A DNA stretch of 64,000 bases, from positions 434,001 to 498,000 of the forward strand of contig QPMI01000040.1 of NCBI GenBank assembly GCA_004431415.1, written 5' to 3'. The stretch is from Cyanophora paradoxa CCMP329 (taxonomy: Eukaryota; Plantae; Glaucophyta). The position numbers were made by a program, and so were the translations under genes. The notes beneath the pieces were generated by a model, which was not told where the DNA came from, ran no database searches, and was given only the letters and a program-made list of their open reading frames with translations. Below, one piece after another: positions 1 to 64,000 of the stretch (its first letter is position 1; each line of letters starts with the position of its first letter).

Positions 1-150
1 CCTCAGTTCATAAAGTAGATATTTGCAGTAGGTTGTCTTACCAGAATTGCTGCGCCCACATAATAAAAACCGAGTGCTTAATTTAACTGTTCTTGCAGGC
101 TCAAACTCCGGGATGTCATTCAAATCAATATCCATTCCTGTGTTATCCAT
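1..150 (-). CDS. A32/FtsK-like virion DNA-packaging ATPase, N-terminus (runs off the window)
   Basis: Manual translation from ATG at 150: MDNTGMDIDLNDIPEFEPARTVKLSTRFLLCGRSNSGKTTYCKYLLYELR. Hydrophobic strand followed by Walker A GxxxxGKT, directly downstream of the MCP. Confidence 0.85.
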   Translation of the reverse strand, partial: MDNTGMDIDLNDIPEFEPARTVKLSTRFLLCGRSNSGKTTYCKYLLYELR

Positions 151-259
151 TACAGTAATAAGATAAAAAACAAAATAAATTACTCAGCGCATGCAAGGCA
201 TGCTTGTCATGCCGACCCTACTAATTTTGAGCTTTCTACTATAACGAAAGAAAAGAACT

Positions 260-1486
260 TTAGAAGTTCGAGACTTTCAGGGTAGAGATGTTGTAGCCAT
301 TGAGGACCATAACATTGTGTCGTAGGGCATAGATATCAACCTGAACAGGAGCAGCATCAGTGCATCCCGAAACAGTGAGATCCATGTAACTGGAACTGCT
401 GTTGAAGAAATCCTGGTAACCCATAACACTGTTCCGAAGCGAATCTTTTCCAGATTTGGAAAGAACGATTCCGTAAATATTTCCATTCTCGAATCCATAA
501 GTAGTATTGCCAACAGTAACACCCTTGTAATGAGAAGGAATGTGATTGATAGCCGAGAGGAAACCGGAAATGGGTTTGTTAGAGATATCAAGGGAGCGAT
601 TGTTGTGGAAGATCTGGAACTGATCGATCTTAACATCCGAAACATGACCACAGAAATCCGAGTGAGTGTAGGTGTTAAGTTTGTTCACCTCTCGAACTGT
701 CATGAGAATCGAATGAACCAGACCAGAAACATTAGCGAGTGTCACCTCAACCGATTCACCAGCATCAGCGGTTTTAAGCGCTCGTGTCTTCTTGTGGATG
801 ACCTCTGTGATCGGAATGCGAATGCCACCTTGTTCATTTGCCATTTTCAAAAGTGTCTCAGCCTCAGCCGAAGCGATGTTTACAAATTGACAGATCAGGG
901 AGCAATCCGCAAATGTAACAGATCCACCAGCAGGAACTTTGACTATCCCAGCATCACGGAAATCAACCTCAATTGTTGGCATATCCGCCAGTGTGCATAG
1001 TGGGAAGTAAGCATCATCCCAGAAAGCAGCGGGGATTTTAACAATGTATTCCATAGCCTCATCAGTGCTTTCACGATCAAGTTCTTTGAAGTAACCAAGA
1101 GAAGCATACATGCTGCTCATGGTAGCATGATCATTATCAATCAGAGCGTTAACAGTAATCCAGTCACCAGGGATGATATACTTGAAACCACCATGAACAA
1201 AGCGAACCTCATTAATAAAGGAAGAACCACCATTAGGGAGGGTGCAGGCTACACCACCACCAGTGGCAATCTTGAAATAGAGCGAAACACCAGCAAGGAG
1301 TTGCTTACGAGGCAGATCAAAGTAAGCGGTATTCTTAAAGCCAAAAGTATTGCCTCGGGGGCGAACTTGCTCGAGGAATGGTTTGTACTTGGGGTTGGTT
1401 CCGATTTGGAGACCAGGGGATAGATAAATTTGATCGGAACCGGGAGTTACGAGGAGTTCCTTAAGGGTAGTTCCAGTGAGTGCCAT
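260..1486 (-). CDS. Double jelly-roll major capsid protein (408 aa)
   Basis: N-terminal 'FG..TAYFDLPRKQLLAGVSLYF' and 'FINEVRFVHGG...IPGDWI' match DJR-MCP patterns; 'YFPL...PTIEVDF'; beta-rich; size and context (between ATPase and penton). Confidence 0.85.
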   Translation of the reverse strand: MALTGTTLKELLVTPGSDQIYLSPGLQIGTNPKYKPFLEQVRPRGNTFGFKNTAYFDLPRKQLLAGVSLYFKIATGGGVACTLPNGGSSFINEVRFVHGGFKYIIPGDWITVNALIDNDHATMSSMYASLGYFKELDRESTDEAMEYIVKIPAAFWDDAYFPLCTLADMPTIEVDFRDAGIVKVPAGGSVTFADCSLICQFVNIASAEAETLLKMANEQGGIRIPITEVIHKKTRALKTADAGESVEVTLANVSGLVHSILMTVREVNKLNTYTHSDFCGHVSDVKIDQFQIFHNNRSLDISNKPISGFLSAINHIPSHYKGVTVGNTTYGFENGNIYGIVLSKSGKDSLRNSVMGYQDFFNSSSSYMDLTVSGCTDAAPVQVDIYALRHNVMVLNGYNISTLKVSNF

Positions 1487-1538
1487 CTCTTATGTTTAAA
1501 ATACCAAAAGAAATTTTTAAAATGCTTTATTAAACAGA

Positions 1539-2438
1539 ATGACGCGTCATTACCTTAATATTGATTCCAGGGACCGAGATGATGGAACCCCAACGAACTT
1601 CACTTACAAAATTCCCCATGCAATCCAAAATGTGAGAGCCTGCAGAGTGACTAACTTTGAGATGTTCAATAACATTTACAATCTTAGCGAGAATGGAAGT
1701 TTGATAACAGGAACCTATGATGCTGGAGATGTAATTAAGACCAAGAGTAACACTATTTCGAAAGGGACATATACTTCGGATAGTTTGGTGAATCTTCTAA
1801 ATGCCAAACTAGCTTCACAAGTGTACGGAGCAGCGGGAACTACATATACTCGCCATTTCTACGTTACATATGATCCTGTTACCATGTTTCTACGGTTCAT
1901 GTGCGATGCAACATTTACCCTCACCTTTGGAAGTCGGATCTTAGCGAACTTCCTTGGTTTCCCAGATCGCAGACCTGACAGTTCTGAAAATGGATACGCT
2001 TCTGCCCTGCTCGATTCACCTGTAACAGTTGGAGCTTATACTTATAATTACTACATTGACAGTGTTATACCGCTTGATCTTCTGTTCAATTCTTACATCC
2101 TTCTTCATGTTGACCCACTCAAAGGCAACTATGTAAGCAAGAACACCAGCGATGATAAAGCCCTTGCAAAAATCGAGATTGACCAAACGGTAGGCAGTCT
2201 GCTAAAATACGATTCATCGAATAATTCCATGATCCTGCATGAGCAAAACGGTTTGGTGGAAGTTGAAACGCTAAAAGTTCGTCTCACATACTGGAATGGT
2301 GCCGAAACGGATATTACCACTGACTGGTCGATGACTCTCGAACTCATTACGGAAGATGATAAAGATCTGACCAAGAAAGCATTGAAGAATGTCATTAAAG
2401 AGTTGGAGGGACTCTACTTGCCGTTCTCACGGTCATAG
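1539..2438 (+). CDS. Minor capsid protein (penton, single jelly-roll)
   Basis: N-terminal 'YLNIDSRDR...PTNFTYKIP..IQNV' and C-terminal 'LKVRLTYWNG.....DWSMTLEL' are typical of PLV/NCLDV pentons; divergent from MCP across 52 bp. Confidence 0.82.
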   Translation: MTRHYLNIDSRDRDDGTPTNFTYKIPHAIQNVRACRVTNFEMFNNIYNLSENGSLITGTYDAGDVIKTKSNTISKGTYTSDSLVNLLNAKLASQVYGAAGTTYTRHFYVTYDPVTMFLRFMCDATFTLTFGSRILANFLGFPDRRPDSSENGYASALLDSPVTVGAYTYNYYIDSVIPLDLLFNSYILLHVDPLKGNYVSKNTSDDKALAKIEIDQTVGSLLKYDSSNNSMILHEQNGLVEVETLKVRLTYWNGAETDITTDWSMTLELITEDDKDLTKKALKNVIKELEGLYLPFSRS

Positions 2439-2474
2439 GAAATACTGTAGAATAAATTTGTCTCGATATTACAA

Positions 2475-3221
2475 ATGGCTCGCAAGACTCAGCCCAAGAA
2501 TTTCTTAGCCAAACCAGTTGAGCAAGCAGAACCAGAACGGAAACAGTTTAAGAAATCGAAAGGAACCGCAGCATACGGAACTGGTGATCTCGATAAAAAT
2601 GTCCACCAGACCATGAATGCTCACACAATTGCGCTTACTTCAAACTCAAATGATGATAATGCCCTGGTTGACCAAGTCCCACTGAACCGCATGCCCGGAG
2701 CGAAACGAGGAATCAAGAAAGGGCAGTTCAAATCATCCACGAAGGACAAGGTTGCCTCATCATCGACACTGCTGAAACTGCTTGATGGTGGTGAGAGACT
2801 CTACTCAACCTATTCCGAGAAAGACCATCGCAACCGCTACTTTATTCGTTCAACCACTGGTGGACTGAAATCTGTGACATACCAGTATGCTAGGAGTCTT
2901 GTTGATGGCATTGCAGCAGAGACCAAAAACGAAAACAGGATCAAGGAACAGCCAATCACAAAGGAAAAGGTGGAGAAGAAACCAGAAGTAACCCATGAAG
3001 TCATCCCTGAACCTGTTCATGTTGCAAAAGAATCACCAGCCGAATTGATTGCAAAGACCATCGATTATCAAGACTCCAACAAAACGGATTTGCCGGTCCT
3101 CAATAAATCGATCCTCCGGGTTGCCACTTCGCAGGCTGATCCAGTCAACTCGATTCCAAATGCCGCCCCAATGGTCTCAGGGTTTGCCAAGCTCGGTATT
3201 AAACCTGGTTATCGCCGTTAA
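2475..3221 (+). CDS. Lys-rich hypothetical viral protein (possible virion core/DNA-binding protein)
   Basis: 248-aa ORF co-oriented with penton, viral-type composition, basic ends; no recognisable family. Confidence 0.6.
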   Translation: MARKTQPKNFLAKPVEQAEPERKQFKKSKGTAAYGTGDLDKNVHQTMNAHTIALTSNSNDDNALVDQVPLNRMPGAKRGIKKGQFKSSTKDKVASSSTLLKLLDGGERLYSTYSEKDHRNRYFIRSTTGGLKSVTYQYARSLVDGIAAETKNENRIKEQPITKEKVEKKPEVTHEVIPEPVHVAKESPAELIAKTIDYQDSNKTDLPVLNKSILRVATSQADPVNSIPNAAPMVSGFAKLGIKPGYRR

Positions 3222-3483
3222 GGATCAATCCCGAAATTAAAAAATCTTAAACATTGTTAGCGCTACGTAACCAATCTTATCCCGTAGGCTCAAACACTTT
3301 TTCATTTTTATGGAAGGCGTTGTAGAGCGAAGTGAAATATCCATAGGTAAATCACTTTAATCACCTGTTCTACCGGGTTCAGTGGTAGAAACTTGCAGCC
3401 GACAAGTGAACCTTCAAGGTATCGGTGGCTTTATCATTTTTCCAGCATCTTCTTTCGTACTGGATGCAATGCGATTGGGACCA

Positions 3484-3539
3484 AAAATTGATTGGGTTCT
3501 CACAAAGAATATATACACGACATAAAAACTACTTAAAGA
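3484..3539 (+). promoter_or_regulatory. Candidate early promoter: AAAATTGA (3484-3491) plus ACTTAAAGA (3531-3539)
   Basis: Exact mimivirus-type early promoter octamer upstream of ORF 3577; a similar bipartite arrangement lies upstream of pPolB. Confidence 0.5.
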
Positions 3540-3576
3540 TTTCTTAACATATATTAAGAGAGTAGAAAGGACAAGA

Positions 3577-3840
3577 ATGACGATCACAGAAGCCCAAAAG
3601 AAAGCAACTTACCGCTACCGTAAAACAGAAAAGGGTATGTTAGCGCTTGCTAGGATTAATGAGAAACGCAATGCAAAATGGAATGAACTCTATAACAATG
3701 ATGAAGAATTCAGACAAGCTCACATAATGACTTCATGCAAGGCTCAATATGTAAATAACACCATTCTCTATGTAAAGTATCTATTTGACATTCCTCGTAC
3801 TAACCGTGGACGTCCATCAAAGTATGTTAATGCTTGTTAA
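3577..3840 (+). CDS. Small basic viral protein with AT-hook-like RGRP motif
   Basis: 87 aa; 'TEAQKKATYRYRK' N-terminus and 'NRGRPSKY' C-terminus. Confidence 0.65.
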   Translation: MTITEAQKKATYRYRKTEKGMLALARINEKRNAKWNELYNNDEEFRQAHIMTSCKAQYVNNTILYVKYLFDIPRTNRGRPSKYVNAC

Positions 3841-3846
3841 TCGTTT

Positions 3847-3885
3847 TTCTCAGCGCGATTGCTCTGAGAACCCGCGGAAACCGCG
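3847..3885 (+). terminator. Twin hairpins just after the stop of ORF 3577 (candidate termination/polyadenylation signal)
   Basis: TTCTCAG(3847-53)...CTGAGAA(3864-70) and CGCGG-AAA-CCGCG (3873-85). Confidence 0.4.
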
Positions 3886-4008
3886 CTGGAAGCAAAACTA
3901 TAAATCTTTCTGTTATTTTTAGAGTTCGATGATCGAGCCAACCCTTTGTTATTTTTATAAATGCCCTCGACTGAATTTATTTTGTTGGAGACTTTTGGTT
4001 TTGCCGGT

Positions 4009-4041
4009 AAAATTTGACGCAAGTATAAAATGACTTAAGGA
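4009..4041 (+). promoter_or_regulatory. Candidate early promoter of pPolB: AAAATTTGA (4009-4017) plus ACTTAAGGA (4033-4041)
   Basis: Same two-part layout as at 3484-3539, about 30-65 nt upstream of ATG 4073. Confidence 0.4.
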
Positions 4042-4072
4042 AATAAAATATAGAGTATATATAAAAGTGAAA

Positions 4073-7000
4073 ATGCCTCGCGCAGTAAGTATTCAGAATG
4101 CGAGAAAGAGACAAGGAATGCTAGCAAAGCTTGGTTACCTTCTTGGTGCCGGAATCATAAATGAAGAGCAATTTAACGCATTGGGTTACTTTGCCTTCAT
4201 TAAGAGACTTCGATCTGCTGGTCTGAAGGACATAAGCGATACAATTGATGGTATTATTGCCAGGGGTGAGGGCAGACTGAATGAGCAGGATGAAATCGAG
4301 AGATTTGGTAACATTGAGGTTATTGAAGGTGGAAATAAGAAGACCAAAGCAGAGCGGATCGCTGAAAAACGAGACAAGAGAGCTGAACGGAAGCAGCAGA
4401 AGAAGCAGAAGAAAGCAGGGAGAACCGCTAAGAATGTTGAGAAGCAGAAGGTTAGAGAAAGAATAGCAAAGGAGGCAAAACAGCAGAGAGAGGATGAGAA
4501 GAAGCAACGAGAGGAGGCAGAGGTGATGCAGGCTATGAATAGTCTTGTAAGTGAGGTCACTTGGAGGAACCAGACCAAAGATAACATCGCTTCTGCCATG
4601 AGTTTATTGATAGGGTTGTTCGTTGGGATCCCTTTTACAATCGTTTTCGAGATGCTCTTCGTAACAGACGAGGTATTAAGTATAACCTCTACAGCATGGC
4701 GAGATATGTGAAAGTGGCAACTGGAGAAATAAGAACCATGCAATGGACCACCCCATTCTACCTTCTTGTCAATGATCAAGAGATTGTTGATACTGTTGAT
4801 GAATCAATTGATGCATTGCAGGAGGTTCTCACTTCACCTGATAGTTGGAAGCTAGAAAACATCTTAACAGTTCGCTTGCAGATTCTTACTTATCAGCCAC
4901 TCGCAGGTAGCTCCTATATTGACCTCCCACCAGGAATAAAAAAGCGTAAAGCTGTGATTAATCCACAGAACAAAGATAATAAATGTTTCGCATGGGCGGT
5001 AACTATTGGACTACATCAACATGAGCTATCTCATAAACACCGATATGATGTAAAGCGATACAAGAAGTATGAGAATGAGTTCAATTGGAATAAGTTTGAG
5101 TTCCCATTCAAGAATGATCCTCGTCAGTACGAACGAGCATCAAAAATGATTGGTCGACCAATCAATGTGTATATGGTCGATCGATCACATATCGTTCCAG
5201 TCCATATCTGTAAGGACCCATCCCAACAACATCTTACAATTGACATTCTTCTGTGGACTGTCAACGAAAAAACCCACTATGGTTACATTTCTAGCATGTC
5301 AAGGTTAATATCGAATTCACACCATGGAACTCGCCATTTCTGTAAAGCTTGTTTGAGAGGGTTCACAAGTGAAACAGTATTGGAGACACACATTAAACAT
5401 AACAAGTGTTACGATCGACCAAATGCAACAGTTGACACAATGCCACCGATTGGCTCTAAGACGAAGTGGGACCCAAAGAAACACATTGATAAGACTGTTT
5501 GGCATCCAATGTTCGTTGTTTCTGACTTTGAATGTATTTTGAAGAAGGTGGATGAGACACGAGGTGAAAACACTGCAGTCTACCAGAAGCACATTCCAAG
5601 TGGATACAAAATCATGGTTATCCACAACGAAGAGATTATAAAACAGGTATTGTATCGGAAGGAGAACCCAGAAAATGATGATGAGGTTACACAGCACTTT
5701 ATGGAGACACTGAAAACGATTGAATCCGATTTACTTGAGAAGCTTAGACATGTTGCACCAATGGTTATGGAACAATGGCACAAAGAGGATTACAGAGATT
5801 CTGTTGCTTGCTACATCTGCGGAGATGAGTTTGGAGCTACTATAACTGATGACAATGGTAACACATGTCAAGTTAAAAAGGTTAGAGACCACGATCACAT
5901 TACAGGAGATTACCTTGGAGCAGCTTGCAATACTTGCAATCTGAAACGAAAGATCAATCCAAAGATCCCAGTTGTGTTCCACAATCTAAAAGGTTATGAT
6001 GGACACTATATTCTGAAGGCTTTGAATTTCAATGAACCTGGTAAGGAAATTCGTTGCATTGCCCAGAATTTTGAGAAGTTCATAGCATTCGATATGGGAC
6101 CATACAAGTTCATGGACTCTTTGAATTTCATGGCTTCGAGCCTTGATGGTCTGGTAAAGAATCTCAGTAAGAATAATTTCAAATTCACCAATGAGTGGTG
6201 TGATTCTGTAAATTACTCACAGGAACAGCGAGAGCTACTGATGCAAAAGGGACACTTCCCTTACGACTACCTGGATAGCTTCGAGAAACTCAGTGAGACC
6301 CAATTACCTCCCAAAGAAGCTTTCTACTCGAAACTCAATGATACTGAATTAAGTGACTCCGACTACAAGCATTGCCAGAGGGTATGGGACGCTTTCAACT
6401 GCAAAACTCTCGGAGATTATCACGATATCTATCTTTCTACTGATGTTGCTCTGCTTGCTGACGTTTTCAATACATTCCGCAATGTTTGCTACAGTAATTA
6501 TAAGATCGATCCTATCCATTTCATTTCAGCTCCTCACCTGTCATGGTTCGCGATGTTGAAATATACAGGTGTGGAGTTGGAGCAATTGAGTGACCCTGAA
6601 ATGTATAGATTCTTTGAACTTGGAATTCGTGGAGGTGTTTGCATGGTTCCCAATCGTTATGCAGAGGCTAATAACCCCTACATGAAGTCTTATGATCCAT
6701 CAAAGTCAACAAAGTATATCACCACTTGGGATGCCAACAATCTGTATGGGAAAGCGATGAGTTTCAAGCTACCCAGAGGTGGATTTGAGTGGATTGATGA
6801 CATCGAGAATTTCGATTATATGGGCTTTGATGTGGAAGGTGATAGAGGTGCAACTTTGGAGGTTGACTTGGAATATCCAGAACACCTACATGATCTTCAC
6901 AGTGATTTACCTCTTGCTCCCGAATCTCTAATAATCACCAAGTCAATGATTTCACCAACACAGCTTGAAATGATTGGTGATGAAAAACTACCCCAGACTC

Positions 7001-8033
7001 GTAAGTTGGTTCCCAATCTGATGGACAAGACCAATTACATCCTACACATCAAAAACTTGCAGTACTACATCTCAAAAGGATTGAAGGTAACAAAGGTTCA
7101 TCGTGGGATTATGTATGATCAATCCGAGTGGTTGAGACCATACATTGATTTCAATACCGTACTGCGGACGCAAGCTCGTAACGATTTTGAGAAAGACTTC
7201 TACAAACTCATGAATAACTCAGTTTTCGGAAAGACCATGGAGAACGTTCGCAAGCGAAGTAACATAAAGCTTTGCAACGATCCGAGGGTGCAGCTCAAAC
7301 ACAACAGCAATCCGTTGTTGAAGACAGTGAAGATTATCAATGAGAATCTTACTGCTTTAGAGTTCTATAAGGGTTCTATAATGTTGGATAAACCCATTTA
7401 TGTTGGTCAGGCTATCTTGGATCTGTCCAAACTAATCATGTATCGTTTCCATTACGATTACATCATGGTGAAGTATGGACCTGGATCAGCCAAGCTCCTC
7501 ATGACTGATACAGATTCCCTGTATTATCTGATTGAGACTGATGATATCTACAAAGACATGATTGAGGATTCTCATTGGTTTGATCAGTCTGATTACAACA
7601 AATCCCACATCTGTTACAACCCTAAAAATAAAAAGGTTCCAGGTTTGTTCAAGGATGATTGTGGTGATTATCTCGTCACAAGGTTTGCAGGCTACAAACC
7701 AAAAGCATACTCCTACGAGAAGGAGTTGAATGTTAAGGCTCTTGGTCTTGAAGTTGCTGGTGATACAAAGACTGTGAAGAAGTTGAAGGGAGTTCAGAGG
7801 AATGTTGTTCAGAATAAATTGGAGTTCCAACAGTTCTACAACACTGTCATGAACCCCAGGTTCAGCAAGAATCTGTAACAGTTAGAGGCTTCCGATCAAA
7901 GAACCACGAGGTAACAACGCAGGAAATGAAGAAAAGGGCATTTAATGCGCTCGACACTAAGCGGTATCTTTGTGAGGATCTCTATACGACTCTTGCGATT
8001 GGACACTATAAAACAAAAACGACACTATTATAA
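4073..8033 (+). CDS. Protein-primed family B DNA polymerase polyprotein (putative terminal protein + vOTU-like region + C2H2 finger + exonuclease with EndoVII insertion + polymerase); two -1 frameshifts in the given sequence
   Basis: Motifs GSSYIDLP, NKCFAW...HYGYI, ExoI SDFEC, HDHITG..GAACNTCNL, ExoII HNLKGYD, WDANNLYG, KLMNNSVFGK, MTDTDS. The conserved C-terminal tail (FRSKNHEV...ALDTKRYL...TLAIGHY) continues in the -1 frame to TAA 8031-8033. The main frame is open upstream of 4696 back to ~4585 and overlaps ORF 4067-4711. Confidence 0.93.
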
Positions 8034-8035
8034 GG

Positions 8036-9093
8036 ATGGATCAGGTTTTGAGTTACACCAAGTATCGACAGAAATTGATTAAAGAAGGTGTCACATTTGA
8101 TGAGGAAGAACTAAGAAAGCGTTTTAAAAATCAAGAGATTGAGCAGATCTTTAAAAAGCCCAGAAAGCAAAAGTCTTTCTTGCGGATCGTTGCTCCACCC
8201 AATTCCTTTCAGGTTGATGTGATTTATTTCAAAAGCTACAAGACAGCAACACATGGAGTGGATAGGATGATGGGATTTGTCGATATATTGAGTCGGAAAG
8301 CATTTGTATACCCTTTCAAGCCAAAGGATTCGAAAATCGATATTTTCAACAGGTTCAAAGTTGAGGCAGGCAAGGTTAGTGCTATCTCAGGAGACAATGA
8401 GTTCTCTGCTGAGATTTATAGGAAATGGTGTGAGGAAAACAATGTAACTCTTTACACTGATGTAGCTAAGAATGACCACATCACAGTAGGTGATAAACTT
8501 GGTATTATTGATAGGTTTACCAGAACTTTCAAGCAATATTTGAGAAAAGCAATAGTTTCGAGTGGGAACCCCAAATGGACAGATTATTACAAGGAAGTTC
8601 TTTCAACTTATAACAACAGCCCACACACATCACTTAAGAATGATCCTCCCAATGCAGTTTACGGGAATAACGAGAAAGAATCGTTTATATATTTGCGTGA
8701 TGCATTGCATAATAAGCGTGTTAAAGAAGGTAGCCCAACAGTAAAGGAGGGAGATTATGTTCGAGCTGTAACTGAAAAGAAGACTTTCGATAAAGAAGGA
8801 GCAAGATACAGCAAACAGGTGTATAAAGTAGCAGGCAAGGTAGGTAATCGATTCAGTTTGTTGGAAGAGAATGAGGGAGAGAGTCCAAAAGAAGTGAAAC
8901 GAAACTTTAAACTGAACGAGTTGCAAAAAGTAGATAAGGCAGCAATTGTTAAGATTCCCACACAGAAGCGTGTGGAGCGAGTGAAAAAACAACAAAGGTG
9001 AATAGATTAGTAGCAAAAGAGGGTATCAAGCCCAATAGGAGCAAAGTAGTTAGGAAGAGGTATAATTTAAGAAGCGGTTTGACTAGGCGTTAG
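8036..9093 (+). CDS. Retroviral-type (rve) integrase; C-terminal tail in the -1 frame
   Basis: FQVDVIYF / ISGDNEF / GIIDRFTRTFK core, YNNSPHTSL..PP, SH3-like 'GDYVR...KKTFDKE...YS..VYKV'. The -1 frame from ~8995 reads KVNRLVAKEG...RKRYNLRSGLTRR* (TAG 9091-9093). Confidence 0.92.
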
Positions 9094-9452
9094 GTTGTAA
9101 GGTATGAGCCATCTTTCGATTCAACAATTTTCGTGATAGGTCTAAACACTTTGAAAATTTCTTTATTATGGATTCCTTTAACATACCAACCCTTATTAAT
9201 GGGATCCCATCTGAGACCATAAGATTTCGCTAATTGGATATCTTTGAAAGCAACTTGACAATACATTTTAACATTAATGTATTTGATTTCGTCTTCGGTT
9301 AGTTTTCGGAATTCTTTGAAGATCTCACTGTTTTCATCTTCAACAAACCATAGCTTCTTTTCAAAATCCCATTTTGCGCCTTTTGATTTCACGGATTCAC
9401 GATCATCATATCGAGAGAAAATGTAAAAGCGTTGTTGTGGCTTGGTTTCCAT
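9090..9452 (-). CDS. Tandem DUF5710-like domain protein
   Basis: Two copies of the Y...F/Y.D...K..G.(K/R)WD...K.W(F/Y)V motif: 'YDDRESVKSKGAKWDFEKKLWFV' and 'FKDIQLAKSYGLRWDPINKGWYV'. Confidence 0.8.
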   Translation of the reverse strand: METKPQQRFYIFSRYDDRESVKSKGAKWDFEKKLWFVEDENSEIFKEFRKLTEDEIKYINVKMYCQVAFKDIQLAKSYGLRWDPINKGWYVKGIHNKEIFKVFRPITKIVESKDGSYLTT

Positions 9453-9512
9453 TTTTATTCAGATTATCAGATTATTTTTATATGAAACAATCAATGAGGA
9501 ATAACCGAGATT

Positions 9513-9845
9513 ATGATATAACATCGATTGTTGTTACTGAGGCTTACTGAGATTAAACGTTTTGTTTTGTGTGGTTACTGTGAATGGTTTGTTTTTGTCG
9601 AAACGTTTGTGGAATATCGAAAAGTTTAAAGTTTATTCGATTTTATTACCATATATAATCTCGTGGGGCAGTATGCCAATGATATAACATCGAATTTTGT
9701 AAATGATGCTTACTGAGATTTACTGAGATTGGTGATTGGGTTACTGAGAATGGTTTGTTTTGTTGAAATGTTTGTTGAAAACATGAAAAAATGAGAGTTT
9801 ATTCGATTTTATTACCATATATAATTTCGTGGGGCAGTATGCCCA
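9513..9845. repeat. Two imperfect ~166-bp tandem repeats in the viral terminal region (probable TIR)
   Basis: Units 9513-9678 and 9679-9845 both start ATGATATAACATCGA and end GTTTATTCGATTTTATTACCATATATAAT(C/T)TCGTGGGGCAGTATGCC; internal TTACTG(A/T)G iterations. Confidence 0.88.
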
Positions 9846-9862
9846 ATTTACATTTTTTTACT

Positions 9863-12800
9863 ATATTGGATTCACCACCCCGGTCGTGAATCCAAGCAGG
9901 ATCTTGTAAGCCCAGCCGCTCATGCTAGCGCTGCAGCAGATCTCGATCTGACTAGCTTCGCAGCGAAATTGATCTTGCTGTAAGCTCGAGCTCCAGGGTC
10001 GGGCGAACCGTCATTTCAATCTCCACCTCAGCCATCACTACAGGTTCATGGTGTTCGTGTCTGCGAGCTAGTTATATGTGCTGAATTTCAGCCAGACGTC
10101 AATCCGGCCATGTTTGCGTGCGGAAATCTGCTGGTGGATGCAACGCGCAACCGGCGCCCTTACATCATTGATCCGAGTAGTGCGTTTAGCGTTAAAAACT
10201 TGAAGATATGTAGAGGAATCTGAAGCTGATGCCATTTTCAGGCGGCTCTATTGTCGGCAGCCCTTCAAACATACAAATGACCGGCATCGCCTTCCCCTTG
10301 AGGAGAGCAGCTCTTGGCTCGGATCCGACCCTGTGCACCTTGTGCGTGCACCTCTCGAGCTTAAGCTTGCTTTAATTTGTGAGCTTAAGCTTGCCGGCCG
10401 ACGCCCGCATCAGGATCGCTGTTGGTGGAGACGTCGCCGGTACCGGAGCCACCGCGATCCAAATGCGCGGTTCGCTTAAATCGCATGTTTGAGTTCTAAT
10501 TCACAATATCAAAATGTAATTAATAAACATCTCTGCACAGGGACGTACCCTGGATGGAACCTGCCGGTGGTGGCCTCCGTGAAAGCTATGTCGACGGGCT
10601 CGCGCTCCGCCACCGTTACCATAAACTTTGCTTGGAACGCGGGCGTGGAACTGACCAGCGCATCGGCGAGCTGCATTCCCTTGGCTGGAGGGCCTGCTGA
10701 TTGGACTGCGTCCGCGGCAGTGCCCGCAGGGACACGCTCAGGGCCACTTACGCTAGCAGCGGGTGGGCTGCAGCCGAATGTGTCGTACGCGTGTTGGGCG
10801 AATGCCTCGAACAGCGTGGGGACCTCGGCCAGCGTCTCTTCCGCGCAGTTTCGGACGACTGCCGAAGCGCCTGCCGCCGTCGGCATCGCCACGCAGAACG
10901 TCCAGGCAACCGCGGCAGAGCTTGTCGTGACGTTTGGAAGTACCGGAGGGTCGACCATTACTTCCGCTGCCGCGAGCTGCACCCTTCTTGACTCTACCGG
11001 CGTAGTCTGGAGCGCATGGATTGCAGTGACGTCGCCGGTTGGCGCCAACTTTACGGCAACCGGACTGGCGTCGAACTCAACCTATAGCTGCTCGTCCAAC
11101 GCTACAAACCTGATTGGGACGTCCCCGAATTCGAATGTCACATTCACAACGCTCGTGCTCACGGAGACGCCGAGCCCGAGCCCGTCGCCCAGCCCGTCGC
11201 CGACGGAGACGCCGAGCCCGAGCCCGTCGCCCAGCCCGTCGCCGACGGAGACGCCGAGCCCGAGCCCATCGCCAAGCCCGTCGCCGACGGAGACGCCGAG
11301 CCCGAGCCCGTCGCCCAGCCCGTCGCCGACGGAGACGCCGAGCCCGAGCCCATCGCCAAGCCCGTCGCCGACGGAGACGCCGAGCCCGAGCCCGTCGCCC
11401 AGCCCGTCGCCGACGGAGACGCCGAGCCCGAGCCCGTCGCCCAGCCCGTCGCCGACGGAGACGCCGAGCCCGAGCCCGTCGCCCAGCCCGTCGCCGACGG
11501 AGACGCCGAGCCCGAGCCCATCGCCCAGCCCGTCGCCGACGGAGACGCCGAGCCCGAGCCCGTCGCCCAGCCCGTCGCCGACGGAGACGCCGAGCCCGAG
11601 CCCGTCGCCCAGCCCGTCGCCGACGGAGACGCCAAGCCCGAGCCCGTCGCCCAGCCCGTCGCCGACGGAGACGCCGAGCCCGAGCCCGTCGCCCAGCCCG
11701 TCGCCGACGGAGACGCCGAGCCCGAGCCCGTCGCCCAGCCCGTCGCCGACGGAGACGCCGAGCCCGAGCCCGTCGCCCAGCCCGTCGCCGACGGAGACGC
11801 CGAGCCCGAGCCCGTCGCCCAGCCCGTCGCCGACGGAGACGCCGAGCCCGAGCCCGTCGCCCAGCCCGTCGCCGACGGAGACGCCGAGCCCGAGCCCGTC
11901 GCCCAGCCCGTCGCCGACGGAGACGCCGAGCCCGAGCCCGTCGCCCAGCCCGTCGCCGACGGAGACGCCGAGCCCGAGCCCGTCGCCCAGCCCGTCGCCG
12001 ACGGAGACGCCGAGCCCGAGCCCGTCGCCCAGCCCGTCGCCGACGTCGACGGAGACGCCGAGCCCGAGCCCGTCGCCCAGCCCGTCGCCGACGGAGACGC
12101 CGAGCCCGAGCCCGTCGCCCAGCCCGTCGCCGACGGAGACGCCGAGCCCGAGCCCGTCGCCCAGCCCGTCGCCGACGGAGACGCCGAGCCCGAGCCCGTC
12201 GCCCAGCCCGTCGCCGACGGAGACGCCGAGCCCGAGCCCGTCGCCCAGCCCGTCGCCGATGGAGACGCCGAGCCCGAGCCCATCGCCCAGCCCGTCGCCG
12301 ACGGAGACGCCGAGCCCGAGCCCGTCGCCCAGCCCGTCGCCGACGTCGACGGAGACGCCGAGCCCGAGCCCGTCGCCCAGCCCGTCGCCGACGGAGACGC
12401 CGAGCCCGAGCCCGTCGCCCAGCCCGTCGCCGACGGAGACGCCGAGCCCGAGCCCGTCGCCCAGCCCGTCGCCGACGGAGACGCCGAGCCCGAGCCCATC
12501 ACCCAGCCCGTCGCCGACGGAGACGCCGAGCCCGAGCCCGTCGCCGAGCCCGTCGCCGACGGAGACGCCGAGCCTGAGCCCGTCGCCCAGCCCGTCGCCG
12601 ACGGAGACGCCGAGCCCGAGCCCGTCGCCCAGCCCGTCGCCGACGGAGATGCCGAGCCCGAGCCCGTCGCACAGCTCGACCCCGCTTCCGAAATCGCAGT
12701 CGTCACCTAGCCCGAGCCCATCGCCAAGCCCGTCTCTTTCGCCGCCTACGCCCATACCGACTGCTCCTCCGCCGGCTATAATCGTCGCGCAAGAAGCTGT

Positions 12801-15800
12801 CGTCTACAATCCAGAAGCCATTGCAGGAGCTTCAGAGCTCGTGACCCGCATTTCCGCCCTGTCGGTCTTCATCGCCCCCCCGAAGGTCATCAGCGATACT
12901 GTGGCGTCCGACAGCTCTTCCAGCGGCGCCCCACGCAGCCTAAAAAGTGTCGCCGTGCTCGAGTATTACTTCAGCTCCGCCACTGACCCGCAGAGCCGCA
13001 CGGTGCGCGTGAATTGAGTTTTTTCGAACTTCCAGAATCGCAGAGAACTTACATTCTTATAATTACGCGCACCAGACGTTCGATTCGCTGCTGGAGAGCC
13101 TCTCGGGGAGCTCGCCGGAACTTTTCGGCGTGTATGAGGTGACGAGGCCCGGCGCGCCGGGCTACGTCAACGTCAACTCGGCATACCCCTTTGCCGGGGC
13201 GGCCCTGCTGACGAACGTGGTGGGCACGCTCACGTACGACCCCGACTGGGGCTCGTTCGCCGCCGTCGCCGCTGCCATCTTTGACGCAACGGGATTTCGC
13301 CCCGCCGCACTCTCCGTGGCCACGCCGCGGCGTGCCCTCCGCCAGTACTCGCGGTCCGCCGTTCTCGTCTCCTTCGGCAGCACTGTCGGCGCCCTACAAG
13401 CCGCCAAGAAGGCGCGTCGCTTTCCCCTCACTGATTCGTCTTCGCTAAAGCGGCTAGTAGACGCTGGCGCTCGTCGCGAGCTGCATGCTCGAGCCCGTGT
13501 ACCAGTTCGAGCTGGACAGCGAGCTGGCGCAGAACCCGTGCCTTAACTTTACCACCGATGCTACCCTCCCCATGCCTGGTGCGGCTTGGATCGGCAGCAT
13601 TACTATGTGCCGTGATCGATATCGTGACCGCGCTTCGCACGGCCCCGCAGCGGTCAAGGCGCTGGGGCGGCAGGTCGACCTGGCCACCAACGACACGGCC
13701 TTGGCGGGAGCGATTTTTTCCCTGCTGAGCGTGCCGGGCGATGGTGATGCGACCTCGCTCGGGCTCGTGGCGTCGCGGCGGCCCGCCGCCGGCGTCGTGC
13801 TGCGGGGCGAGAGCGCCGCGGAGACGCTGCGCGCGCCAGGCGCGGGCGATCGCGAGGCTGTTTGTGCCCTCTCCGACGGGCGCGAGTGGCTCTTCTTCGT
13901 CTTTGGCTCGGACTCGGACGGCGCGAGCGTCTCTGCAACGAGCGCCGCAACGCTGCGAAACTTCACGCTGCCCTCTTCGGCGCTGCCGCGGCCCGCCGCC
14001 TGCGCCGCCTTCGACGGGCCCTTCTCGCTCGTGGTCGGCACGCGGGAGCCGCGGCTGCATCGCGTGCGGCTGACGGGCGACGGCCTCGCGAGCGAGCCGA
14101 TCGCGTGGACGCTGCCCAGCGCGAAGCCGGTCGTGCTCGGGGAGCGCGCCCGCCAGCCGCCGGCCGCCGCCTCGCGCGCCGTCTTCCTCCAGTCCGACGA
14201 TGCCGCGAGCACCGGCGGCGGCGCCTGCAACGCCGCCGACGCGTCCGTCTTCCTCCTCGTCGTCGACCGCTCCGGGGCGGTGCGCAGCGTCGCGGGCGCC
14301 CTCCCCGGCCTCTGCCCGCAGGCCCTCGCAGTCTCTCCCGACGAGTCCGCCGCGCTCGTCCTCGTCGCCGGCGGGCGCCTCTTCCGTGCACCGCTGCACC
14401 CGAACGCGACGGGCGGCCTCCGCGAGCTGCCGGGTCCCAACCGAATCCCAGGCGGCGGTGCGCTCGCCTCGGTCATCTTCCTCGCCAGCCGTGCGTACGC
14501 TGTCGGCGCCGTCGTCGGGAGCGAGCTGGCGGCGGGGCCGCGCCTGTGCCTCCTCTCCGTGCTGGAGGGCGAGGTCGCCGCCTCGACCTGCTTCGACCTC
14601 GAGCTCCCAAGCGCGGGCGTTGCCGGCGCCGCCGCTCAGGTCGCACTGCAGGCCGCGCGCCCGGCCCGTGCGTTCTACGTGACCCTTGGTAGGCTCCTGG
14701 TGCCCCTGCGCGCCGAGGCCGGCAGCGTCCGGCTGCTGGGGGGCGCCGGCACGAGCGCGCAGCTCGGCTCGAGCCTTGTGCTGGAGTACATGGTGGGGGG
14801 CTTCAACCTGGAGACGCGGGTCAAGGTCGTGAGCGCGGCCAACCTGCGCACCGTCTACAGCTTCGCGGCGAGCAACCCGGAGGGGAGCTGGCGGGCGGCG
14901 GGCCGCCGGGCGACGGCCATCCCCCTCCGCGCCCCCTTCTTCGCCGTCGGGGGCAGCTACGCGGTCGTGGTCTGCCTTGAGCTTGACGAGGCGTGCAGCC
15001 CGCCGGGGCTGCACTTCAAAGTCCGCGACGCCGCGGGTGCGGTCTTCGATTCCCATCAGCCCTTGACGCTGCAAAGAACGCTGCTGCCCTTGACACGCGC
15101 GCGCGGCCGCCGGGCAGGCTCGGACACGGGTCCCGCGCGGTCGGTGCTTCTCCGCCTCTCCGCGCTGCGCTCGTACGTCGGGGGCCGGCTCCAGGCGGTA
15201 CTCGACGGCGTCTCCCTCGAGTCGCCCGTGCGGGGACAGTCCGCCGTGCGCCGCCCCGCGTTTGTGAAATTGCTGCTCTGCTTGGCGAACAAAGGATCGT
15301 GCAGCGCGTCGTGAGCGAGGGGGATGCGGCGGTGAACGCGAGCTTCTATTGGAACGACCCCGCGCGCTGGGCCGCCGCCAGTTCGTATCCCCCGCCTCCC
15401 CTTCCCACTTCCCTCTCCGCCCACAGCCAAAGCAGGCGGCCCCGGGCGGGCGGTGCACTTCCGCTTCGAGAAGGGGCCGGGCCGCTGGCGCCTCGCGTCC
15501 ATTCTGGCCGCCGATGCCACGGGGGTGCGCGAAATGCTTGATTTTCGCGCGCGTGCGAAAGAGTCCGAGCCTCGAATTTCGCAGGAGCTGCTCCAGTGGG
15601 TCGCGGGCTACAACGCCGACGCCCCCTCGGCGGCGCTGGGCAGCGCCCTTGAGTGCGGGGCGCTCAACGTCACGCTCGTAGCTGCCGGCTCGGCGGCCCC
15701 GCGGGGATGGCTTGCCCTCTCCAACTTCAGGATGTTCGCCTTTGAGGCCGCCGGGGGTACGTATACGGTTAGATTGGCGGTTTTCCGCTCAAGCGTGCTT

Positions 15801-18800
15801 CGAGATCGAGATCGCCTGCTCCCCTCACGCACGCCCTGCGTGCAGAGGTCGACAAGCTGCAGTGCGCGGGCGGCGAGTCGACCACGTGCTTCCTGCGGCA
15901 GAACGCGAACGGGGCGGGGCGCCTCGTCGCCTCGTGCGGGCCGGCCGCCGCGGTACCCGCCGTCCTGCGCGCCGACCTCGGCGCCGTCGGCTTTGCCGCC
16001 TTGCTTGAGCGCGCCTCCACCATCGGCGGCCGCCCCGCCGCCCTCGCGGCGTCGCGCCGACGGGCGCTCGCCCTCTCCGACCTTGTCGTGACGAGCTTCG
16101 GCAAGGGCCCTGCCGGCATGACGGCGCGCCCGGCCCGCGCCTCGCAATCGGCGCCGCCCGCGGCCGTCGCCGCCGGCTGACGCGTGCACGCGCGCTGCGC
16201 AGCCGGCGCTGGAGGTCTTCGACGCCGTCGACGCAGGAGCCGAGCCCGCCGCGCTGATACAGGGCGTGGCGGTGGACGGCGCCGACGAGGCCCTCAACCC
16301 GAAGCCAGGCAGCCCGCCCGGTGCGTGCTCGGCCTTGCCGCCGTCGAGACCATCGGACCGACCGGGGCGCGCGCGGCACGCAGCCGGGGCGTGGACGCCC
16401 GTGGTCTCGGCCGCCGCGCTGCAGCCGTCCGACTTCGCGTGCACCTTCGGGCCCGAACTCTTCGCGCTGCTGCCATCCGCCGTGCGCTCCTTCGGCCTCG
16501 CAAACGGCGCGTGGGGCGAGGGCCCCGCGGCGCCGCGCGCGACGGCGGGCGCTGCCTTTGCGTGCCTCGAGCCCACCCTCTACGGTCCGCCTCCTCTCCC
16601 CTCGTTTTCGCGGAGCGCTGAGGCGGGGGCAGCGCTCGGGGCGGACGGGGCCCTCATGGCCTACTCTTCCGTCTCCGCCGAGTGGGTACAGCTGAACGCG
16701 AGCGGGGAGCAGCCCGCCCCGCGCAGCGCCGCCGGCCTCGTCGCCACCGGCGAGGCCCGCCTCCTGCTCATGTGCGACCGGCCGGCCGCCCGATCTTATG
16801 CCGAAGCCAAGCCGAGCTCACGGCGGGCGGGCATGCACAGGGGCGGGCTGGACGGGGCGTGGCGGGCGCTGGAGGACGCGTGGGAGCTCGACCTCGCGCT
16901 GCTCGAGTGGCGCCGCGCGGGCGCGCCGCCCCCGCAGCCCGCCCGCGTCGGAACCTCCCTCGCCCCCGCGGGCACCTCCCGCTCGGTCTTCTTCGCCTTC
17001 GGAGGCGTCGCTGTGGGCGCTGCCTCGACGTATTTCGACGACCTCTACCGGTGCGCCGCGCCCCCTTCTGTTCCCGCGAAGCCTTCCCTCTCTTGGAGGG
17101 CCGGACGAGCGGGGGGACAGGTACGACCGCGACGCGTCGACCGGGGCGTACTCGGCGAGCCGCGTGATCTCGAGCGGGGCGGGCCCCTCGCCCCGCGCCC
17201 ACGCGGTGGTCCAGGCTTCGGCCTCGGGCGGGCTGCTGTACGTGGCGGGCGGCCTCGGCGCCGACGGCCCCGCGAGCCCCTCCGAGCTCTTCGTCTTCGA
17301 CGCCGCGCACTCGACCTGGACGATGCTGCTCCCCTTGGGGAGGCCCCCCGCGTACCCCGCGCAGCTTTCGCGCGCCCCCGCCTCGGCAGTCCTCGACGGG
17401 GCACTGTACGTCGTCTCGGAGGGGGCGGTCGTCGCCTGGAGCCTCTCCCGTATCGCCTCGTTCCCTTCCAGTGCGTCGCCAGCTGTTATCCTTACACAAG
17501 CCCCCTCGCTATTTGTGCCCAAAGTTGCTACTTGTGCAGGTACGGGCACGCCGACGGCGCCTTTCATCTCCGCCCCCCCAAGGGCCGCGGAGATCACCAG
17601 CCAGATCCTGTATCCGACATCCGGCGCGGTGCTGGTCGCTGGGGGTACCGTCTCCGTTTCGTGGGCCTCCGACGCGGCCATGTACCCCCGTGTCCGCGTC
17701 GAGCTCTACTCAATCGACCGCTCGTGCTCGGCTACCCTCTGCGCGGGGTCCAACGCCGGCACGTGCACGGGGCCGCTGCCCGCCTGCGGCGCCGCGGGGC
17801 TCTACCAGGCGTCGGTGTCGCTCAGCGGGGGGCCCGGGGCGGCCTCAGATCCGCCCCTCCTCCTCGTCGGCGATTTCTTCCGCCTCGTGTCCGGTTTGCC
17901 TCTCGATGTTCCTACGTATACGCCCCGGACGGCATGCCCATGCATGACGCCCCGGCCCGCAGCGAACGTGTCGGAGGTGCTGGCGACCGTGCAGCCCGGT
18001 GTGACGGTCACGGCGCCCCTCGTCGCGCAGGAGCGCGGGGCGTACGCGATAGCTGGCGAGACGGTCGTCCTCGAGTGGGCGACGCGCGGCCTCGCGCTGC
18101 CCCACAACGTCACCGTCGACCTCGTCGAGTCGGCCACGGGCGCTCCGCTGAGGCGCCTCGCGCGCCGCCTCTCGCTGACCTCCTCCGGCTCCCTATCGTG
18201 GACCGCCGACCTGGACGGGTCGCCGCCCCCGCTTCGCTTCGCCGTCACCGTCGCGACGCCCTCGGGCTCCCACAGCGCCTCGTCGGAGGAGTTCGCGCTG
18301 CGCCCGTACGGCGTCGAGGTCGAGGGGCCGCCGGAGCGGAACTGGGTCCCGGGGGGCAGCTATCCCCTCGACGTCTTCTCGTCCGCCGGCGTCAGCACGC
18401 AGCTGGCGTCGCTCTCGCTGCTGCAGTTCCCACAGCTCACGCACGTCACCACCGTCGCCCCCGTCCTGCCCCTCGCCGCCGCGGGCAAGGGCAAGGCCCG
18501 CGCCGGCGCCCGGAGCCGGGGCCTCCTCGGCGCCGCCGCGGCCGACCGCCTACTCTTCGCCAACTACAGCTGGCCCATCCCGCCGGGCACGCCCGACGGG
18601 CTTTACATCCTGCAGGCAGACGTCCACTCGGACGCCGTATCGGGGCAGTCGCCCCCCTTCTGCATCGGGCCCAACCCCTGCGCCCGTGCGCCCCCGCGGC
18701 CGGCCGCGCCCGCCCGCCCTTCGAATTCTCGCACCGCTTTGATTCGCGTTGTATGACGTCCTATGATTTGCGCACCCAGCTGGCTTCGTCTTCCGCGCGC

Positions 18801-21800
18801 CGTACGCGGCGCCGGGGGCGCTCGAGCTCCCACGCCTCACGATCGGGCGGCCGTACTCGATCCGCTGGGCGAGCGCCGGCGTGCCGAGGGGCGGGCTCGT
18901 GCAGATCTCCATCGCCAACCTCGCAGACGGCAAGCCGATGCCGGTGTGCACGCGCTTCCCTCTAGATCTCTGCAGTCTTCTCGTCGTTGGTGCCACCTCT
19001 GCCTCCCTCTTCCTGAGTGGCATCCTTGCAGATCGCGGTGGTGGAGAACTCGTGGTCGTTCACGTTCGCGCCGAGCCCCGAGCTGACCCCCGGCGTGTAC
19101 TACTTCGAACTCTCCGCGCACGTCGACGGCGCCCCCGTCCGCTCCGCCTCCACTCAGGTGCCCGGGCCCGGCCCCCGCCCGCCCGCGTTGATCATGAGCT
19201 CCGAATTCGGATTTCGCGCCCCCCCATAGCTACCGGTCCCTTGATCAAGCGCGCCCGCAGTTTCTCCTCGAGCTGCCCGCGGCGTACCTCCTCTGGCGCC
19301 TGCCCGACGGCGCCACCGACTACAGTGCGGGCGACCGCGTGCCTCTCCGGTACGGACCCGCCCGCGAACGAGGCCCCGCCGCCTCGGCCCGGCCCGCGAA
19401 TTTCCGAATTTCCGCCCCGCCAGGTGGTACCTAGGCGGCGTCGGCGCGCTGGCGGTCGCCCTTCGGATCGTCCGCGTTGAGGATGGATACGCCAAGGTGC
19501 GCATTCAGTTTCCTTTTAAGCATCTCCTGCGAGCCCTTAAGCGCCTCTTGACTGAGCGTGCCGCCAGATGATCTCGCTCTCTGCGCCCAACACGGGCTCG
19601 TATGCGTGGACCGTCGACGGCGACACGCCGCCCGGCCGGTACCGCATCGAGGCGCCTCCTCTTCCCTCCTCTCCCCGCGCTCTCTTCTCACCCATATGCA
19701 TCCCACCGCCAGATCGGCGTGGATGGCTTCCGAGTCTCGGACACCAGCGCGGCCTTTGCCGTAGCCTCGCGGCCCGCCGTCCGCGTCGGGAGCCCCCCCA
19801 CGGACCTCGTGCCGGGCCGCTCCTACCGGTGCGCTTTCCCCTCGCCCCCGCCCCCTTCGCTCACGTGCGCGCCGCGGGCCCGGGCAGGATCCAGTGGAGC
19901 TCTGCCGCGGTGCCCCGTGAGGCGGCCGCGTCGGTCGCCGTCGTGCCCATCGCCTCGGGCGCCCTCACACCGGCCCCCGCCATCGTGCGCTCCCCCCTGG
20001 CCTGGGCCCGCACCCCCCTCCACCTCCTCCGCCGCCGCCGTCGAGCGCATCGAGCGCAGAAGTTGGAGACGACCAACGCGGAGCGGGAGCTCGAGTGGGC
20101 GCTGCCCGCGCAACTCGTGCCGGGGCAGTACCGCATCGAAGTCTCCCTCGCCTTCAGCGGCGCCGTCGCGGCGGCGGGCAGCAGCGCGCCGTTCCGCGTC
20201 GTGACCGGTGCGCGCGTTTCGGGCTCGCGACGCTGAATGCAAATAATAATAATCGAATCTGCGATGAGCCGTCAGCCCCCGCCACGCCGGACCCGTGCAT
20301 CGGCCGCCCCCCGACGGTCTCTGCGAGCATCCGCGAGGTCGTGTCGAGCACTGGTGCGCGCTGCCTCGTCTCGCAGGCGGGCGGCCGCAGGAACGTCGAA
20401 CTCACGCTCCGGATTGCAGGCCCCGCCCGCGAGATCACGTTCGAGTCGGGCCGCAACGAGGCGGAGCTCGACGCGACGGGCACGGCCACTTGCGACGGCG
20501 CCCCCGCCGCCCTCCGCTGGGCGGAGGTCGACCCCCTCGACCCGCGGCGCCCCGCCCTAGTCGAGGCGCCCACCGCCGCGAAGACGGCCGTTCGGAGGCT
20601 CCGCGTCGGCCTCTCCACGTCCGCGCCCCGTCCCGCCCCGCCCCGCGCGACTTTGCTGTCCGCGTCGACCGTGCGCTGACGGCGCGCGGTCGCGATCGCG
20701 ATCGCGAGTCCAGGTTCCGGCTCACGGCGACGGACAGGCTCGGGCAGAGCGCCAGCGCCGAAGTGTCCATCCGCCTCCTCCACCGCCACAGTCCGCCCGT
20801 TTGATTGTTCGATGATCTCAAAGCTTACAAGCGCGGAACACATATATACAAATTAAAGCTGCTTAACTTGGGCTTAAGCTTGCAGATACAGCTCTATATA
20901 TCGCACTCTGACGCGGCCCTTGCGCGCGCACAGCGGTGATGGCGGTGCTCTGCCTTGGGGCGCCCCACGGGCTCTCCCTCAACGAGTCGGACGCCCGGGC
21001 CCTCTTCGAGGCGGGCCTCGGCCCCTTCCTGGGGCGCCCCGCCCCCGCAGCCTCCTTCGCGGCCGTCCGCGCCGTCCGCTGCCCCGGAGCGGAGGCATCG
21101 GCGGCCATCTCCGCGCAGCTCCCGGCGATTCCGGGCGCGCACGCGGCGCTCGCCCCGGCCCGGCCACCCGATGTCGATCCTTCGTCGGCTGACGCGCGCG
21201 TGCAGGCCTCACGGGGACGGAGGTGGCGCAGGCCCTCTCCCGGATGCAGCCGGCGGACTGGGAGCGCCTCGCCGTGCCCGCGCCGGCCCCCGTCACGCGC
21301 CTCCTCATCGACACCGAGGCCGCGTACGGTGCGCGCAAACCGCCGCGAAAGCCGCCGCGAAAGCCGCCGCGAAAACCGCCGCGAAAACCGCCGCGAAAAC
21401 CGCCGCGAAAACCGCCGCGAAAACCGCCGCGAAAGCTTACACCGCCGCGAAAATCGCCGACTCGCGATCGCCGGGCGCAGCGAACGAGCCGCCCGGCGCG
21501 CCCGTCCTCTCGTTCGTCCCCGCCTCCCGCCTCAACGTCCTCCTGGTCAACAAGCGGACCAAGCGAGCCAGCGTGGAGGTGCTGGTGGCGGCGCGGGACC
21601 GGCCGCCCGGCGTCGTCGCCGCGTACGAGTGGACGCTTGGGGGCGAGCTGCAGGCCTCAGCGGCCCCCTCGCTGAGCCTCTCGCTGGGCGTGGGCGAGTA
21701 CACGGTGCGGGCTCTGGCCGTCGACGATGAGAACGCGTACGCGGAGAGTGACGGCCTCGTCATCCGAGTGCTGGACGAGTACGGCTGCAATGCCGCGAAG

Positions 21801-24800
21801 GAGATCGTCGTCGCGCTGGACGCGGCCGCCTCCCCGGCCGCCGCCGCCGCCATGACTGGCTTCCTGCGGCAGCTCCTGCGGCCGTTCTTCCTGCAGAGCG
21901 CCGACACCTACGTGACCGTGGTCCGGTACAGCCTCGCCCCCGCCGGCGCCGCCCGCATCGCCATCGCGCGGGGTGAGGCGATGGCCGTCCATGACGCCAT
22001 CGGGCGCGACCCCGCGCTCGTCGCCGCGGACGCCGACCCCTCCGTGCCTCGGCTGGCGGCCCCCGCCATCAACGCAAGCGCGGCGGCGGCGGCGGCGGCG
22101 GCGGCGGAGCGCCCCGGCGTCGTCAGCTCGATCATTCTCGTCTCCTTTGGGGAGCCCCTCGACGGCCCCGCCGCCCTCAACGCCAGCGCCCTCGCCCGCC
22201 TAAGCAGCAACGCGCGCCCGCCCCCAGGCTAGGCTCGCCTCGCGCCTCGGGCTCCACTGAACGCGGGGCGGCGCAGGTGTACGTGGTGCCGGCGGTCGAT
22301 AGCCGGCGCTCCTTCCCGCTCGGCTTCGATCTCTTCCGGCAACTCGCGACGCAGCCAAACGCGACGAGCGTGCAGCCCGCCACGCTTGAGCTCCAGGAGG
22401 AGCTGCAGCGCGCCGCCGCCCGCCTCGCGGAGGTTGTCTGCGAGGGGCGCGCCCTGCCCGGCGGCAACGTCGCGCTCGGCAAGCGCATCGGGGACGTGAT
22501 TACGGTGCCCATCGCCTCGCCTCGAGCTCGCCCCGTTCGCAGCGTCGCGCAGGCCGGCGTCGACCGAGCCCCGCGCGCAGGCCGGGGTCGCGGCGTCCGT
22601 CGCGGTCGGCGTGATCGCCGCCTCCGGGTCCGGGGGCGGCGGCGCCGGCATCGGCTTTGGCTCTGTCGTCGGTCCCCTCGCGCAGTCCCAGGTACCCCCT
22701 CTCCACATCCCCCCCCCCCCTCAAATCCCGCTCACCCGGGCGGCAGGCGATCGCGGCAAACGGGTACCTCGGCGCGCAGCTACCTCCGGGGTACAACGCG
22801 ACGGCCTTCGCCGTCGACTGGACCCTCCTGTTCCTCGGCTCGTTCTGGCAGCAGAACAAGACGGGCTTCGGCGCGACCGTCGCGGGCGGCCAGGGCCCGC
22901 GGAGGCGCGGCCTGCGCGGCGTCGACTCGTTCACGCGGGAGGTGGGGGGGGAGATCGGTCGGCCCTTACTGGAGGAGAACATGTGCACACACGCGTCCCG
23001 CTCGAATTCCCCCCGAATTCGAATGTACCCCGGCCGCGCCCGCCCGCCCACCCGACGCTCGTGCTCCCGACAGGATCTGGACGGGCTGCCTCCTCGTGCT
23101 GGTGACGGGCCTGCAGGGGGCCGTCTTCGCCGCCTCCCGCGCCCTCCGGAGGCCCTTCCCCAGGATGTTCTGGTTCCTAAAGCCCCAGCTCTCCGTCATC
23201 TACGTCGCGTACGAGGCGCGCCCCGCGCCCTGCGTTACAGATTATAATCATTGAATTATACGATATCGAGCTTAGAAACTCACACAAACCAACGTGACAA
23301 ATCTCGGATTGGCCTGGCGGCCCTAAGCTACTAACTGAAAGTGATTTCTTGCAGGGCTTCGTGATCGCCGCGGCGGTCACGGCCGGCTTCAACCCCGCTG
23401 CCCGCATTACCGCCACCTGCCTCCTCGCGCGCCCCGCCCCCCCCCCCCCCCCCCCCCGCCCTCCTCTGAGCGTACCCCCCAGGTCGTCCTCGTGGGAGCC
23501 TTCACGATCTCGGCCGCGGGCGCTGTCTTCTGGTTCCTCAAGTACCGCAAGCGCATCCGCTGGTCGCCGCACGCGGAGCCGGAGTGGGGCCGCCTCTGGC
23601 GCGGCGCGTCGCTCGAGGAGGACGAGGCGGAGCTGAGCAAGGCGGACCGGCTCGTGGCGCTGCCGCAGAGCGTGCAGGCATTCGCGTGGCGCGCGCGGCA
23701 GGTCATGCTCCACCGGCAGCTCAGCGCGGGCGGCGCGGGGGCGTTCCGTGCGGTCGCCCAGATGGGGCTCGCGCGGACCACCTCGCGCAGTGCCTGCGAC
23801 ACGTCGACCCATGGCCAGCGCAGCGCGGCCAGCGAGGCCTGTACCCCGCGCAGCGCCAGCGGTGCCTGTACCCCGCGCGGCGCCGGCGCGCCGGCGGGCC
23901 CTGCAGTCTCGCTCAAGTGGGGCAAGGCCGGCGCCGCGGCACTCGAACAGCGGTCGGCGAGCGCCCCGCCGGCGCCGGCGACCCCGAAGCTCGTCCCCAT
24001 GGGGGATCCGGAGGAGGCCCGCGACCCGAGCCCGCCGAAGCTGCTCCTCGCGGATCCACCGCACGTGCAGCCGGCGGGGCCGGGGGGCGAGATCCTGCGC
24101 CCCCGCGTCCGGATCAATTCTATGTGCCAGGTGCTGCCAATCCCGAGCGGCGGGCACGACGTCGACGTCGACCCCGTCGACGCCGATGGCGGCGGGACGG
24201 CGAGCGAGGAGCTCGAGGCGCGCTCGGCCGAGAGCGCGGCCGCGGGCGCGGGCGCGGGGGCCAAGAAGAGGGATCCCGTCACGCTACTAAAGCTGCGCAT
24301 GCACCTCCTCGCGACCTGGTGCGCCGCGCCGACGCCGGCGCCGCCGCGCCGCCACTCGAGCTCAGCCGCCCTGACCGCGATCGGCGGGGCCCCCCTCAGG
24401 CTGAACTGGGAGCGGGGCATCTGTGCGCCCTGCCCTCGCGATGGGCCCTGGGCCTGCGCTCCGCCGGCCTGCCCGCACGCGCTGAGGCCCCGCAGGGGTA
24501 CTCGACGACGGCTCGCAGGATCCCGGAGGCTCGAACGCGAGGAGGGAGCTCAAAGGGCGCACCATCGTCTGGTCCTGTGCGCCTCCAAGCGCCCCCTCCC
24601 CCGGCCCGGCCCGGCGGCCCCGCCCCGCGACGCCTCACGGGCGCCGCGCAGCGGAGAGCTTCATGTACACTTTTGACATATTCTTCGCTTCCTTCCGTGG
24701 GGACAACGTCGGCATGTGTACGTCCCTTCGATTCGGGGTTTCGGGTGCCCCGCGATCGGCCCGAGCCCCACCCAGGGTACGGGATCTTCGACCTTGTGCA

Positions 24801-25767
24801 CAAGGCGATCTCCGCCCTCGTGACGGGTGCGCATGCGGATCCGCTGCGGCGGTACCCGGTGGCCGCCCGCGCCCCCCGCCCACTCGTTTCGCGCCGTACC
24901 CCCGCAGGCCTCGTGGTGGACCCCGCCACCGTCGCCGACGGTGGCCCCGGCGCCTTCTCGTACGCCGCCGTCCAGGTAACCCCCCCCCCCCCCCCCCCCC
25001 CCCTTCCCCTCCCGCGCCCCGCGGACGCACGCGACCGCCGGGCGCCGGCCGGCAGATCTCGATCCTGCTCGCGATGAACGCCCTCGAGATCGCCTTCGTC
25101 CTCGTCGTCCTTCCCTTCCGGCGCGCGCGCCTCCTCGAGCTCTCCCCGCGGCCATGGCCAGGCGCCCGCGGCTGCACATGCGCTGAGCCCGGCCCCCCGC
25201 AGGGAGTGGATCGAGAACGGGGTGCAGGTCCTCGCCGTCGCGTGCCAGGCGCGCCCCGCCCCCGCCCCCAGTTCTTTGCAGCGCCGGCCGCCCAGCTGCA
25301 GAGTGACGCGCCACGCGCAGAGCGCCGTGCTGGCGCTGCTGCTGGCGGCGACGGCGGACCCGTGGAGCCCGCGCGTCCCCGCCATGTCCCTCGCCTCCTC
25401 CCTCCTCTCCGCCGCCTCGGTCGGCCTCGTGCTGGCGAACCAAGTCCGCGCCGAGCGCGACCTCTTCCGCCGCGCCCTCCGCTGGCTCGCCCGCCCCCTG
25501 CCCAAGCGGGGCACGATCGCGAGCCCGCGCGCGCGGCCGGGGCCGTCGACGTCGACGTCGGAGGACGGCTCGAAACTTAAACCGTGGGGTACCAGTGCTG
25601 TGGCGGCCATGGCCAGCGGCGGCGGTGGCCATGGCACGCAAAGCCCGCGCGACTCCCCGCGCGAGGTCCTCCCCGGCTTCCACCGGCGCGCCCCAGCCGC
25701 GTCCTCGCAGTGGGACGCCGGCGGCGCCCATGGCCAGGTGCGCCGCCCGTGGCCATGGCCTGCCTGA
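9863..25767 (+). CDS. Very large multi-exon cell-surface/membrane protein: FN3 domains, ([14 protein letters not shown])n stalk, Kelch-like repeats, Ig-like/Ser-Thr-rich modules, PKD-like, degenerate vWA, C-terminal multi-pass (TRP-like) region; 5' part cut off by the virus; 3' end approximate
   Basis: Phase-consistent exon chain 9863-9905, 9997-10043, 10096-10179, 10242-10341, 10414-10469, 10541-.... FN3 '[21 protein letters not shown]'; Kelch '[13 protein letters not shown]...LEDAWELDL...W'; PKD 'AYEWT...[12 protein letters not shown]'; vWA '[11 protein letters not shown]'; hydrophobic segments 22570-25450. Confidence 0.75.
11161..12670 (+). repeat. Coding 42-bp tandem repeat (~35 copies) encoding [14 protein letters not shown]
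   Basis: Directly visible unit acggagacgccgagcccgagcccgtcgcccagcccgtcgccg; resembles hydroxyproline-rich glycoprotein stalks. Confidence 0.95.
21337..21432 (+). repeat. Intronic 12-bp minisatellite (AA[A/G]CCGCCGCGA)x8
   Basis: Lies inside intron GT 21329...CAG 21480. Confidence 0.85.
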
Positions 25768-26714
25768 GGTGGCGCTGAGGCCGCCGCGCAGGGGCCGCCC
25801 TCCGCGCCGGAGGCGGACCTGGTGGTTGAGGACGTAGAGGTGCTCGACCGGATCGCGCGCCCCGCTACGCCCGCGCGCCTCCGCGCCGGCACCGGCGGGC
25901 GGTCGAGGTGCGTTCCGGGATCCCCCGCGCCCGCCGCGCCCGCCCGCCGCCGCGCCGCGCCTCTCATCGGCGCGCGGCAGCCCGCGGAGCGCCGCGACGG
26001 TCACCGCGCCCCCGAACGAGGACGAGGCGCGCCCCGCGGGGTACAGCGCCAAGCACATTGTCGTGATGTAGACTAGCTATAGTATACGTAGGGGTACAGC
26101 ACTTCGCATTCGCAGGACGTACTATTCCCGGAATGCTGCAGCACAGTATTTATTAAATTTCGAAATCATCGGATAGTGCTTTTTTTTGTTTCAGATACGT
26201 ATATATATTTATACTTGGAGGGGCGACTCCCCCAATAGGGCCGTCCCCTGTAGCTCTAGATGTACAGTTTCAAGTTTTCAACTTTTTGAAGCCTTTAATG
26301 GACCGAAGACCGGAATCGATAGCGATGATCGTCAGCTACGCCCGCGGGGCATTAATATATTCCAATGATTGGTCCCTATGGTCATGGGTTCCGGAACGCT
26401 GACACGACGCTCGCGATCGACGACGAGCAGAGGCATGCGTAGTTCGTGACTGTTCGTCGCCACGTGCACCGTGCACGTCGGCAGTCCAAGTTCGGATACG
26501 TATACTATAGTCGTATGCTGCATATTTATACACTACTATGATAGCCTGGTTCTAGATCTGGCCATGAGATCCTGATTTTCGGAAGTATGATTGGACTGTA
26601 CATGCACCGTAGCACTGCAGCTATACATGTTTGCCGGTATCCCATTCCCCGCCCACCCTATGCCGCCCCCCTGACATCCATCCGGGGCAGCCCGCCCGGC
26701 GGCCCGCCGGCTGC

Positions 26715-29700
26715 TCAGGTCGCGCGCCCGCCGGCCGCCGCGAGCCGCCGGATGTGCTCCGCGAAGCTGCGCATGCGGCGGCTCGGCTCGGATCTGCGCG
26801 CGTACGGGGCGGGGCGGGGCGGGGCGGGCGCGCCTGGAGTTCTTGATGAGGTCCTCGAGGTCGCAGTGCACGCGGAAGGCCCAGTTGTGCTGCGGGCCCC
26901 TGCCCGCCCCGCCCCGACTTAGCCGGGCCTCGCAGGGAAAGAGGGCCGGAGTGGACGGACCCGAGCTCGGGGGCGTTGATCTGCTCCTCGGCGGGGTGCC
27001 CCGGGCGCCTCGCGTCGGCCCGCACGGCCATGAGGTCCTGGATGGGGAAGACGGCCCACATCGAGGAGCCGGCCATGTGCGCCGCCACCACCTAAGGAAA
27101 AGACGTAGGCGTGAGCCGCCAGCTAGCTAGCTCTCGGGGGGCGGGGGGCGGGGGCGGGCCTTCTCGGCGAGCCAGGGCTCGCAGAACTGGGGCGCGGGGC
27201 CCGGGGCGCGGAGGACCTCGTTGAGGAGGCGCTGCCGCTGGCTGGCGTCGAGGCGCTCCCACCAGAGCCGCAGCGGCGCCGTGTCGTGCGTCGACGTGCT
27301 GCACACCGTCCCGTACCTGAGGACAGGCGTGAGCGAGCGGCGAGGGGGTGCTGGGGGGCCGGGCGGGCGGGCGGGCGAACGGGTAGCGCGAGGGGTCGCC
27401 GAAGGGCTCCGGACCCGTCGGGAACCTGCGGCGGGGTACGGTTTGAAGGCCGGGGACAGGGAGGGGGGCGGCGGGGGGTACGGGGCGCGCCGCTGGATGC
27501 GGAGGCCCAGGATCGAGTGCCGGTCCAGCGTCCGCGGCACGCAGGCCGGGATCATCCCTGCCGGGGGTATCGATTTCATCGATTTTTGCGGAGGGGATGG
27601 AGAGGGGAGGGGTACCGAGGTCCTCGGCGAAGGCGAGCATGGGGCTGGCCGCCTGCGCGCGCTCAGAGGCTAATTGGGGGTGGGGGAGAAGGCCGGGGGG
27701 TAGGCCCGCCTTAAGCATTGGGAGCTTCTCGTCGGCGCTCGCCTCCCACGTCGCGTCCTGCCTGCGGGGGTACGGGATTAGACCGAGGGAGGGGGGGGGG
27801 AAGGAAGGCCCCCGGGGTACGGCCGCCGCACCGGCGCCAGCAGTAGTCGTCGGCGAGCTTGGCGAGGGCTGGCTTCCAGGCGGCAGGGAGCTCCGCGAAC
27901 GAGCGCGAGTCCTGCTCACGCACGCGCCGGCCGCCTCAGCGGGGGCCCGGGCCGGGGCCGGGGGCGCCTGGCGGGCGGGCCTGGATGCGGAAGCGGGGGT
28001 GGAAGGCCTTCGGGTCCTCGTCGTCCTGCCCGGGGGGTACGCGGTCGATTTGGGCCGGGGGTACGCGATCATCGGACGAACGGGGATGAGGACGACGGAT
28101 CCGAGGGCGGCGAGGAGGGTCTCGAGCGTGTAGTCGCGCTCGCGCCGCTCGGCGTCGGTCGCCCACGCCGGCAGCCGGTCCAGCTCCTTGAAAATCTTCT
28201 CCTCTGATGATCACATATCGCATTAGAAGATTATATTAGATTAGTATCCATCCTGTTAACAGGCACCGGTGTCGAAGCAGGGCTTGAAGCGGAGGCGGTC
28301 GCCGCCCGCGGGGGCCGCCTCGAACCACTTGGCGAGGACGTCCCCCGCGCGCCCGCCGAAGGCCTCCTCGACGTGCTGCCGCCGCACGAACGGCGCGCTC
28401 AGGCGCTCCAGCTCCGCGGGGGACGTCCTGCGCCCGGTCGGCGGGGCGGCGGGGCGGGCGGGCGGGCGGGCGCACCCGACGCCGGCGGCGGCGAGCTCGG
28501 CGACCGAGAGGGGCCGCGCGGGGCGGAAGCGGCCCATGAGGCCCCGCACGCAGCTCCCGGGCACCTGCGCGCAGCGACCGTCAGCTCGAGGCGGGGCGAG
28601 GCCCGGCCGGGCGGATCTCTAAATATAGATCGCGGGGGTACGCGCCTCGTAGATGCGGAAGAAGCCGAGCACGTGGTCGATGCGGTACGCGTCGAAGTAC
28701 TGAGCCATGTGCTGCGCGCCGGCGGGGTCAGCTGAGAGCGAGAGACGGGTCGGAGGCTCGCTCGCCTGCATGCGGCGGCGCCACCAGCTGAAGCCGGCGG
28801 CGCGCATGGCGCCCCAGTCGTACGTGGGGAGGCCCCACTGCTGTCCCCAGAAGGAGCCGCCGTCGGGCGGCGCCCCCGCGCTCGTGTCCATCTTGAAGAG
28901 CTCCGGGTGCACCCTGCGAGGAGCCTTTCTCAGGGGTACTGCAGCGCTCGGCTTCGAAGAGAACGACAAGGGGTACCAGGTGTCGACGCAGAAGCGGCCG
29001 ACGCCGATGGGGAGGTCCCCCTTGAGGCCGACGCCGCGGGCGCGGGCGTGCCGCGAGGCCTCCAGCAGCTGCCGGTGCGCGTGCCACTGCGCCCACGCCC
29101 AGAACTCCACGTCCGCCGCCTCCGCCGGGCACGCCCGCGCAGCCGGAGCCGGAGCCGGAGCCGGAGCCGCCTCCTCGGCGGCGGCCTCGGGGGGTACGTC
29201 GACCGCGGACGTCATCGCGTACACCTCGGCGAGGGTCGGGTGCACGAGGCCGGCGCCCCACTGCGGACCGCGTCAGGGGCTACAGGGAACGGAGCGGGGG
29301 TACGGGGGCGGACCGCGGTGTAGTCGCACGTCTTCTTGGCCTCGCGCAGCGCCGAGAAGAGGGCGTACGGCATCAGCCAGTCCCGGTTCGCGGACTGGTA
29401 CCCCCCTTCCGTCTCAGCCGGGGGTAGGGAATCTAAAGGGGGGAAGGGAGAAGGGGGTACGCGCCTTGAACGCGCGGTACTCCGGGTCCTGGACCTGCGC
29501 CCCGCGCATTTCCTCGAAGGCGCGCTGCGGTACCCCCTGTCAGGGCGGGAGGGGGGGGAGAAGGAATGTGGAAGGGGGGTAGGGGCACCCGGAGAAGTCC
29601 CATCTTGGCGCCCTGGACGGCGGTGTAGTCGAGGCGGCCCTTCTCCAAGCCGCCCTTGGCCTGCGCGCCGCCCGGCTCGGCCCCGCCCAGCCGGGGTACG

Positions 29701-31423
29701 GAGTACATGGTACGGGTACGCACGTCCTGGATGGATTTCAAGAGGCCCGGGGAGAGGGAGCCCGTGGCCTGCAGGCGGATGTAGAGGGGGTGCAGAGCGA
29801 ACGAAGAGATCGCGCTGCGGTGCGTATCCACCCCGAGTGAGGCGCGGCGGGGCGGCTCGGGCGCAACGCGGCCGCTCTCGCCTGTAAGGAGATGCGTCGT
29901 GCCTGGGGCCGGGCCGGCGGGAGTCAGACGCGCGAGGCGGGCCCAGCTCGCAGACGAGGGGGGCGGGGGGTACCAGTCGTGGAAGTTGGTGGTGTCGTTG
30001 ACGGGGAGGATCTTCGGGAGGGGGTGTAAGACGGGGGTACGAGGGGCGGGGAGGGGGTACAGGGCGCGGCGTCAGCGGACCTGAACGAGCTTCAGGCCTG
30101 CGGAGAGAAGAGAATCAGGGGCGCACAAAGGGGCGAGGGGGCGCGCGTGGGAGGGGCGCGGAGGCGGCGCGGCGGAGGGCGGACCGGCGTCGCGGCACCA
30201 GTCGGCGAGGAGCTGGAGGTCGGGGAACTCGCCGATGCCGCACGAGGCGCGGGAGCGCAGCGCGAAGACGGGCGCGGCCACGCCGGCCGCGCGCCACGCC
30301 GCCGCCCGCGCGTTCCGCAGCGAGTCGTAGTGCACGACCGCCGCGGAGGCGGCGAAGGCTGAGAGGTCCGAGAAAGGGTCGGCGGAGGCGGCGGGGGCGG
30401 GGGCGCCGGAGAGGGAGAGGGCGGCTAGGGCCGCCTCGGGGCCGCCGGGGCCGGCGCAGAGGCGCTTGAGGACGGCGAGGGACTCGCCGAGGCGCCCGGC
30501 GGTGATCTGCCGGTTCGGGTCCGCCTCCCACGTCACGTCCTTGCGATCGGGCCCGGCGAGGATAAACTTGTACTCCAGCGGGGCCGCCAAGTCGGCCTGC
30601 TCGGGCAGCAGTCAGGGGCGGGCCGGGGCGGCGGCGGCGGCGACGACGACGGCGACGCGGAGAGATTTGATCGCGCGCCTTGCGAAGGAGGAGGTCGGCG
30701 TGCCACACGTGCGAGTCCGGGTCGCAGCTGCGCGAGCGAGCGAGCTCGGCGGGCGTCGCGGCGGGCGTCGCGGCTGAGCGGCCGGGAGGGGCGCGCGGAC
30801 CTGAGCGCCACAGCGTTGGCGGGCTGCCACTTGCCGAGCAGCGGCGAGGAGCCGACGGCGAAGACGCGGCGCCCCTGCAGCGTCGTGGCGTTCGCGGGGG
30901 CGGAGACGGCGAGCCGCACGAGCACGGCGCCCTCCGCGCCGCCCTCCGCGCCCACGAGCGGGATCTCCGTGCGCTCCACAGGCGGGAACTTCACGCCGAG
31001 GACCGCCTCCATCAGCTCGTTCTGGAACGCCTCCGGCAGCTCCGCGCTCGCCGCCCTGCTCGTGTACACGTCCTCCACGATGACGTTGCGCTCCGCAAGC
31101 CGCCCGAGGAATGTTGCAGCAGCCCGCGTCGTGCCTGCGCGCCCGCGCGGCCGGGGAGGGCCGGGCCACCGTCAGATTCAAGTCGCGTACGTGCTGGTCA
31201 GACGGGCCGGACCTCGCTCGGCGGCGCCTGAAGCCGAGCGCACGCGAAGCTCGTAAGCAGCTCCATCCTCCGGGAGCTTGGCGAGAAAGGCCGGTGTGCC
31301 CTTCCCAGTCGGGAGCGACTCAAGGGGCGAGTCGCCGCCGACGACCGCGCAGAGCGTGTCGCCCTCCTGTAAGTTTGTCGGCAAGGGCGCCTTGACGAAG
31401 ATCTGCCTGGACGCCTTCGTCAT
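26715..31423 (-). CDS. DPE2: 4-alpha-glucanotransferase, DPE2 type (GH77 with N-terminal CBM20), multi-exon
   Basis: CBM20 'VFAVGSSPLLGKWQ...LEYKF...VTWEADPNR'; GH77 motifs 'GVAAPVFALRS...GIGEFPDL', 'LKGDLPIGV', 'GAPPD....GQQWGLPTYDW', 'YFDAYRIDHVLGFFRIYE', 'AEDLG', 'STHD', 'PIQDLM', 'EQINAP', 'NWAFRVH'. Confidence 0.93.
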
Positions 31424-32081
31424 GGTTGTTTTCCACGTCAGAAGGATCAAGCCGCGGGCTTGTACCCCTTTCAGAGCGGCTAGATGCCCCGCCGGCTAGA
31501 TGCCCGGCGGCCGGGCCGCTTTCTGCGAGCTTTCCACCTCGCGGGGACGCTGCCAGGCCGCAATCGCAGGAGAAATTGCTGATGCAACCCTGCAGGCCCC
31601 CGGCCTAGTGCACACGTTGCCTAGTTGGGATCACGGAAGGAGTGAACAGGACCCGGGGGTTCTATTCCGCCGCCCGACCAAACGGGTTTATTTAGACAGG
31701 GAAAAGGAAGCTCGCCTCAGACGGAAGGAGATACTTGCCCCGGCCTGTGCTAGCGCTATTCCCGTTTCAGAGAGTCTAAGGTGTGGAAGGAATTGCAATC
31801 CCCGTGAGGCCAGGGCGTGCACGGCGGGCGGTAGAGAAGCGTAAGAAAGAAAGCCCTCATTCATAGAGACAGGTGCGGACATGGGCATATGGGCAGGGCC
31901 TGGTGATGCCCCGCGTGATCCTGAGGCCCCTAGTCCAGGTGCGGTTGCTCAGCTCCAACGGGCGGCAGCCGGTGCTAGCTGCTCCAATCCGCCGAGACGG
32001 CGCTAAGTTTGCGAGCTGCGTTGCTGTCCGGCTGACCATCCCGCTCGCGCACGCCGGTGCTGGCCGGCGAGCCGAGTGCGC

Positions 32082-32590
32082 TTAGTAGAAGAAGCCGAGG
32101 ATCTTGCCGCCGGTGTGCTTCCGGCGCGCCTCCTCGTGATCAATGATGCCGTAGGAGGTGGTGAGCACAAGCACGCCGAACTGGCGGGACGGCAGGAGGT
32201 TGCCAGTCCACTTCTCCATATCGGTGGCCTTCAGGTCGAAGCGGGGGCTGATCACGCCGGCCTTGTTGATGCGGCCAACGAGCTCGACCACGATCTTGCC
32301 AGAGCGGTGGTCATCGACAATCTCGAACTCGCCGATGTAGCCTGGGCGAGGGCGAAGGCGGGCATGGTTAGCGACGGCCGGCGAGCGCTTCCGCGCTATG
32401 CTGCTGCGGCCTAGCTTGTGAAGACTCTCTTTAAACGCATCCTGCGACGCGGCGCACCGTGCTTCTGCATGACCTGAAGGAACTTGATCACGACCTTGGA
32501 GCTCGGCCGGATCATGACCTGGCGCTTGCCGCGCCGCTCCGCATTGACGATCGCGTTGAGGGCGTCGTTGAGCACGCTAACCCGCACCAT
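32082..32590 (-). CDS. RPS15A: 40S ribosomal protein S15a (uS8); exons 32590-32458 and 32341-32082
   Basis: [45 protein letters not shown]|[20 protein letters not shown]...GGKILGFFY; GT-AG intron 32342-32457. Confidence 0.97.
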
Positions 32591-32788
32591 TTTCTGCGCG
32601 ATGGCCGACACGTTAAAAGGGCGTCGCTGACGACACAGCCTGCTTCTAGAGCTCGCGTTTTGCTAGCAGCCCGGTCGCCGCCGCACTAATCCCTCGGGAA
32701 CCCGCCTGCCAACGCGATCGCTGACCTGAGAGCTTTGGTGGCCTACCCCCCCAGGGCTTGCCCCCCACGCAAAGGAAGTTGGCTCGAA

Positions 32789-34534
32789 ATGGAATCCGGC
32801 TCGGCAGAGGACGGGCAGCTGGCCGCGGCGGCGGTACCCTTCAGTGCGCCAGGCCGTCTTGAATCCGCGCCAGCGCGCCTCGCTGCTGATCCGCCCCGGC
32901 CGCGCTCGGCCGGCTCCTCGCAGTGACCGCCGTGAAGGAGAACAGGATAGATGAGATCAAGAAGCAGCTACAGGAGGCGGCCGACGTCGAACAGCTAGTC
33001 CTGCAGGTCGACGAGAAGCGGTGCGCCTTCGAGCCACCCCCACGCAGGCGGACGCTCTTGCTAAGCTTCCGAGCGCGCGCAGGTGGACGCCCTTGCATCA
33101 TGCGTGCGCTCGGGTCCCTCGCCGCGCCGTCCCGGGCCTTAGCTAACCCGATCCCGCCCCCAGAGCATCGAATGGCTTTGAGCGCGCGTGCGAGGTGCCC
33201 ACCGCGCTGAAGCAGCGCTGCCCCGGTCGCGCGCTCATCGCGCCGCGCAGTACCTGATCCAGTACAAGGCGGACGTGAACGCGAGGAACGCGGTGGGCGA
33301 CGCGCCGCTGCACTGGGCCGCCTTCCACGGCCACGACGCGGCGTGCTGGCTGCTGCTGGCGAACGGCGCGGACATCAACGCGAAGGGCAACCTCGGGAAC
33401 ACGCCCCTACACCTCGCAGCGTCCGCGGGGCACGGCCGGGTCCGCCCCGGCCCCGGCCCCGGCCTCCGCCCCGGCCCCAGCCCGGGGCCGAGACCCGCCC
33501 CGCCCCGCCCGCAGGTGGTGGAGCTGTTGCTCTCCTACGGACCCGACATCCACATCAAGAACGGGTACGGCAACACGGCCCTTATGCTGGCCACCCACGG
33601 CTCCGTCATCCACGTCCTGAAGTGTACGCCGCCCCGGCCTGCCCCCCCCCCCGACCCCGCCGACCGCGTACCCCCCCGGCAGTCGCGTTCACGGCGAAGC
33701 ACTGCAAGGTCTGCGAGAAGCCGTACACGGCCCAGTTCCCCAGGGTGCCCGCCTGCCCCCCCGCCTCCCCCCGCCGCCTCCGGGTACGGATGCTGATGCC
33801 GGGGGGTTCGCCCTCAGATGGCGTGCAAGTTCTGCCACGAGATGTTCTGCGACAAGTGCACAGTGAAGGAGCTGCTCCCCGAGCGCGAACGAAGGTGCTT
33901 CCCTCCTCCTCGTCTGTCTGTCTGTGTGAAGCCTTCGGCGCGGGGCGGCGGGCGTGACGCGCGCGCCTGCAGGTGGCCGCTGAGGACGTGCAAGGAGTGC
34001 CTGGGGCGCGTGCGGGAGGAGATAGCGCGGGAGCTCGAGGAGCGCCGCAAGCGCGAGGAGGAGGAGCGCAAGCGGAGGGAGGAGGAGGAGCGCGTCCGCA
34101 GGGAGCGCGACGAGCAGGTGCGGGAGGGAGCGGGAGGGGGGTACAGAGAGGAATTGCGGACGCCCATCTAACGCGCGGCGGGCGCAGGAGCGGAGGGAGA
34201 TCGAAGAGGAGAACAGGATCAAGAGGGAGAAGGAGGAGGAGGAGCGACGAATCCGCGAGGAGGAGGAGCGCAAGAAGAAGGAGGAGGAAGGTGAGGCCCC
34301 CCCCCCCCCCCATCCCTTCTTCGCCAGCGTACCCCCCCTGAGCGCCGCTGACCGGTCCCGGCAGAGCGGTTACGGCTCATGGAGGAAGAGCGGCTGAGGT
34401 TGGAGGAAGAGGATCGGAAGAAGAAGGCGCGCCTGTACCCCCTCGAATCTGCACCCCCCCGCGCCATGGCGAACGACTGACCGCGCCCCGCCGAGCAGAA
34501 GAAGAAGAAGGGCAAGGGCAAGGGGAAGAAGTAG
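32789..34534 (+). CDS. Ankyrin-repeat protein with FYVE-like zinc finger and charged coiled-coil tail, multi-exon
   Basis: Ankyrin 'GDAPLHWAA..GH', 'GNTPLHLAASAGH', 'GNTALMLA'; Cys pairs 'HCKVC', 'CKFCHEMFCDKC', 'RTCKEC'; E/R/K-rich tail ending KKKGKGKGKK*. Confidence 0.82.
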
Positions 34535-35991
34535 GGCCGCGGCTCCTCGTCGTAGATAGGCGCAGTGCGGGATTAGCTATCGTAGAACTATCGTAGAATG
34601 GAGTTCGGACCCGAATTGGGGGTGCAGCGGCGCGTGCCCGACGACCCGCGTTGCCAAGTTGGGCGCGGCGGACTCATGCCATGCCTTGGTGATGAGCTCG
34701 AGTCAGCGCCTCAGCCTGGCAGTGGCCGGCGCCACTGACGTCGACAGCCGGCGCCTGCGGCCGCGCGCGGCGCCGGCCGCCAGGCGCCGCGGCGCGATCG
34801 CGAGCCCAGCGGCCTCGAGCTCGGCGACGGCTCGCGCGGCCGCCGGCGACGGCGCGCGCGGCCGCCGACGCCGGCGCTCCGAGGCTCAGTACTACTAGGC
34901 TAGTACCGTAGTACCACGGTCCAACGATCATGATCATGATCAGGCCCTGACTCATATGCATGTGCATCATGGCCGGCGCCTACGCGTGATCAGTGAGGTG
35001 CGCTGTCGGCGACGGCAGCTCCGACGCGTACTACGGTACTATGGCCCTGCATGCGCAGCTGATTTCGAGGCGCCCGGCTCGCGCGCGCCGCGGCGCTCCG
35101 CCGGGCCGGATATCGATCCAATTGCAAGGCCGGCGCCGGCGCTGCAGCTGAGGCTCGCGCGCGCCGCGGCGCTGGCCATACACGTGCATGCGCAGCCAGG
35201 CTGGCAAAGTTCCGTCAAATCGAAGAAAAGTTGCTGCCAGCGACGTCCAGCGCTAGCTGAGACGTGTCGGCGCCGTTGCAGCTGCAGCGTGTCGGAGCAG
35301 AACGCGTACTGTCCGGCGGCGGCTGACGTCCGCGTGCCGAGCGCTAGCGCTAGCCGCTGAGCATCGGCGTCGAAACCGGCAAAGCCGAAAGCTCGGGTTC
35401 GAATCAGTCTGGTCTCATTTCCCTGAGAGCTTTTTCGGGCTCAGCATCTGACAGCTTGCAGAGGCGAAGCACGCACGCAGGCCGGCTTCCCAGCAGCTCA
35501 GCAGGAGTTAAGCAGGCGGTCTGAGACTTTAGCGTCGTTTTGGGCAGCCCGCGTGCGCGGCGGTAGCTGGTAGGGCGCAACTTTAGCGCGCGCCAGGCCG
35601 TGGGCCGGCGTTGAAGGGAGAACGCCCCGGTTATATAGCTTAGACATAGCAGCTATGTTCTGGAGTGCAGATGCGACGGTCCCTGGCGATCCCAGCCTAC
35701 CACGTCCCCTTCCGCCTCCGAACGCAAAGAGGTCAACTTGCAGCGCGCTTCGGCCGCTTCGCTTGCCAACCACGCAGCGCAGAGCGCCTCCGAAGCCCGC
35801 CAGAGGGGAGCGCGACATGCCACAGGACCACTGGACGATAGGTGATCATGCCGTGGATAACACCCGCGCGCGTGCTCTGACTCCACGCAGACGAGTGGAC
35901 GGCGGCACCCGTCCCCAAGCCGCGCGCGAAGAAGGGTCCGGGAGGACGCGGCAGCCCGTCGCGCTCGCAGGGCTACTCACCCAAGTCGTCA

Positions 35992-38900
35992 ATGGAGCAC
36001 CTGCCCGCGATTGAGCAGCGCCCGGGGACTTCCGGATCGGGGACCAGCAGCCACAGGAAGATGATGGAAGCCACGCAGTCTTCCCAGGAGCTGTCGCACG
36101 CGCAGTTCGACACGCAGCCGGCGCCGCGGGGCCAGCAGCACCTGTCGGGCGTCGCCGGCGTGAGGCGCATGGCGCGGGAGAAGCGGAAGGAGGAGGAGCG
36201 CAAGAAGCTGCTGCGCGAGGTCGGCTGGAACAGCGGCGCGCCGGTCGTCGAGCGCATCATCCCGCCGTGCGCCCCCGCCCGCTCCCGCGCCGCCTCTCTC
36301 CGCCCCCCGCCGACCGCCCCGCAGGTACGACGCGCGCAACGATCCGTACCTTCCGCGCGCGTATCGCCTCCGGGTGCGCTCGCCTGGCGCCCGCCCGCCC
36401 GCCCGCCCGCCCGCCCGCCCCGCCCCGCCCTGAGAGCGCCCCCGCGCAGCTGCGGCAGCTGCAGCTCCCGATGTCGCCGGAGGAGTCAGTGATGGTGCAC
36501 CACCTGTACACCGTGGCCTCGTCCGAGGCGGCGAAGCAGAAGGCGCGGGTCGGCGAGAAGCTGAAGGAGGGGGACGCCCGGGGCCGCAAGAAGGTGCCGG
36601 CCGGCCTGCCTGCCGCTCCCGCTCGGGGCTCACCGACGCGCCTGCGCGCCGCGCGGCAGCAGGACCACTCGACGTCCTCGCCGGGCAAGTCGTTCCCAGC
36701 GGCGAACAACTCCCCGCCGCACGGCCGCGGCACCCGCTCGCTGCCCGCCCTCCCGCCCGCAGAGGGCCGCAAGGCCCGCCCCCCGCCCGGCCCGGCCCCT
36801 TCGAAACCGTCTCTGAAGCGCGCGCGCAGGCGAGGCAGGGGCCGCCGCAGGACGAAGGCAAGTCGGCGCACGAGTTGCTGGAGGACCTTCTCCGCGAGGT
36901 GGACGAGGCGGAGGCGCCGGCTTCTCCGGCTCCGGCGGCAGCGGCAACGGCGGCGGGCCCGACGGCAGCGGAGGCGGCCGAGGAGGCCGGGCTGACCGAG
37001 GAGGAGCTGAACCGGCGGCTGGCGAAGCTGCAGGCGCGGTTCCGGGGCATCAAGACCCGGAAGGAGTTGGAGGAGCGGGGGGTCCTCCCCCGCCGCGTCT
37101 CGCCCGAGGCCGAGGGCGCCGAGGTCGCAGCCGCGGAGGCCCAGGCGCGCGCCGAGGAGGAGCGCGCGCGGGACGAGATGAAGGAAGAGGCGCGGGCCAT
37201 CCGCGGCGAGTACGACGCCGGCGCCATCGAGAGCGACGAGCTGAACAGGCGGCTCGCCAAGCTCCAGGCGCGGTACAGGGGCTACAAGGCCCGCAAGGAC
37301 CTGGAGGAGCGGGGGATCGTCGTCGCGCCGCGGCGGGCATCCGTGGGCGAGGCGGAGCGCGCCGGCATCGCGGCGGACGCGCGGGCGCTGCACGAGGAGG
37401 CCAAGGCCGGCGACGTCGACGACGCGGAGCTCGGCAGGCGGCTGGCGAAGCTGCAGGCGCGGTACAGGGGCTACAAGACGCGCAAGGAGCTCGAGGGACG
37501 GGGCATGCTCCCCAAGTCGCGCGAGCGGTCCGAGCCGGGGACGGCGGAGCCTCCGGGAGCGGCCGCGCCGGCGGCGCCGGCGCAGGAAGCCGACCCGAAG
37601 AAGGTGGAGAGGGGCGTGGCGAAGCTGCAGGCGATGTACAGGGGCCAGAAGGCCCGCGAGCAGGTGCCGCCGAACCCCCCAACTCAATCGCCTTTTGCTC
37701 TTGCGCCCCTCTGAGGCGACCCTTCCTTCCTTCGCCGCAGGTGCGCAAGAAGCGGGCGGAGGTCAAGCGCGCCAGGGCGCCCCCGCCGAAGCCGCCCGGC
37801 TTCGCCCTCGTCATCGACAAGGTGCCCCCCGAGGGCTGGAAGGTGCGGCCGCGCTCGCTTCCCCCGGCGGCGTGTCCGCCCGCTCCGTCGAACGCGAAGT
37901 CCGACCCCCTCTCCCCCCGCCCCGCAGGAGCCCGAAAAGGTGGACAAGCAGACGCAGGAGAAGCTCGCCAAGAAGATCCAGGCCCTCTACAGGTGGGGAA
38001 TTCCCGATTCTCTAAGCTTGCGAGCTCCGCTCTCTCGCTGAGCTAGCTGACTAACGAGCCGGGCGCCCGGCAGGGGCCACCACACGCGCGCCAAGCTCGG
38101 CAAGGGCCCGCGCAGCCGCGCCGGGAGCGAGGCCTCGACCCAGGCGGAGCCGGCGGCGGCGGCCGCAGCGGCCGCCGCTGCGGCGGAGCTGGCGACGGCG
38201 ACGCCCTCCCAGGCGCGTCGGGCCGGCCCCTCTCCGACTCACCTGAGTCTGAGCCGCCGCCGCCCTCGCAGCGCGGGGACTCGGCGACGAGCGGGGAGGA
38301 CCTGGACAACGTCGACCTGGCGCCGCAGCCGCAGGCGGCGCCGGCGCGGCCGCAGCTGAAGCTGAACCTCGGCGGGTCCGCCGCGCCGGCGCCGGCCCCG
38401 GAGGCCCGCGACAAGTCGGCTGCCAAGGTCCAAGGTGCGCGCGGCGCCGGCCGGCCTGCCGCCCCCGCCGTAAGAAGGCGCCGCCTAACCCAACCGGCGG
38501 GCGGGCAGCGATGTTCCGGGGAGCGAAGACGCGCAAGGAGCTGGGCGCGCGCGGGCTCAAGACCGTCACGCCGCACCAGGCGCACGAGCGGCTCAAGCTC
38601 GACATCGCCGGTTCGCCCGCCCCACCACCGTCCCCTCCCTCCTCCCCGCCCTCCTTCTCACGCCGCCGGGGCGGGCGGGCGAGCAGCGGTGAAGCGGGCG
38701 GAGGAGGAGGTCGTCGAACCGCGCCACGCAGAGGCCGACCTCGACGACGTCCCCCTCGCCGGTTCGAATCCTCCTGGCGCTGTTTCGCCTCTGGCGCTCC
38801 GGCGCTAACGCGGCCCGGCCGCCGCAGCGCCCGCCGAGTCGGTCAGCATGAAGAACAAGAAGGGCATCAAGCTCGACCTCAAGTCGCCCTCCATGAAGAG

Positions 38901-39635
38901 GCCCAAGAGCTCGAAGGAGCTGATGGAGGACCGGTGCGGCACGCGCGCGAGCAGATAGATAGCTTCGCAGCTGCCGCCTGCCTGCCTGCCGTGCCCGGCG
39001 CTCGATCAGCCCGCTCACTGACGGCCGGCGCGAGCAGCGGGGCGCACAGCGAGGCCGAGGGGCACGACCTCGATGACGTCGACCTCGTGCCCTCCGAGGG
39101 TGCGCGCGCTGCGCCGGGCCGCCCCGGGCGCTCCAGGACCGTGCAGCCCTGACGCCCGCCCGCCCGCCCGCTCGGTCGCAGAGGTCGTCGCGGCGTCCGT
39201 GAGCGTGAAGAACAAGAAGGGTATCAAGCTGGACCTCAAGTCGCCCTCCATGAAGAAGCCCAAGAGCTCGAAGGAGCTCCTCGAGGACCGGTGCGCGCCG
39301 CCGCCTCCTCCTCCACGCGCGCGCGCGGCTCACTCACTCGCGGGGCCAGCGCCGCGCACGACGACGAGGGGCGCGAGCTGGACGAGGTGGATCTGGCCGA
39401 GGGCGAGGGCGACGCTCCCAAGAAGAAGCTGGCCCTGAAGGCACCCGCCCCCCCCGCCCTCCCTTCGCGTCGCGCACGCCCTGACCGGCGCTCTGCAGCT
39501 GGACCTGCGGTCGGCGTCGATGAAGCACCCGCCCGTGAGCGTCGGGGAGCTCATCGAGGACCGCGACGCCGCCCACGGGTGCTTTGCTTCTGCTTTCTTT
39601 CTGTCTTCTTCTGCTCGCGCTCAAGCGGCCGGGCA

Positions 39636-39667
<32 letters not shown>

Positions 39668-42017
39668 CACGAGCTCGACGACGTGGACCTCGCCAAGCCG
39701 GACACCAACGCCGGCGCCGCCACGGCCCGCGCCAAGCCGGCGGTCCGGCTGGACCTGGGCGCCGCCAGCTCGACGACCACGGGCGAGCGGGCGGACGCGA
39801 TGCTCGAGAAGCGGCCGGAGGAGATCGAGCGGATGCTCGACGACGTGCCGCTCGCCCCGCCCGAGGCCGGCCCGCCCAAGGAGGCCTCCCACCGCCGCTT
39901 CAAGCTGCAGTTCGGGGGAGCGGCGGGCCCCGAGGGCCCCCGCCCCGAGGAGGAGATCGTGGAGGGCCGGCCGGACCGCGAGCGCGCCGCGACGCGCGTG
40001 CAGTCGATGGTGCGGGGCTACCAGACGCGGAAGCACCTCTCGCAGAAGGGCATCAAGACGACGGCGCCCTCGCTGCGGATCCAGCTGCCGCAGTCCGGCA
40101 CCGTCAAGAAGGAGGAGCTCACGGAGTCGCGCCGCAAGTCGGAGGACTCCGACGCCGACGAGAGCGAAGCGTGCGTGAGCCGCGCGGGGCCGGCGCGGCC
40201 AGACAGCGCCTCTGACGGGGCGGGGCGCCGCGCCGTGCAGGACGACGTCGAGCCGTGGCGTGGCGCCGGCCATGACGCACCGCGCGTGGGGCGGCGGCGG
40301 CGGCGGCGGCGGCGGGGACGACCGGTACGCTGACGGGGCGATGACGGCGCGCGGCGCGCGAAGGAGGCAGCAGGAGGAGGTGCGCGCGGCCTCGCCGCCG
40401 CCGCCTCCGCAGCTCGGCTCATGCCGCGCCCGATCAGGAGGACGAGCTGGAGCGGGAGATCAAGGAGGCGGAGGCGGCGCGCATCCAGGCCATGTTCCGG
40501 GGCGCCCGCGCCCGGGAGGGCCTGCGGAAGAAGGGCCTGAAGGCCAAGGCCCCCGGCGAGGCGAAGAGGGCCGCCCCGCCGGCCCCGGCGGCGCCCGCTG
40601 CGGGCCCCTCCACCTCCTCCGCGTCGCCGGTGCGGTCGGGCTGCCTCGCCGCACCCCGCGCCGGAGCGAGCGAGCGAGCGAGCCGGGGGTCCCGAACGCG
40701 CAGGCCAAGCCGGCGGCCAAGTTCCAGCTCGCCAAGCCGCAGTCCGCCGGCTCGTCGCAGAAGCCGGCGACCAAGTCTGCCCGCTCGGACGTGCGCCGCC
40801 GCCTCTGCCGGCTCCGCCGCCTCTGCCTCTGCCTCCGCTGACCTCTCGTGTAACTCGGCAGGGCAACTCGGCCAAGGGCGGCAAGGGCGGCATTCGCTTC
40901 GCGGGCGGGGACGACGAGAGCGGGGGCAGCAGCGGGTCGGACAGGCGAGCCGCCCCCTCGCTTCGCTTCCTCTCTCGTCCGTCGTCCGCGGGCCTGAACC
41001 CCTTTCGCCGCAGCGAGTCGACCGCGAGCGCCGGCGTGGCGCCGGCCATGACGCACCGCGCGTGGGGCGGCGGCGGCGGCGGCGGCGGGGACGACCGGTA
41101 TGCGGACGGGGCGATGACGGCGCGCGGCGCGCGGAGGAGGCAGCAGGAGGAGGTGCGCGCGGCCTCGCCGCCCACTCATCACACTCGGCTCACGTCGCGC
41201 CCCGCCAGGAGGACGAGCTGGAGCGGGAGATCAAGGAGGCGCAGGCGGCGCGCATCCAGGCCGGCATCCGCGGCTACCTCGAGCGGAAGCGGCTGGAGGA
41301 CAAGGGCGTCGTCACCGTCGCCAAGAAGAAGCGCGAGGCAAAGGCGAAGCAGCCAAAGGCCAAAGGCGAGGGCGGTGCCGGGGCCGGGGCCGGGGGCGAG
41401 GAGGGCGAGGAGGACGACAGTGCGGCGGGGCTGAGCGAGGGCGCGCTGAGCCGGCGCGTCGCCGCGAACAAGTCGTTCTGGCGGCCGGCCGCCAGCGAAG
41501 CGGACCGCGAGGACGACGGCCTCGACGACGACATAAGGTGCCGCCCGCCCGCCGGTTTCGCCGGCGCGGCTGGCTGGCCGCTAGCCCCTCTCAACGTTAA
41601 CGCTCTTGCAGGGAATCCTCCGCCATCCGAATCCAGGCGGCATTCCGCGGCGCCAAGACGCGGGACGGGCTGCGCGCCAAGGGCCACAAGGCGAGGGCGG
41701 CGGGGCGGGGGCCGGCGGCGGCGAGGGCGGCGGTGCCCCTGTCGGCGCACTCGACGAAGCAGCTGGCCAGCACGAGTGGCATCAAGAAGGTGGACCACGA
41801 GGAGGGGCGCATCTCGCACGAGCGGGCGCGCCGCGAGTCGAACGACCTGACGCCCACGCCGGAGATCACGGACAAGATCCGGCGCATCCACGCGGACAGC
41901 GAGTTCGCGGCGACCAAGATCCAGGCGCTCGGGCGCGGCTTCGTCGGGCGGAAGCGCGTGCAGAGAATCAAGGCCGAGCGGGCCAAGGGCAGCGGCGGCG
42001 GGGACCCGGACGCGTAG
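35992..42017 (+). CDS. Large multi-IQ-motif (calmodulin-binding) low-complexity protein, multi-exon
   Basis: Repeated IQ motifs LAKLQARFRGIKTRK, LQARYRGYKARK, LQAMYRGQKAR, VQSMVRGYQTRK, IQAMFRGARAR, IQAGIRGYLERK, IQALGRGFVGRK. Confidence 0.82.
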
Positions 42018-43079
42018 CGTAGCGCGCTCGGCGCTGGGCCCGGGGGCGCTGCCCCCCGCGGCCCTTGATGCGCCGGACCTTCTTAGAGCCGAGGAGGGAA
42101 GGGCTGCGGCGCGGCCTCCCGCGCCCGTATCGTAGTAGTATTCGCTGGCACTGCTATAGCTAGCTAGCCCTATCTTTAGTGCGAAATCGATGATGATCTA
42201 TCGATGTCGATGAGGACGCAGCAGATCCCAGAAACGATCACCATGGCATGGTATCTTAGACGGGTGGCCCGTACGCGTGGTCGCCGGGCAGGCGCCGGCT
42301 CTCGGAGGCTAGCGCTCTAGCTCACTGTCATGATCAGTACTACTACTAGTGATGCATCTTTTAATTTCTAGTTGATCTATAAGCTTACTAAGTTAAGCCG
42401 TGAAGAAGCCCAGTTGTAGCCTAGTAGCGCCCAGATTGAAGTGGCAAAGTGAAGGATGCCGACCATCGACGTTGATATCGATCATGATACGTAGTACTAT
42501 GATATTCAAATTGTTCCCGGTCCCACAGTGCGACTGTTGAGCCTCGGAGGCAATTAATGTTGATCATGATCATGATATAGAAATCAGACATCGATTTTGA
42601 GCCCCATATGCATATGCATAGGCCTAGCCTTCAAAAGCTTGGCTTCTAAACAGTAGCCTTGCATATCTGAGCTTGAGCTTGAGCTCGAGTACGGGCTAGG
42701 ATGCATGTGCTCATGATCATCGCATCCTAGCCCCGCAGCTCGCTGTTCATGGTAATTGAATGAGGACGTCGACAACGAACAAGCACACTCATGATCAGTG
42801 ACTACAAGATAGTTCTATAGCTGTTGGCTGTGTTAACGTTCATGATCGCATACATGTGCATCGTTCGCAAGGAGTCACAATCGCTCACCGTGGCGCCGTG
42901 GCACTGGCGATTGTTTAAAGTGTCTACGTCGAAAACTTGAAATGCAAAGTGTGCACTCTACAAATTAGATCGGCGAGAAAAGCTTGAAAAGCCTCTCGAG
43001 CTCGCCCGAAAGACTGCTGTGACGATTCGAAATCGCGAACGAAGGGTCCGTACATGTACAAGCACCGGCCGCGGGCCGC

Positions 43080-45081
43080 CTACAGAAAGGGGATGCACTT
43101 GTAGACCCAGGAGAGGGCCTGGACGCCCGCCCCGCGCTCCGCGGCGGCCAGGCGGGCCGAGTCCAGCAGGCACAACTCGATCATGCTGGGTCGAGGGAGG
43201 TGAGCGTCGGCCGGTGAAAGACGCGTGCGCGAGAGCGTAAGATTTAGCGCGAGCTCGCCGCACCAGGCTGCCGAGGAGGACAGGACCGCCGAGGAGAGCG
43301 AGGCCGGCGCCTGCTCCTCGTAGGACGAGTAGGCCAGGGACGCCACCGCGAGGCAGGCCGCGGCGGCCGCCGCCCCCGGCAGCGTCTGCGCTCCGTTTGG
43401 GAGAGGCGCGCGGGAGGCGGGAAAGGCGGCCGCTCCGGGTGGGGCCCGGGGTTGGGGGGTGGGGGGTACCTGAAAGAGGAAGGCGGGGTCGGCCTTGCGC
43501 CAGAGCGTCGCGAGGTAATCGGCGCAGGGGGCCTGCGGGGGTACGTCAAGTGTGGGCGGATGGTGAGGGAGGGGTCGAGCGCGCCTTGCCGCAGGCGCCG
43601 GACGACTCCATCAGGACGTACGACGCGGCAGCCACGGAGAGAGCGGCGAGGGCGAGGGCGAGGACGAGCGAGAGCGGCGCCCTGCGGAGGGGCGAGGAAT
43701 CAACGGGGCGGGGGGGGTGGGGGGAGGAGTGGGGGAGGGGATGGAGGGGACGCCGGGGGGTAGACCCACCGAAGGACGCGGGGGAGGATGCGCCCCAGCG
43801 AGGTGGTTCGCCTGGTTGGGGGGGGTACGTGGTTGGGGATGGGGATGGGGGTACGACGGGTGGGGGTAGGGGATCAACCGCACCAGCGGCGGAGGATGAT
43901 TGAGGAGAAGGTGAGGTGACTCGCCAACGCGAGGAACAGCGGCGCCGCGGCCGCGAGGGGTACCTGCGCCGCTCTTAGAGGAAGACGAGGGGGGGGGAAA
44001 GACAGGGCGGGGTACCCCGTTGAGGCGGACGGAGAGGGAAGTGAGGCTGACGTTGGGGGCGAGGGGCGTCTTGAGGTAGTGCCAATAGTAGCTCAGGGCT
44101 GCGCCCCAGCCGGTCAGTCCTCGGCGTCGGTACCCCCCCCCCGTTGGATCGATGTACCCAGGAACGTGTGCGTGGCGATCCACGCGAAGGCCTTGAGCGC
44201 GTGCCGGTCCCGAAGCGCGAGCTTCCGGTCCGGCTGGGGAGGGGTACCGTGAGCGGGGGGCGGGGGGGGCACGACGCCCGCGCGGGCGTACCCCGGAGGG
44301 GAAGAGCAGCGGGACGAGGAGGGCGGGGGCGGCCGCAAGGGCCCCCACCAGGGCGAGCTCGCGCTCCCCTCGGAGGAGCTCCTGAGGACGCGGGTTCGAG
44401 TCCGGACGGGGCCGGACGGGCGCGCGCTGGGCGCGCGCACTTTGGTTGCGGCGGGGTTGGTCAGGGGCGCCGCAAGAAAGGCGACCCACGCGAAGCTCAG
44501 CACCCTGCGAGGTTTCAGTGCCGGGCGGCCGGGCGGGGGCTGGCGGGCGTCACGGCGCACAGGTACAGCTTCTCGCTAGCGCGCTTCGAGGGGCGCGCGG
44601 CGAGCCACGACGCGCGCTCCTCCGTCGGCCTGGGCGGACTCGTCTCGGCGCGGCGAGGAGGACGCGCACGCGGCACCGAAAGCGAGCGGACCTGATGGAT
44701 CCCTCGCGCCGGAACGAGCTCGTCCAGATCTTCTCCGCCGCGGAGGCGTCGCCCGCCTCGGCCGCGCGCTTCTTCCTCAGCTCGTCAACCGCCTTCAGGA
44801 CAAGCAGGCGATCCTGCAGCAGGTCTGCTCGACGGGCTCAAGGTCAGAAAGAAGGGCAGGCACAGTGGCCAGCGGTCACGCGCCGAAGCCCAGTTCTTTC
44901 AGGGAGGAGTGGTCGAGGGCCAGGAAAGCCTCCTCATCCGGGACGGCGCGCGCGAAGCTCTCCTGCAGAGCTCGAGCTCGGGCCGAGAGCTCGAGGTCCT
45001 GCGCCACAGGCGGTCATCAGCCAGCAATCGCCTGCGGACGCGGGGTTGCGAGCGCGCCTGGAGCCACCGCAGCGGATCCAT
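43080..45081 (-). CDS. SAM domain fused to a divergent cycloeucalenol cycloisomerase (CPI1)-like membrane domain, multi-exon
   Basis: Spliced N-terminus MDPLRWLQ|DLELSA...F...VPDEEAFLALDHSSLKELGF|DLLQDRLLVLKAVDELR (SAM pattern). Then WLAARPSKRASEKLYL..W, ALAAAPALLVPLLF, PDRKLALRDRHALKAFAWI, SYYWHYL, RLNGVP, SSIILRR, SMIELCLLDSARL, colinear with plant CPI1 as recalled. Confidence 0.75.
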
Positions 45082-45563
45082 GGGCGCGCTACGGCCCTGC
45101 AGCGAGTGCTCTGCTCGGCTCCTGGCTGAATCTTGGCAGCCGAATTGAGAATCGATGCTCGCGGTTCGAGTGGATGTTCAGTACTAGTCTGTGCCCGGCT
45201 TGTGCAGCCGGTGATGAGAATGCGGAGGAGCAGCCGGCTTTACGACCTTTTGTGATAAAAATGTGTACCCCCTAGCCCGCACTCGCATCGTCGGCGTGTA
45301 CATGTTGTAGTTGGTTGCGCGAGCGGCGGCGACCGACTGAAGTGCGATGGGTATTCGCGAAGTCCGGATCGGCCCGGCCCGCCGCGGCTCAAGCTCCTAG
45401 CTAGGCCTCACGATATCGATCAGATCTGCAGAGGAACGTACATAATAGTACTAGTACTAGTACGTATACGTATACTAGCACGCCGGCGGCCTCGATCTGC
45501 TGGCCATATACAAGCGAGTCCCTGCGGAGCAGGAGTGGCCTTGGGATCTTGGGGCTTCAAGGC

Positions 45564-45564
<1 letters not shown>

Positions 45565-45652
<88 letters not shown>
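45565..45652. repeat. (TA)n microsatellite, ~44 units
   Basis: Directly visible. Confidence 0.97.
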
Positions 45653-45653
<1 letters not shown>

Positions 45654-47164
45654 GTACGCGTGAGAGTGGCCGCGCTTTGTTTTTTAATCGGGGCCTCGGC
45701 GCCGGCGCCCGGCGGCCAGCTAATATAAGCTTAAGCTTAACCTCCAGCCTGGCAGGCGGGGCGGGGCGGGACTCCGGACGGGGGAGGGGCGGCCGCGCGC
45801 GGGCCGGGCCTGGGGGGCTGGTCGGGGGCCTCCAGGATATCGATATATAGTGCCTGATATGTATAGAGGAGTTGGACCTTGCACCGGCAACGGCACCTGG
45901 GAGCCGCCTGCGCCGCCAGGGCTGAGGCCCCGCTGTTCAACGGTTTAGCTCTAGAAGGCGTCGGGCAGGAGAGAGACTCGCGAACCAAGCGGAGGCCCAG
46001 GGAGGGCCGCCGCTGCTTCGAATTCCCGGCCGCCTTCTCCGCGAATTCGAATGCGCCGCGGTTCAGCTGCAGGTCTCCTGCGCTCGCCCCGCCGCGTCGC
46101 GCGAGGCGCGGCGCTGAAGGGCGGGGAGGCGCGCACCAAGCGGGGAATTCAGCTGCTTTTCGACTGGCTCCGCCGCGAACGCGCCGGACGCCACTGTACA
46201 TGTTCGAATTCAGGTCTCGATCGATATCTCCTGCGCATGCGCAAGGGCAGGGCCGGGACGCGCGCACCACTCGGAGGGAGCTCCGCCGCTGCTTCGAATT
46301 CCCGGCTGCCGTGCACCGTGGCACGTGTCCGCGCGCTCTCACGTGCACCCTGTAGCGCGGCGCAACCGCGCGCGCGCGCAGCTGCAGATCATCGGATGGC
46401 GGCCCGCGGGCTCTTGAACTTGCATGTGCGAATACGATATCGATGGCTGCCCGGCCGCGGCCGCGGGCTCTTGAACTTGGCGCGGTTGCAGAGCTGCTAA
46501 CCGCAAGTGCGCGCCCGCTACGTCCAGCTTAAAATTGCAAGGGGGGGTCAGCTGCTCAAACCCCCCTTGCTACCCGTCGGATTGTCTGTCACGCTGTCCA
46601 AGTCGGCCAGTTTGCAAGTCGGTCTTTTTTCCGTCGGCGATAAGTCTTTTTGTTGTACCCCGCTGTGGATAAGGCCAGCGCCGCTGGACGTCTCTTTTTG
46701 CTGTATCCCGCGCAAGGCTCCTTGCCGCCCGACGACTTACCGCGATGTGCCAGCCTGCATGCGCAGCTGCACTGCACTGCGGCAGCATGCACTGCTTGTA
46801 GAGCGCAGCTAAGCCTTGAAGCATAATCGCGCCGCGCGCCGCCCGCCGCGCCTCCGCGCGCGGCCGGCCGCGGGGCGTCGCGCCCCGCGCGCGCTCCGCT
46901 CTGCCGGCGCGCGAGCCGCGCGCGCCACCGCACTCGAGCTCCCGTGTCCGACGGTCCCCGCGCCTGGCCCGCGCGGCACTAGCTGCTCGGCTAACCCGCG
47001 GCCGGCCCAGGCGCGGGACGCGGGAGTGCGGAGCGGCCGGCTGCGCGACGCGAGGCCGGCGCCATGCATATGACGGGCGGGGCGGTCGGCAGCGGTCGGC
47101 GCGGCTCGCCAAGCGGGACGGAGCCTCGGAGGCGCGACGCGCGCGTGGCAGCTCAGCTAATGAT

Positions 47165-47395
47165 CGGCCGGCCGGCGGCGCGGCTCGGCCGGCCGGCGGC
47201 GCGGCTCGGCAGGCGGCGGCGCGGCTCGGCGGGCGGCGGCACGGCTCGGCAGGCGGCGGCGCTGCTCGGCAGGCGGCGGCGCGGCTCGGCAGGCGGCGGC
47301 GCGGCTCGGCAGGCGGCGGCGCAGCTCGGCAGGCGGCGGCGCGGCTCGGCAGCTGCAGGCGGCGGCGCGGCTCGGCAGGCGGCGGCGCAGCTCTC
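47165..47395. repeat. GC-rich ~18-21-bp minisatellite (CGGCTCGGCAGGCGGCGGCG-like)
   Basis: About 10 imperfect copies visible. Confidence 0.85.
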
Positions 47396-48277
47396 CTGGC
47401 ACCGGCGCGCGGGGCGGAGGTGCGGGCGGCGGTGCGGTTCGCCGGGCGGGGCGGAGGCACTGTGGGCGGCCGCCGGGCGGCGCTGCGCGCAGGCCCAGGC
47501 CTAGCCGCCTACGCCTAGCATTATACTTAGTTGTATAGGTAGTCGCTGAGTATTACTTACTAAGTTATATATAATTAGTTGTTGTATTCTGTCAGCGTCC
47601 CTACTTTAGACCCCACCTTGCACCTCCTGAGACGAGTGGGGGCGGGGGCGAGTCGAAGACCTAGTAAGTGCTTGAGAGCCGCGCGTTGGTGACCGCGCGC
47701 CTACGTACGTACGCGTGGAGCCGCGCTCGTGGCAGGCAGCGGGGGTTACAGAATTTGGATGGGAAAGAGCGCGTTCGCCATTTGCTGACCAATGGGACCC
47801 TTCCTTCTATATTTTTCTTTCGTGAAGAACTTCGTTCGCGACCCAGTCTCGGCTTGGAGCTTGGACGTAAATCCGATTCGTCGGCTTGAATAGAAGCCAG
47901 TTTCGGTGCAGTCGTCGAGATCCGGCTTGACGTCTAGCTGACGAATGGGATTTCGATTCCGGCTCCAAGCCGACAAAAGCCGGATTTCGGCGCCATCTCC
48001 TGCTTCAGCCTTGCATGCGCGAGGTGCGCTTGGAACTAGTCTAGGCTGAAGTTCATGTGCTCCATCTTTTCCAAGTGAAGCCGAGTCCAGGGTCTCCTCC
48101 CCTCCAGAGATTCAGGGGGGATTTTCATTTCGATTCGGTGTTAGTGCCCGAAAACGTTCGAATCAGGCAAAATGAGTATCATTTTCGGGATCCCAGAGGC
48201 CGAAAATGGGGTAGTAGGTCGATTCGTTTATGCTAAATTTTGATGGCGGTGGCAAATTATGCCCAGCTGCAGCACCA

Positions 48278-48610
48278 ACCTAAGGGCCTCTCCTTTCCCC
48301 AAGGCCGATATGCATGGGTCTCTGACTGGGCCGGCCGCCGATTCTGAGCGAAGAGACCAGAGGTTCTACTGTTCACTGCTTAGATGTCACATCGAGCTAT
48401 TAATATTTGGTGTGCACGTGTGCTCATGAAGCGCGATGGCTCAGAATGCGGCCGTCAGAAATCGGCCTTGGGGAAAGGAGAGGCCCTTAGGTCTGTGCCT
48501 GTCCTGTCCGGGATCGGCCTTGGAGAAAGGAGATGCACTTATATAATTATATTAGGTATGTGCCTATCCTGTCTGTAAATCGGCCTTGGGGAAAGGAGAG
48601 GCCCTTAGGT
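48278..48610. mobile_element. Foldback/MITE-like element with a 32-bp motif in inverted and direct copies
   Basis: ACCTAAGGGCCTCTCCTTTCCCCAAGGCCGAT (48278-48309) is the exact reverse complement of 48461-48492 and 48579-48610; partial copy near 48513-48533. Confidence 0.6.
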
Positions 48611-49394
48611 CTGTTGGTCACTTGTCACAAAATTTTAGAAAGCGAAATTCGTATATTTGGGATCCGATTTGCATTAGCACACAACAACAACTACTAGGAG
48701 TTTCACATCGCTCAGCTTATCTCTCCGACTAAATAACACTGGGGACCGTCGAGTGCTGTGCTCTGTCTACGATTGGTTGCGAGGTTTTGCTTCTAAGTAC
48801 CTACCTACTTACACAACCGGCCTAGTTATAATATCATCTATAACTAGGGCTAGATTTGGTAATGAAGGGAGAGAAGGTGAAGTAGAGGGGCTGAGTTGAG
48901 AGGGAGAAAGGGGAAGCTTGATGCGCACGCCGTCGGCCCCCATTGGAGCCGCCGACTCTGGCCGGATTACGCCGGCACGCCGCGCCTCAGGGCACCAAAT
49001 CCCCCCCGCCTCCCTCCGCCTCCAGCCACCCCAGTCCTCACCCCGCCCCGTCCCCCCTTACCCACCACTGGTTCATGAGCCCGCGGCGGAAACATTGAGG
49101 GACTGGCGCTCTGCCAGCCATCGACGTCATACTGCCTTTGCAGCCTGTCAAGAGCAACTGACAGAAAGCCAATATGCTTTGTCAACGGCACCCAAAGGAA
49201 GGTAGAATGGTGTGGTGGTGCCTTTCAAGGCAAAAGGAAGAAGCCATGCGGGAGCTACTAGTGCTGACCGAGGCAAGAAACTAGTGCAAGGGACTACTCG
49301 CTGATCAGAAGGCAAATGGATGAGCAAATCAATGAGTATGAAAACTACAAGAAAGAGAGCTCTGCAGTGCAAGATGCAAGAGGAGACGGTAAAT

Positions 49395-52300
49395 CTAGTG
49401 CTGCTGGGCAGAGCTAAGGATGTGCATGAGGGCCGCCTGCGCGCCGGCGTGGGAGAGAGCGATGGGGGCAGAGAGCATAATCTGAGAGGCATCGAATGGG
49501 AATCCTCCTGGGTACAGGACTGGCTGCATGAAAGCCTGCTGGCCGGGCGCGCGCTGGCGGTGCGGGCCAGCGGCTCCCGGAGCTGCTACGCCGGGGTGGA
49601 AGGGGCCCGCCAACCAGGGCGACTGGCCGTGGGCGGGAGCGTAGGCGGTGGGCGGCGCGCCCGCCCACGCGAACGATGGCGCCTGCTGGAAGAAGTGGGC
49701 GGGGGCGTTCGAGGCGGAGACCGCCTCCGCGTAGGAGGGCCGGGGGCGCTTCGAATTCGAATTCGAGCCCGCAGGCGTGAAGAACTCCTCGCGCGGGTCC
49801 GGATCCGGCTCGCTGGCCCCGCGCTTCGCACTCGCGCGGCCGGCGTTGCCGCCGCCGCCGCCACGCCCGCCGCCGCCCACTGGCTCCGCGCCTCCACTTG
49901 CCTGTCCGGCGCTGGGGTTGCCGGGGGCGCCGTCCGAACGGCCGCCCGGGCGGCCGCCCGAGCGGCCGCTGGGGGCGCTGTTGGGCGCCCCGCGCCGGTC
50001 AGGGCATTCTATGTGGCGGTGCCCGTAGAGGCACGTCATGCGGTGGCGCCAGCAAGCCGGGGGCAGGCGGCGGTTGCCGGGCCGCCGGGCGGGGAAGGCA
50101 CGCCAGAGGGTGTAATCGGTCGGCTCGAAGCCGTCCGAGCCCAGGAAGGACGCGTTCGACGTCAGAACCGTGTAGCCCTTCGGGGTCGCTGCACTGGCTG
50201 CCGGCTCCATGAAGACCTCCAGTTTCTCCGCCTCCTCGGGCGTGAGACGAAGGCTGAGCATTTCCATGGGGCGCAGAGACGCGCCCAGCTTGAATCCGCA
50301 GTGGTGGTACGCGAGGACGATGTCGACTGGCATAGCCGACATCACGCGAGCCATCTGAGCAGCATGTCCAGGTCAAGTGGCGCCCTCGCCCGTTCGTCCC
50401 GGGCGGCATACCTGGAATTTTGCCGCTCGTTTGATTGCGAGGGTGAAGACTCGGGTGCCGCTGAAGTCGGGGGCCTCTTCCCGCCGCCACGCAGTGATCG
50501 GGCAGGACTGAAAGCGGAGCTCGAAGATCTCGCTGAGCTCGCACAGCCTGGCGTGGCTTTCGTTCATGTCTGAATATTAATATTCAGCAACTGAACAAGC
50601 TCACCGTTTGGCGAGCATCGGGTTCGCAATGGTGACGTAGTCTCGGCGGGTCCACCGCCATCTCGTGGCCTTTTACGGCTCCTGGCGTGCCTGCGCGGCA
50701 CTTGACAACGAAGCCCAGAATCATTGCATCAATCTGAATGACGAGCCTCAGACAACCCAATCGTGGCCGCGATCGGACCCAATCAAGTACGGACCATGTC
50801 TTCGGAGTAAGGCAGTTTGCCGGGCGCGATGTCGCGCTCCGCCTGGCGGAGAAGAGCGCGGATGAAATGCATCACCGCCTTGTACGTTTCTTCTGAATAG
50901 TTGCCATCTGGCCGGAGATCGCCTCGCGAAGAAAAGACGGGGCAGCCGTCGAGAACAATCTGCTCCGCATGATCGGGATCGTGCAGAAGGATCCAGCGGT
51001 GTGGTTTCCGCTGCATATGCATGCGCGCCGTCAATATACGACTGCTGCGCACGCTACAAAGCGGCTAGCGGACCTCGAGCACGGGCCCAAAGCAGGTGAT
51101 CTTGGTCACCTCGTGCACTTGCGCTGTGCAAGTCTTGACGTTGAGCCGCCTTTTCATCTCATCGAGCCACTGCCGCACATCAAGTCAGCTTAAGCAAAAG
51201 GATCGGAGAAAGTTTCCAGTGCTCGAGACCGACCTTCTTCGCTGATGAGAAAGTCAGTCCGTCCATGACGTGGGGCGGAGCTTCAATCGCTATGCAGCCC
51301 TGGTACGGGCAGTGCTCCCACAGCTTGGTGCCCGAGCCAGCACCGATTCCACGCTGGTCGAATGTCTGGGGCTTCCGAGTCAGCCGCGCGGCGGCGACAT
51401 TATGCGCACGCTGAGTACGGACCTCGAGGAGCATTGCCGTGCGCTCCTCCATCGGCGCTATGGCGCTCCCGTCCCAGTCCGCGGTCTTGCCAGCGTACTT
51501 TGGCGGGACGAGCTCGTCCGGCTTGAAGTAGAGAACGACCTTGTCGTTCGGGCCCAAAGGCACTTCCACGTCCCCTTGCGAGGTAGTCAGCATAAGTAAG
51601 CAAGTATCGTGGTCTTGCGCATTCATCTCGGCACCTGTACCGGCCGATGACTGGCCGGCAGCACTTGCAGATGGGCCTTCGGCCTCCTCGCCGCCCTCAG
51701 CGCCGCCCTCGGCGTACTCCTCATCTCCACCGTAGTCCTCAGCATCTTCGAGAACTTCTTCATCTCTCTGTTGGTCGATTAGCTCGGTTACGCAAAGTGC
51801 CATCAGCTACTCTCACCAGCGGCTGTTCCGGAACTTCGGGAGGCGCCGGAGCAGCGGGATGGACCGGAGCAGCAGCTGCTGCTGCCGGAGCAGGCGGCGC
51901 TGCAGCACCATGCGCTGGGGGCCGCGCCTGCGGGTTCTACGCGGAAGTCAATCCCACGATTGCAAGATCATCTTCCTAACAAGCGCACCGATGAGGCGGG
52001 CGCGGCCGGAGCAGGATGCTGAGGAGCGTGGGCCTTCGCCCCAGCCTTGATCTACGGATCCGTTGGGATCAACTCTCCCGGGAAGGCGTGGGTCCCACGC
52101 CAATGACCGCACGCTCACCGATGCCGCCGGAGCGGTCGGCTTCGCAGTCTGCGCTGTTGCGGCATGCTTCGCAGGCGCCGCCGGCTTCGCCGCGGCCGCA
52201 GCCGGAGCATGATCAGATGGTGGCGTGAAGGGGAGCCGCCGACGCACTGGCGCCGGCGAGTGAATGCTTCCACTCGATGAGCTCTGCGAATGCCATTAAG
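49395..52300 (-). CDS. Multi-exon gene resembling LINE ORF1/gag-like nucleic-acid-binding proteins; boundaries approximate
   Basis: Spliceable exons of lower GC than neighbouring host genes; 'SGTRVFTLAIK..MPVDIVL', Zn-knuckle-like 'CWRHRMTCLYGHRHIECP', then low-complexity 'KRPRPSYAEAVS'. Confidence 0.45.
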
Positions 52301-53170
52301 CGTTCAGGCCGCGGGCACTCACATCGCGCGGCGAACTCGGAATGGCCGCAGAGAATTCAATTATTGAATCGGCCCATTCGCACGCGCACCATGGTTGCTG
52401 GACGCAGAAAAAATCAATCGTCACGCTCGCGATCGGAGGTCGTGGAATCAAGAATGCAGGCTCCTGCGTGTCGGTCGCGCAGTTTTGAAAACATTTCCGC
52501 GGAGCAGCGGCGCGGCTCAAAGCAGGACAGGAAGAGGGGCTTCTGACACCGACAGCAAGGGGAAGAGGGGCTTCCGTAACGATCCAATGCGCCGGGGAGG
52601 CGATTCAAGCATTTTGGCCAAAAATTTAAATTTTCGGCGCCAAAATTCCGCGCGCGCGGCCAGGGGGCCGCGCTGACATCCTACATGCACTAGCACCCCA
52701 TTTCTCCCCGCGTGGCGGCGCGCTAGCGTACCTTTCCGGACCGCCTGCTCTTTTTCCCGGGTACCGGAATCACCGAAATTCGTATATTTGAAGACACGTA
52801 CTACCCCATTTCATAATTAGACCCTGGGGAGCACGATGGTCCGGCCCGTTTTCCTATGAGAGGCCTCTAATGGGCAGTAACAGCACGTCGAAAAGCACAG
52901 AAAAGCATTTTCCCGGAAAAAAAATAGAAAGCGCAAATCACATTGGCCTTCCAAGTCGAAATTTGAAAATTAATAATTTGAAGAGACCGCACCCCATTCG
53001 CTAGGAAATAGTCTCCAAATTAACGGAGCGCCATCTGGCCGGCCAGCAAATTTGTATGAGTCAGGGTCATTGTGTGCCACGAGGTGGGTTTTAAATATAC
53101 TTAATGCGTTAGTTGAAAGATTATCAAAATAAACAATTTAGACAGAGCCTTATTACTGCGAAAAACATTC

Positions 53171-53804
53171 TTTTTTTTTTTTGAGAGACTACGGTGGGGC
53201 GAACCCCCCGTAGGTAGTAATATTAGGGACAACAAAGCAATCACAAATCAAAGAAACAGGAAACTAGCACAAAATACAGAATCAAGAGGGATCACGAGAA
53301 GGGACACGATCAGAAGAACGCAAAAGATAAGGAGAACGAGCACGAGGAGAAGGAGTAGAAGAGCTCAGGGACGTCGACGCAGAAGTACTAGTCACACTAC
53401 GAGGAGCACGGGGACGCAGCGAATAAGGAGAACGAGCACGAGGAACTACAGTCGAAGACGAAGATCTAGACGAAGACGACAAGACAGAGCTAACAGCAGA
53501 ACTAGAAGACGTAGTCGCAGGAGGCAGATCGAGAGGTGGCAGAACAGTAGGAGAGGCGAAACGTAGGACACCACTAGAGGGGAGAATCAAAGCTGGCGGA
53601 GTGTCTAAACGGAATCGAGGTTGTATAGTTGGTACTACGGTAAAACAATGGACGGCTGAAGACTAATCTGAGGAACTGGGGACGACACGAGGAAAGGGGC
53701 AGAACTCGGATTCAGACTCGGAATCGGCAGTATAAGAGGAGGGGCGAAACGCAAGCCAGTAGTGACAGGGAAGGCAGACGATGGGGCTGAACCAGGCGGG
53801 AGAG
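53171..53804 (-). mobile_element. 5'-truncated non-LTR retroelement 3' end with polyA tail and 6-bp target-site duplication
   Basis: T12 at 53171-53182, stem-loop 53189-53213, strong purine/pyrimidine strand asymmetry, Ser/Pro-rich ORF end (stop 53282), ACATTC at 53165-53170 and 53805-53810. Confidence 0.72.
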
Positions 53805-54326
53805 ACATTCAAATGATTCATAGATAATTATTAACCACCTCCAAAAATTAAAGCGCCGAAAGTTGTTTTCATTCAGCTGAGACGACCAATGGGCCCCTCG
53901 GGGCCTGTACTCGGTACAACTGCGGCCGATTGGGCCGCGCATCGATATCTGTACCCTTGCGGCACAACTCTGTAACCTCTCACTTGAGTGTGAGTTGCAT
54001 GCCCGTGGCCATGGCTGCGAATGAACATGCAGTTGCATACTAGTTCTTTGATCACAATTTGGATCACAAGGAATCAAAATCTTCGCAATAAACAAATCCT
54101 AGGCGTTCTGCGAAGAACTACTATATATAGCTAACTACGTATACTATACACTAGCACTAAAATAAGATGGACCAGTTGTAACTGCCACGTACTTAAATTC
54201 TAGCTCTGCAGTACTTAAATTCTAGCTCTGCATAGAAAGATGGGGAATGTGCGCAAATAGCAGAAGTACAATAGTAGATAGAATCAATAAGATTTAACTA
54301 AATGATAGCCTCAGCGTCTCGGACGC

Positions 54327-57300
54327 TCAGCGACGGAGGGGTACCTCTGCTTTCGGCATAGTCGTGCAGAACCACGTCACTGAGGGGTGTGCAACACAGA
54401 TGCACATTGCGGTCGATGCGCTGCCTGCCGGGATCCGTGCCACAGGGCCGCCGCTATCAGAGATTCTCGTTTCTTTAGTGCAGGATCTAGCCGAGGCAAC
54501 AGAGAGGTCAATACATCGAAAACAGAGAGGATTGCAATCGCAAAGACGCACGACGACGATACGACGATATACGCGATGTACCCAGCCCCACTCTCTGTGC
54601 ACTGCGGAAGGTACACGTTGTAGACTGACGTAGTACCGCTGCAGTTGACGGCGATGATGTTCTTGTGCGTGCTGTACGGCGTGCTGGCCGCAATACTGTA
54701 GGTCGTAGCGGCGTTCCCAGTGTACGATAGCTTGCCTGCAAGAGCATTCATATTAGAGCGATGCAGACATGCGAGAAATCAGCTCGAAGACGCACTCAGA
54801 TAAACCGTGCCGTCCGAGGCCGAAACAGTGAACTTGTTTGTTCCAACATTCACTCCCCCGTACGAATTGATGAGCCCGGTGACTGCTTGAGCGCCTGTGA
54901 TGGATGCCGCGCCAGTCACACCCAGAGTTCCTGTGATCAACGTGCTGCCCGTTTCGTCGACTGTAAATCGGTTTATAGCGCCTGTGGCACCGGAATTGAC
55001 CACCAGTCCAATGCGCGCAGTCAGGAGCCCATTGACAGTGACTGCGTCGGAAGCGGTCACTGCGCCCGTGAATGTCGAGGCACTCGTAACTTTGAGCGTT
55101 CCTGCAGCTTCAACGTTTCCGGACGCGTCGACTGTGAACATCGTTCCCATCACAGTGACACCGCCGTTAGCGTTGATCGCGCCCGTGAACGTCGACACTC
55201 CAGTGACGTCGAGGGTGCCTGAAATGTCGACGGTTCCTGCAGCGTCAACTGAGAACATCGATGTGGCCACGTTGATGCCGCCGTTGGCGTTCAGAAGCGC
55301 CGAGCTGGTCGTGGTGCCCGTGATGCCGAGTGTGCCCGTAACCAACATGTTTCCTGACGCGTCTACGGTGAGCCGGTTCAGCCGAACATTGATCCCGCCA
55401 ATTGCGTGTAACAATCCCGTCATAGTAGCAGTCCCAGTGACGCCGAGAGTTCCCGATACGAGGGCATTGCCCGATCGGTCGACGACGAAGCGGCTCGTCG
55501 CAACATTGATGCCTCCGTTAGCGTTTAGGATGCCAGTCGACGTCGAAGTGCCCGTAACGCCTAGCGTGCCAGAGACGAGCACACTTCCCGAAGAGGACAC
55601 CGAGAACCTGTTCACAGTGTTCACAGACACAGCCAGGCCGTCGTTCGCGTTGATGAGGCCAGTCCATGTCGAGGAGCCAGTGACGCCGACGGAGCCCGAA
55701 ACAAGAAGGGTTCCAGACACGCCGACATTGCCCGCAGCGTCCACAGTGAACATCGATGTGGCCACGTTGATACCGCCGTCAGCGTTCAGAAGAGCAGAGC
55801 TGGTCGTGGTGCCCGTGATGCCAAGTGTGCCCGTGATCAGCGTATTGCCCGACATGTCAATAGTGAGCTGGTCCAGGCGCACGTTGATCCCGCCGTTCGC
55901 GTTCAGCAGACCTGCGCTTGAGGCCGTGCCGCTCACGCTCGCCGAGCCCAGCACCGTCAGCAGGCCCGTCATGGTCGCGGTCCCAGTCACTCCGATGGTG
56001 CCGGAGACGAGGGTGTTGCCCGAGGCATCAACGACGAATCTGTTCGACCGAACATTGATCCCTCCATTCGCGTTGAGCAGGCCAGTCAAAGTCTGAGTGC
56101 CAGTCACGCCCAAGGTGCCAGCGACGAGAACACTGCCTGAAGACGTGACCACGAACTTGTTCGCCGCCACATTCAGCCCGCCGTTCGCGTTCACGAGGCC
56201 AGTCCATGTCGAGGAGCCAGTGACGCCGACGGAGCCCGAAACAGAGAGAGTTCCAGACACGCCGACATTGCCCGCAGCGTCCACAGTGAACATCGATGTG
56301 GCCACGTTTATGCCCCCGTCAGCGTTCAGGAGTGCCGTGCTGGTCGTGGTGCCCGTGATGCCAAGCGTGCCCGTGATCAGCGTATTGCCCGACATATCGA
56401 CGGTGAGCTGGTCCAAGCGCACGTTGATCCCGCCGTTCGCGTTCAGCAGCCCCGTCATGGTCGCGGTCCCAGTCACTCCGATGGTGCCGGAGACGAGGGT
56501 GTTGCCCGAGGCGTCGATACTCAACTGGTTCCATCGAACATTCAATCCCCCGTTCGCGTTGAGCAGGCCCGTCATGGTCGCAGTCCCAGTCACTCCGATG
56601 GTGCCGGAGACGAGGGTGTTGCCCGAGGCATCAACGACGAATCTGTTCGACCGAACATTGATCCCTCCATTCGCGTTGAGCAGGCCAGTCAAAGTCTGAG
56701 TGCCAGTCACGCCCAAGGTGCCAGCGACGAGAACACTGCCTGAAGACGTGACCACGAACTTGTTCGCCGCCACATTCAGCCCGCCGTTCGCGTTCACGAG
56801 GCCAGTCCATGTCGAGGAGCCAGTGACGCCGACGGAGCCCGAAACAGAGAGAGTTCCAGACACGCCGACATTGCCCGCAGCGTCCACAGTGAACATCGAT
56901 GTGGCCACGTTGATACCGCCGTCAGCGTTCAGGAGTGCCGTGCTGGTCGTAGTGCCCGTGATGCCAAGCGTGCCCGTGATCAGCGTATTGCCCGACATGT
57001 CAATAGTGAGCTGGTCCAAGCGCACGTTGATCCCGCCATTCGCGTTCAGCAGCCCCGACATGGTCGCAGTCCCAGTCACTCCGATGGTGCCGGAGACGAG
57101 GGTGTTGCCCGAGGCGTCGATACTCAATTGGTTCCATCGAACATTCAATCCCCCGTTCGCGTTGAGCAGGCCAGTCGATGTTAAAGTACCAGTTATGCGA
57201 AGAACCCCAGTAACCAGAGCGTTGCCAGAGGAATCCACGACGAACTTGTTGGATCGAACATTGAAACCGCCAAGAGCATTAAGCAAGCCTGTAGACGTCA

Positions 57301-60300
57301 TTGTCCCCGATATCCCGACCATTCCTGTCGCCAGCACGTTGCCCGAGATGTCGACGCTGAGTCTGTTGGAGAGCACGTTCAGCCCGCCATTCGCATTCAT
57401 CAGGCCTGCGCTGGTGGTGGTTCCGCTCACGCTCGCCGAGCCCAGCACCGTTAGCAAGCCCGTGCTCGTCACTGTGCCCGTCACTCCCAGGGCGCCCGTA
57501 GCCAGCACGTTCCCTGAGGCGTCCACCACGAACTTGTTCGCGCCTACTGCGAGGCCTCCATCCATGGAGAACGAGCCCAGCAGAGAAAGGAGCCCCGTGC
57601 TTGTCACCGTGCCCGTCACACCCAGGGATCCGGTCACGAGTGCGTTACCCGAGATGTCGACCGCGAAACGGTTCGCCAGCACGTTCAGCCCGCCGTTCGC
57701 GTTCACAAGGCCCGCGCTGGTGGTGGTTCCGCTCACGCTCGCCGAGCCCAGCACCGTCAGCAGGCCCGTGCTCGTCACCGTGCCCGTCACGCCCAGCGAC
57801 CCAGTCACAAGCGCGTTGCCCGAGATGTCGACCGCGAAACGGTTCGACAGCACGTTCAGCCCGCCGTTCGCGTTCACAAGGCCCGCGCTGGTGGTGGTTC
57901 CGCTAACGCTCGCCGAGCCCAGCACCGTCAGCAGGCCCGTGCTGGTCACTGTGCCCGTCACTCCCAGGGCGCCCGTAGCCAGCACGTTCCCTGAGGCGTC
58001 CACCACGAACTTGTTCGTGCCTACTGCGAGGCCTCCATCCATGGAGAACGAGCCCAGCAGAGAAAGGAGCCCCGTGCTCGTCACCGTGCCCGTCACGCCC
58101 AGCGACCCAGTCACAAGCGCATTGCCCGAGATGTCGACTGCGAAACGGTTCGACAGCACGTTCAGCCCGCCGTTCGCGTTCACAAGGCCTGCGCTGGTGG
58201 TGGTTCCGCTCACGCTCGCCGAGCCCAGCACCGTCAGCAGGCCCGTGCTGGTCACCGTGCCCGTCACTCCCAGGGCGCCCGTAGCCAGCACGTTCCCTGA
58301 GGCGTCCACCACGAACTTGTTTGTGCCTACTGCGAGGCCTCCATCCATGGAGAACGAGCCCAGCAGAGAAAGGAGCCCCGTGCTTGTCACCGTGCCCGTC
58401 ACACCCAGGGATCCGGTCACGAGTGCGTTACCCGAGATGTCGACCGCGAAACGGTTCGCCAGCACGTTCAGCCCGCCGTTTGCGTTCACAAGGCCCGCGC
58501 TGGTGGTGGTTCCGCTCACGCTCGCCGAGCCCAGCACCGTCAGCAGGCCCGTGCTGGTTACTGTGCCCGTCACGCCCAGCGACCCAGTCACAAGCGCGTT
58601 ACCCGAGATGTCGACCGCGAAACGGTTCGCCAGCACGTTCAGCCCGCCGTTTGCGTTCACAAGGCCTGCGCTGGTGGTGGTTCCGCTCACGCTCGCCGAG
58701 CCCAGCACCGTCAGCAGGCCCGTGCTCGTCACCGTGCCCGTCACGCCCAGCGACCCAGTCACAAGCGCGTTGCCCGAGATGTCGACCGCGAAACGGTTCG
58801 ACAGCACATTCAGCCCCCCGTTTGCGTTCACAAGGCCCGCGCTGGTGGTGGTTCCGCTCACGCTCGCCGAGCCCAGCACCGTCAGAAGGCCCGTGCTGGT
58901 CACTGTGCCCGTCACTCCCAGGGCGCCCGTAGCCAGCACGTTCCCTGAGGCGTCCACCACGAACTTGTTCGTGCCTACTGCGAGGCCTCCATCCATGGAG
59001 AACGAGCCCAGCAGAGAAAGGAGCCCCGTGCTTGTCACCGTGCCCGTCACACCCAGGGATCCGGTCACGAGTGCGTTACCCGAGGCGTCGACCGCGAAAC
59101 GGTTCGCCAGCACGTTCAGCCCGCCGTTTGCGTTCACAAGGCCCGCGCTGGTGGTGGTTCCGCTCACGCTCGCCGAGCCCAGCACCGTCAGCAGGCCCGT
59201 GCTGGTTACCGTGCCCGTCACGCCCAGCGACCCAGTCACAAGCGCGTTGCCCGAGATGTCAACCGCGAAACGGTTCGACAGCACATTCAGCCCCCCGTTT
59301 GCGTTCACAAGGCCCGCGCTGGTGGTGGTTCCGCTCACGCTCGCCGAGCCCAGCACCGTCAGCAGGCCCGTGCTGGTAACCGTGCCCGTCACGCCCAGCG
59401 ACCCAGTCACAAGCGCGTTGCCCGAGATGTCGACTGCGAAACGGTTCGACAGCACATTCAGCCCGCCGTTCGCGTTCACAAGGCCTGCGCTGGTGGTGGT
59501 TCCGCTCACGCTCGCCGAGCCCAGCACCGTCAGAAGGCCCGTGCTGGTCACTGTGCCCGTCACTCCCAGGGCGCCCGTAGCCAGCACGTTCCCTGAGGCG
59601 TCCACCACGAACTTGTTCGTGCCTACTGCGAGGCCTCCATCCATGGAGAACGAGCCCAGCAGAGAAAGGAGCCCCGTGCTTGTCACCGTGCCCGTCACAC
59701 CCAGGGATCCGGTCACGAGTGCGTTACCCGAGATGTCGACCGCGAAACGGTTCGCCAGCACGTTCAGCCCGCCGTTTGCGTTCACAAGGCCCGCGCTGGT
59801 GGTGGTTCCGCTCACGCTCGCCGAGCCCAGCACCGTCAGTAGGCCCGTGCTGGTTACCGTGCCCGTCACGCCCAGCGACCCAGTCACAAGCGCGTTGCCC
59901 GAGATGTCAACCGCGAAACGGTTCGACAGCACATTCAGCCCCCCGTTTGCGTTCACAATGCCTGCGCTGGTGGTGGTTCCGCTCACGCTCGCCGAGCCCA
60001 GCACCGTCAGCAGGCCCGTGCTGGTAACCGTGCCCGTCACGCCCAGGGCGCCCGTAGCCAGCACGTTCCCTGAGGCGTCCACCACGAACTTGTTCGTGCC
60101 TACTGCGAGGCCTCCATCCATGGAGAACGAGCCCAGCAGAGAAAGGAGCCCCGTGCTTGTCACCGTGCCCGTAACACCCAGGGATCCGGTCACGAGTGCG
60201 TTACCCGAGGCGTCGACCGCGAAACGGTTCGCCAGCACGTTCAGCCCGCCGTTCGCGTTCACCAGGCCCGCGCTGGTGGTGGTTCCGCTCACGCTCGCCG

Positions 60301-63300
60301 AGCCCAGCACCGTCAGCAGGCCCGTGCTCGTCACCGTGCCCGTCACGCCCAGCGACCCAGTCACAAGCGCGTTGCCCGAGATGTCAACCGCGAAACGGTT
60401 CGACAGCACATTCAGCCCGCCATTCGCGTTCACAAGGCCTGCGCTGGTGGTGGTTCCGCTCACGCTCGCCGAGCCCAGCACCGTCAGAAGGCCCGTGCTG
60501 GTCACTGTGCCCGTCACTCCCAGGGCGCCCGTAGCCAGCACGTTCCCTGAGGCGTCCACCACGAACTTGTTCGTGCCTACTGCGAGGCCTCCATCCATGG
60601 AGAACGAGCCCAGCAGAGAAAGGAGCCCCGTGCTTGTCACCGTGCCCGTCACACCCAGGGATCCGGTCACGAGTGCGTTACCCGAGATGTCGACCGCGAA
60701 ACGGTTCGCCAGCACGTTCAGCCCGCCGTTTGCGTTCACAAGGCCCGCGCTGGTGGTGGTTCCGCTCACGCTCGCCGAGCCCAGCACCGTCAGCAGGCCC
60801 GTGCTGGTTACCGTGCCCGTCACGCCCAGCGACCCAGTCACAAGCGCGTTGCCCGAGATGTCAACCGCGAAACGGTTCGACAGCACATTCAGCCCCCCGT
60901 TTGCGTTCACAAGGCCTGCGCTGGTGGTGGTTCCGCTCACGCTCGCCGAGCCCAGCACCGTCAGCAGGCCCGTGCTCGTCACCGTGCCCGTCACGCCCAG
61001 GGCGCCCGTAGCCAGCACGTTCCCTGAGGCGTCCACCACGAACTTGTTCGTGCCTACTGCGAGGCCTCCATCCATGGAGAACGAGCCCAGCAGAGAAAGG
61101 AGCCCCGTGCTTGTCACCGTGCCCGTAACACCCAGGGATCCGGTCACGAGTGCGTTACCCGAGATGTCGACCGCGAAACGGTTCGCCAGCACGTTCAGCC
61201 CGCCGTTCGCGTTCACCAGGCCCGCGCCGGTGGTGGTTCCGCTCACGCTCGCCGAACCCAGCACCGTCAGCAGGCCCGTGCTCGTCACCGTGCCCGTCAC
61301 GCCCAGCGACCCAGTCAAAAGCGCGTTGCCCGAGATGTCAACCGCGAAACGGTTCGACAGCACATTCAGCCCCCCGTTTGCGTTCACCAGGCCCGCGCTG
61401 GTGGTGGTTCCGCTCACGCTCGCCGAGCCCAGCACCGTCAGCAGGCCCGTGCTGGTAACCGTGCCCGTCACGCCCAGCGACCCAGTCACAAGCGCGTTGC
61501 CCGAGATATCGACCGCGAAACGGTTCGACAGCACATTCAGCCCGCCGTTTGCGTTCACAAGGCCTGCGCTGGTGGTGGTTCCGCTCACGCTCGCCGAGCC
61601 CAGCACCGTCAGCAAGCCCGTGCTGGTCACTGTGCCCGTCACTCCTAGGGCGCCCGTAGCCAGCACATTCCCTGAGGCGTCCACCACGAACTTGTTCGTG
61701 CCTACTGCGAGGCCTCCATCCACGGAGAACGAGCCCAGCAGAGAAAGGATCCCCGTGCTTGTCACCGTGCCCGTCACACCCAGGGATCCGGTCACGAGTG
61801 CGTTACCCGAGATGTCGACCGCGAAACGGTTCGCCAGCACGTTCAGCCCGCCGTTTGCGTTCACAAGGCCCGCGCTGGTGGTGGTTCCGCTCACGCTCGC
61901 CGAGCCCAGCACCGTCAGCAGGCCCGTGCTGGTAACCGTGCCCGTCACGCCCAGCGACCCAGTCACAAGCACGTTGCCCGAGATGTCAACCGCGAAACGG
62001 TTCGACAGCACATTCAGCCCCCCGTTTGCGTTCACAAGGCCCGCGCTGGTGGTGGTTCCGCTCACGCTTGCCGAGCCCAGCACCGTCAGCAAGCCCGTGC
62101 TCGTCACCGTGCCCGTCACGCCCAGCGACCCAGTCACAAGCGCGTTGCCCGAGATGTCAACCGCGAAACGGTTCGACAGCACATTCAGCCCGCCGTTTGC
62201 GTTCACAAGGCCCGCGCTGGTGGTGGTTCCGCTCACGCTCGCCGAGCCCAGCACCGTCAGCAGGCCCGTGCTCGTCACCGTGCCCGTCACGCCCAGCGAC
62301 CCAGTCACAAGCATGTTGCCCGAGATGTCGACTGCGAAACGGTTCGACAGCACGTTCAGCCCGCCGTTCGCATTCACAAGGCCTGTGCTGGTGGTGGTTC
62401 CGCTAACGCTCGCCGAGCCCAGCACCGTTAGCAAGCCCGTGCTGGTCACTGTGCCCGTCACTCCCAGGGCGCCCGTAGCCAGCACGTTCCCTGAGGCGTC
62501 CACCACGAACTTGTTCGTGCCTACTGCGAGGCCTCCATCCATGGAGAACGAGCCCAGCAGAGAAAGGAGCCCCGTGCTTGTCACCGTGCCCGTCACACCC
62601 AGGGATCCGGTCACGAGTGCGTTACCCGAGATGTCGACCGCGAAACGGTTCGCAAGCACGTTCAGCCCGCCGTTTGCGTTCACCAGGCCCACGCTGGTGG
62701 TGGTTCCGCTCACGCTCGCCGAGCCCAGCACCGTCAGCAGGCCCGTGCTCGTCACCGTGCCCGTCACGCCCAGCGACCCAGTCAAAAGCGCGTTGCCCGA
62801 GATGTCAACCGCGAAACGGTTCGACAGCACGTTCAGCCCGCCGTTCGCGTGCACCAGGCCCGCGCTGGTGGTGGTTCCGCTCACGCTCGCCGAGCCCAGC
62901 ACCGTCAGCAGGCCCGTGCTCGTCACCGTGCCCGTCACGCCCAGCGACCCAGTCACAAGCGCGTTGCCCGAGATGTCGACTGCGAAACGGTTCGACAGCA
63001 CGTTCAGCCCGCCGTTCGCGTTCACAAGGCCCACGCTGGTGGTGGTTCCGCTTACGCTCGCCGAGCCCAGCACCGTCAGCAGGCCCGTGCTGGTCACCGT
63101 GCCCGTCACTCCCAGAGCGCCCGTAGCCAGCACGTTCCCTGAGGCGTCCACCACGAACTTGTTCGTGCCTACTGCGAGGCCTCCATCCATGGAGAACGAG
63201 CCCAGCAGAGAAAGGAGCCCCGTGCTTGTCACCGTGCCCGTCACACCCAGGGATCCGGTCACCAGCGCATTGCCCGAGGCGTCAACCGCGAAACGGTTCG

Positions 63301-64000
63301 CCAGCACGTTCAGCCCGCCGTTTGCGTTCACAAGGCCCGCGCTGGTGGTGGTTCCGCTCACGCTCGCCGAGCCCAGCACCGTCAGCAGGCCCGTGCTGGT
63401 TACCGTGCCCGTCACTCCCAGGGCGCCCGTAGCCAGCACGTTCCCTGAGGCGTCCACCACGAACTTGTTCGTGCCCACCGCGAGCCCTCCTTCCATCGAG
63501 AACGAGCCCAGCAGCGAGAGGAGGCCCGTGCTCGTCACAGTGCCCGTCACGCCCAGCAATCCGGTCACCAGCGCATTGCCCGAGGCGTCGACCGCGAAAC
63601 GGTTCGACAGCACGTTCAGCCCGCCGTTTGCGTTCACAAGGCCCGCGCTGGTGGTGGTTCCGCTCACGCTCGCCGAGCCCAGCACCGTCAGCAGGCCCGT
63701 GCTGGTTACCGTGCCCGTCACGCCCAGCGACCCCGTCGCAACGGCGTTGCCCGACATGTCCACCACGAACTGATTCCACCTCACGTTCAGCCCGCCGTTT
63801 GCGTTCACAAGGCCCGCGCTGGTGGTGGTTCCGCTCACGCTCGCCGAGCCCAGCACCGTCAGCAGGCCCGTGCTGGTAACCGTGCCCGTCACGCCCAGCG
63901 ACCCAGTCACAAGCGCGTTGCCCGAGATGTCGACCGCGAAACGGTTCGACAGCACATTCAGCCCCCCGTTTGCGTTCACGAGGCCCGCGCTGGTGGTGGT
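54327..64000 (-). CDS. Giant Gly/Ser/Thr/Val beta-strand repeat protein (>3100 aa, start outside window), fibre/adhesin-like, with two small 3' introns
   Basis: ORF 54779-63979 is open to the window edge. GT-AG introns 54736-54795 and 54487-54551 give an in-frame C-terminal domain (…IIAVNCSGTTSVYNVYLPQCTESGAGYIAYIVV…CICVAHPSVTWFCTTMPKAEVPLRR*). Confidence 0.88.
57330..64000 (-). repeat. Near-identical coding tandem array of 171-bp and 135-bp modules
   Basis: 57-aa unit NANGGLNVLSNRFAVDISGNALVTGSLGVTGTVTSTGLLTVLGSASVSGTTTSAGLV interspersed with the 45-aa insert SLLGSFSMDGGLAVGTNKFVVDASGNVLATGALGVTGTVTSTGLL. Confidence 0.92.

What the first reader, a model, noticed from the sequence alone, without database searches (positions are those of the whole stretch)
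1..9862. Apparently near-intact endogenous Polinton-like virus with a full virion module, pPolB and integrase in a GC-rich protist
Seen: ATPase (Walker A GRSNSGKT, absent from the ORF track), MCP, penton, pPolB and rve integrase packed without introns in AT-rich DNA that has not ameliorated to the host composition. Known: this gene set defines Polintons/Mavericks and mavirus-like elements. Inference: the 408-aa MCP is too short for a virophage MCP and has an NCLDV/PLV-like N-terminus, so this may be an undescribed lineage of integrating, virion-forming virus, recently inserted and possibly reactivatable.
Basis: partly seen in the sequence, partly recalled or inferred. Interest (0 to 1): 0.9.

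Follow-up and report, generated by a model that had tools for sequence, protein, structure and literature searches.

The report
Known endogenous virus of a glaucophyte
This AT-rich stretch is the right-hand 9.9 kb of a small DNA virus integrated in many copies in an alga's genome, most likely Cyanophora paradoxa; its capsid gene is about 97% identical to one already published from that alga, so the virus family is catalogued, though it is unnamed and whether it still makes particles is untested.

Summary
Window 1-9859 is a 40%-GC, intron-free viral gene block in 68%-GC host DNA. It holds a double-jelly-roll capsid gene (model matches faustovirus/PBCV-1 capsids at Z 28, mavirus at Z 16), a Polinton-type pPolB, an rve integrase, a probable penton and only the first 49 codons of the ATPase. 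The host junction is in short-read contigs of four runs; the end is 9859, not 9862.

Three corrections. (1) It is not undescribed: a sister capsid with 289 of 299 residues identical is in Bellas et al. 2023, which counts 366 capsid genes in Cyanophora paradoxa, and Bulzu et al. 2025 tabulate 156 glaucophyte elements, none with a protease. (2) "Near-intact" is unproven: the left part lies outside the window, and pPolB (twice) and the integrase carry one-base deletions against sister copies, either real or assembly error. (3) Foreign GC and an NCLDV-like capsid fold are usual for these viruses.

Added here: about 8-11 copies share this polymerase, and copy differences are mostly synonymous (58 of 73). 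The lineage remains unnamed and particles are unshown.

The parts
1..152 (-). 5' end (about 50 codons) of a P-loop ATPase, likely the A32-type packaging ATPase; runs off the window
   Evidence: Walker A GRSNSGKT; Pox_A32 E 0.039, below the cut-off; 139 of 156 published glaucophyte elements carry Pox_A32
260..1486 (-). Major capsid protein, double jelly-roll, 408 aa
   Evidence: AlphaFold2 model pTM 0.71; Z 28.5/28.0 to faustovirus/PBCV-1, 16.5 Sputnik, 15.8 mavirus; 289 of 299 residues identical to published C. paradoxa gene_49165 (counted by eye)
1539..2438 (+). Probable minor capsid protein (penton), 299 aa; label inferred
   Evidence: Next to MCP; Atlas look-alikes 0.97-0.98 in viral clusters, one with DUF5901 on 17% of members, recognition below threshold; 24% over 158 aa, E 0.005 in a 19-protein set, to the penton-like ORF of L001; profile test not above shuffles; fold failed
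2475..3221 (+). 248-aa ORF, no family found
3577..3840 (+). 87-aa basic ORF, no family above cut-off
4073..4711 (+). 212-aa ORF; likely the N-terminal part of pPolB, cut off by a one-base deletion near 4595
   Evidence: Run X9 contig 4001-5630 has one extra base there; contigs of X1, X4, X5 and X13 over this stretch each show one gap; 4073-8033 spans about 1320 codons, like the 1217-1314-aa relatives
4696..8033 (+). [quoted passage not shown]
   Evidence: Motif positions and 35-42% identity to L001-L003; Endonuclease_7 E 0.017; C-terminal frame matches L001 at E 4e-10; extra base near 7860 in sister contigs
8036..9001 (+). Retroviral-type (rve) integrase, 321 aa; third acidic position is Asp, not Glu; one-base deletion near 8983 against sister copies alters the last codons
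   Evidence: Alignment with L001-L003 integrases; table 4. No Pfam hit
9090..9452 (-). 120-aa protein with two DUF5710 repeats
   Evidence: PF18974 E 2.1e-15
9513..9843 (.). Two 166-bp tandem units, 82% alike, in the non-coding terminal region (likely the right terminal inverted repeat); the sister copy seen in X15/X17 has one unit
9830..9859 (.). Element terminus, ending in a T-run at 9859; host flank starts at 9860
   Evidence: Flank contigs of X4, X5, X13 and X9 all start at 9830, 30 bases before 9860; loose ends in X15/X17 and in X22 carry the same end followed by two other flanks

Best explanation
Window 1-9859 is the right part of one chromosomal copy of a multi-copy Polinton-like virus whose host is most likely the glaucophyte Cyanophora paradoxa; the family likely spread by integrase-mediated insertion and would, when active, copy its linear genome with its own protein-primed polymerase and pack it into double-jelly-roll capsids. 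Shown: gene content, capsid fold of the model, one end shared by three insertion sites, several copies, and mostly synonymous differences between copies. Inferred from Polinton/PLV biology: excision, terminal-protein priming at the terminal repeats, release of the terminal protein by the vOTU domain, ATPase-driven packaging, no maturation protease. The capsid module appears to be shared with more copies than this polymerase-integrase module, so relatives likely pair the same capsid with other replication genes. This copy is either recently damaged or mis-assembled at three short base runs.
For: Host: MCP 289 of 299 identical to C. paradoxa gene_49165; a 25%-identical relative is a C. paradoxa EukProt protein; host GC 67.9% against 67.6% published; all 24 listed runs carry one organism label. 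Integration: flank contigs in 4 of 5 DNA runs laid, three different flanks behind one end. Copies: single-contig depth of pPolB over flank is 9.4, 10.8, 7.9, 8.9 and 9.1 in X1, X4, X5, X13 and X9; an intergenic piece at 3295-3314 is 31-43 times the flank in four runs (computed; a rough proxy only). Selection: 58 of 73 listed substitutions are synonymous against at most 34% expected (p 1e-15), including 6 of 6 in MCP and 13 of 14 in the penton candidate. Published family content: 156 elements, 139 A32 ATPase, 85 rve, 49 pPolB (PF03175), 40 D5-type, 34 PIF1-type, no protease.
Against: The left part, left repeat and target-site duplication were not seen; no genome is held. The penton and ATPase labels are weak within the window. 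The 73 substitutions are only the best-supported rows shown (80 shown, 637 hidden; 7 rows next to the frame break at 7854-7874 dropped), and the contigs are collapsed mixtures of copies. The tool warns that depth is not a copy number. The third integrase acidic residue is Asp, activity untested. The depth ratio is flat across five runs, with no sign of an amplification burst. The laid DNA runs show the same variants and junction, so they may be one strain and are not independent populations. The junction contigs hold 30 element bases, one short of the tool's 31-base bridging rule, and no piece spans the whole element.
Confidence: 0.85

Rival explanations
1. Lifestyle rival: the family behaves like a virophage, silent until a giant virus infects the alga, then replicating in its factory and reducing its yield.
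For: Shown for endogenous PLVs of Tetraselmis and for Gezel-14T (passages). Flat depth ratios in five runs fit silence in culture.
Against: No giant-virus promoter motif was tested and no giant virus of this host is in hand. The element keeps a full exonuclease-bearing pPolB, unlike mavirus. Silence fits any latent provirus.
Confidence: 0.3
2. The family no longer makes virions and spreads, or once spread, only as a self-synthesising transposon; this copy is a dead relic.
For: Three frame breaks in this copy. In X1 and X5 a low-depth contig matches the window's substitutions near 7860 and is not counted in the insertion row at 7858, so that break may be real (12 indel rows were hidden). A published sister MCP is also frameshifted after residue 299. 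No particles found in print.
Against: Capsid and penton-candidate differences are almost all synonymous (19 of 20). All three breaks are single-base deletions at or beside short base runs, and Bellas et al. show that such breaks in multi-copy EVEs are often assembly artefacts. The majority contigs lack them.
Confidence: 0.2
3. One reading: an undescribed lineage of integrating virus.
For: No close relatives outside the host: 0 hits in the 5.8-billion word search, 6 hits in 1.84 billion representatives of which 5 are capsid-like at 24-28%, none in IMG/VR. The published clusters are marked 'new' with no group name; only 2 of 156 elements hit the MCP-POL models; the 2026 PLV framework does not mention Cyanophora in its main text.
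Against: The capsid sequence, its count in the genome and the gene content of 156 elements are published; adintovirus-like proteins in C. paradoxa contigs were noted in 2021.
Confidence: 0.1
4. Chimeric assembly or a co-cultured virus joined to host DNA.
For: The window starts inside the element; no listed piece spans it; the interior may be a mosaic of copies.
Against: End-plus-flank contigs with no differences in four runs, and three different flanks behind one end; steady depth ratios.
Confidence: 0.03

Closest known systems
Cyanophora paradoxa endogenous viral elements of Bellas et al. 2023 (PMC10120064; Table S2 gene_49165, Table S4 two clusters of 272 and 94 MCP genes, clusters 21 and 29 by my column count)
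   Same: MCP 289 of 299 residues identical to gene_49165; HHpred there and structure search here both point to NCLDV-type capsids; host GC matches.
   Different: The published copy is frameshifted after residue 299, this one is open for 408 aa. Whether this very locus is in their hit table was not visible (file cut). Which of the two clusters holds it was not determined.
Glaucocystophyceae PLVs of Bulzu et al. 2025 (PMC12220804 Table S6, 156 elements)
   Same: A32 ATPase, minor capsid, rve integrase, pPolB in a subset, no protease.
   Different: Lipase (89), Peptidase_S74 fibre (37) and HNH (40) genes common there are not in the window; they may lie in the missing left part.
Polintons/Mavericks (Polintoviricetes)
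   Same: pPolB with predicted TP-vOTU-exonuclease-palm order followed by rve integrase; DJR MCP; terminal repeats.
   Different: No maturation protease seen here or in 156 published family members; the capsid falls in separate clusters.
Mavirus-like virophages (EMALEs)
   Same: AT-rich integrated element with pPolB and rve integrase in a GC-rich protist.
   Different: Capsid model far closer to NCLDV capsids (Z 28) than to mavirus or Sputnik (Z 16); pPolB keeps its exonuclease motifs; no protease.
IMG/VR contigs L001-L003
   Same: pPolB (35-42%) directly followed by rve integrase (27-30%).
   Different: No tblastn match of this MCP or its relatives to them at E 1e-3; different capsid modules.

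Membership tests
Polinton-like viruses (broad sense) | Double-jelly-roll major capsid protein | tested here: met
Polinton-like viruses (broad sense) | A32-like packaging ATPase | tested here: inconclusive
   Only 49 aa in the window; Walker A present; Pox_A32 E 0.039. Family level 139 of 156
Polinton-like viruses (broad sense) | Single-jelly-roll minor capsid protein | tested here: inconclusive
Polinton-like viruses (broad sense) | Genome of 14-40 kb between terminal inverted repeats | not testable with these tools
   Left end outside the window and no genome held; right end shared by three insertion sites
Polinton-like viruses (broad sense) | Integrase (rve or tyrosine recombinase) and, for rve, a 5-6-bp target-site duplication | tested here: inconclusive
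   rve-type gene present by alignment, third acidic residue Asp; duplication needs the left flank
Polintoviricetes (Mavericks/Polintons, Gosseviruses) | pPolB with terminal-protein, vOTU, exonuclease and palm domains | tested here: met
   Exonuclease and palm motifs, and a Cys and His conserved in all 4 aligned sequences where vOTU is expected (domain labels inferred from PMC11161782); gene is frameshifted in this copy
Polintoviricetes (Mavericks/Polintons, Gosseviruses) | Ulp1/adenain-type maturation protease | not testable with these tools
   None in 1-9859, left part unseen; 0 of 156 published glaucophyte elements
Polintoviricetes (Mavericks/Polintons, Gosseviruses) | MCP and ATPase group with Maverick/Gossevirus references | not tested
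   No reference set on hand; published tables put Cyanophora MCPs in separate unnamed clusters
Virophages (mavirus-like) | Virophage-type MCP | tested here: not met
   Z 15.8 mavirus and 16.5 Sputnik against 28.5 faustovirus and 28.0 PBCV-1; 0 of 156 with MCP-VIR
Virophages (mavirus-like) | pPolB with only a remnant exonuclease | tested here: not met
   Exonuclease motifs present; mavirus state
NCLDV-like PLVs (Mriya, Zora, Zephyr, Alpensee groups) | Capsid module related to Nucleocytoviricota by profile clustering and ATPase tree | tested here: inconclusive
   Best structural matches are NCLDV capsids, but this holds for most PLVs and Polintons; no ATPase tree possible
NCLDV-like PLVs (Mriya, Zora, Zephyr, Alpensee groups) | Mriya48, HUH endonuclease or VLTF genes | not testable with these tools
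   None recognised in the window by Pfam; left part unseen

The most novel reading that the evidence does not exclude
The glaucophyte elements are a still-unnamed deep capsid lineage, possibly on the NCLDV-like side of the PLVs, that joins a protease-less capsid module to a full Polinton-type polymerase and an integrase with an Asp-Asp-Asp triad, swaps replication modules within one genome, and includes intact copies that can be induced to make virions: an inducible DNA virus in a culturable model alga of the earliest-branching plastid lineage.
Probability: 0.3. Interest if true: 0.7.

Novelty: already known. Interest (0 to 1): 0.27.

Why it matters
As a discovery it adds little: integrated Polinton-like viruses are common in protists and this family is in two published catalogues. 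What remains useful: the lineage is unnamed and has almost no relatives in public metagenomes; copies show purifying selection on capsid and polymerase genes; and the likely host is an easily cultured model alga, so whether endogenous PLVs make particles alone or need a giant virus could be tested directly in it.

Tried and rejected
Own genome: none held, so no left end, copy census or target-site check. Homologue searches without result: MCP in the 5.8-billion set (the profile search returned only its own member P0003) and in IMG/VR; penton candidate; integrase in IMG/VR; terminal 22-mer in IMG/VR. The metagenome scan with the integrase gave five 33-35-residue matches only, not followed. P0005, a jacalin repeat protein, was dropped from the MCP alignment as a chance hit. 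PDB sequence searches with pPolB and integrase: 0 hits. Pfam does not recognise the MCP, its 5 relatives, the penton candidate, the integrase or the pPolB core. The single-sequence penton model failed (pLDDT 35) and was not searched; a 3-sequence penton profile scored it 6.9 bits against 6.8 for the best of 500 shuffles. In one search three L002 ORFs were read on the wrong strand; the penton row was redone, and the capsid comparison was covered by tblastn there. The Atlas search of the MCP and the wide structure search did not complete. No RNA holder is on record. Three runs guessed to be RNA were laid on 4000-10400 only: X15 and X17 each hold one 2620-nt contig of a sister copy over 7200-9677 that runs 60 bases into another flank, with little cover of the pPolB 5' part and none of this host flank; X22 holds short pieces. 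Literature: 'DUF5901' 0 papers; no paper on particles or reactivation in Cyanophora in searches of the held open library. Earlier scan findings: none on this genome or sequence; 8 shown for other genomes did not bear on it. No phylogeny was built, for want of reference sets.
Full report
1. What is in the sequence. Positions 1-9862 have 40.4% GC and the rest of the window 67.9%. Eight intron-free reading units cover about 87% of 1-9859. On the minus strand, 1-147 encodes 49 residues with Walker A GRSNSGKT and runs off the window; its Pox_A32 match is weak (E 0.039). Then come a 408-aa ORF (260-1486, minus), ORFs of 299, 248, 87 and 212 aa, a 1060-aa pPolB ORF (4696-7878), a 321-aa integrase (8036-9001) and a DUF5710 protein (9090-9452, minus; E 2e-15). 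A non-coding tail with two 166-bp units follows. No genome is held, so everything left of position 1 is unseen.

2. The capsid. Sequence searches barely reach it: 0 hits by word search, none in IMG/VR, and 6 among 1.84 billion representatives, 5 of them capsid-like at 24-28%. An AlphaFold2 model on that 6-row alignment has pTM 0.71 and mean pLDDT 64.5. Its best matches are NCLDV capsids: PBCV-1 at E 7.7e-18; Z 28.5 faustovirus (rmsd 3.0, 334 aligned) and 28.0 PBCV-1, against 16.5 Sputnik and 15.8 mavirus; the viral library agrees. So it is a double jelly-roll and not of virophage type. Bellas et al. say that Polinton and PLV capsids are generally more similar to NCLDV capsids, so this is not a mark of novelty. 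The penton label for the 299-aa ORF is plausible but unproven: Atlas look-alikes are viral clusters at 0.97-0.98 with recognition below threshold, a weak match to a penton-like ORF of L001 did not hold up against shuffles, and the model failed.

3. Replication and integration genes. pPolB is 35-42% identical to the polymerases of three IMG/VR contigs, where it is likewise followed by an rve integrase. Exonuclease and palm motifs are present, and a Cys and a His are conserved in all four sequences where Krupovic et al. place the vOTU protease (the domain label is inferred). The gene is broken twice in the window: the C-terminal motif is in another frame (E 4e-10 to L001) and the 212-aa ORF is likely its N-terminal part. 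Sister-copy contigs carry one more base near 4595, 7860 and 8983, the last in the integrase tail. All three places are at or beside short base runs, and Bellas et al. show that frameshifts in multi-copy EVEs are often artefacts. Against that, a low-depth contig in X1 and X5 matches the window near 7860 and is not counted in the insertion row, though 12 indel rows were hidden. The point is unresolved. The integrase has Asp at the third acidic position, where L001 and L003 have Glu and L002 Asn.

4. Integration and copies. Twenty of 24 listed runs hold the stretch or part of it, all under one organism label. I laid 5 DNA or unlabelled runs and 3 guessed-RNA runs. In X4, X5, X13 and X9 a contig starts at 9830 and continues without differences into the host flank. 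It begins exactly 30 bases before 9860, and loose ends in X15/X17 and X22 show the same terminal sequence followed by two other flanks. The element therefore ends at 9859 and sits at three or more sites. The 30 bases are one short of the tool's bridging rule, and no piece spans the element, so a mosaic interior is not excluded. Single-contig depth of pPolB over flank is 7.9-10.8 in all five runs; an intergenic piece of the capsid side is 31-43 times the flank in four. These are rough proxies. They suggest about ten copies with this polymerase, more with this capsid module, and no amplification burst. Of 73 listed substitutions in genes, 58 are synonymous against at most 34% expected, and none makes a stop (80 rows shown, 637 hidden, 7 beside the frame break dropped). 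The copies diverged under purifying selection, capsid genes included.

5. Host and prior description. One capsid relative is a Cyanophora paradoxa protein. Table S2 of Bellas et al. 2023 lists C. paradoxa gene_49165, which I count as identical at 289 of its first 299 residues before its own frameshift; HHpred matched it to an ascovirus MCP at 97% probability. Table S4 counts 366 MCP genes in that genome, 272 and 94 in two clusters marked 'new' and, by my column count (21 and 29), without a group name. Published GC of that genome is 67.6%. Bulzu et al. 2025 tabulate 156 Glaucocystophyceae elements: 139 A32 ATPase, 97 with their minor-capsid model, 85 rve, 49 PF03175 pPolB, 40 D5-type, 34 PIF1-type, 89 lipase, no protease in any of nine columns, and only 2 hits to their Polinton MCP models. 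Starrett et al. noted adintovirus-like proteins in C. paradoxa contigs. The 2026 PLV framework does not name Cyanophora in its main text and reports that replication modules switch often within PLV groups. No host gene of the flank was placed on a tree; Pfam found only an IQ motif among 26 flank frames.

6. Papers, as seen. PMC10120064: passages, sections 7 and 9, supplement file 2 by search and part 28 (the file is cut; the hit and transcriptome tables S5-S6 were not seen and may list this locus or its expression). PMC12220804: abstract, passages, results parts 1-2 of 5, supplement rows and part 33. bioRxiv 10.64898/2026.06.19.733378: abstract, all results, word search; supplements not seen. 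PMC11161782: abstract, results part 1, sections 8 and 10. PMC8502044: section 3.4. PMC6704402 and PMC12695648: passages. Others: search listings only.

7. How it most likely works. An rve integrase inserted the linear genome at many sites (shown: one end, three flanks; enzyme activity inferred). On activation a copy would be excised, primed by the terminal-protein domain of pPolB at the terminal repeats, replicated, and packed by the ATPase into capsids of MCP and penton without a maturation protease (inferred from Polinton/PLV biology). Whether activation needs a giant virus is unknown; I give that rival 0.3 and a virion-less relic 0.2.

8. Verdict. A real, correctly recognised endogenous Polinton-like virus, of a family already catalogued in its likely host. 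It works like a Polinton; it is not shown to belong to Polintoviricetes and fails the virophage tests. The lineage is unnamed and unplaced, which is the remaining interest. Interest 0.27.

Noticed in passing
window 54779-64000, minus strand: An intron-free open frame of at least 3073 codons, running in from beyond the window end, built of Gly/Thr/Val/Asn-rich repeats (171/135/306-bp period); Pfam gives beta-solenoid and propeller repeat scores only. It looks like a long fibre or adhesin and has about 66% GC; a second viral element or a host surface protein are both possible.
   Followed up: partly
window 52800-54700: GC dips to 40-50% just downstream of that long frame; no element end like 9831-9859 is there.
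   Followed up: partly
window 10588-13017, plus strand: Host frame with a long Ser-Pro/Thr-Glu-Thr-Pro repeat (42-bp period), like an extracellular hydroxyproline-rich protein, about 700 bp from the element end.
   Followed up: no
window 48272-48498: 227-bp segment with 38-bp inverted arms, 95% complementary, MITE-like; a second imperfect inverted pair at 47849-47973.
   Followed up: no
window 4071-4198: Short contigs of a diverged relative of the pPolB start reach depth 2551 and 3213 in guessed-RNA runs X15 and X17 and then continue into unlike sequence; possibly a highly expressed gene of a related element.
   Followed up: no
window 7742-7777: Sister copies have 103 other bases in place of these 34 (23 codons more, in frame), a variable loop near the pPolB C-terminus.
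   Followed up: no
window 36434-37714, plus strand: Host frame with repeated IQ calmodulin-binding motifs (E 4.5e-15).
   Followed up: no
window 45565-45652: (TA)n microsatellite of about 88 bp in GC-rich DNA.
   Followed up: no

Follow-up and report, generated by a model that had tools for sequence, protein, structure and literature searches.

Integrated small viruses with giant-virus promoters are already known, and there is thus precedent for the proposal, made in the first-pass annotation of a 64,000-nucleotide stretch of the Cyanophora paradoxa genome (hereafter, the window), that a small viral element at its left end may be transcribed by a co-infecting giant virus of the Imitervirales and could serve as an inducible antiviral defence. 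The locus raises the question of whether the motifs upstream of two of its genes, ORF3577 and the gene for a protein-primed DNA polymerase B (pPolB), are promoters of the giant-virus type and, if so, which of the motifs carries the signal. Here, we compare the two sites with chance expectation, with sister copies of the element, with related elements, and with giant-virus contigs.

Setting and predicted genes of the element

The AT-rich element occupies the window from position 1 to ~9,900, with 40% GC compared to ~70% GC in the host, and is, to judge from its gene complement, the right-hand part of a Polinton-type virus integrated in the genome of this glaucophyte alga. At least half of the words of the element were present in 14 sequencing runs of one organism, and several subtypes were found among the DNA contigs, indicating that the element is multi-copy. 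The likely right end lies at 9513..9895 (no strand assigned), where a 166-nt unit occurs twice in tandem, together with a terminal hairpin (z −2.45), with the GC content rising to ~70% beyond. Directly adjoining the insertion is a host ORF with a long Ser-Pro-Thr repeat (10588–13017). Farther along, the window contains an intron-rich host gene (26700–31420, minus strand) that, on the basis of its motifs, we take to be 4-alpha-glucanotransferase-like; the host gene for ribosomal protein S15a (32083–32590, minus strand), an exon of which is identical to a EukProt entry and has its next named match in Cyanoptyche (87%), in line with a glaucophyte host; an ORF with a Cys-His knuckle-like motif that is possibly a remnant of a retroelement gag (49395–50372, minus strand); and, at 54779–64000, open frames of more than 3,000 codons on both strands, built of 171- and 306-nt repeats.

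The structural module is at the left. The start of a predicted A32-type packaging ATPase (1..150, minus strand), cut by the window edge, contains a Walker A motif and gives a weak match to Pox_A32 (E = 0.04) on a 50-aa piece. The predicted double-jelly-roll major capsid protein (260..1486, minus strand) reaches an Atlas score of 0.98 to clusters with Capsid_N in 10–18% of their members, though recognition is low and the single-sequence model has a pLDDT of only 29.8; no homolog of this protein was detected in viral contigs, metagenome contigs, or a protein collection (4,653 candidates of a 5.8-billion collection). Major capsid proteins of virophages (Maveriviricetes) are ~600 aa long, compared to 408 aa here, and the nearest Atlas clusters are of the Capsid_N or Capsid_NCLDV type; by its predicted capsid protein, the element is not a virophage. 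The adjacent gene (1539..2438, plus strand) is predicted to encode the penton (minor capsid) protein, with an Atlas score of 0.98 to viral hypothetical clusters, a call that also leans on its position and on an N-terminal motif that we take to be that of Polinton-like pentons.

The remaining genes include the two with the upstream motifs. ORF3577 (3577..3840, plus strand) encodes a basic protein of 87 aa that belongs to no family and diverges strongly between subtypes. The pPolB gene (4073..8030, plus strand) is read in three frames, with breaks near 4580 and 7860; we infer that ORF4073 is its N-terminus, and its total length fits the 1166–1400 aa of most relatives. The protein is 41–52% identical to its matches, several of which carry PF03175. 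Next to it, an rve-type integrase (8036..9080, plus strand, with a frame break near 8983) has no direct Pfam match and was identified through a homolog, an L003 protein scoring PF00665 (E = 4e-35). PDB searches with the integrase and with the pPolB alignment yielded no match. The last gene (9090..9452, minus strand) encodes a DUF5710 protein (Pfam E = 2e-15). The element thus combines the protein-primed polymerase, in broken frames here, with the rve integrase, both of which count among the hallmarks of Polintons and Polinton-like viruses, and the pairing of a capsid protein that has no detectable homolog with a polymerase 41–52% identical to Maverick-type enzymes makes its genome a mosaic.

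Two upstream sites and their second box

Upstream of ORF3577, the exact mimivirus-type early motif AAAATTGA lies at 3484..3491 (plus strand), 93 nt before the ATG at 3577, and ACTTAAAGA lies at 3531..3539 (−46), within the longer box AAAAACTACTTAAAGA at 3524..3540 (plus strand). Upstream of pPolB, the early motif has one base changed, AAAATTTGA at 4009..4017 (plus strand), 64 nt before the ATG at 4073, and ACTTAAGGA lies at 4033..4041 (−40), within the box TAAAATGACTTAAGGAAA at 4026..4043 (plus strand); an AT-rich TATATA tract at 4041..4065 (plus strand) reads as the mimivirus late consensus with one mismatch. All four motifs occur once within 1–9900, and none of them is present before the ATPase, capsid, penton, ORF2475, integrase, or DUF5710 genes. 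The first-pass annotation had placed the motifs before ORF3577 and pPolB and not before the capsid genes, and these positions were confirmed; given that the motifs are also absent before the integrase and DUF5710 genes, they mark two of the four non-structural starts.

The early motif, on which that annotation had relied, is at chance level when taken alone. Exact AAAATTGA occurs once compared to 1.49 expected in the shuffled element, and once (at one of eight starts) compared to 0.14 expected in the 8 upstream windows (p = 0.13), so that the anticipated enrichment over a shuffled background was absent. Nor is it enriched in related elements, where it was found in 4 of 299 upstream regions compared to 5.2 expected, and before 1 of 40 pPolB genes compared to 0.63 expected. 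At −93, the motif is also far upstream by the giant-virus standard (7 of ~120 AAAATTGA sites are at −90 or beyond, with a median of −57). A mimivirus early promoter is marked by the exact AAAATTGA no more than 150 nt from the start codon; such a site is present before ORF3577, and before pPolB only in one low-depth sister contig, from run X1. The variant of the window, AAATTTGA, occurs in giant-virus upstream regions no more often than expected (13 compared to 14.6 of 782).

The main signal is the second box, AAAA(C/T)(A/T)ACTTAAAGA, and not the early motif. The pattern ACTTAA[AG]GA, which was chosen post hoc, occurs twice in the 8 upstream windows compared to 0.026 expected (p = 0.001). When the window was scored with a matrix built from 54 giant-virus sites, the core of which was seeded from the window motif, the positions 3525 (score 20.4) and 4027 (17.2) ranked first and second of 19,766, with the next best position at 9.0; the flanks scored separately were also significant (p = 0.0007 and p = 0.0006, respectively). 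Both boxes are in the right orientation and within range, yet farther from the ATG than the median (−46 and −40 compared to −33). The AGG variant of the box shows no enrichment upstream of giant-virus genes (1 compared to 0.8 expected). Chance matches in AT-rich intergenic DNA would account for AAAATTGA taken alone, but the gap in matrix scores, the two flank-only p-values below 0.001, and the correct orientation and range make chance a very improbable explanation of the two sites as a whole.

A late motif common to all structural genes was also considered, on the basis of W8-TCT look-alikes, and judged weak: only the look-alike before the capsid gene comes near the scores of giant-virus sites (12.1, ~25th percentile of these). 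The best late-type site of the element is in the 52-nt region 1487–1538 between the divergent capsid and penton genes; the coding sequence on either side diverges, but the region itself can be aligned to the sister subtype of highest abundance, with 9 differences in 60. The hairpins after ORF3577 and after the capsid gene fall short of significance (z −1.7 and −1.5).

Comparison of the sister copies points to both sites as conserved upstream signals of the multi-copy element. In DNA contigs matched at 80%, the subtypes align at 3485–3516, 3539–3568, and 3971–4047, and not across the body of ORF3577. The match of one sister contig stops at 3491, the end of AAAATTGA, beyond which it diverges, and another keeps 3485–3516; in diverged sister contigs, the retained sequence extends across both the second box and the TATATAT tract. 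The summed depth of sister contigs is highest at 3516–3577, a value that fragmentation can inflate, and given that differences near contig ends are unlisted, these alignments do not prove the invariance of each letter of the boxes.

Such conservation bears on whether the promoters could be relics of a past dependence on giant viruses, homogenised among the copies by recombination and now out of use. The three frame breaks of the window copy, its non-canonical early motif before pPolB, and the failure to find a close relative of the element in viral or metagenome contigs would all be compatible with decay. Across subtypes, however, conservation is higher in the promoter pieces than in the adjacent ORF, and one-base insertions in sister contigs beside the last two breaks (7860 and 8983) imply that these breaks may be copy-specific or assembly errors; overall, we regard the relic explanation as quite unlikely.

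A separate intergenic stretch of 53 nt at 3355–3407 is also kept in the distant subtypes (7–8 differences), contains two small hairpins, and reaches a depth of up to 4,020 in a run guessed to be RNA. Identification as a tRNA or a known RNA was rejected (no ARAGORN gene, no credible Rfam match, fold z of −0.9 to −1.7); a small RNA, a signal for a 3' end, and a tiny ORF are candidate readings of the stretch.

The box in giant-virus contigs and related polymerase genes

The giant-virus set was assembled by scanning for the two boxes with a start codon downstream. The scan yielded 80 loci, of which 20 are named as giant-virus bins; one overlapping locus, one locus with neither motif, and every upstream region holding the searched arrangement were left out. 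A first composite scan had returned mostly coding-sequence matches; 30 of 120 were in non-coding sequence and had an ORF starting no more than 60 nt away. In the 20 bins, ACTTAAAG is found upstream of 10 of 228 genes compared to 1.0 expected, at a median of −35, and AAAATTGA upstream of 41 compared to 5.0 expected; the other 58 loci (579 genes) gave 18 compared to 1.9 for ACTTAAAG and 83 compared to 12.1 for AAAATTGA. The box consensus in this set is AAAA(C/T)(A/T)A(C/T)TTAAAGA. The 15-mer occurs 4, 3, 0, and 12 times in the whole bins G001–G004, respectively, whereas the reversed control is missing from all four. The set had been picked for containing such a promoter, and the matrix takes its core from the window motif; independent evidence therefore comes only from the flank test, the positions, and the pPolB test.

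The pPolB test drew on 111 loci from an alignment search, namely, 31 viral loci and the best 80 of 570 metagenome loci. The 299 upstream regions came from 29 of the 31 viral loci, and 40 of the 111 loci had a full-length pPolB and 110 nt upstream. These loci are distant relatives, with 33–51% identity and no capsid protein detectably shared with the window. The box, at a score of at least 12, precedes 8 of the 40 full-length pPolB genes compared to 0.07 expected, and the 12-mer of the window's pPolB box recurs identically before pPolB in L023. In the 299 regions, GACTTAA occurs 11 times compared to 2.7 expected, with most occurrences between −50 and −30; for the mimivirus late consensus, there are 23 occurrences compared to 1.3 expected. 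In an unselected scan with the pPolB 17-mer pattern, 39 of 113 usable viral loci had an ORF start 8–50 nt downstream compared to 12 in the opposite direction.

Two of the related loci merit separate mention. L008 is a contig with pPolB and integrase of the same clade that is named as part of a giant-virus bin. L003 (7511–9313 and its other starts) belongs to the same pPolB clade and has AT-flanked TCT(A/T) before most genes; one of its proteins, of 600 aa and with no Pfam match, we take to be virophage-capsid-like.

Among the 20 genes behind the box that were scanned against Pfam, 15 had matches, including deoxynucleoside kinase, D5-type primase, RNase H, DnaJ, RING, Bro-N, HNH, GIY-YIG, LAGLIDADG, DUF559, and two topoisomerases II, the latter being searched-for promoters and not independent examples; none was a capsid gene. 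Because the box precedes genes for DNA metabolism and mobile nucleases and no scanned capsid gene, we infer that it is a middle-stage promoter. Mobile nuclease genes are often behind the box, so that it may travel with them. In six loci (L244, L255, L259, L296, L316, and L349), copies of the box are paired, either inverted or in tandem, an arrangement suggestive of bidirectional promoters.

A signal before the polymerase gene and one small gene of the element that also precedes giant-virus genes was likely built for giant-virus machinery. We therefore consider that there is a somewhat better than even chance that both sites act as promoters of the giant-virus type, each combining an early-type motif with a middle-stage box, through which a co-infecting nucleocytovirus would be able to express the polymerase and ORF3577 before the capsid module. 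Each site would consist of the early-type AAAATTGA, exact or one base off, the nearer box, and then the TATATA tract; the RNA polymerase of the co-infecting virus would read both sites, with the middle-stage box turning on the polymerase and ORF3577 first, while the capsid module has no more than a weak late-type signal. The idea of giant-virus-type promoters thus survives through the ACTTAAAGA box, with its top two matrix ranks and its retention in sister copies, whereas the early motif does not sustain it. The further attribution to Imitervirales as the transcribing virus is not supported, as AAAATTGA is not specific to that group, being present also in pacmanvirus, according to the part of the source consulted (PMC11788076).

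A broader and more tentative proposal, possible but in our judgment less likely than not, is that many giant viruses use the box, at about −35, as their hitherto missing middle-stage promoter, that the pPolB-integrase clade of Polinton-type viruses tuned its polymerase gene to this box, and that the element is the trace of an undiscovered glaucophyte giant virus, possibly one that persists in the culture and drives the sister copies seen in the putative RNA. We know of no described glaucophyte virus. The box is also a candidate for an undescribed class of intermediate promoters, offers a way to match Polinton-like viruses to their helpers by sequence, and points to contact of glaucophytes with giant viruses.

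Sister-copy depth and comparison with known systems

Several sequencing runs were guessed to be RNA, a label that is not recorded for any run, and their contigs carry neither strand nor transcript start. Sister subtypes were found in three such runs (X15, X17, and X19) and, at lower depth, in X22. A 96% relative of 7200–9677 had contig depths of 146–482. A more distant subtype, with its full promoter outside the read part, reached a depth of 3,213 where pPolB begins and of 7,685 where the capsid gene begins, whereas pieces of the window's own subtype were at a depth of ~3. This distant subtype is minor in DNA (13.6 compared to 31 in X1, but 3,213 compared to none in X17), and the depth along pPolB drops from 146–482 to ~3; both features fit RNA better than genomic DNA. 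One 2.6-kb contig from a run guessed to be RNA spans 7200–9677, from the end of pPolB through the integrase and the convergent DUF5710 gene into the end repeats, and its depth falls leftwards; it may represent read-through or a transcript directed inward from the end.

The high depth of sister subtypes argues against strict silence of the element. It would also suit real promoters read by the host RNA polymerase II, with the element being an autonomous or constitutively transcribed nuclear virus and its giant-virus likeness reflecting shared ancestry or an exchange of small genes together with their promoters. Along with the high-depth contigs in three samples, the subtype ratios that differ from those in DNA runs, the fall in depth along pPolB, and the TATATA tract after the box are all consistent with host transcription, as is the expression of capsid genes of cryptophyte Polinton-like viruses where a giant virus was not found, in the portion of the report consulted (PMC12220804). 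Against this stand the positioning and enrichment of the box in giant-virus bins, before deoxynucleoside kinase, primase, and topoisomerase II genes, and the lack of any site above 9.6 in the GC-rich host part of the window; moreover, with a guessed label and contigs that give neither start nor strand, high depth does not establish transcription by the host polymerase from these boxes. We judge host transcription rather improbable and retain the co-infecting nucleocytovirus as the preferred reader of the two sites.

Elements similar to that in the window have been described in several protists, and capsid transcripts are reported in 88 protist transcriptomes in the consulted part of one survey (PMC10120064). 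The animal Mavericks and adintoviruses share the pPolB clade (43–46% identity to coral and mollusc matches) and the adjacency of pPolB and integrase; unlike them, the element resides in an alga and encodes a capsid protein that did not match their DJR Pfam family. Mavirus and the EMALEs of Cafeteria are likewise AT-rich, multi-copy, integrated in a GC-rich protist, equipped with pPolB and rve integrase, and share a promoter with giant viruses, but the EMALEs are virophages with the late TCTA motif of CroV and, in the excerpts at hand, silent in uninfected cells (PMC8547959, PMC10945749). In contrast, the capsid protein of the window element, at 408 aa, is not virophage-like by Atlas, and its sister copies appear to be transcribed. 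Halocafeteria virophages also have a CroV-like late motif, as far as the source consulted goes. The Tetraselmis Polinton-like viruses resemble the element as an endogenous algal family with several subtypes, but differ in that induction by TetV-2 and defence were shown experimentally and no common motif was seen in the part of the preprint considered (10.1101/2025.10.09.676808).

PgVV-14T, or Gezel-14T, a Polinton-like virus dependent on Phaeocystis globosa virus (PgV), is likewise a small capsid-coding algal element with a AAAATTGA-type motif before the polymerase and other non-structural genes. In the available part of its description, the PgV early motif precedes five genes including the polymerase, and PgVV differs in having these five upstream sites, a TVpol, a tyrosine recombinase, and a known helper (10.1101/2022.07.28.501842). 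The window element has no known helper and instead combines pPolB and an rve integrase with one exact early motif and a stronger second box.

Mimivirus promoters provide both the exact early motif AAAATTGA seen before ORF3577 and the late consensus, with one mismatch, seen before pPolB, but the ACTTAAAGA box was not found there; within the parts of these sources consulted, a review states that none of the intermediate class had been reported for mimiviruses, and two later transcriptome studies give no new motif (PMC5294985, PMC11464507, PMC11998528). No description of the box was found in the published texts searched, and motif logos in figures and supplements, for EMALE types, mesomimivirus motifs, and lake virophages, could show one. 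What is new relative to these systems is a specific second box common to giant-virus contigs and to one in five of the related polymerase genes.

Follow-up and report, generated by a model that had tools for sequence, protein, structure and literature searches.

We believe it probable that a Polinton-like virus has cut into the coding sequence of a giant, intron-rich gene in the glaucophyte alga Cyanophora paradoxa, in an exon and in the middle of a kelch-type module, and in doing so has knocked the gene out. Within the window (the whole stretch of 64,000 nucleotides analysed here, to which all positions refer), viral and host DNA are joined, the host flank is coding, the cut falls inside a module, and neither a start codon nor a splice acceptor accompanies it.

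The interrupted exon and the host gene

The host gene is laid out as follows; P0001 and P0003 are paralogous C. paradoxa proteins taken up below.

9859..9905, + strand: remnant of the interrupted coding exon, with an ungapped match to P0001 from residue 270 and to P0003 modules
9906..9963, + strand: intron 1 as corrected here, 58 nt, from the paralog alignment and an acceptor test
9964..10540, + strand: exons 9964-10043, 10096-10179, 10242-10341 and 10414-10469, which encode the last part of the kelch-type module
10044-10095, 10180-10241, 10342-10413 and 10470-10540, + strand: introns 2 to 5
10541..13002, + strand: large exon with two FN3-like domains, followed by a 42-bp repeat that codes for a Ser/Pro/Thr stalk
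13076..26071, + strand: rest of the host gene, with kelch and Ig/PKD-like parts and membrane-spanning segments near the end

Insertion into a coding exon had been proposed in an earlier note on this DNA, and the proposal stands: homology to the paralogs reaches the join in the middle of a domain, coding similarity runs right up to the end of the element, and no acceptor or start lies between the two. When intron 1 is taken to end at 9963, residues 270-325 of P0001 match the remnant without a gap, and three complete P0003 modules match it as well, in each case from the Trp-Tyr motif onward. Each of the five paralog modules that were scored has a conserved motif 126-131 residues ahead of the cut point; to the right of the virus, no fewer than 126 residues from before the cut are missing. 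P0001 itself has about 270 residues upstream of the cut point, with a signal-like stretch at its start and one FN3 domain. Another protein, P0012, is of a length that would suit the missing 5' piece; it was rejected, as it extends past the cut point.

No AG acceptor occurs between 9838 and 9894, the last in-frame ATGs in the end of the element (9703 and 9706) run into stops, and the first usable in-frame ATG is found at 10110, in agreement with the earlier description of a junction that lacks both an ATG and an AG acceptor. The remnant might still be expressed, whether transcription begins at a promoter that faces out of the viral end or splicing bypasses the element, to give a shortened protein from the ATG at 10110. 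The viral end does have an AG, at 9836-37, within an open in-frame stretch, and our gene model keeps the 3' part open for about 4200 codons, but the product from 10110 would have no signal-like stretch, and the whole element would make an improbable intron, because introns in the model measure 49-152 nt and the mean reported for the species is 86 bp (PMC6704402). We think continued expression quite unlikely. No RNA run is among those listed as containing 9863-11150, and four runs presumed to be RNA contain almost none of its sequence words, an outcome that has no bearing on expression.

The frame of this exon can be followed downstream. Five introns had been proposed, the first at 9906-9996 and the others as listed above; all have GT..AG ends and together they leave the frame open into the FN3 exon, and it is the end of intron 1 at 9996 that is likely wrong. 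Introns 2-5 are backed by colinear alignment to the paralogs. For intron 1, eight acceptors were tried, two of which (9963 and 9996) keep the frame. A branch-like motif, CTGAC, precedes the acceptor at 9963 by 16 nt, and use of this acceptor brings back 11 codons in agreement with the paralogs; it gives an alignment score of 64, versus 34 for the acceptor at 9996, and its exon 1-2 score was reached by 4 of 5000 shuffles, versus 2094 of 5000 for the 9996 version. Intron 1 is thus likely to span 9906-9963 rather than 9906-9996. The remnant's 5' exons (9860-11160) have a GC content of 51-63%, as compared with 73% for the rest of the gene.

A crude gene model from 9862 to 26071 has 45 introns and 4268 residues with no internal stop, is colinear with the paralogs P0004 and P0005, and has four hydrophobic segments near its end. 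GC-AG ends are found in 9 of its 45 introns, which would be a large proportion should the model prove correct. The 42-bp repeat is present in 35.8 copies, at 11161-12675. The large exon had been called an FN3 exon from its letters; the FN3 assignment is sound through the paralogs, while Pfam gives no match in the window exon itself. The kelch assignment likewise comes through the paralogs.

All eight of the paralogs looked up, among them the best relatives of the FN3 exon, are C. paradoxa proteins, and three of them exceed 4000 residues; together with the capsid described below, they make C. paradoxa the likely host. The kelch-FN3 giant proteins P0001, P0003, P0004, P0005 and P0007 of this species (EukProt gene models, and unnamed predictions) have the module order of the host gene and are 34-45% identical to it over the FN3, middle and membrane-proximal parts; the host copy differs from them in its mid-module start and in its 36-copy Ser/Pro/Thr stalk. 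Signal-like starts can be seen by eye in P0001 and P0008. In a structure prediction for P0001 (9 sequences) the FN3 domains alone are confident; the kelch-type part is mostly below pLDDT 50, and a closed propeller is unsupported in that prediction. By blast, P0004 and P0005 have no propeller module of the type that was cut, and the N-terminal layout therefore varies in the family. Because of its FN3-like and kelch parts, its Ser/Pro/Thr stalk and the hydrophobic segments near its end, the host protein is likely to reside at the cell surface.

Elsewhere in the window, an intron-rich gene at 26700-31440 (- strand) may, to judge by eye, encode a 4-alpha-glucanotransferase with starch-binding domains. 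A lower-GC stretch with a T-run at its start, at 53170-53830, is possibly the tail of a retroelement remnant, and an open frame of more than 3000 residues at 54782-64000 (- strand) is made of 171-bp repeats, with weak stretches of Pfam match to YdcK beta-solenoid and SBBP repeats.

The viral element

The part of the element that lies in the window carries the following features.

1..9858, no strand: Polinton-like virus, right-hand part, recognised by low GC, multi-copy depth and gene content; its left end is outside the window
1..150, - strand: probable packaging ATPase, of which the window contains only the start, with a Walker-A-like motif seen by eye
260..1486, - strand: major capsid protein of NCLDV-like double jelly roll type, from Atlas and from near-identity to a C. 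paradoxa capsid
4696..7878, + strand: polymerase-like gene, with PolB-type motifs seen by eye and its C-terminal part in another frame
8036..9001, + strand: retroviral-type (rve) integrase, Atlas 0.98, recognition 3240
9090..9452, - strand: DUF5710 protein of the element, Pfam E 2e-15
9453..9858, no strand: non-coding terminal region of 30% GC with a 166-bp repeat and a T-run at its end, which is likely the right inverted repeat

Composition and gene content make this element a likely Polinton-like virus. Its GC content is 40%, versus 68-73% for host DNA, and its polymerase region stands at about 8-11 times the depth of the flank in the contigs of four runs, a rough ratio and not a copy number. 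It has the double jelly-roll major capsid protein of a Polinton-like or Maverick-type element and, by Atlas, the rve integrase as well.

At the window edge, 1..150 (- strand) encodes 50 residues with a Walker-A-like motif, and we presume these to belong to the ATPase; Pfam gives no family match for them. A gene of 299 residues at 1539-2438 (+ strand), also without a family match, could, from its position and look, be a minor capsid protein. For 4696..7878, the PolB-type motifs seen by eye suggest a candidate PolB. This gene has no Pfam PolB match and no PDB match, it has weak matches to endonuclease VII, and a comparison with viral loci returned four candidates, none of them confirmed as related. 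The integrase has neither a Pfam nor a PDB match, and PF00665 occurs in 48% of the members of its best Atlas cluster.

The capsid protein has 408 residues. Its Atlas score of 0.98, with a recognition of 1850, which is weak, is to clusters in which 10-18% of the members carry Capsid_N/Capsid_NCLDV. No relatives were confirmed among 4653 candidates, and a single-sequence structure prediction reached a pLDDT of 30. Compared with a capsid that PMC10120064 (Table S2) lists for C. paradoxa, it shows about ten differences in the first 300 or so residues, as counted by eye; the matching capsid is assigned in that table by HHpred with 97% probability.

The 166-bp repeat of the terminal region is present in two copies, at 9513-9843. 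The end pattern of the element has one match within the window and none in viral contigs, and the host part of the window shows no recurrence of element sequence. In summed contigs, depth and variation are several-fold higher over 1-4092, the capsid/ATPase side, than over 4093-9300, the polymerase/integrase side, which suggests that the virion module is common to more element types. The window also differs from the run contigs by single-base length differences at 4595 (4 of 4 runs), 7858 (3 of 4) and 8983 (4 of 4), positions that sit at the ends or starts of long frames around the polymerase and integrase genes. Run contigs over the element stem largely from other copies; either this copy is broken at these three places, or they are assembly errors in a repeat.

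The join and its exact position

The flank was found in 20 sequencing runs, all of them possible sources of this DNA, and the junction was examined in four of the 20; being possible sources of the same DNA, these four are not independent. In each of the four, one contig crosses the join without a single difference, from 9830 to beyond 11150. It carries 33 element bases and 1288 host bases at a depth of 42-126, and the flank is at single-copy depth. A join created by the assembly might be suspected in view of the element being multi-copy, and of several hundred places at which the window differs from the run contigs, but the bridging contig, identical in four of four runs, largely refutes such an artefact and makes it extremely unlikely.

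The same contigs bear on the status of the site. The earlier wording, "this allele", implied a second, intact allele; because the contig is unbroken at the join, no empty-site allele is present in the contigs of the four runs, from which rare variants may be dropped, and PMC6704402 reports that haploidy is the more likely state of the species. Fixation of the insertion is accordingly seen for 4 of the 20 runs only.

The bridging contig also helps to place the viral end. It starts at 9830 in all four runs, and at its far end it stops 30 bases into a tandem repeat, which points to a 30-base overlap rule for the contigs. By this rule we infer that 9830-9859 is common to other places and that 9860 is the first unique base. 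In the paralog modules, codons 9859-61 and 9862-64 match a Trp column (8 of 8) and a Tyr column (7 of 8), respectively, and the fit to the paralog columns is lost over 9853-58; three random viral bases would match both conserved columns equally well in 9% of cases. On the assumption of 15-21 other element ends with random flanks, the likeliest last viral bases are 9857-9858, with 9859 less likely. The true viral end therefore likely lies at 9857-9859, within the T-run, with 9858 as our best guess, and the first host base is likely at 9858-9860 rather than at 9863. A one-base change in the T-run of this end would mimic the contig pattern on which the placement is built. One further feature follows.

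9859..9864, + strand: predicted 6-bp target-site duplication, +/-1 base, and the first two host codons, from the contig start and the paralog columns

This duplication, at about 9859-9864, is a likely one, predicted from the right end alone, with its second copy beyond the window; duplications of 6 bp are reported as typical of rve integrases (PMC12220804). The earlier note had the virus ending at 9862 and the duplication at 9863-9868. Both are likely wrong, as the contig start at 9830 and the paralog columns put the end about three bases earlier. For 9862 to be exact, with a Maverick-like trinucleotide at the end, the T-run of this end would have to be unlike all others. Vertebrate Mavericks do end in such trinucleotides (PMC8097293), and three viral bases would fit the conserved columns by chance in 9% of cases, which would allow it, but the vertebrate motif is doubled and the trinucleotide here is single, and the contig would break at 9863 if the left end were identical as far as 9862, whereas it runs through from 9830 in all four runs. 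We regard an end at 9862 as unlikely; it concerns position only, and is compatible with an exonic insertion.

Insertion, gene loss and known elements

The general course of an exonic insertion can be outlined. The element's own rve integrase would likely have inserted it into the exon, and would have duplicated about six host bases at about 9859-9864; rve elements are reported to leave duplications of 5-6 bp (PMC8547959, PMC12220804). The promoter, signal peptide and first exons of the gene would then likely lie beyond the unseen left end, and this family member would likely have lost its function, a loss that is probably tolerated thanks to the several full-length paralogs elsewhere in the genome. 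The crude model reveals no decay of the 3' part, and the insertion is accordingly likely young; this absence is weak as evidence, because the fit of the 45-intron model aimed at an open frame. Both the element and the remnant are probably silenced, as has been reported for repeats and viral genes in C. paradoxa, which are methylated and mostly silent (PMC12344493).

The gene could also have been cut without a clean insertion, if recombination between viral copies deleted its 5' part or carried it elsewhere; the left flank would then be unrelated. There are many related copies, with variants mixed among them, the left end is outside the window, and in rve-rich clusters of cryptophytes the duplication is reported to be kept in only 58% of elements (PMC12220804). 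At the same time, the terminal region looks complete, its last 30 bases are common to other places, and the remnant is without decay, and we give this course of events a small chance. Insertion into the exon is the reading that we carry forward.

Such elements in C. paradoxa, and exonic insertions in protists, are already in print, and the locus is a further instance of both. It illustrates cleanly how a DNA virus that integrates can act as an insertional mutagen in a glaucophyte, and it likely provides a natural null allele for one of a family of predicted surface proteins of very large size. It also serves as a warning that gene models adjoining such elements are truncated, and it supplies a testable end motif for the element family. 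One might go further and propose that the knockout was selected and fixed in this lineage, with the kelch-FN3 protein as an attachment site for virus or predator, and that the element represents a glaucophyte virus group with plain A/T-run ends that differ from the Maverick ends described so far; we hold this to be very unlikely.

Bellas et al. (2023, PMC10120064) report 366 capsid matches for C. paradoxa, which, so far as the columns can be counted, belong to two clusters of their 'iterative HMM' block, and Starrett et al. (2021, PMC8502044) note contigs with PolB plus integrase in this species. One capsid of these endogenous Polinton-like elements is near-identical to that of the window element. 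The portions of the two papers drawn on here mention neither where the elements insert nor an end motif nor a gene that is disrupted, and a literature search brought up no account of this locus or these ends, though supplements other than the species-name rows of PMC10120064 may hold one.

Vertebrate Mavericks/Polintons (PMC8097293) share an rve integrase and a capsid with the window element and, going by the motifs seen by eye in the latter, perhaps also a PolB-like and an ATPase-like gene. Their reported end motifs are (AGT)2//(ACT)2, (AG)3//(CT)3 or (AC)3A//T(GT)3; such doubled or tripled 6-bp motifs are absent at the end of the window element, which, unlike vertebrate Maverick ends, is likely a T-run.

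The EMALE virophages of Cafeteria burkhardae (Hackl et al. 2021, PMC8547959) resemble the window element as low-GC rve-integrase elements in a high-GC protist genome. They are described as leaving short duplications, and 13 of their 22 classified insertion sites lie in exons. EMALE insertions are described as putatively heterozygous, whereas no empty allele was seen here in four runs. The capsid is not of the Mavirus-like virophage (EMALE) type, its look-alikes carrying NCLDV-type families, and the window element thus stands apart from EMALEs in its NCLDV-like capsid and its glaucophyte host.
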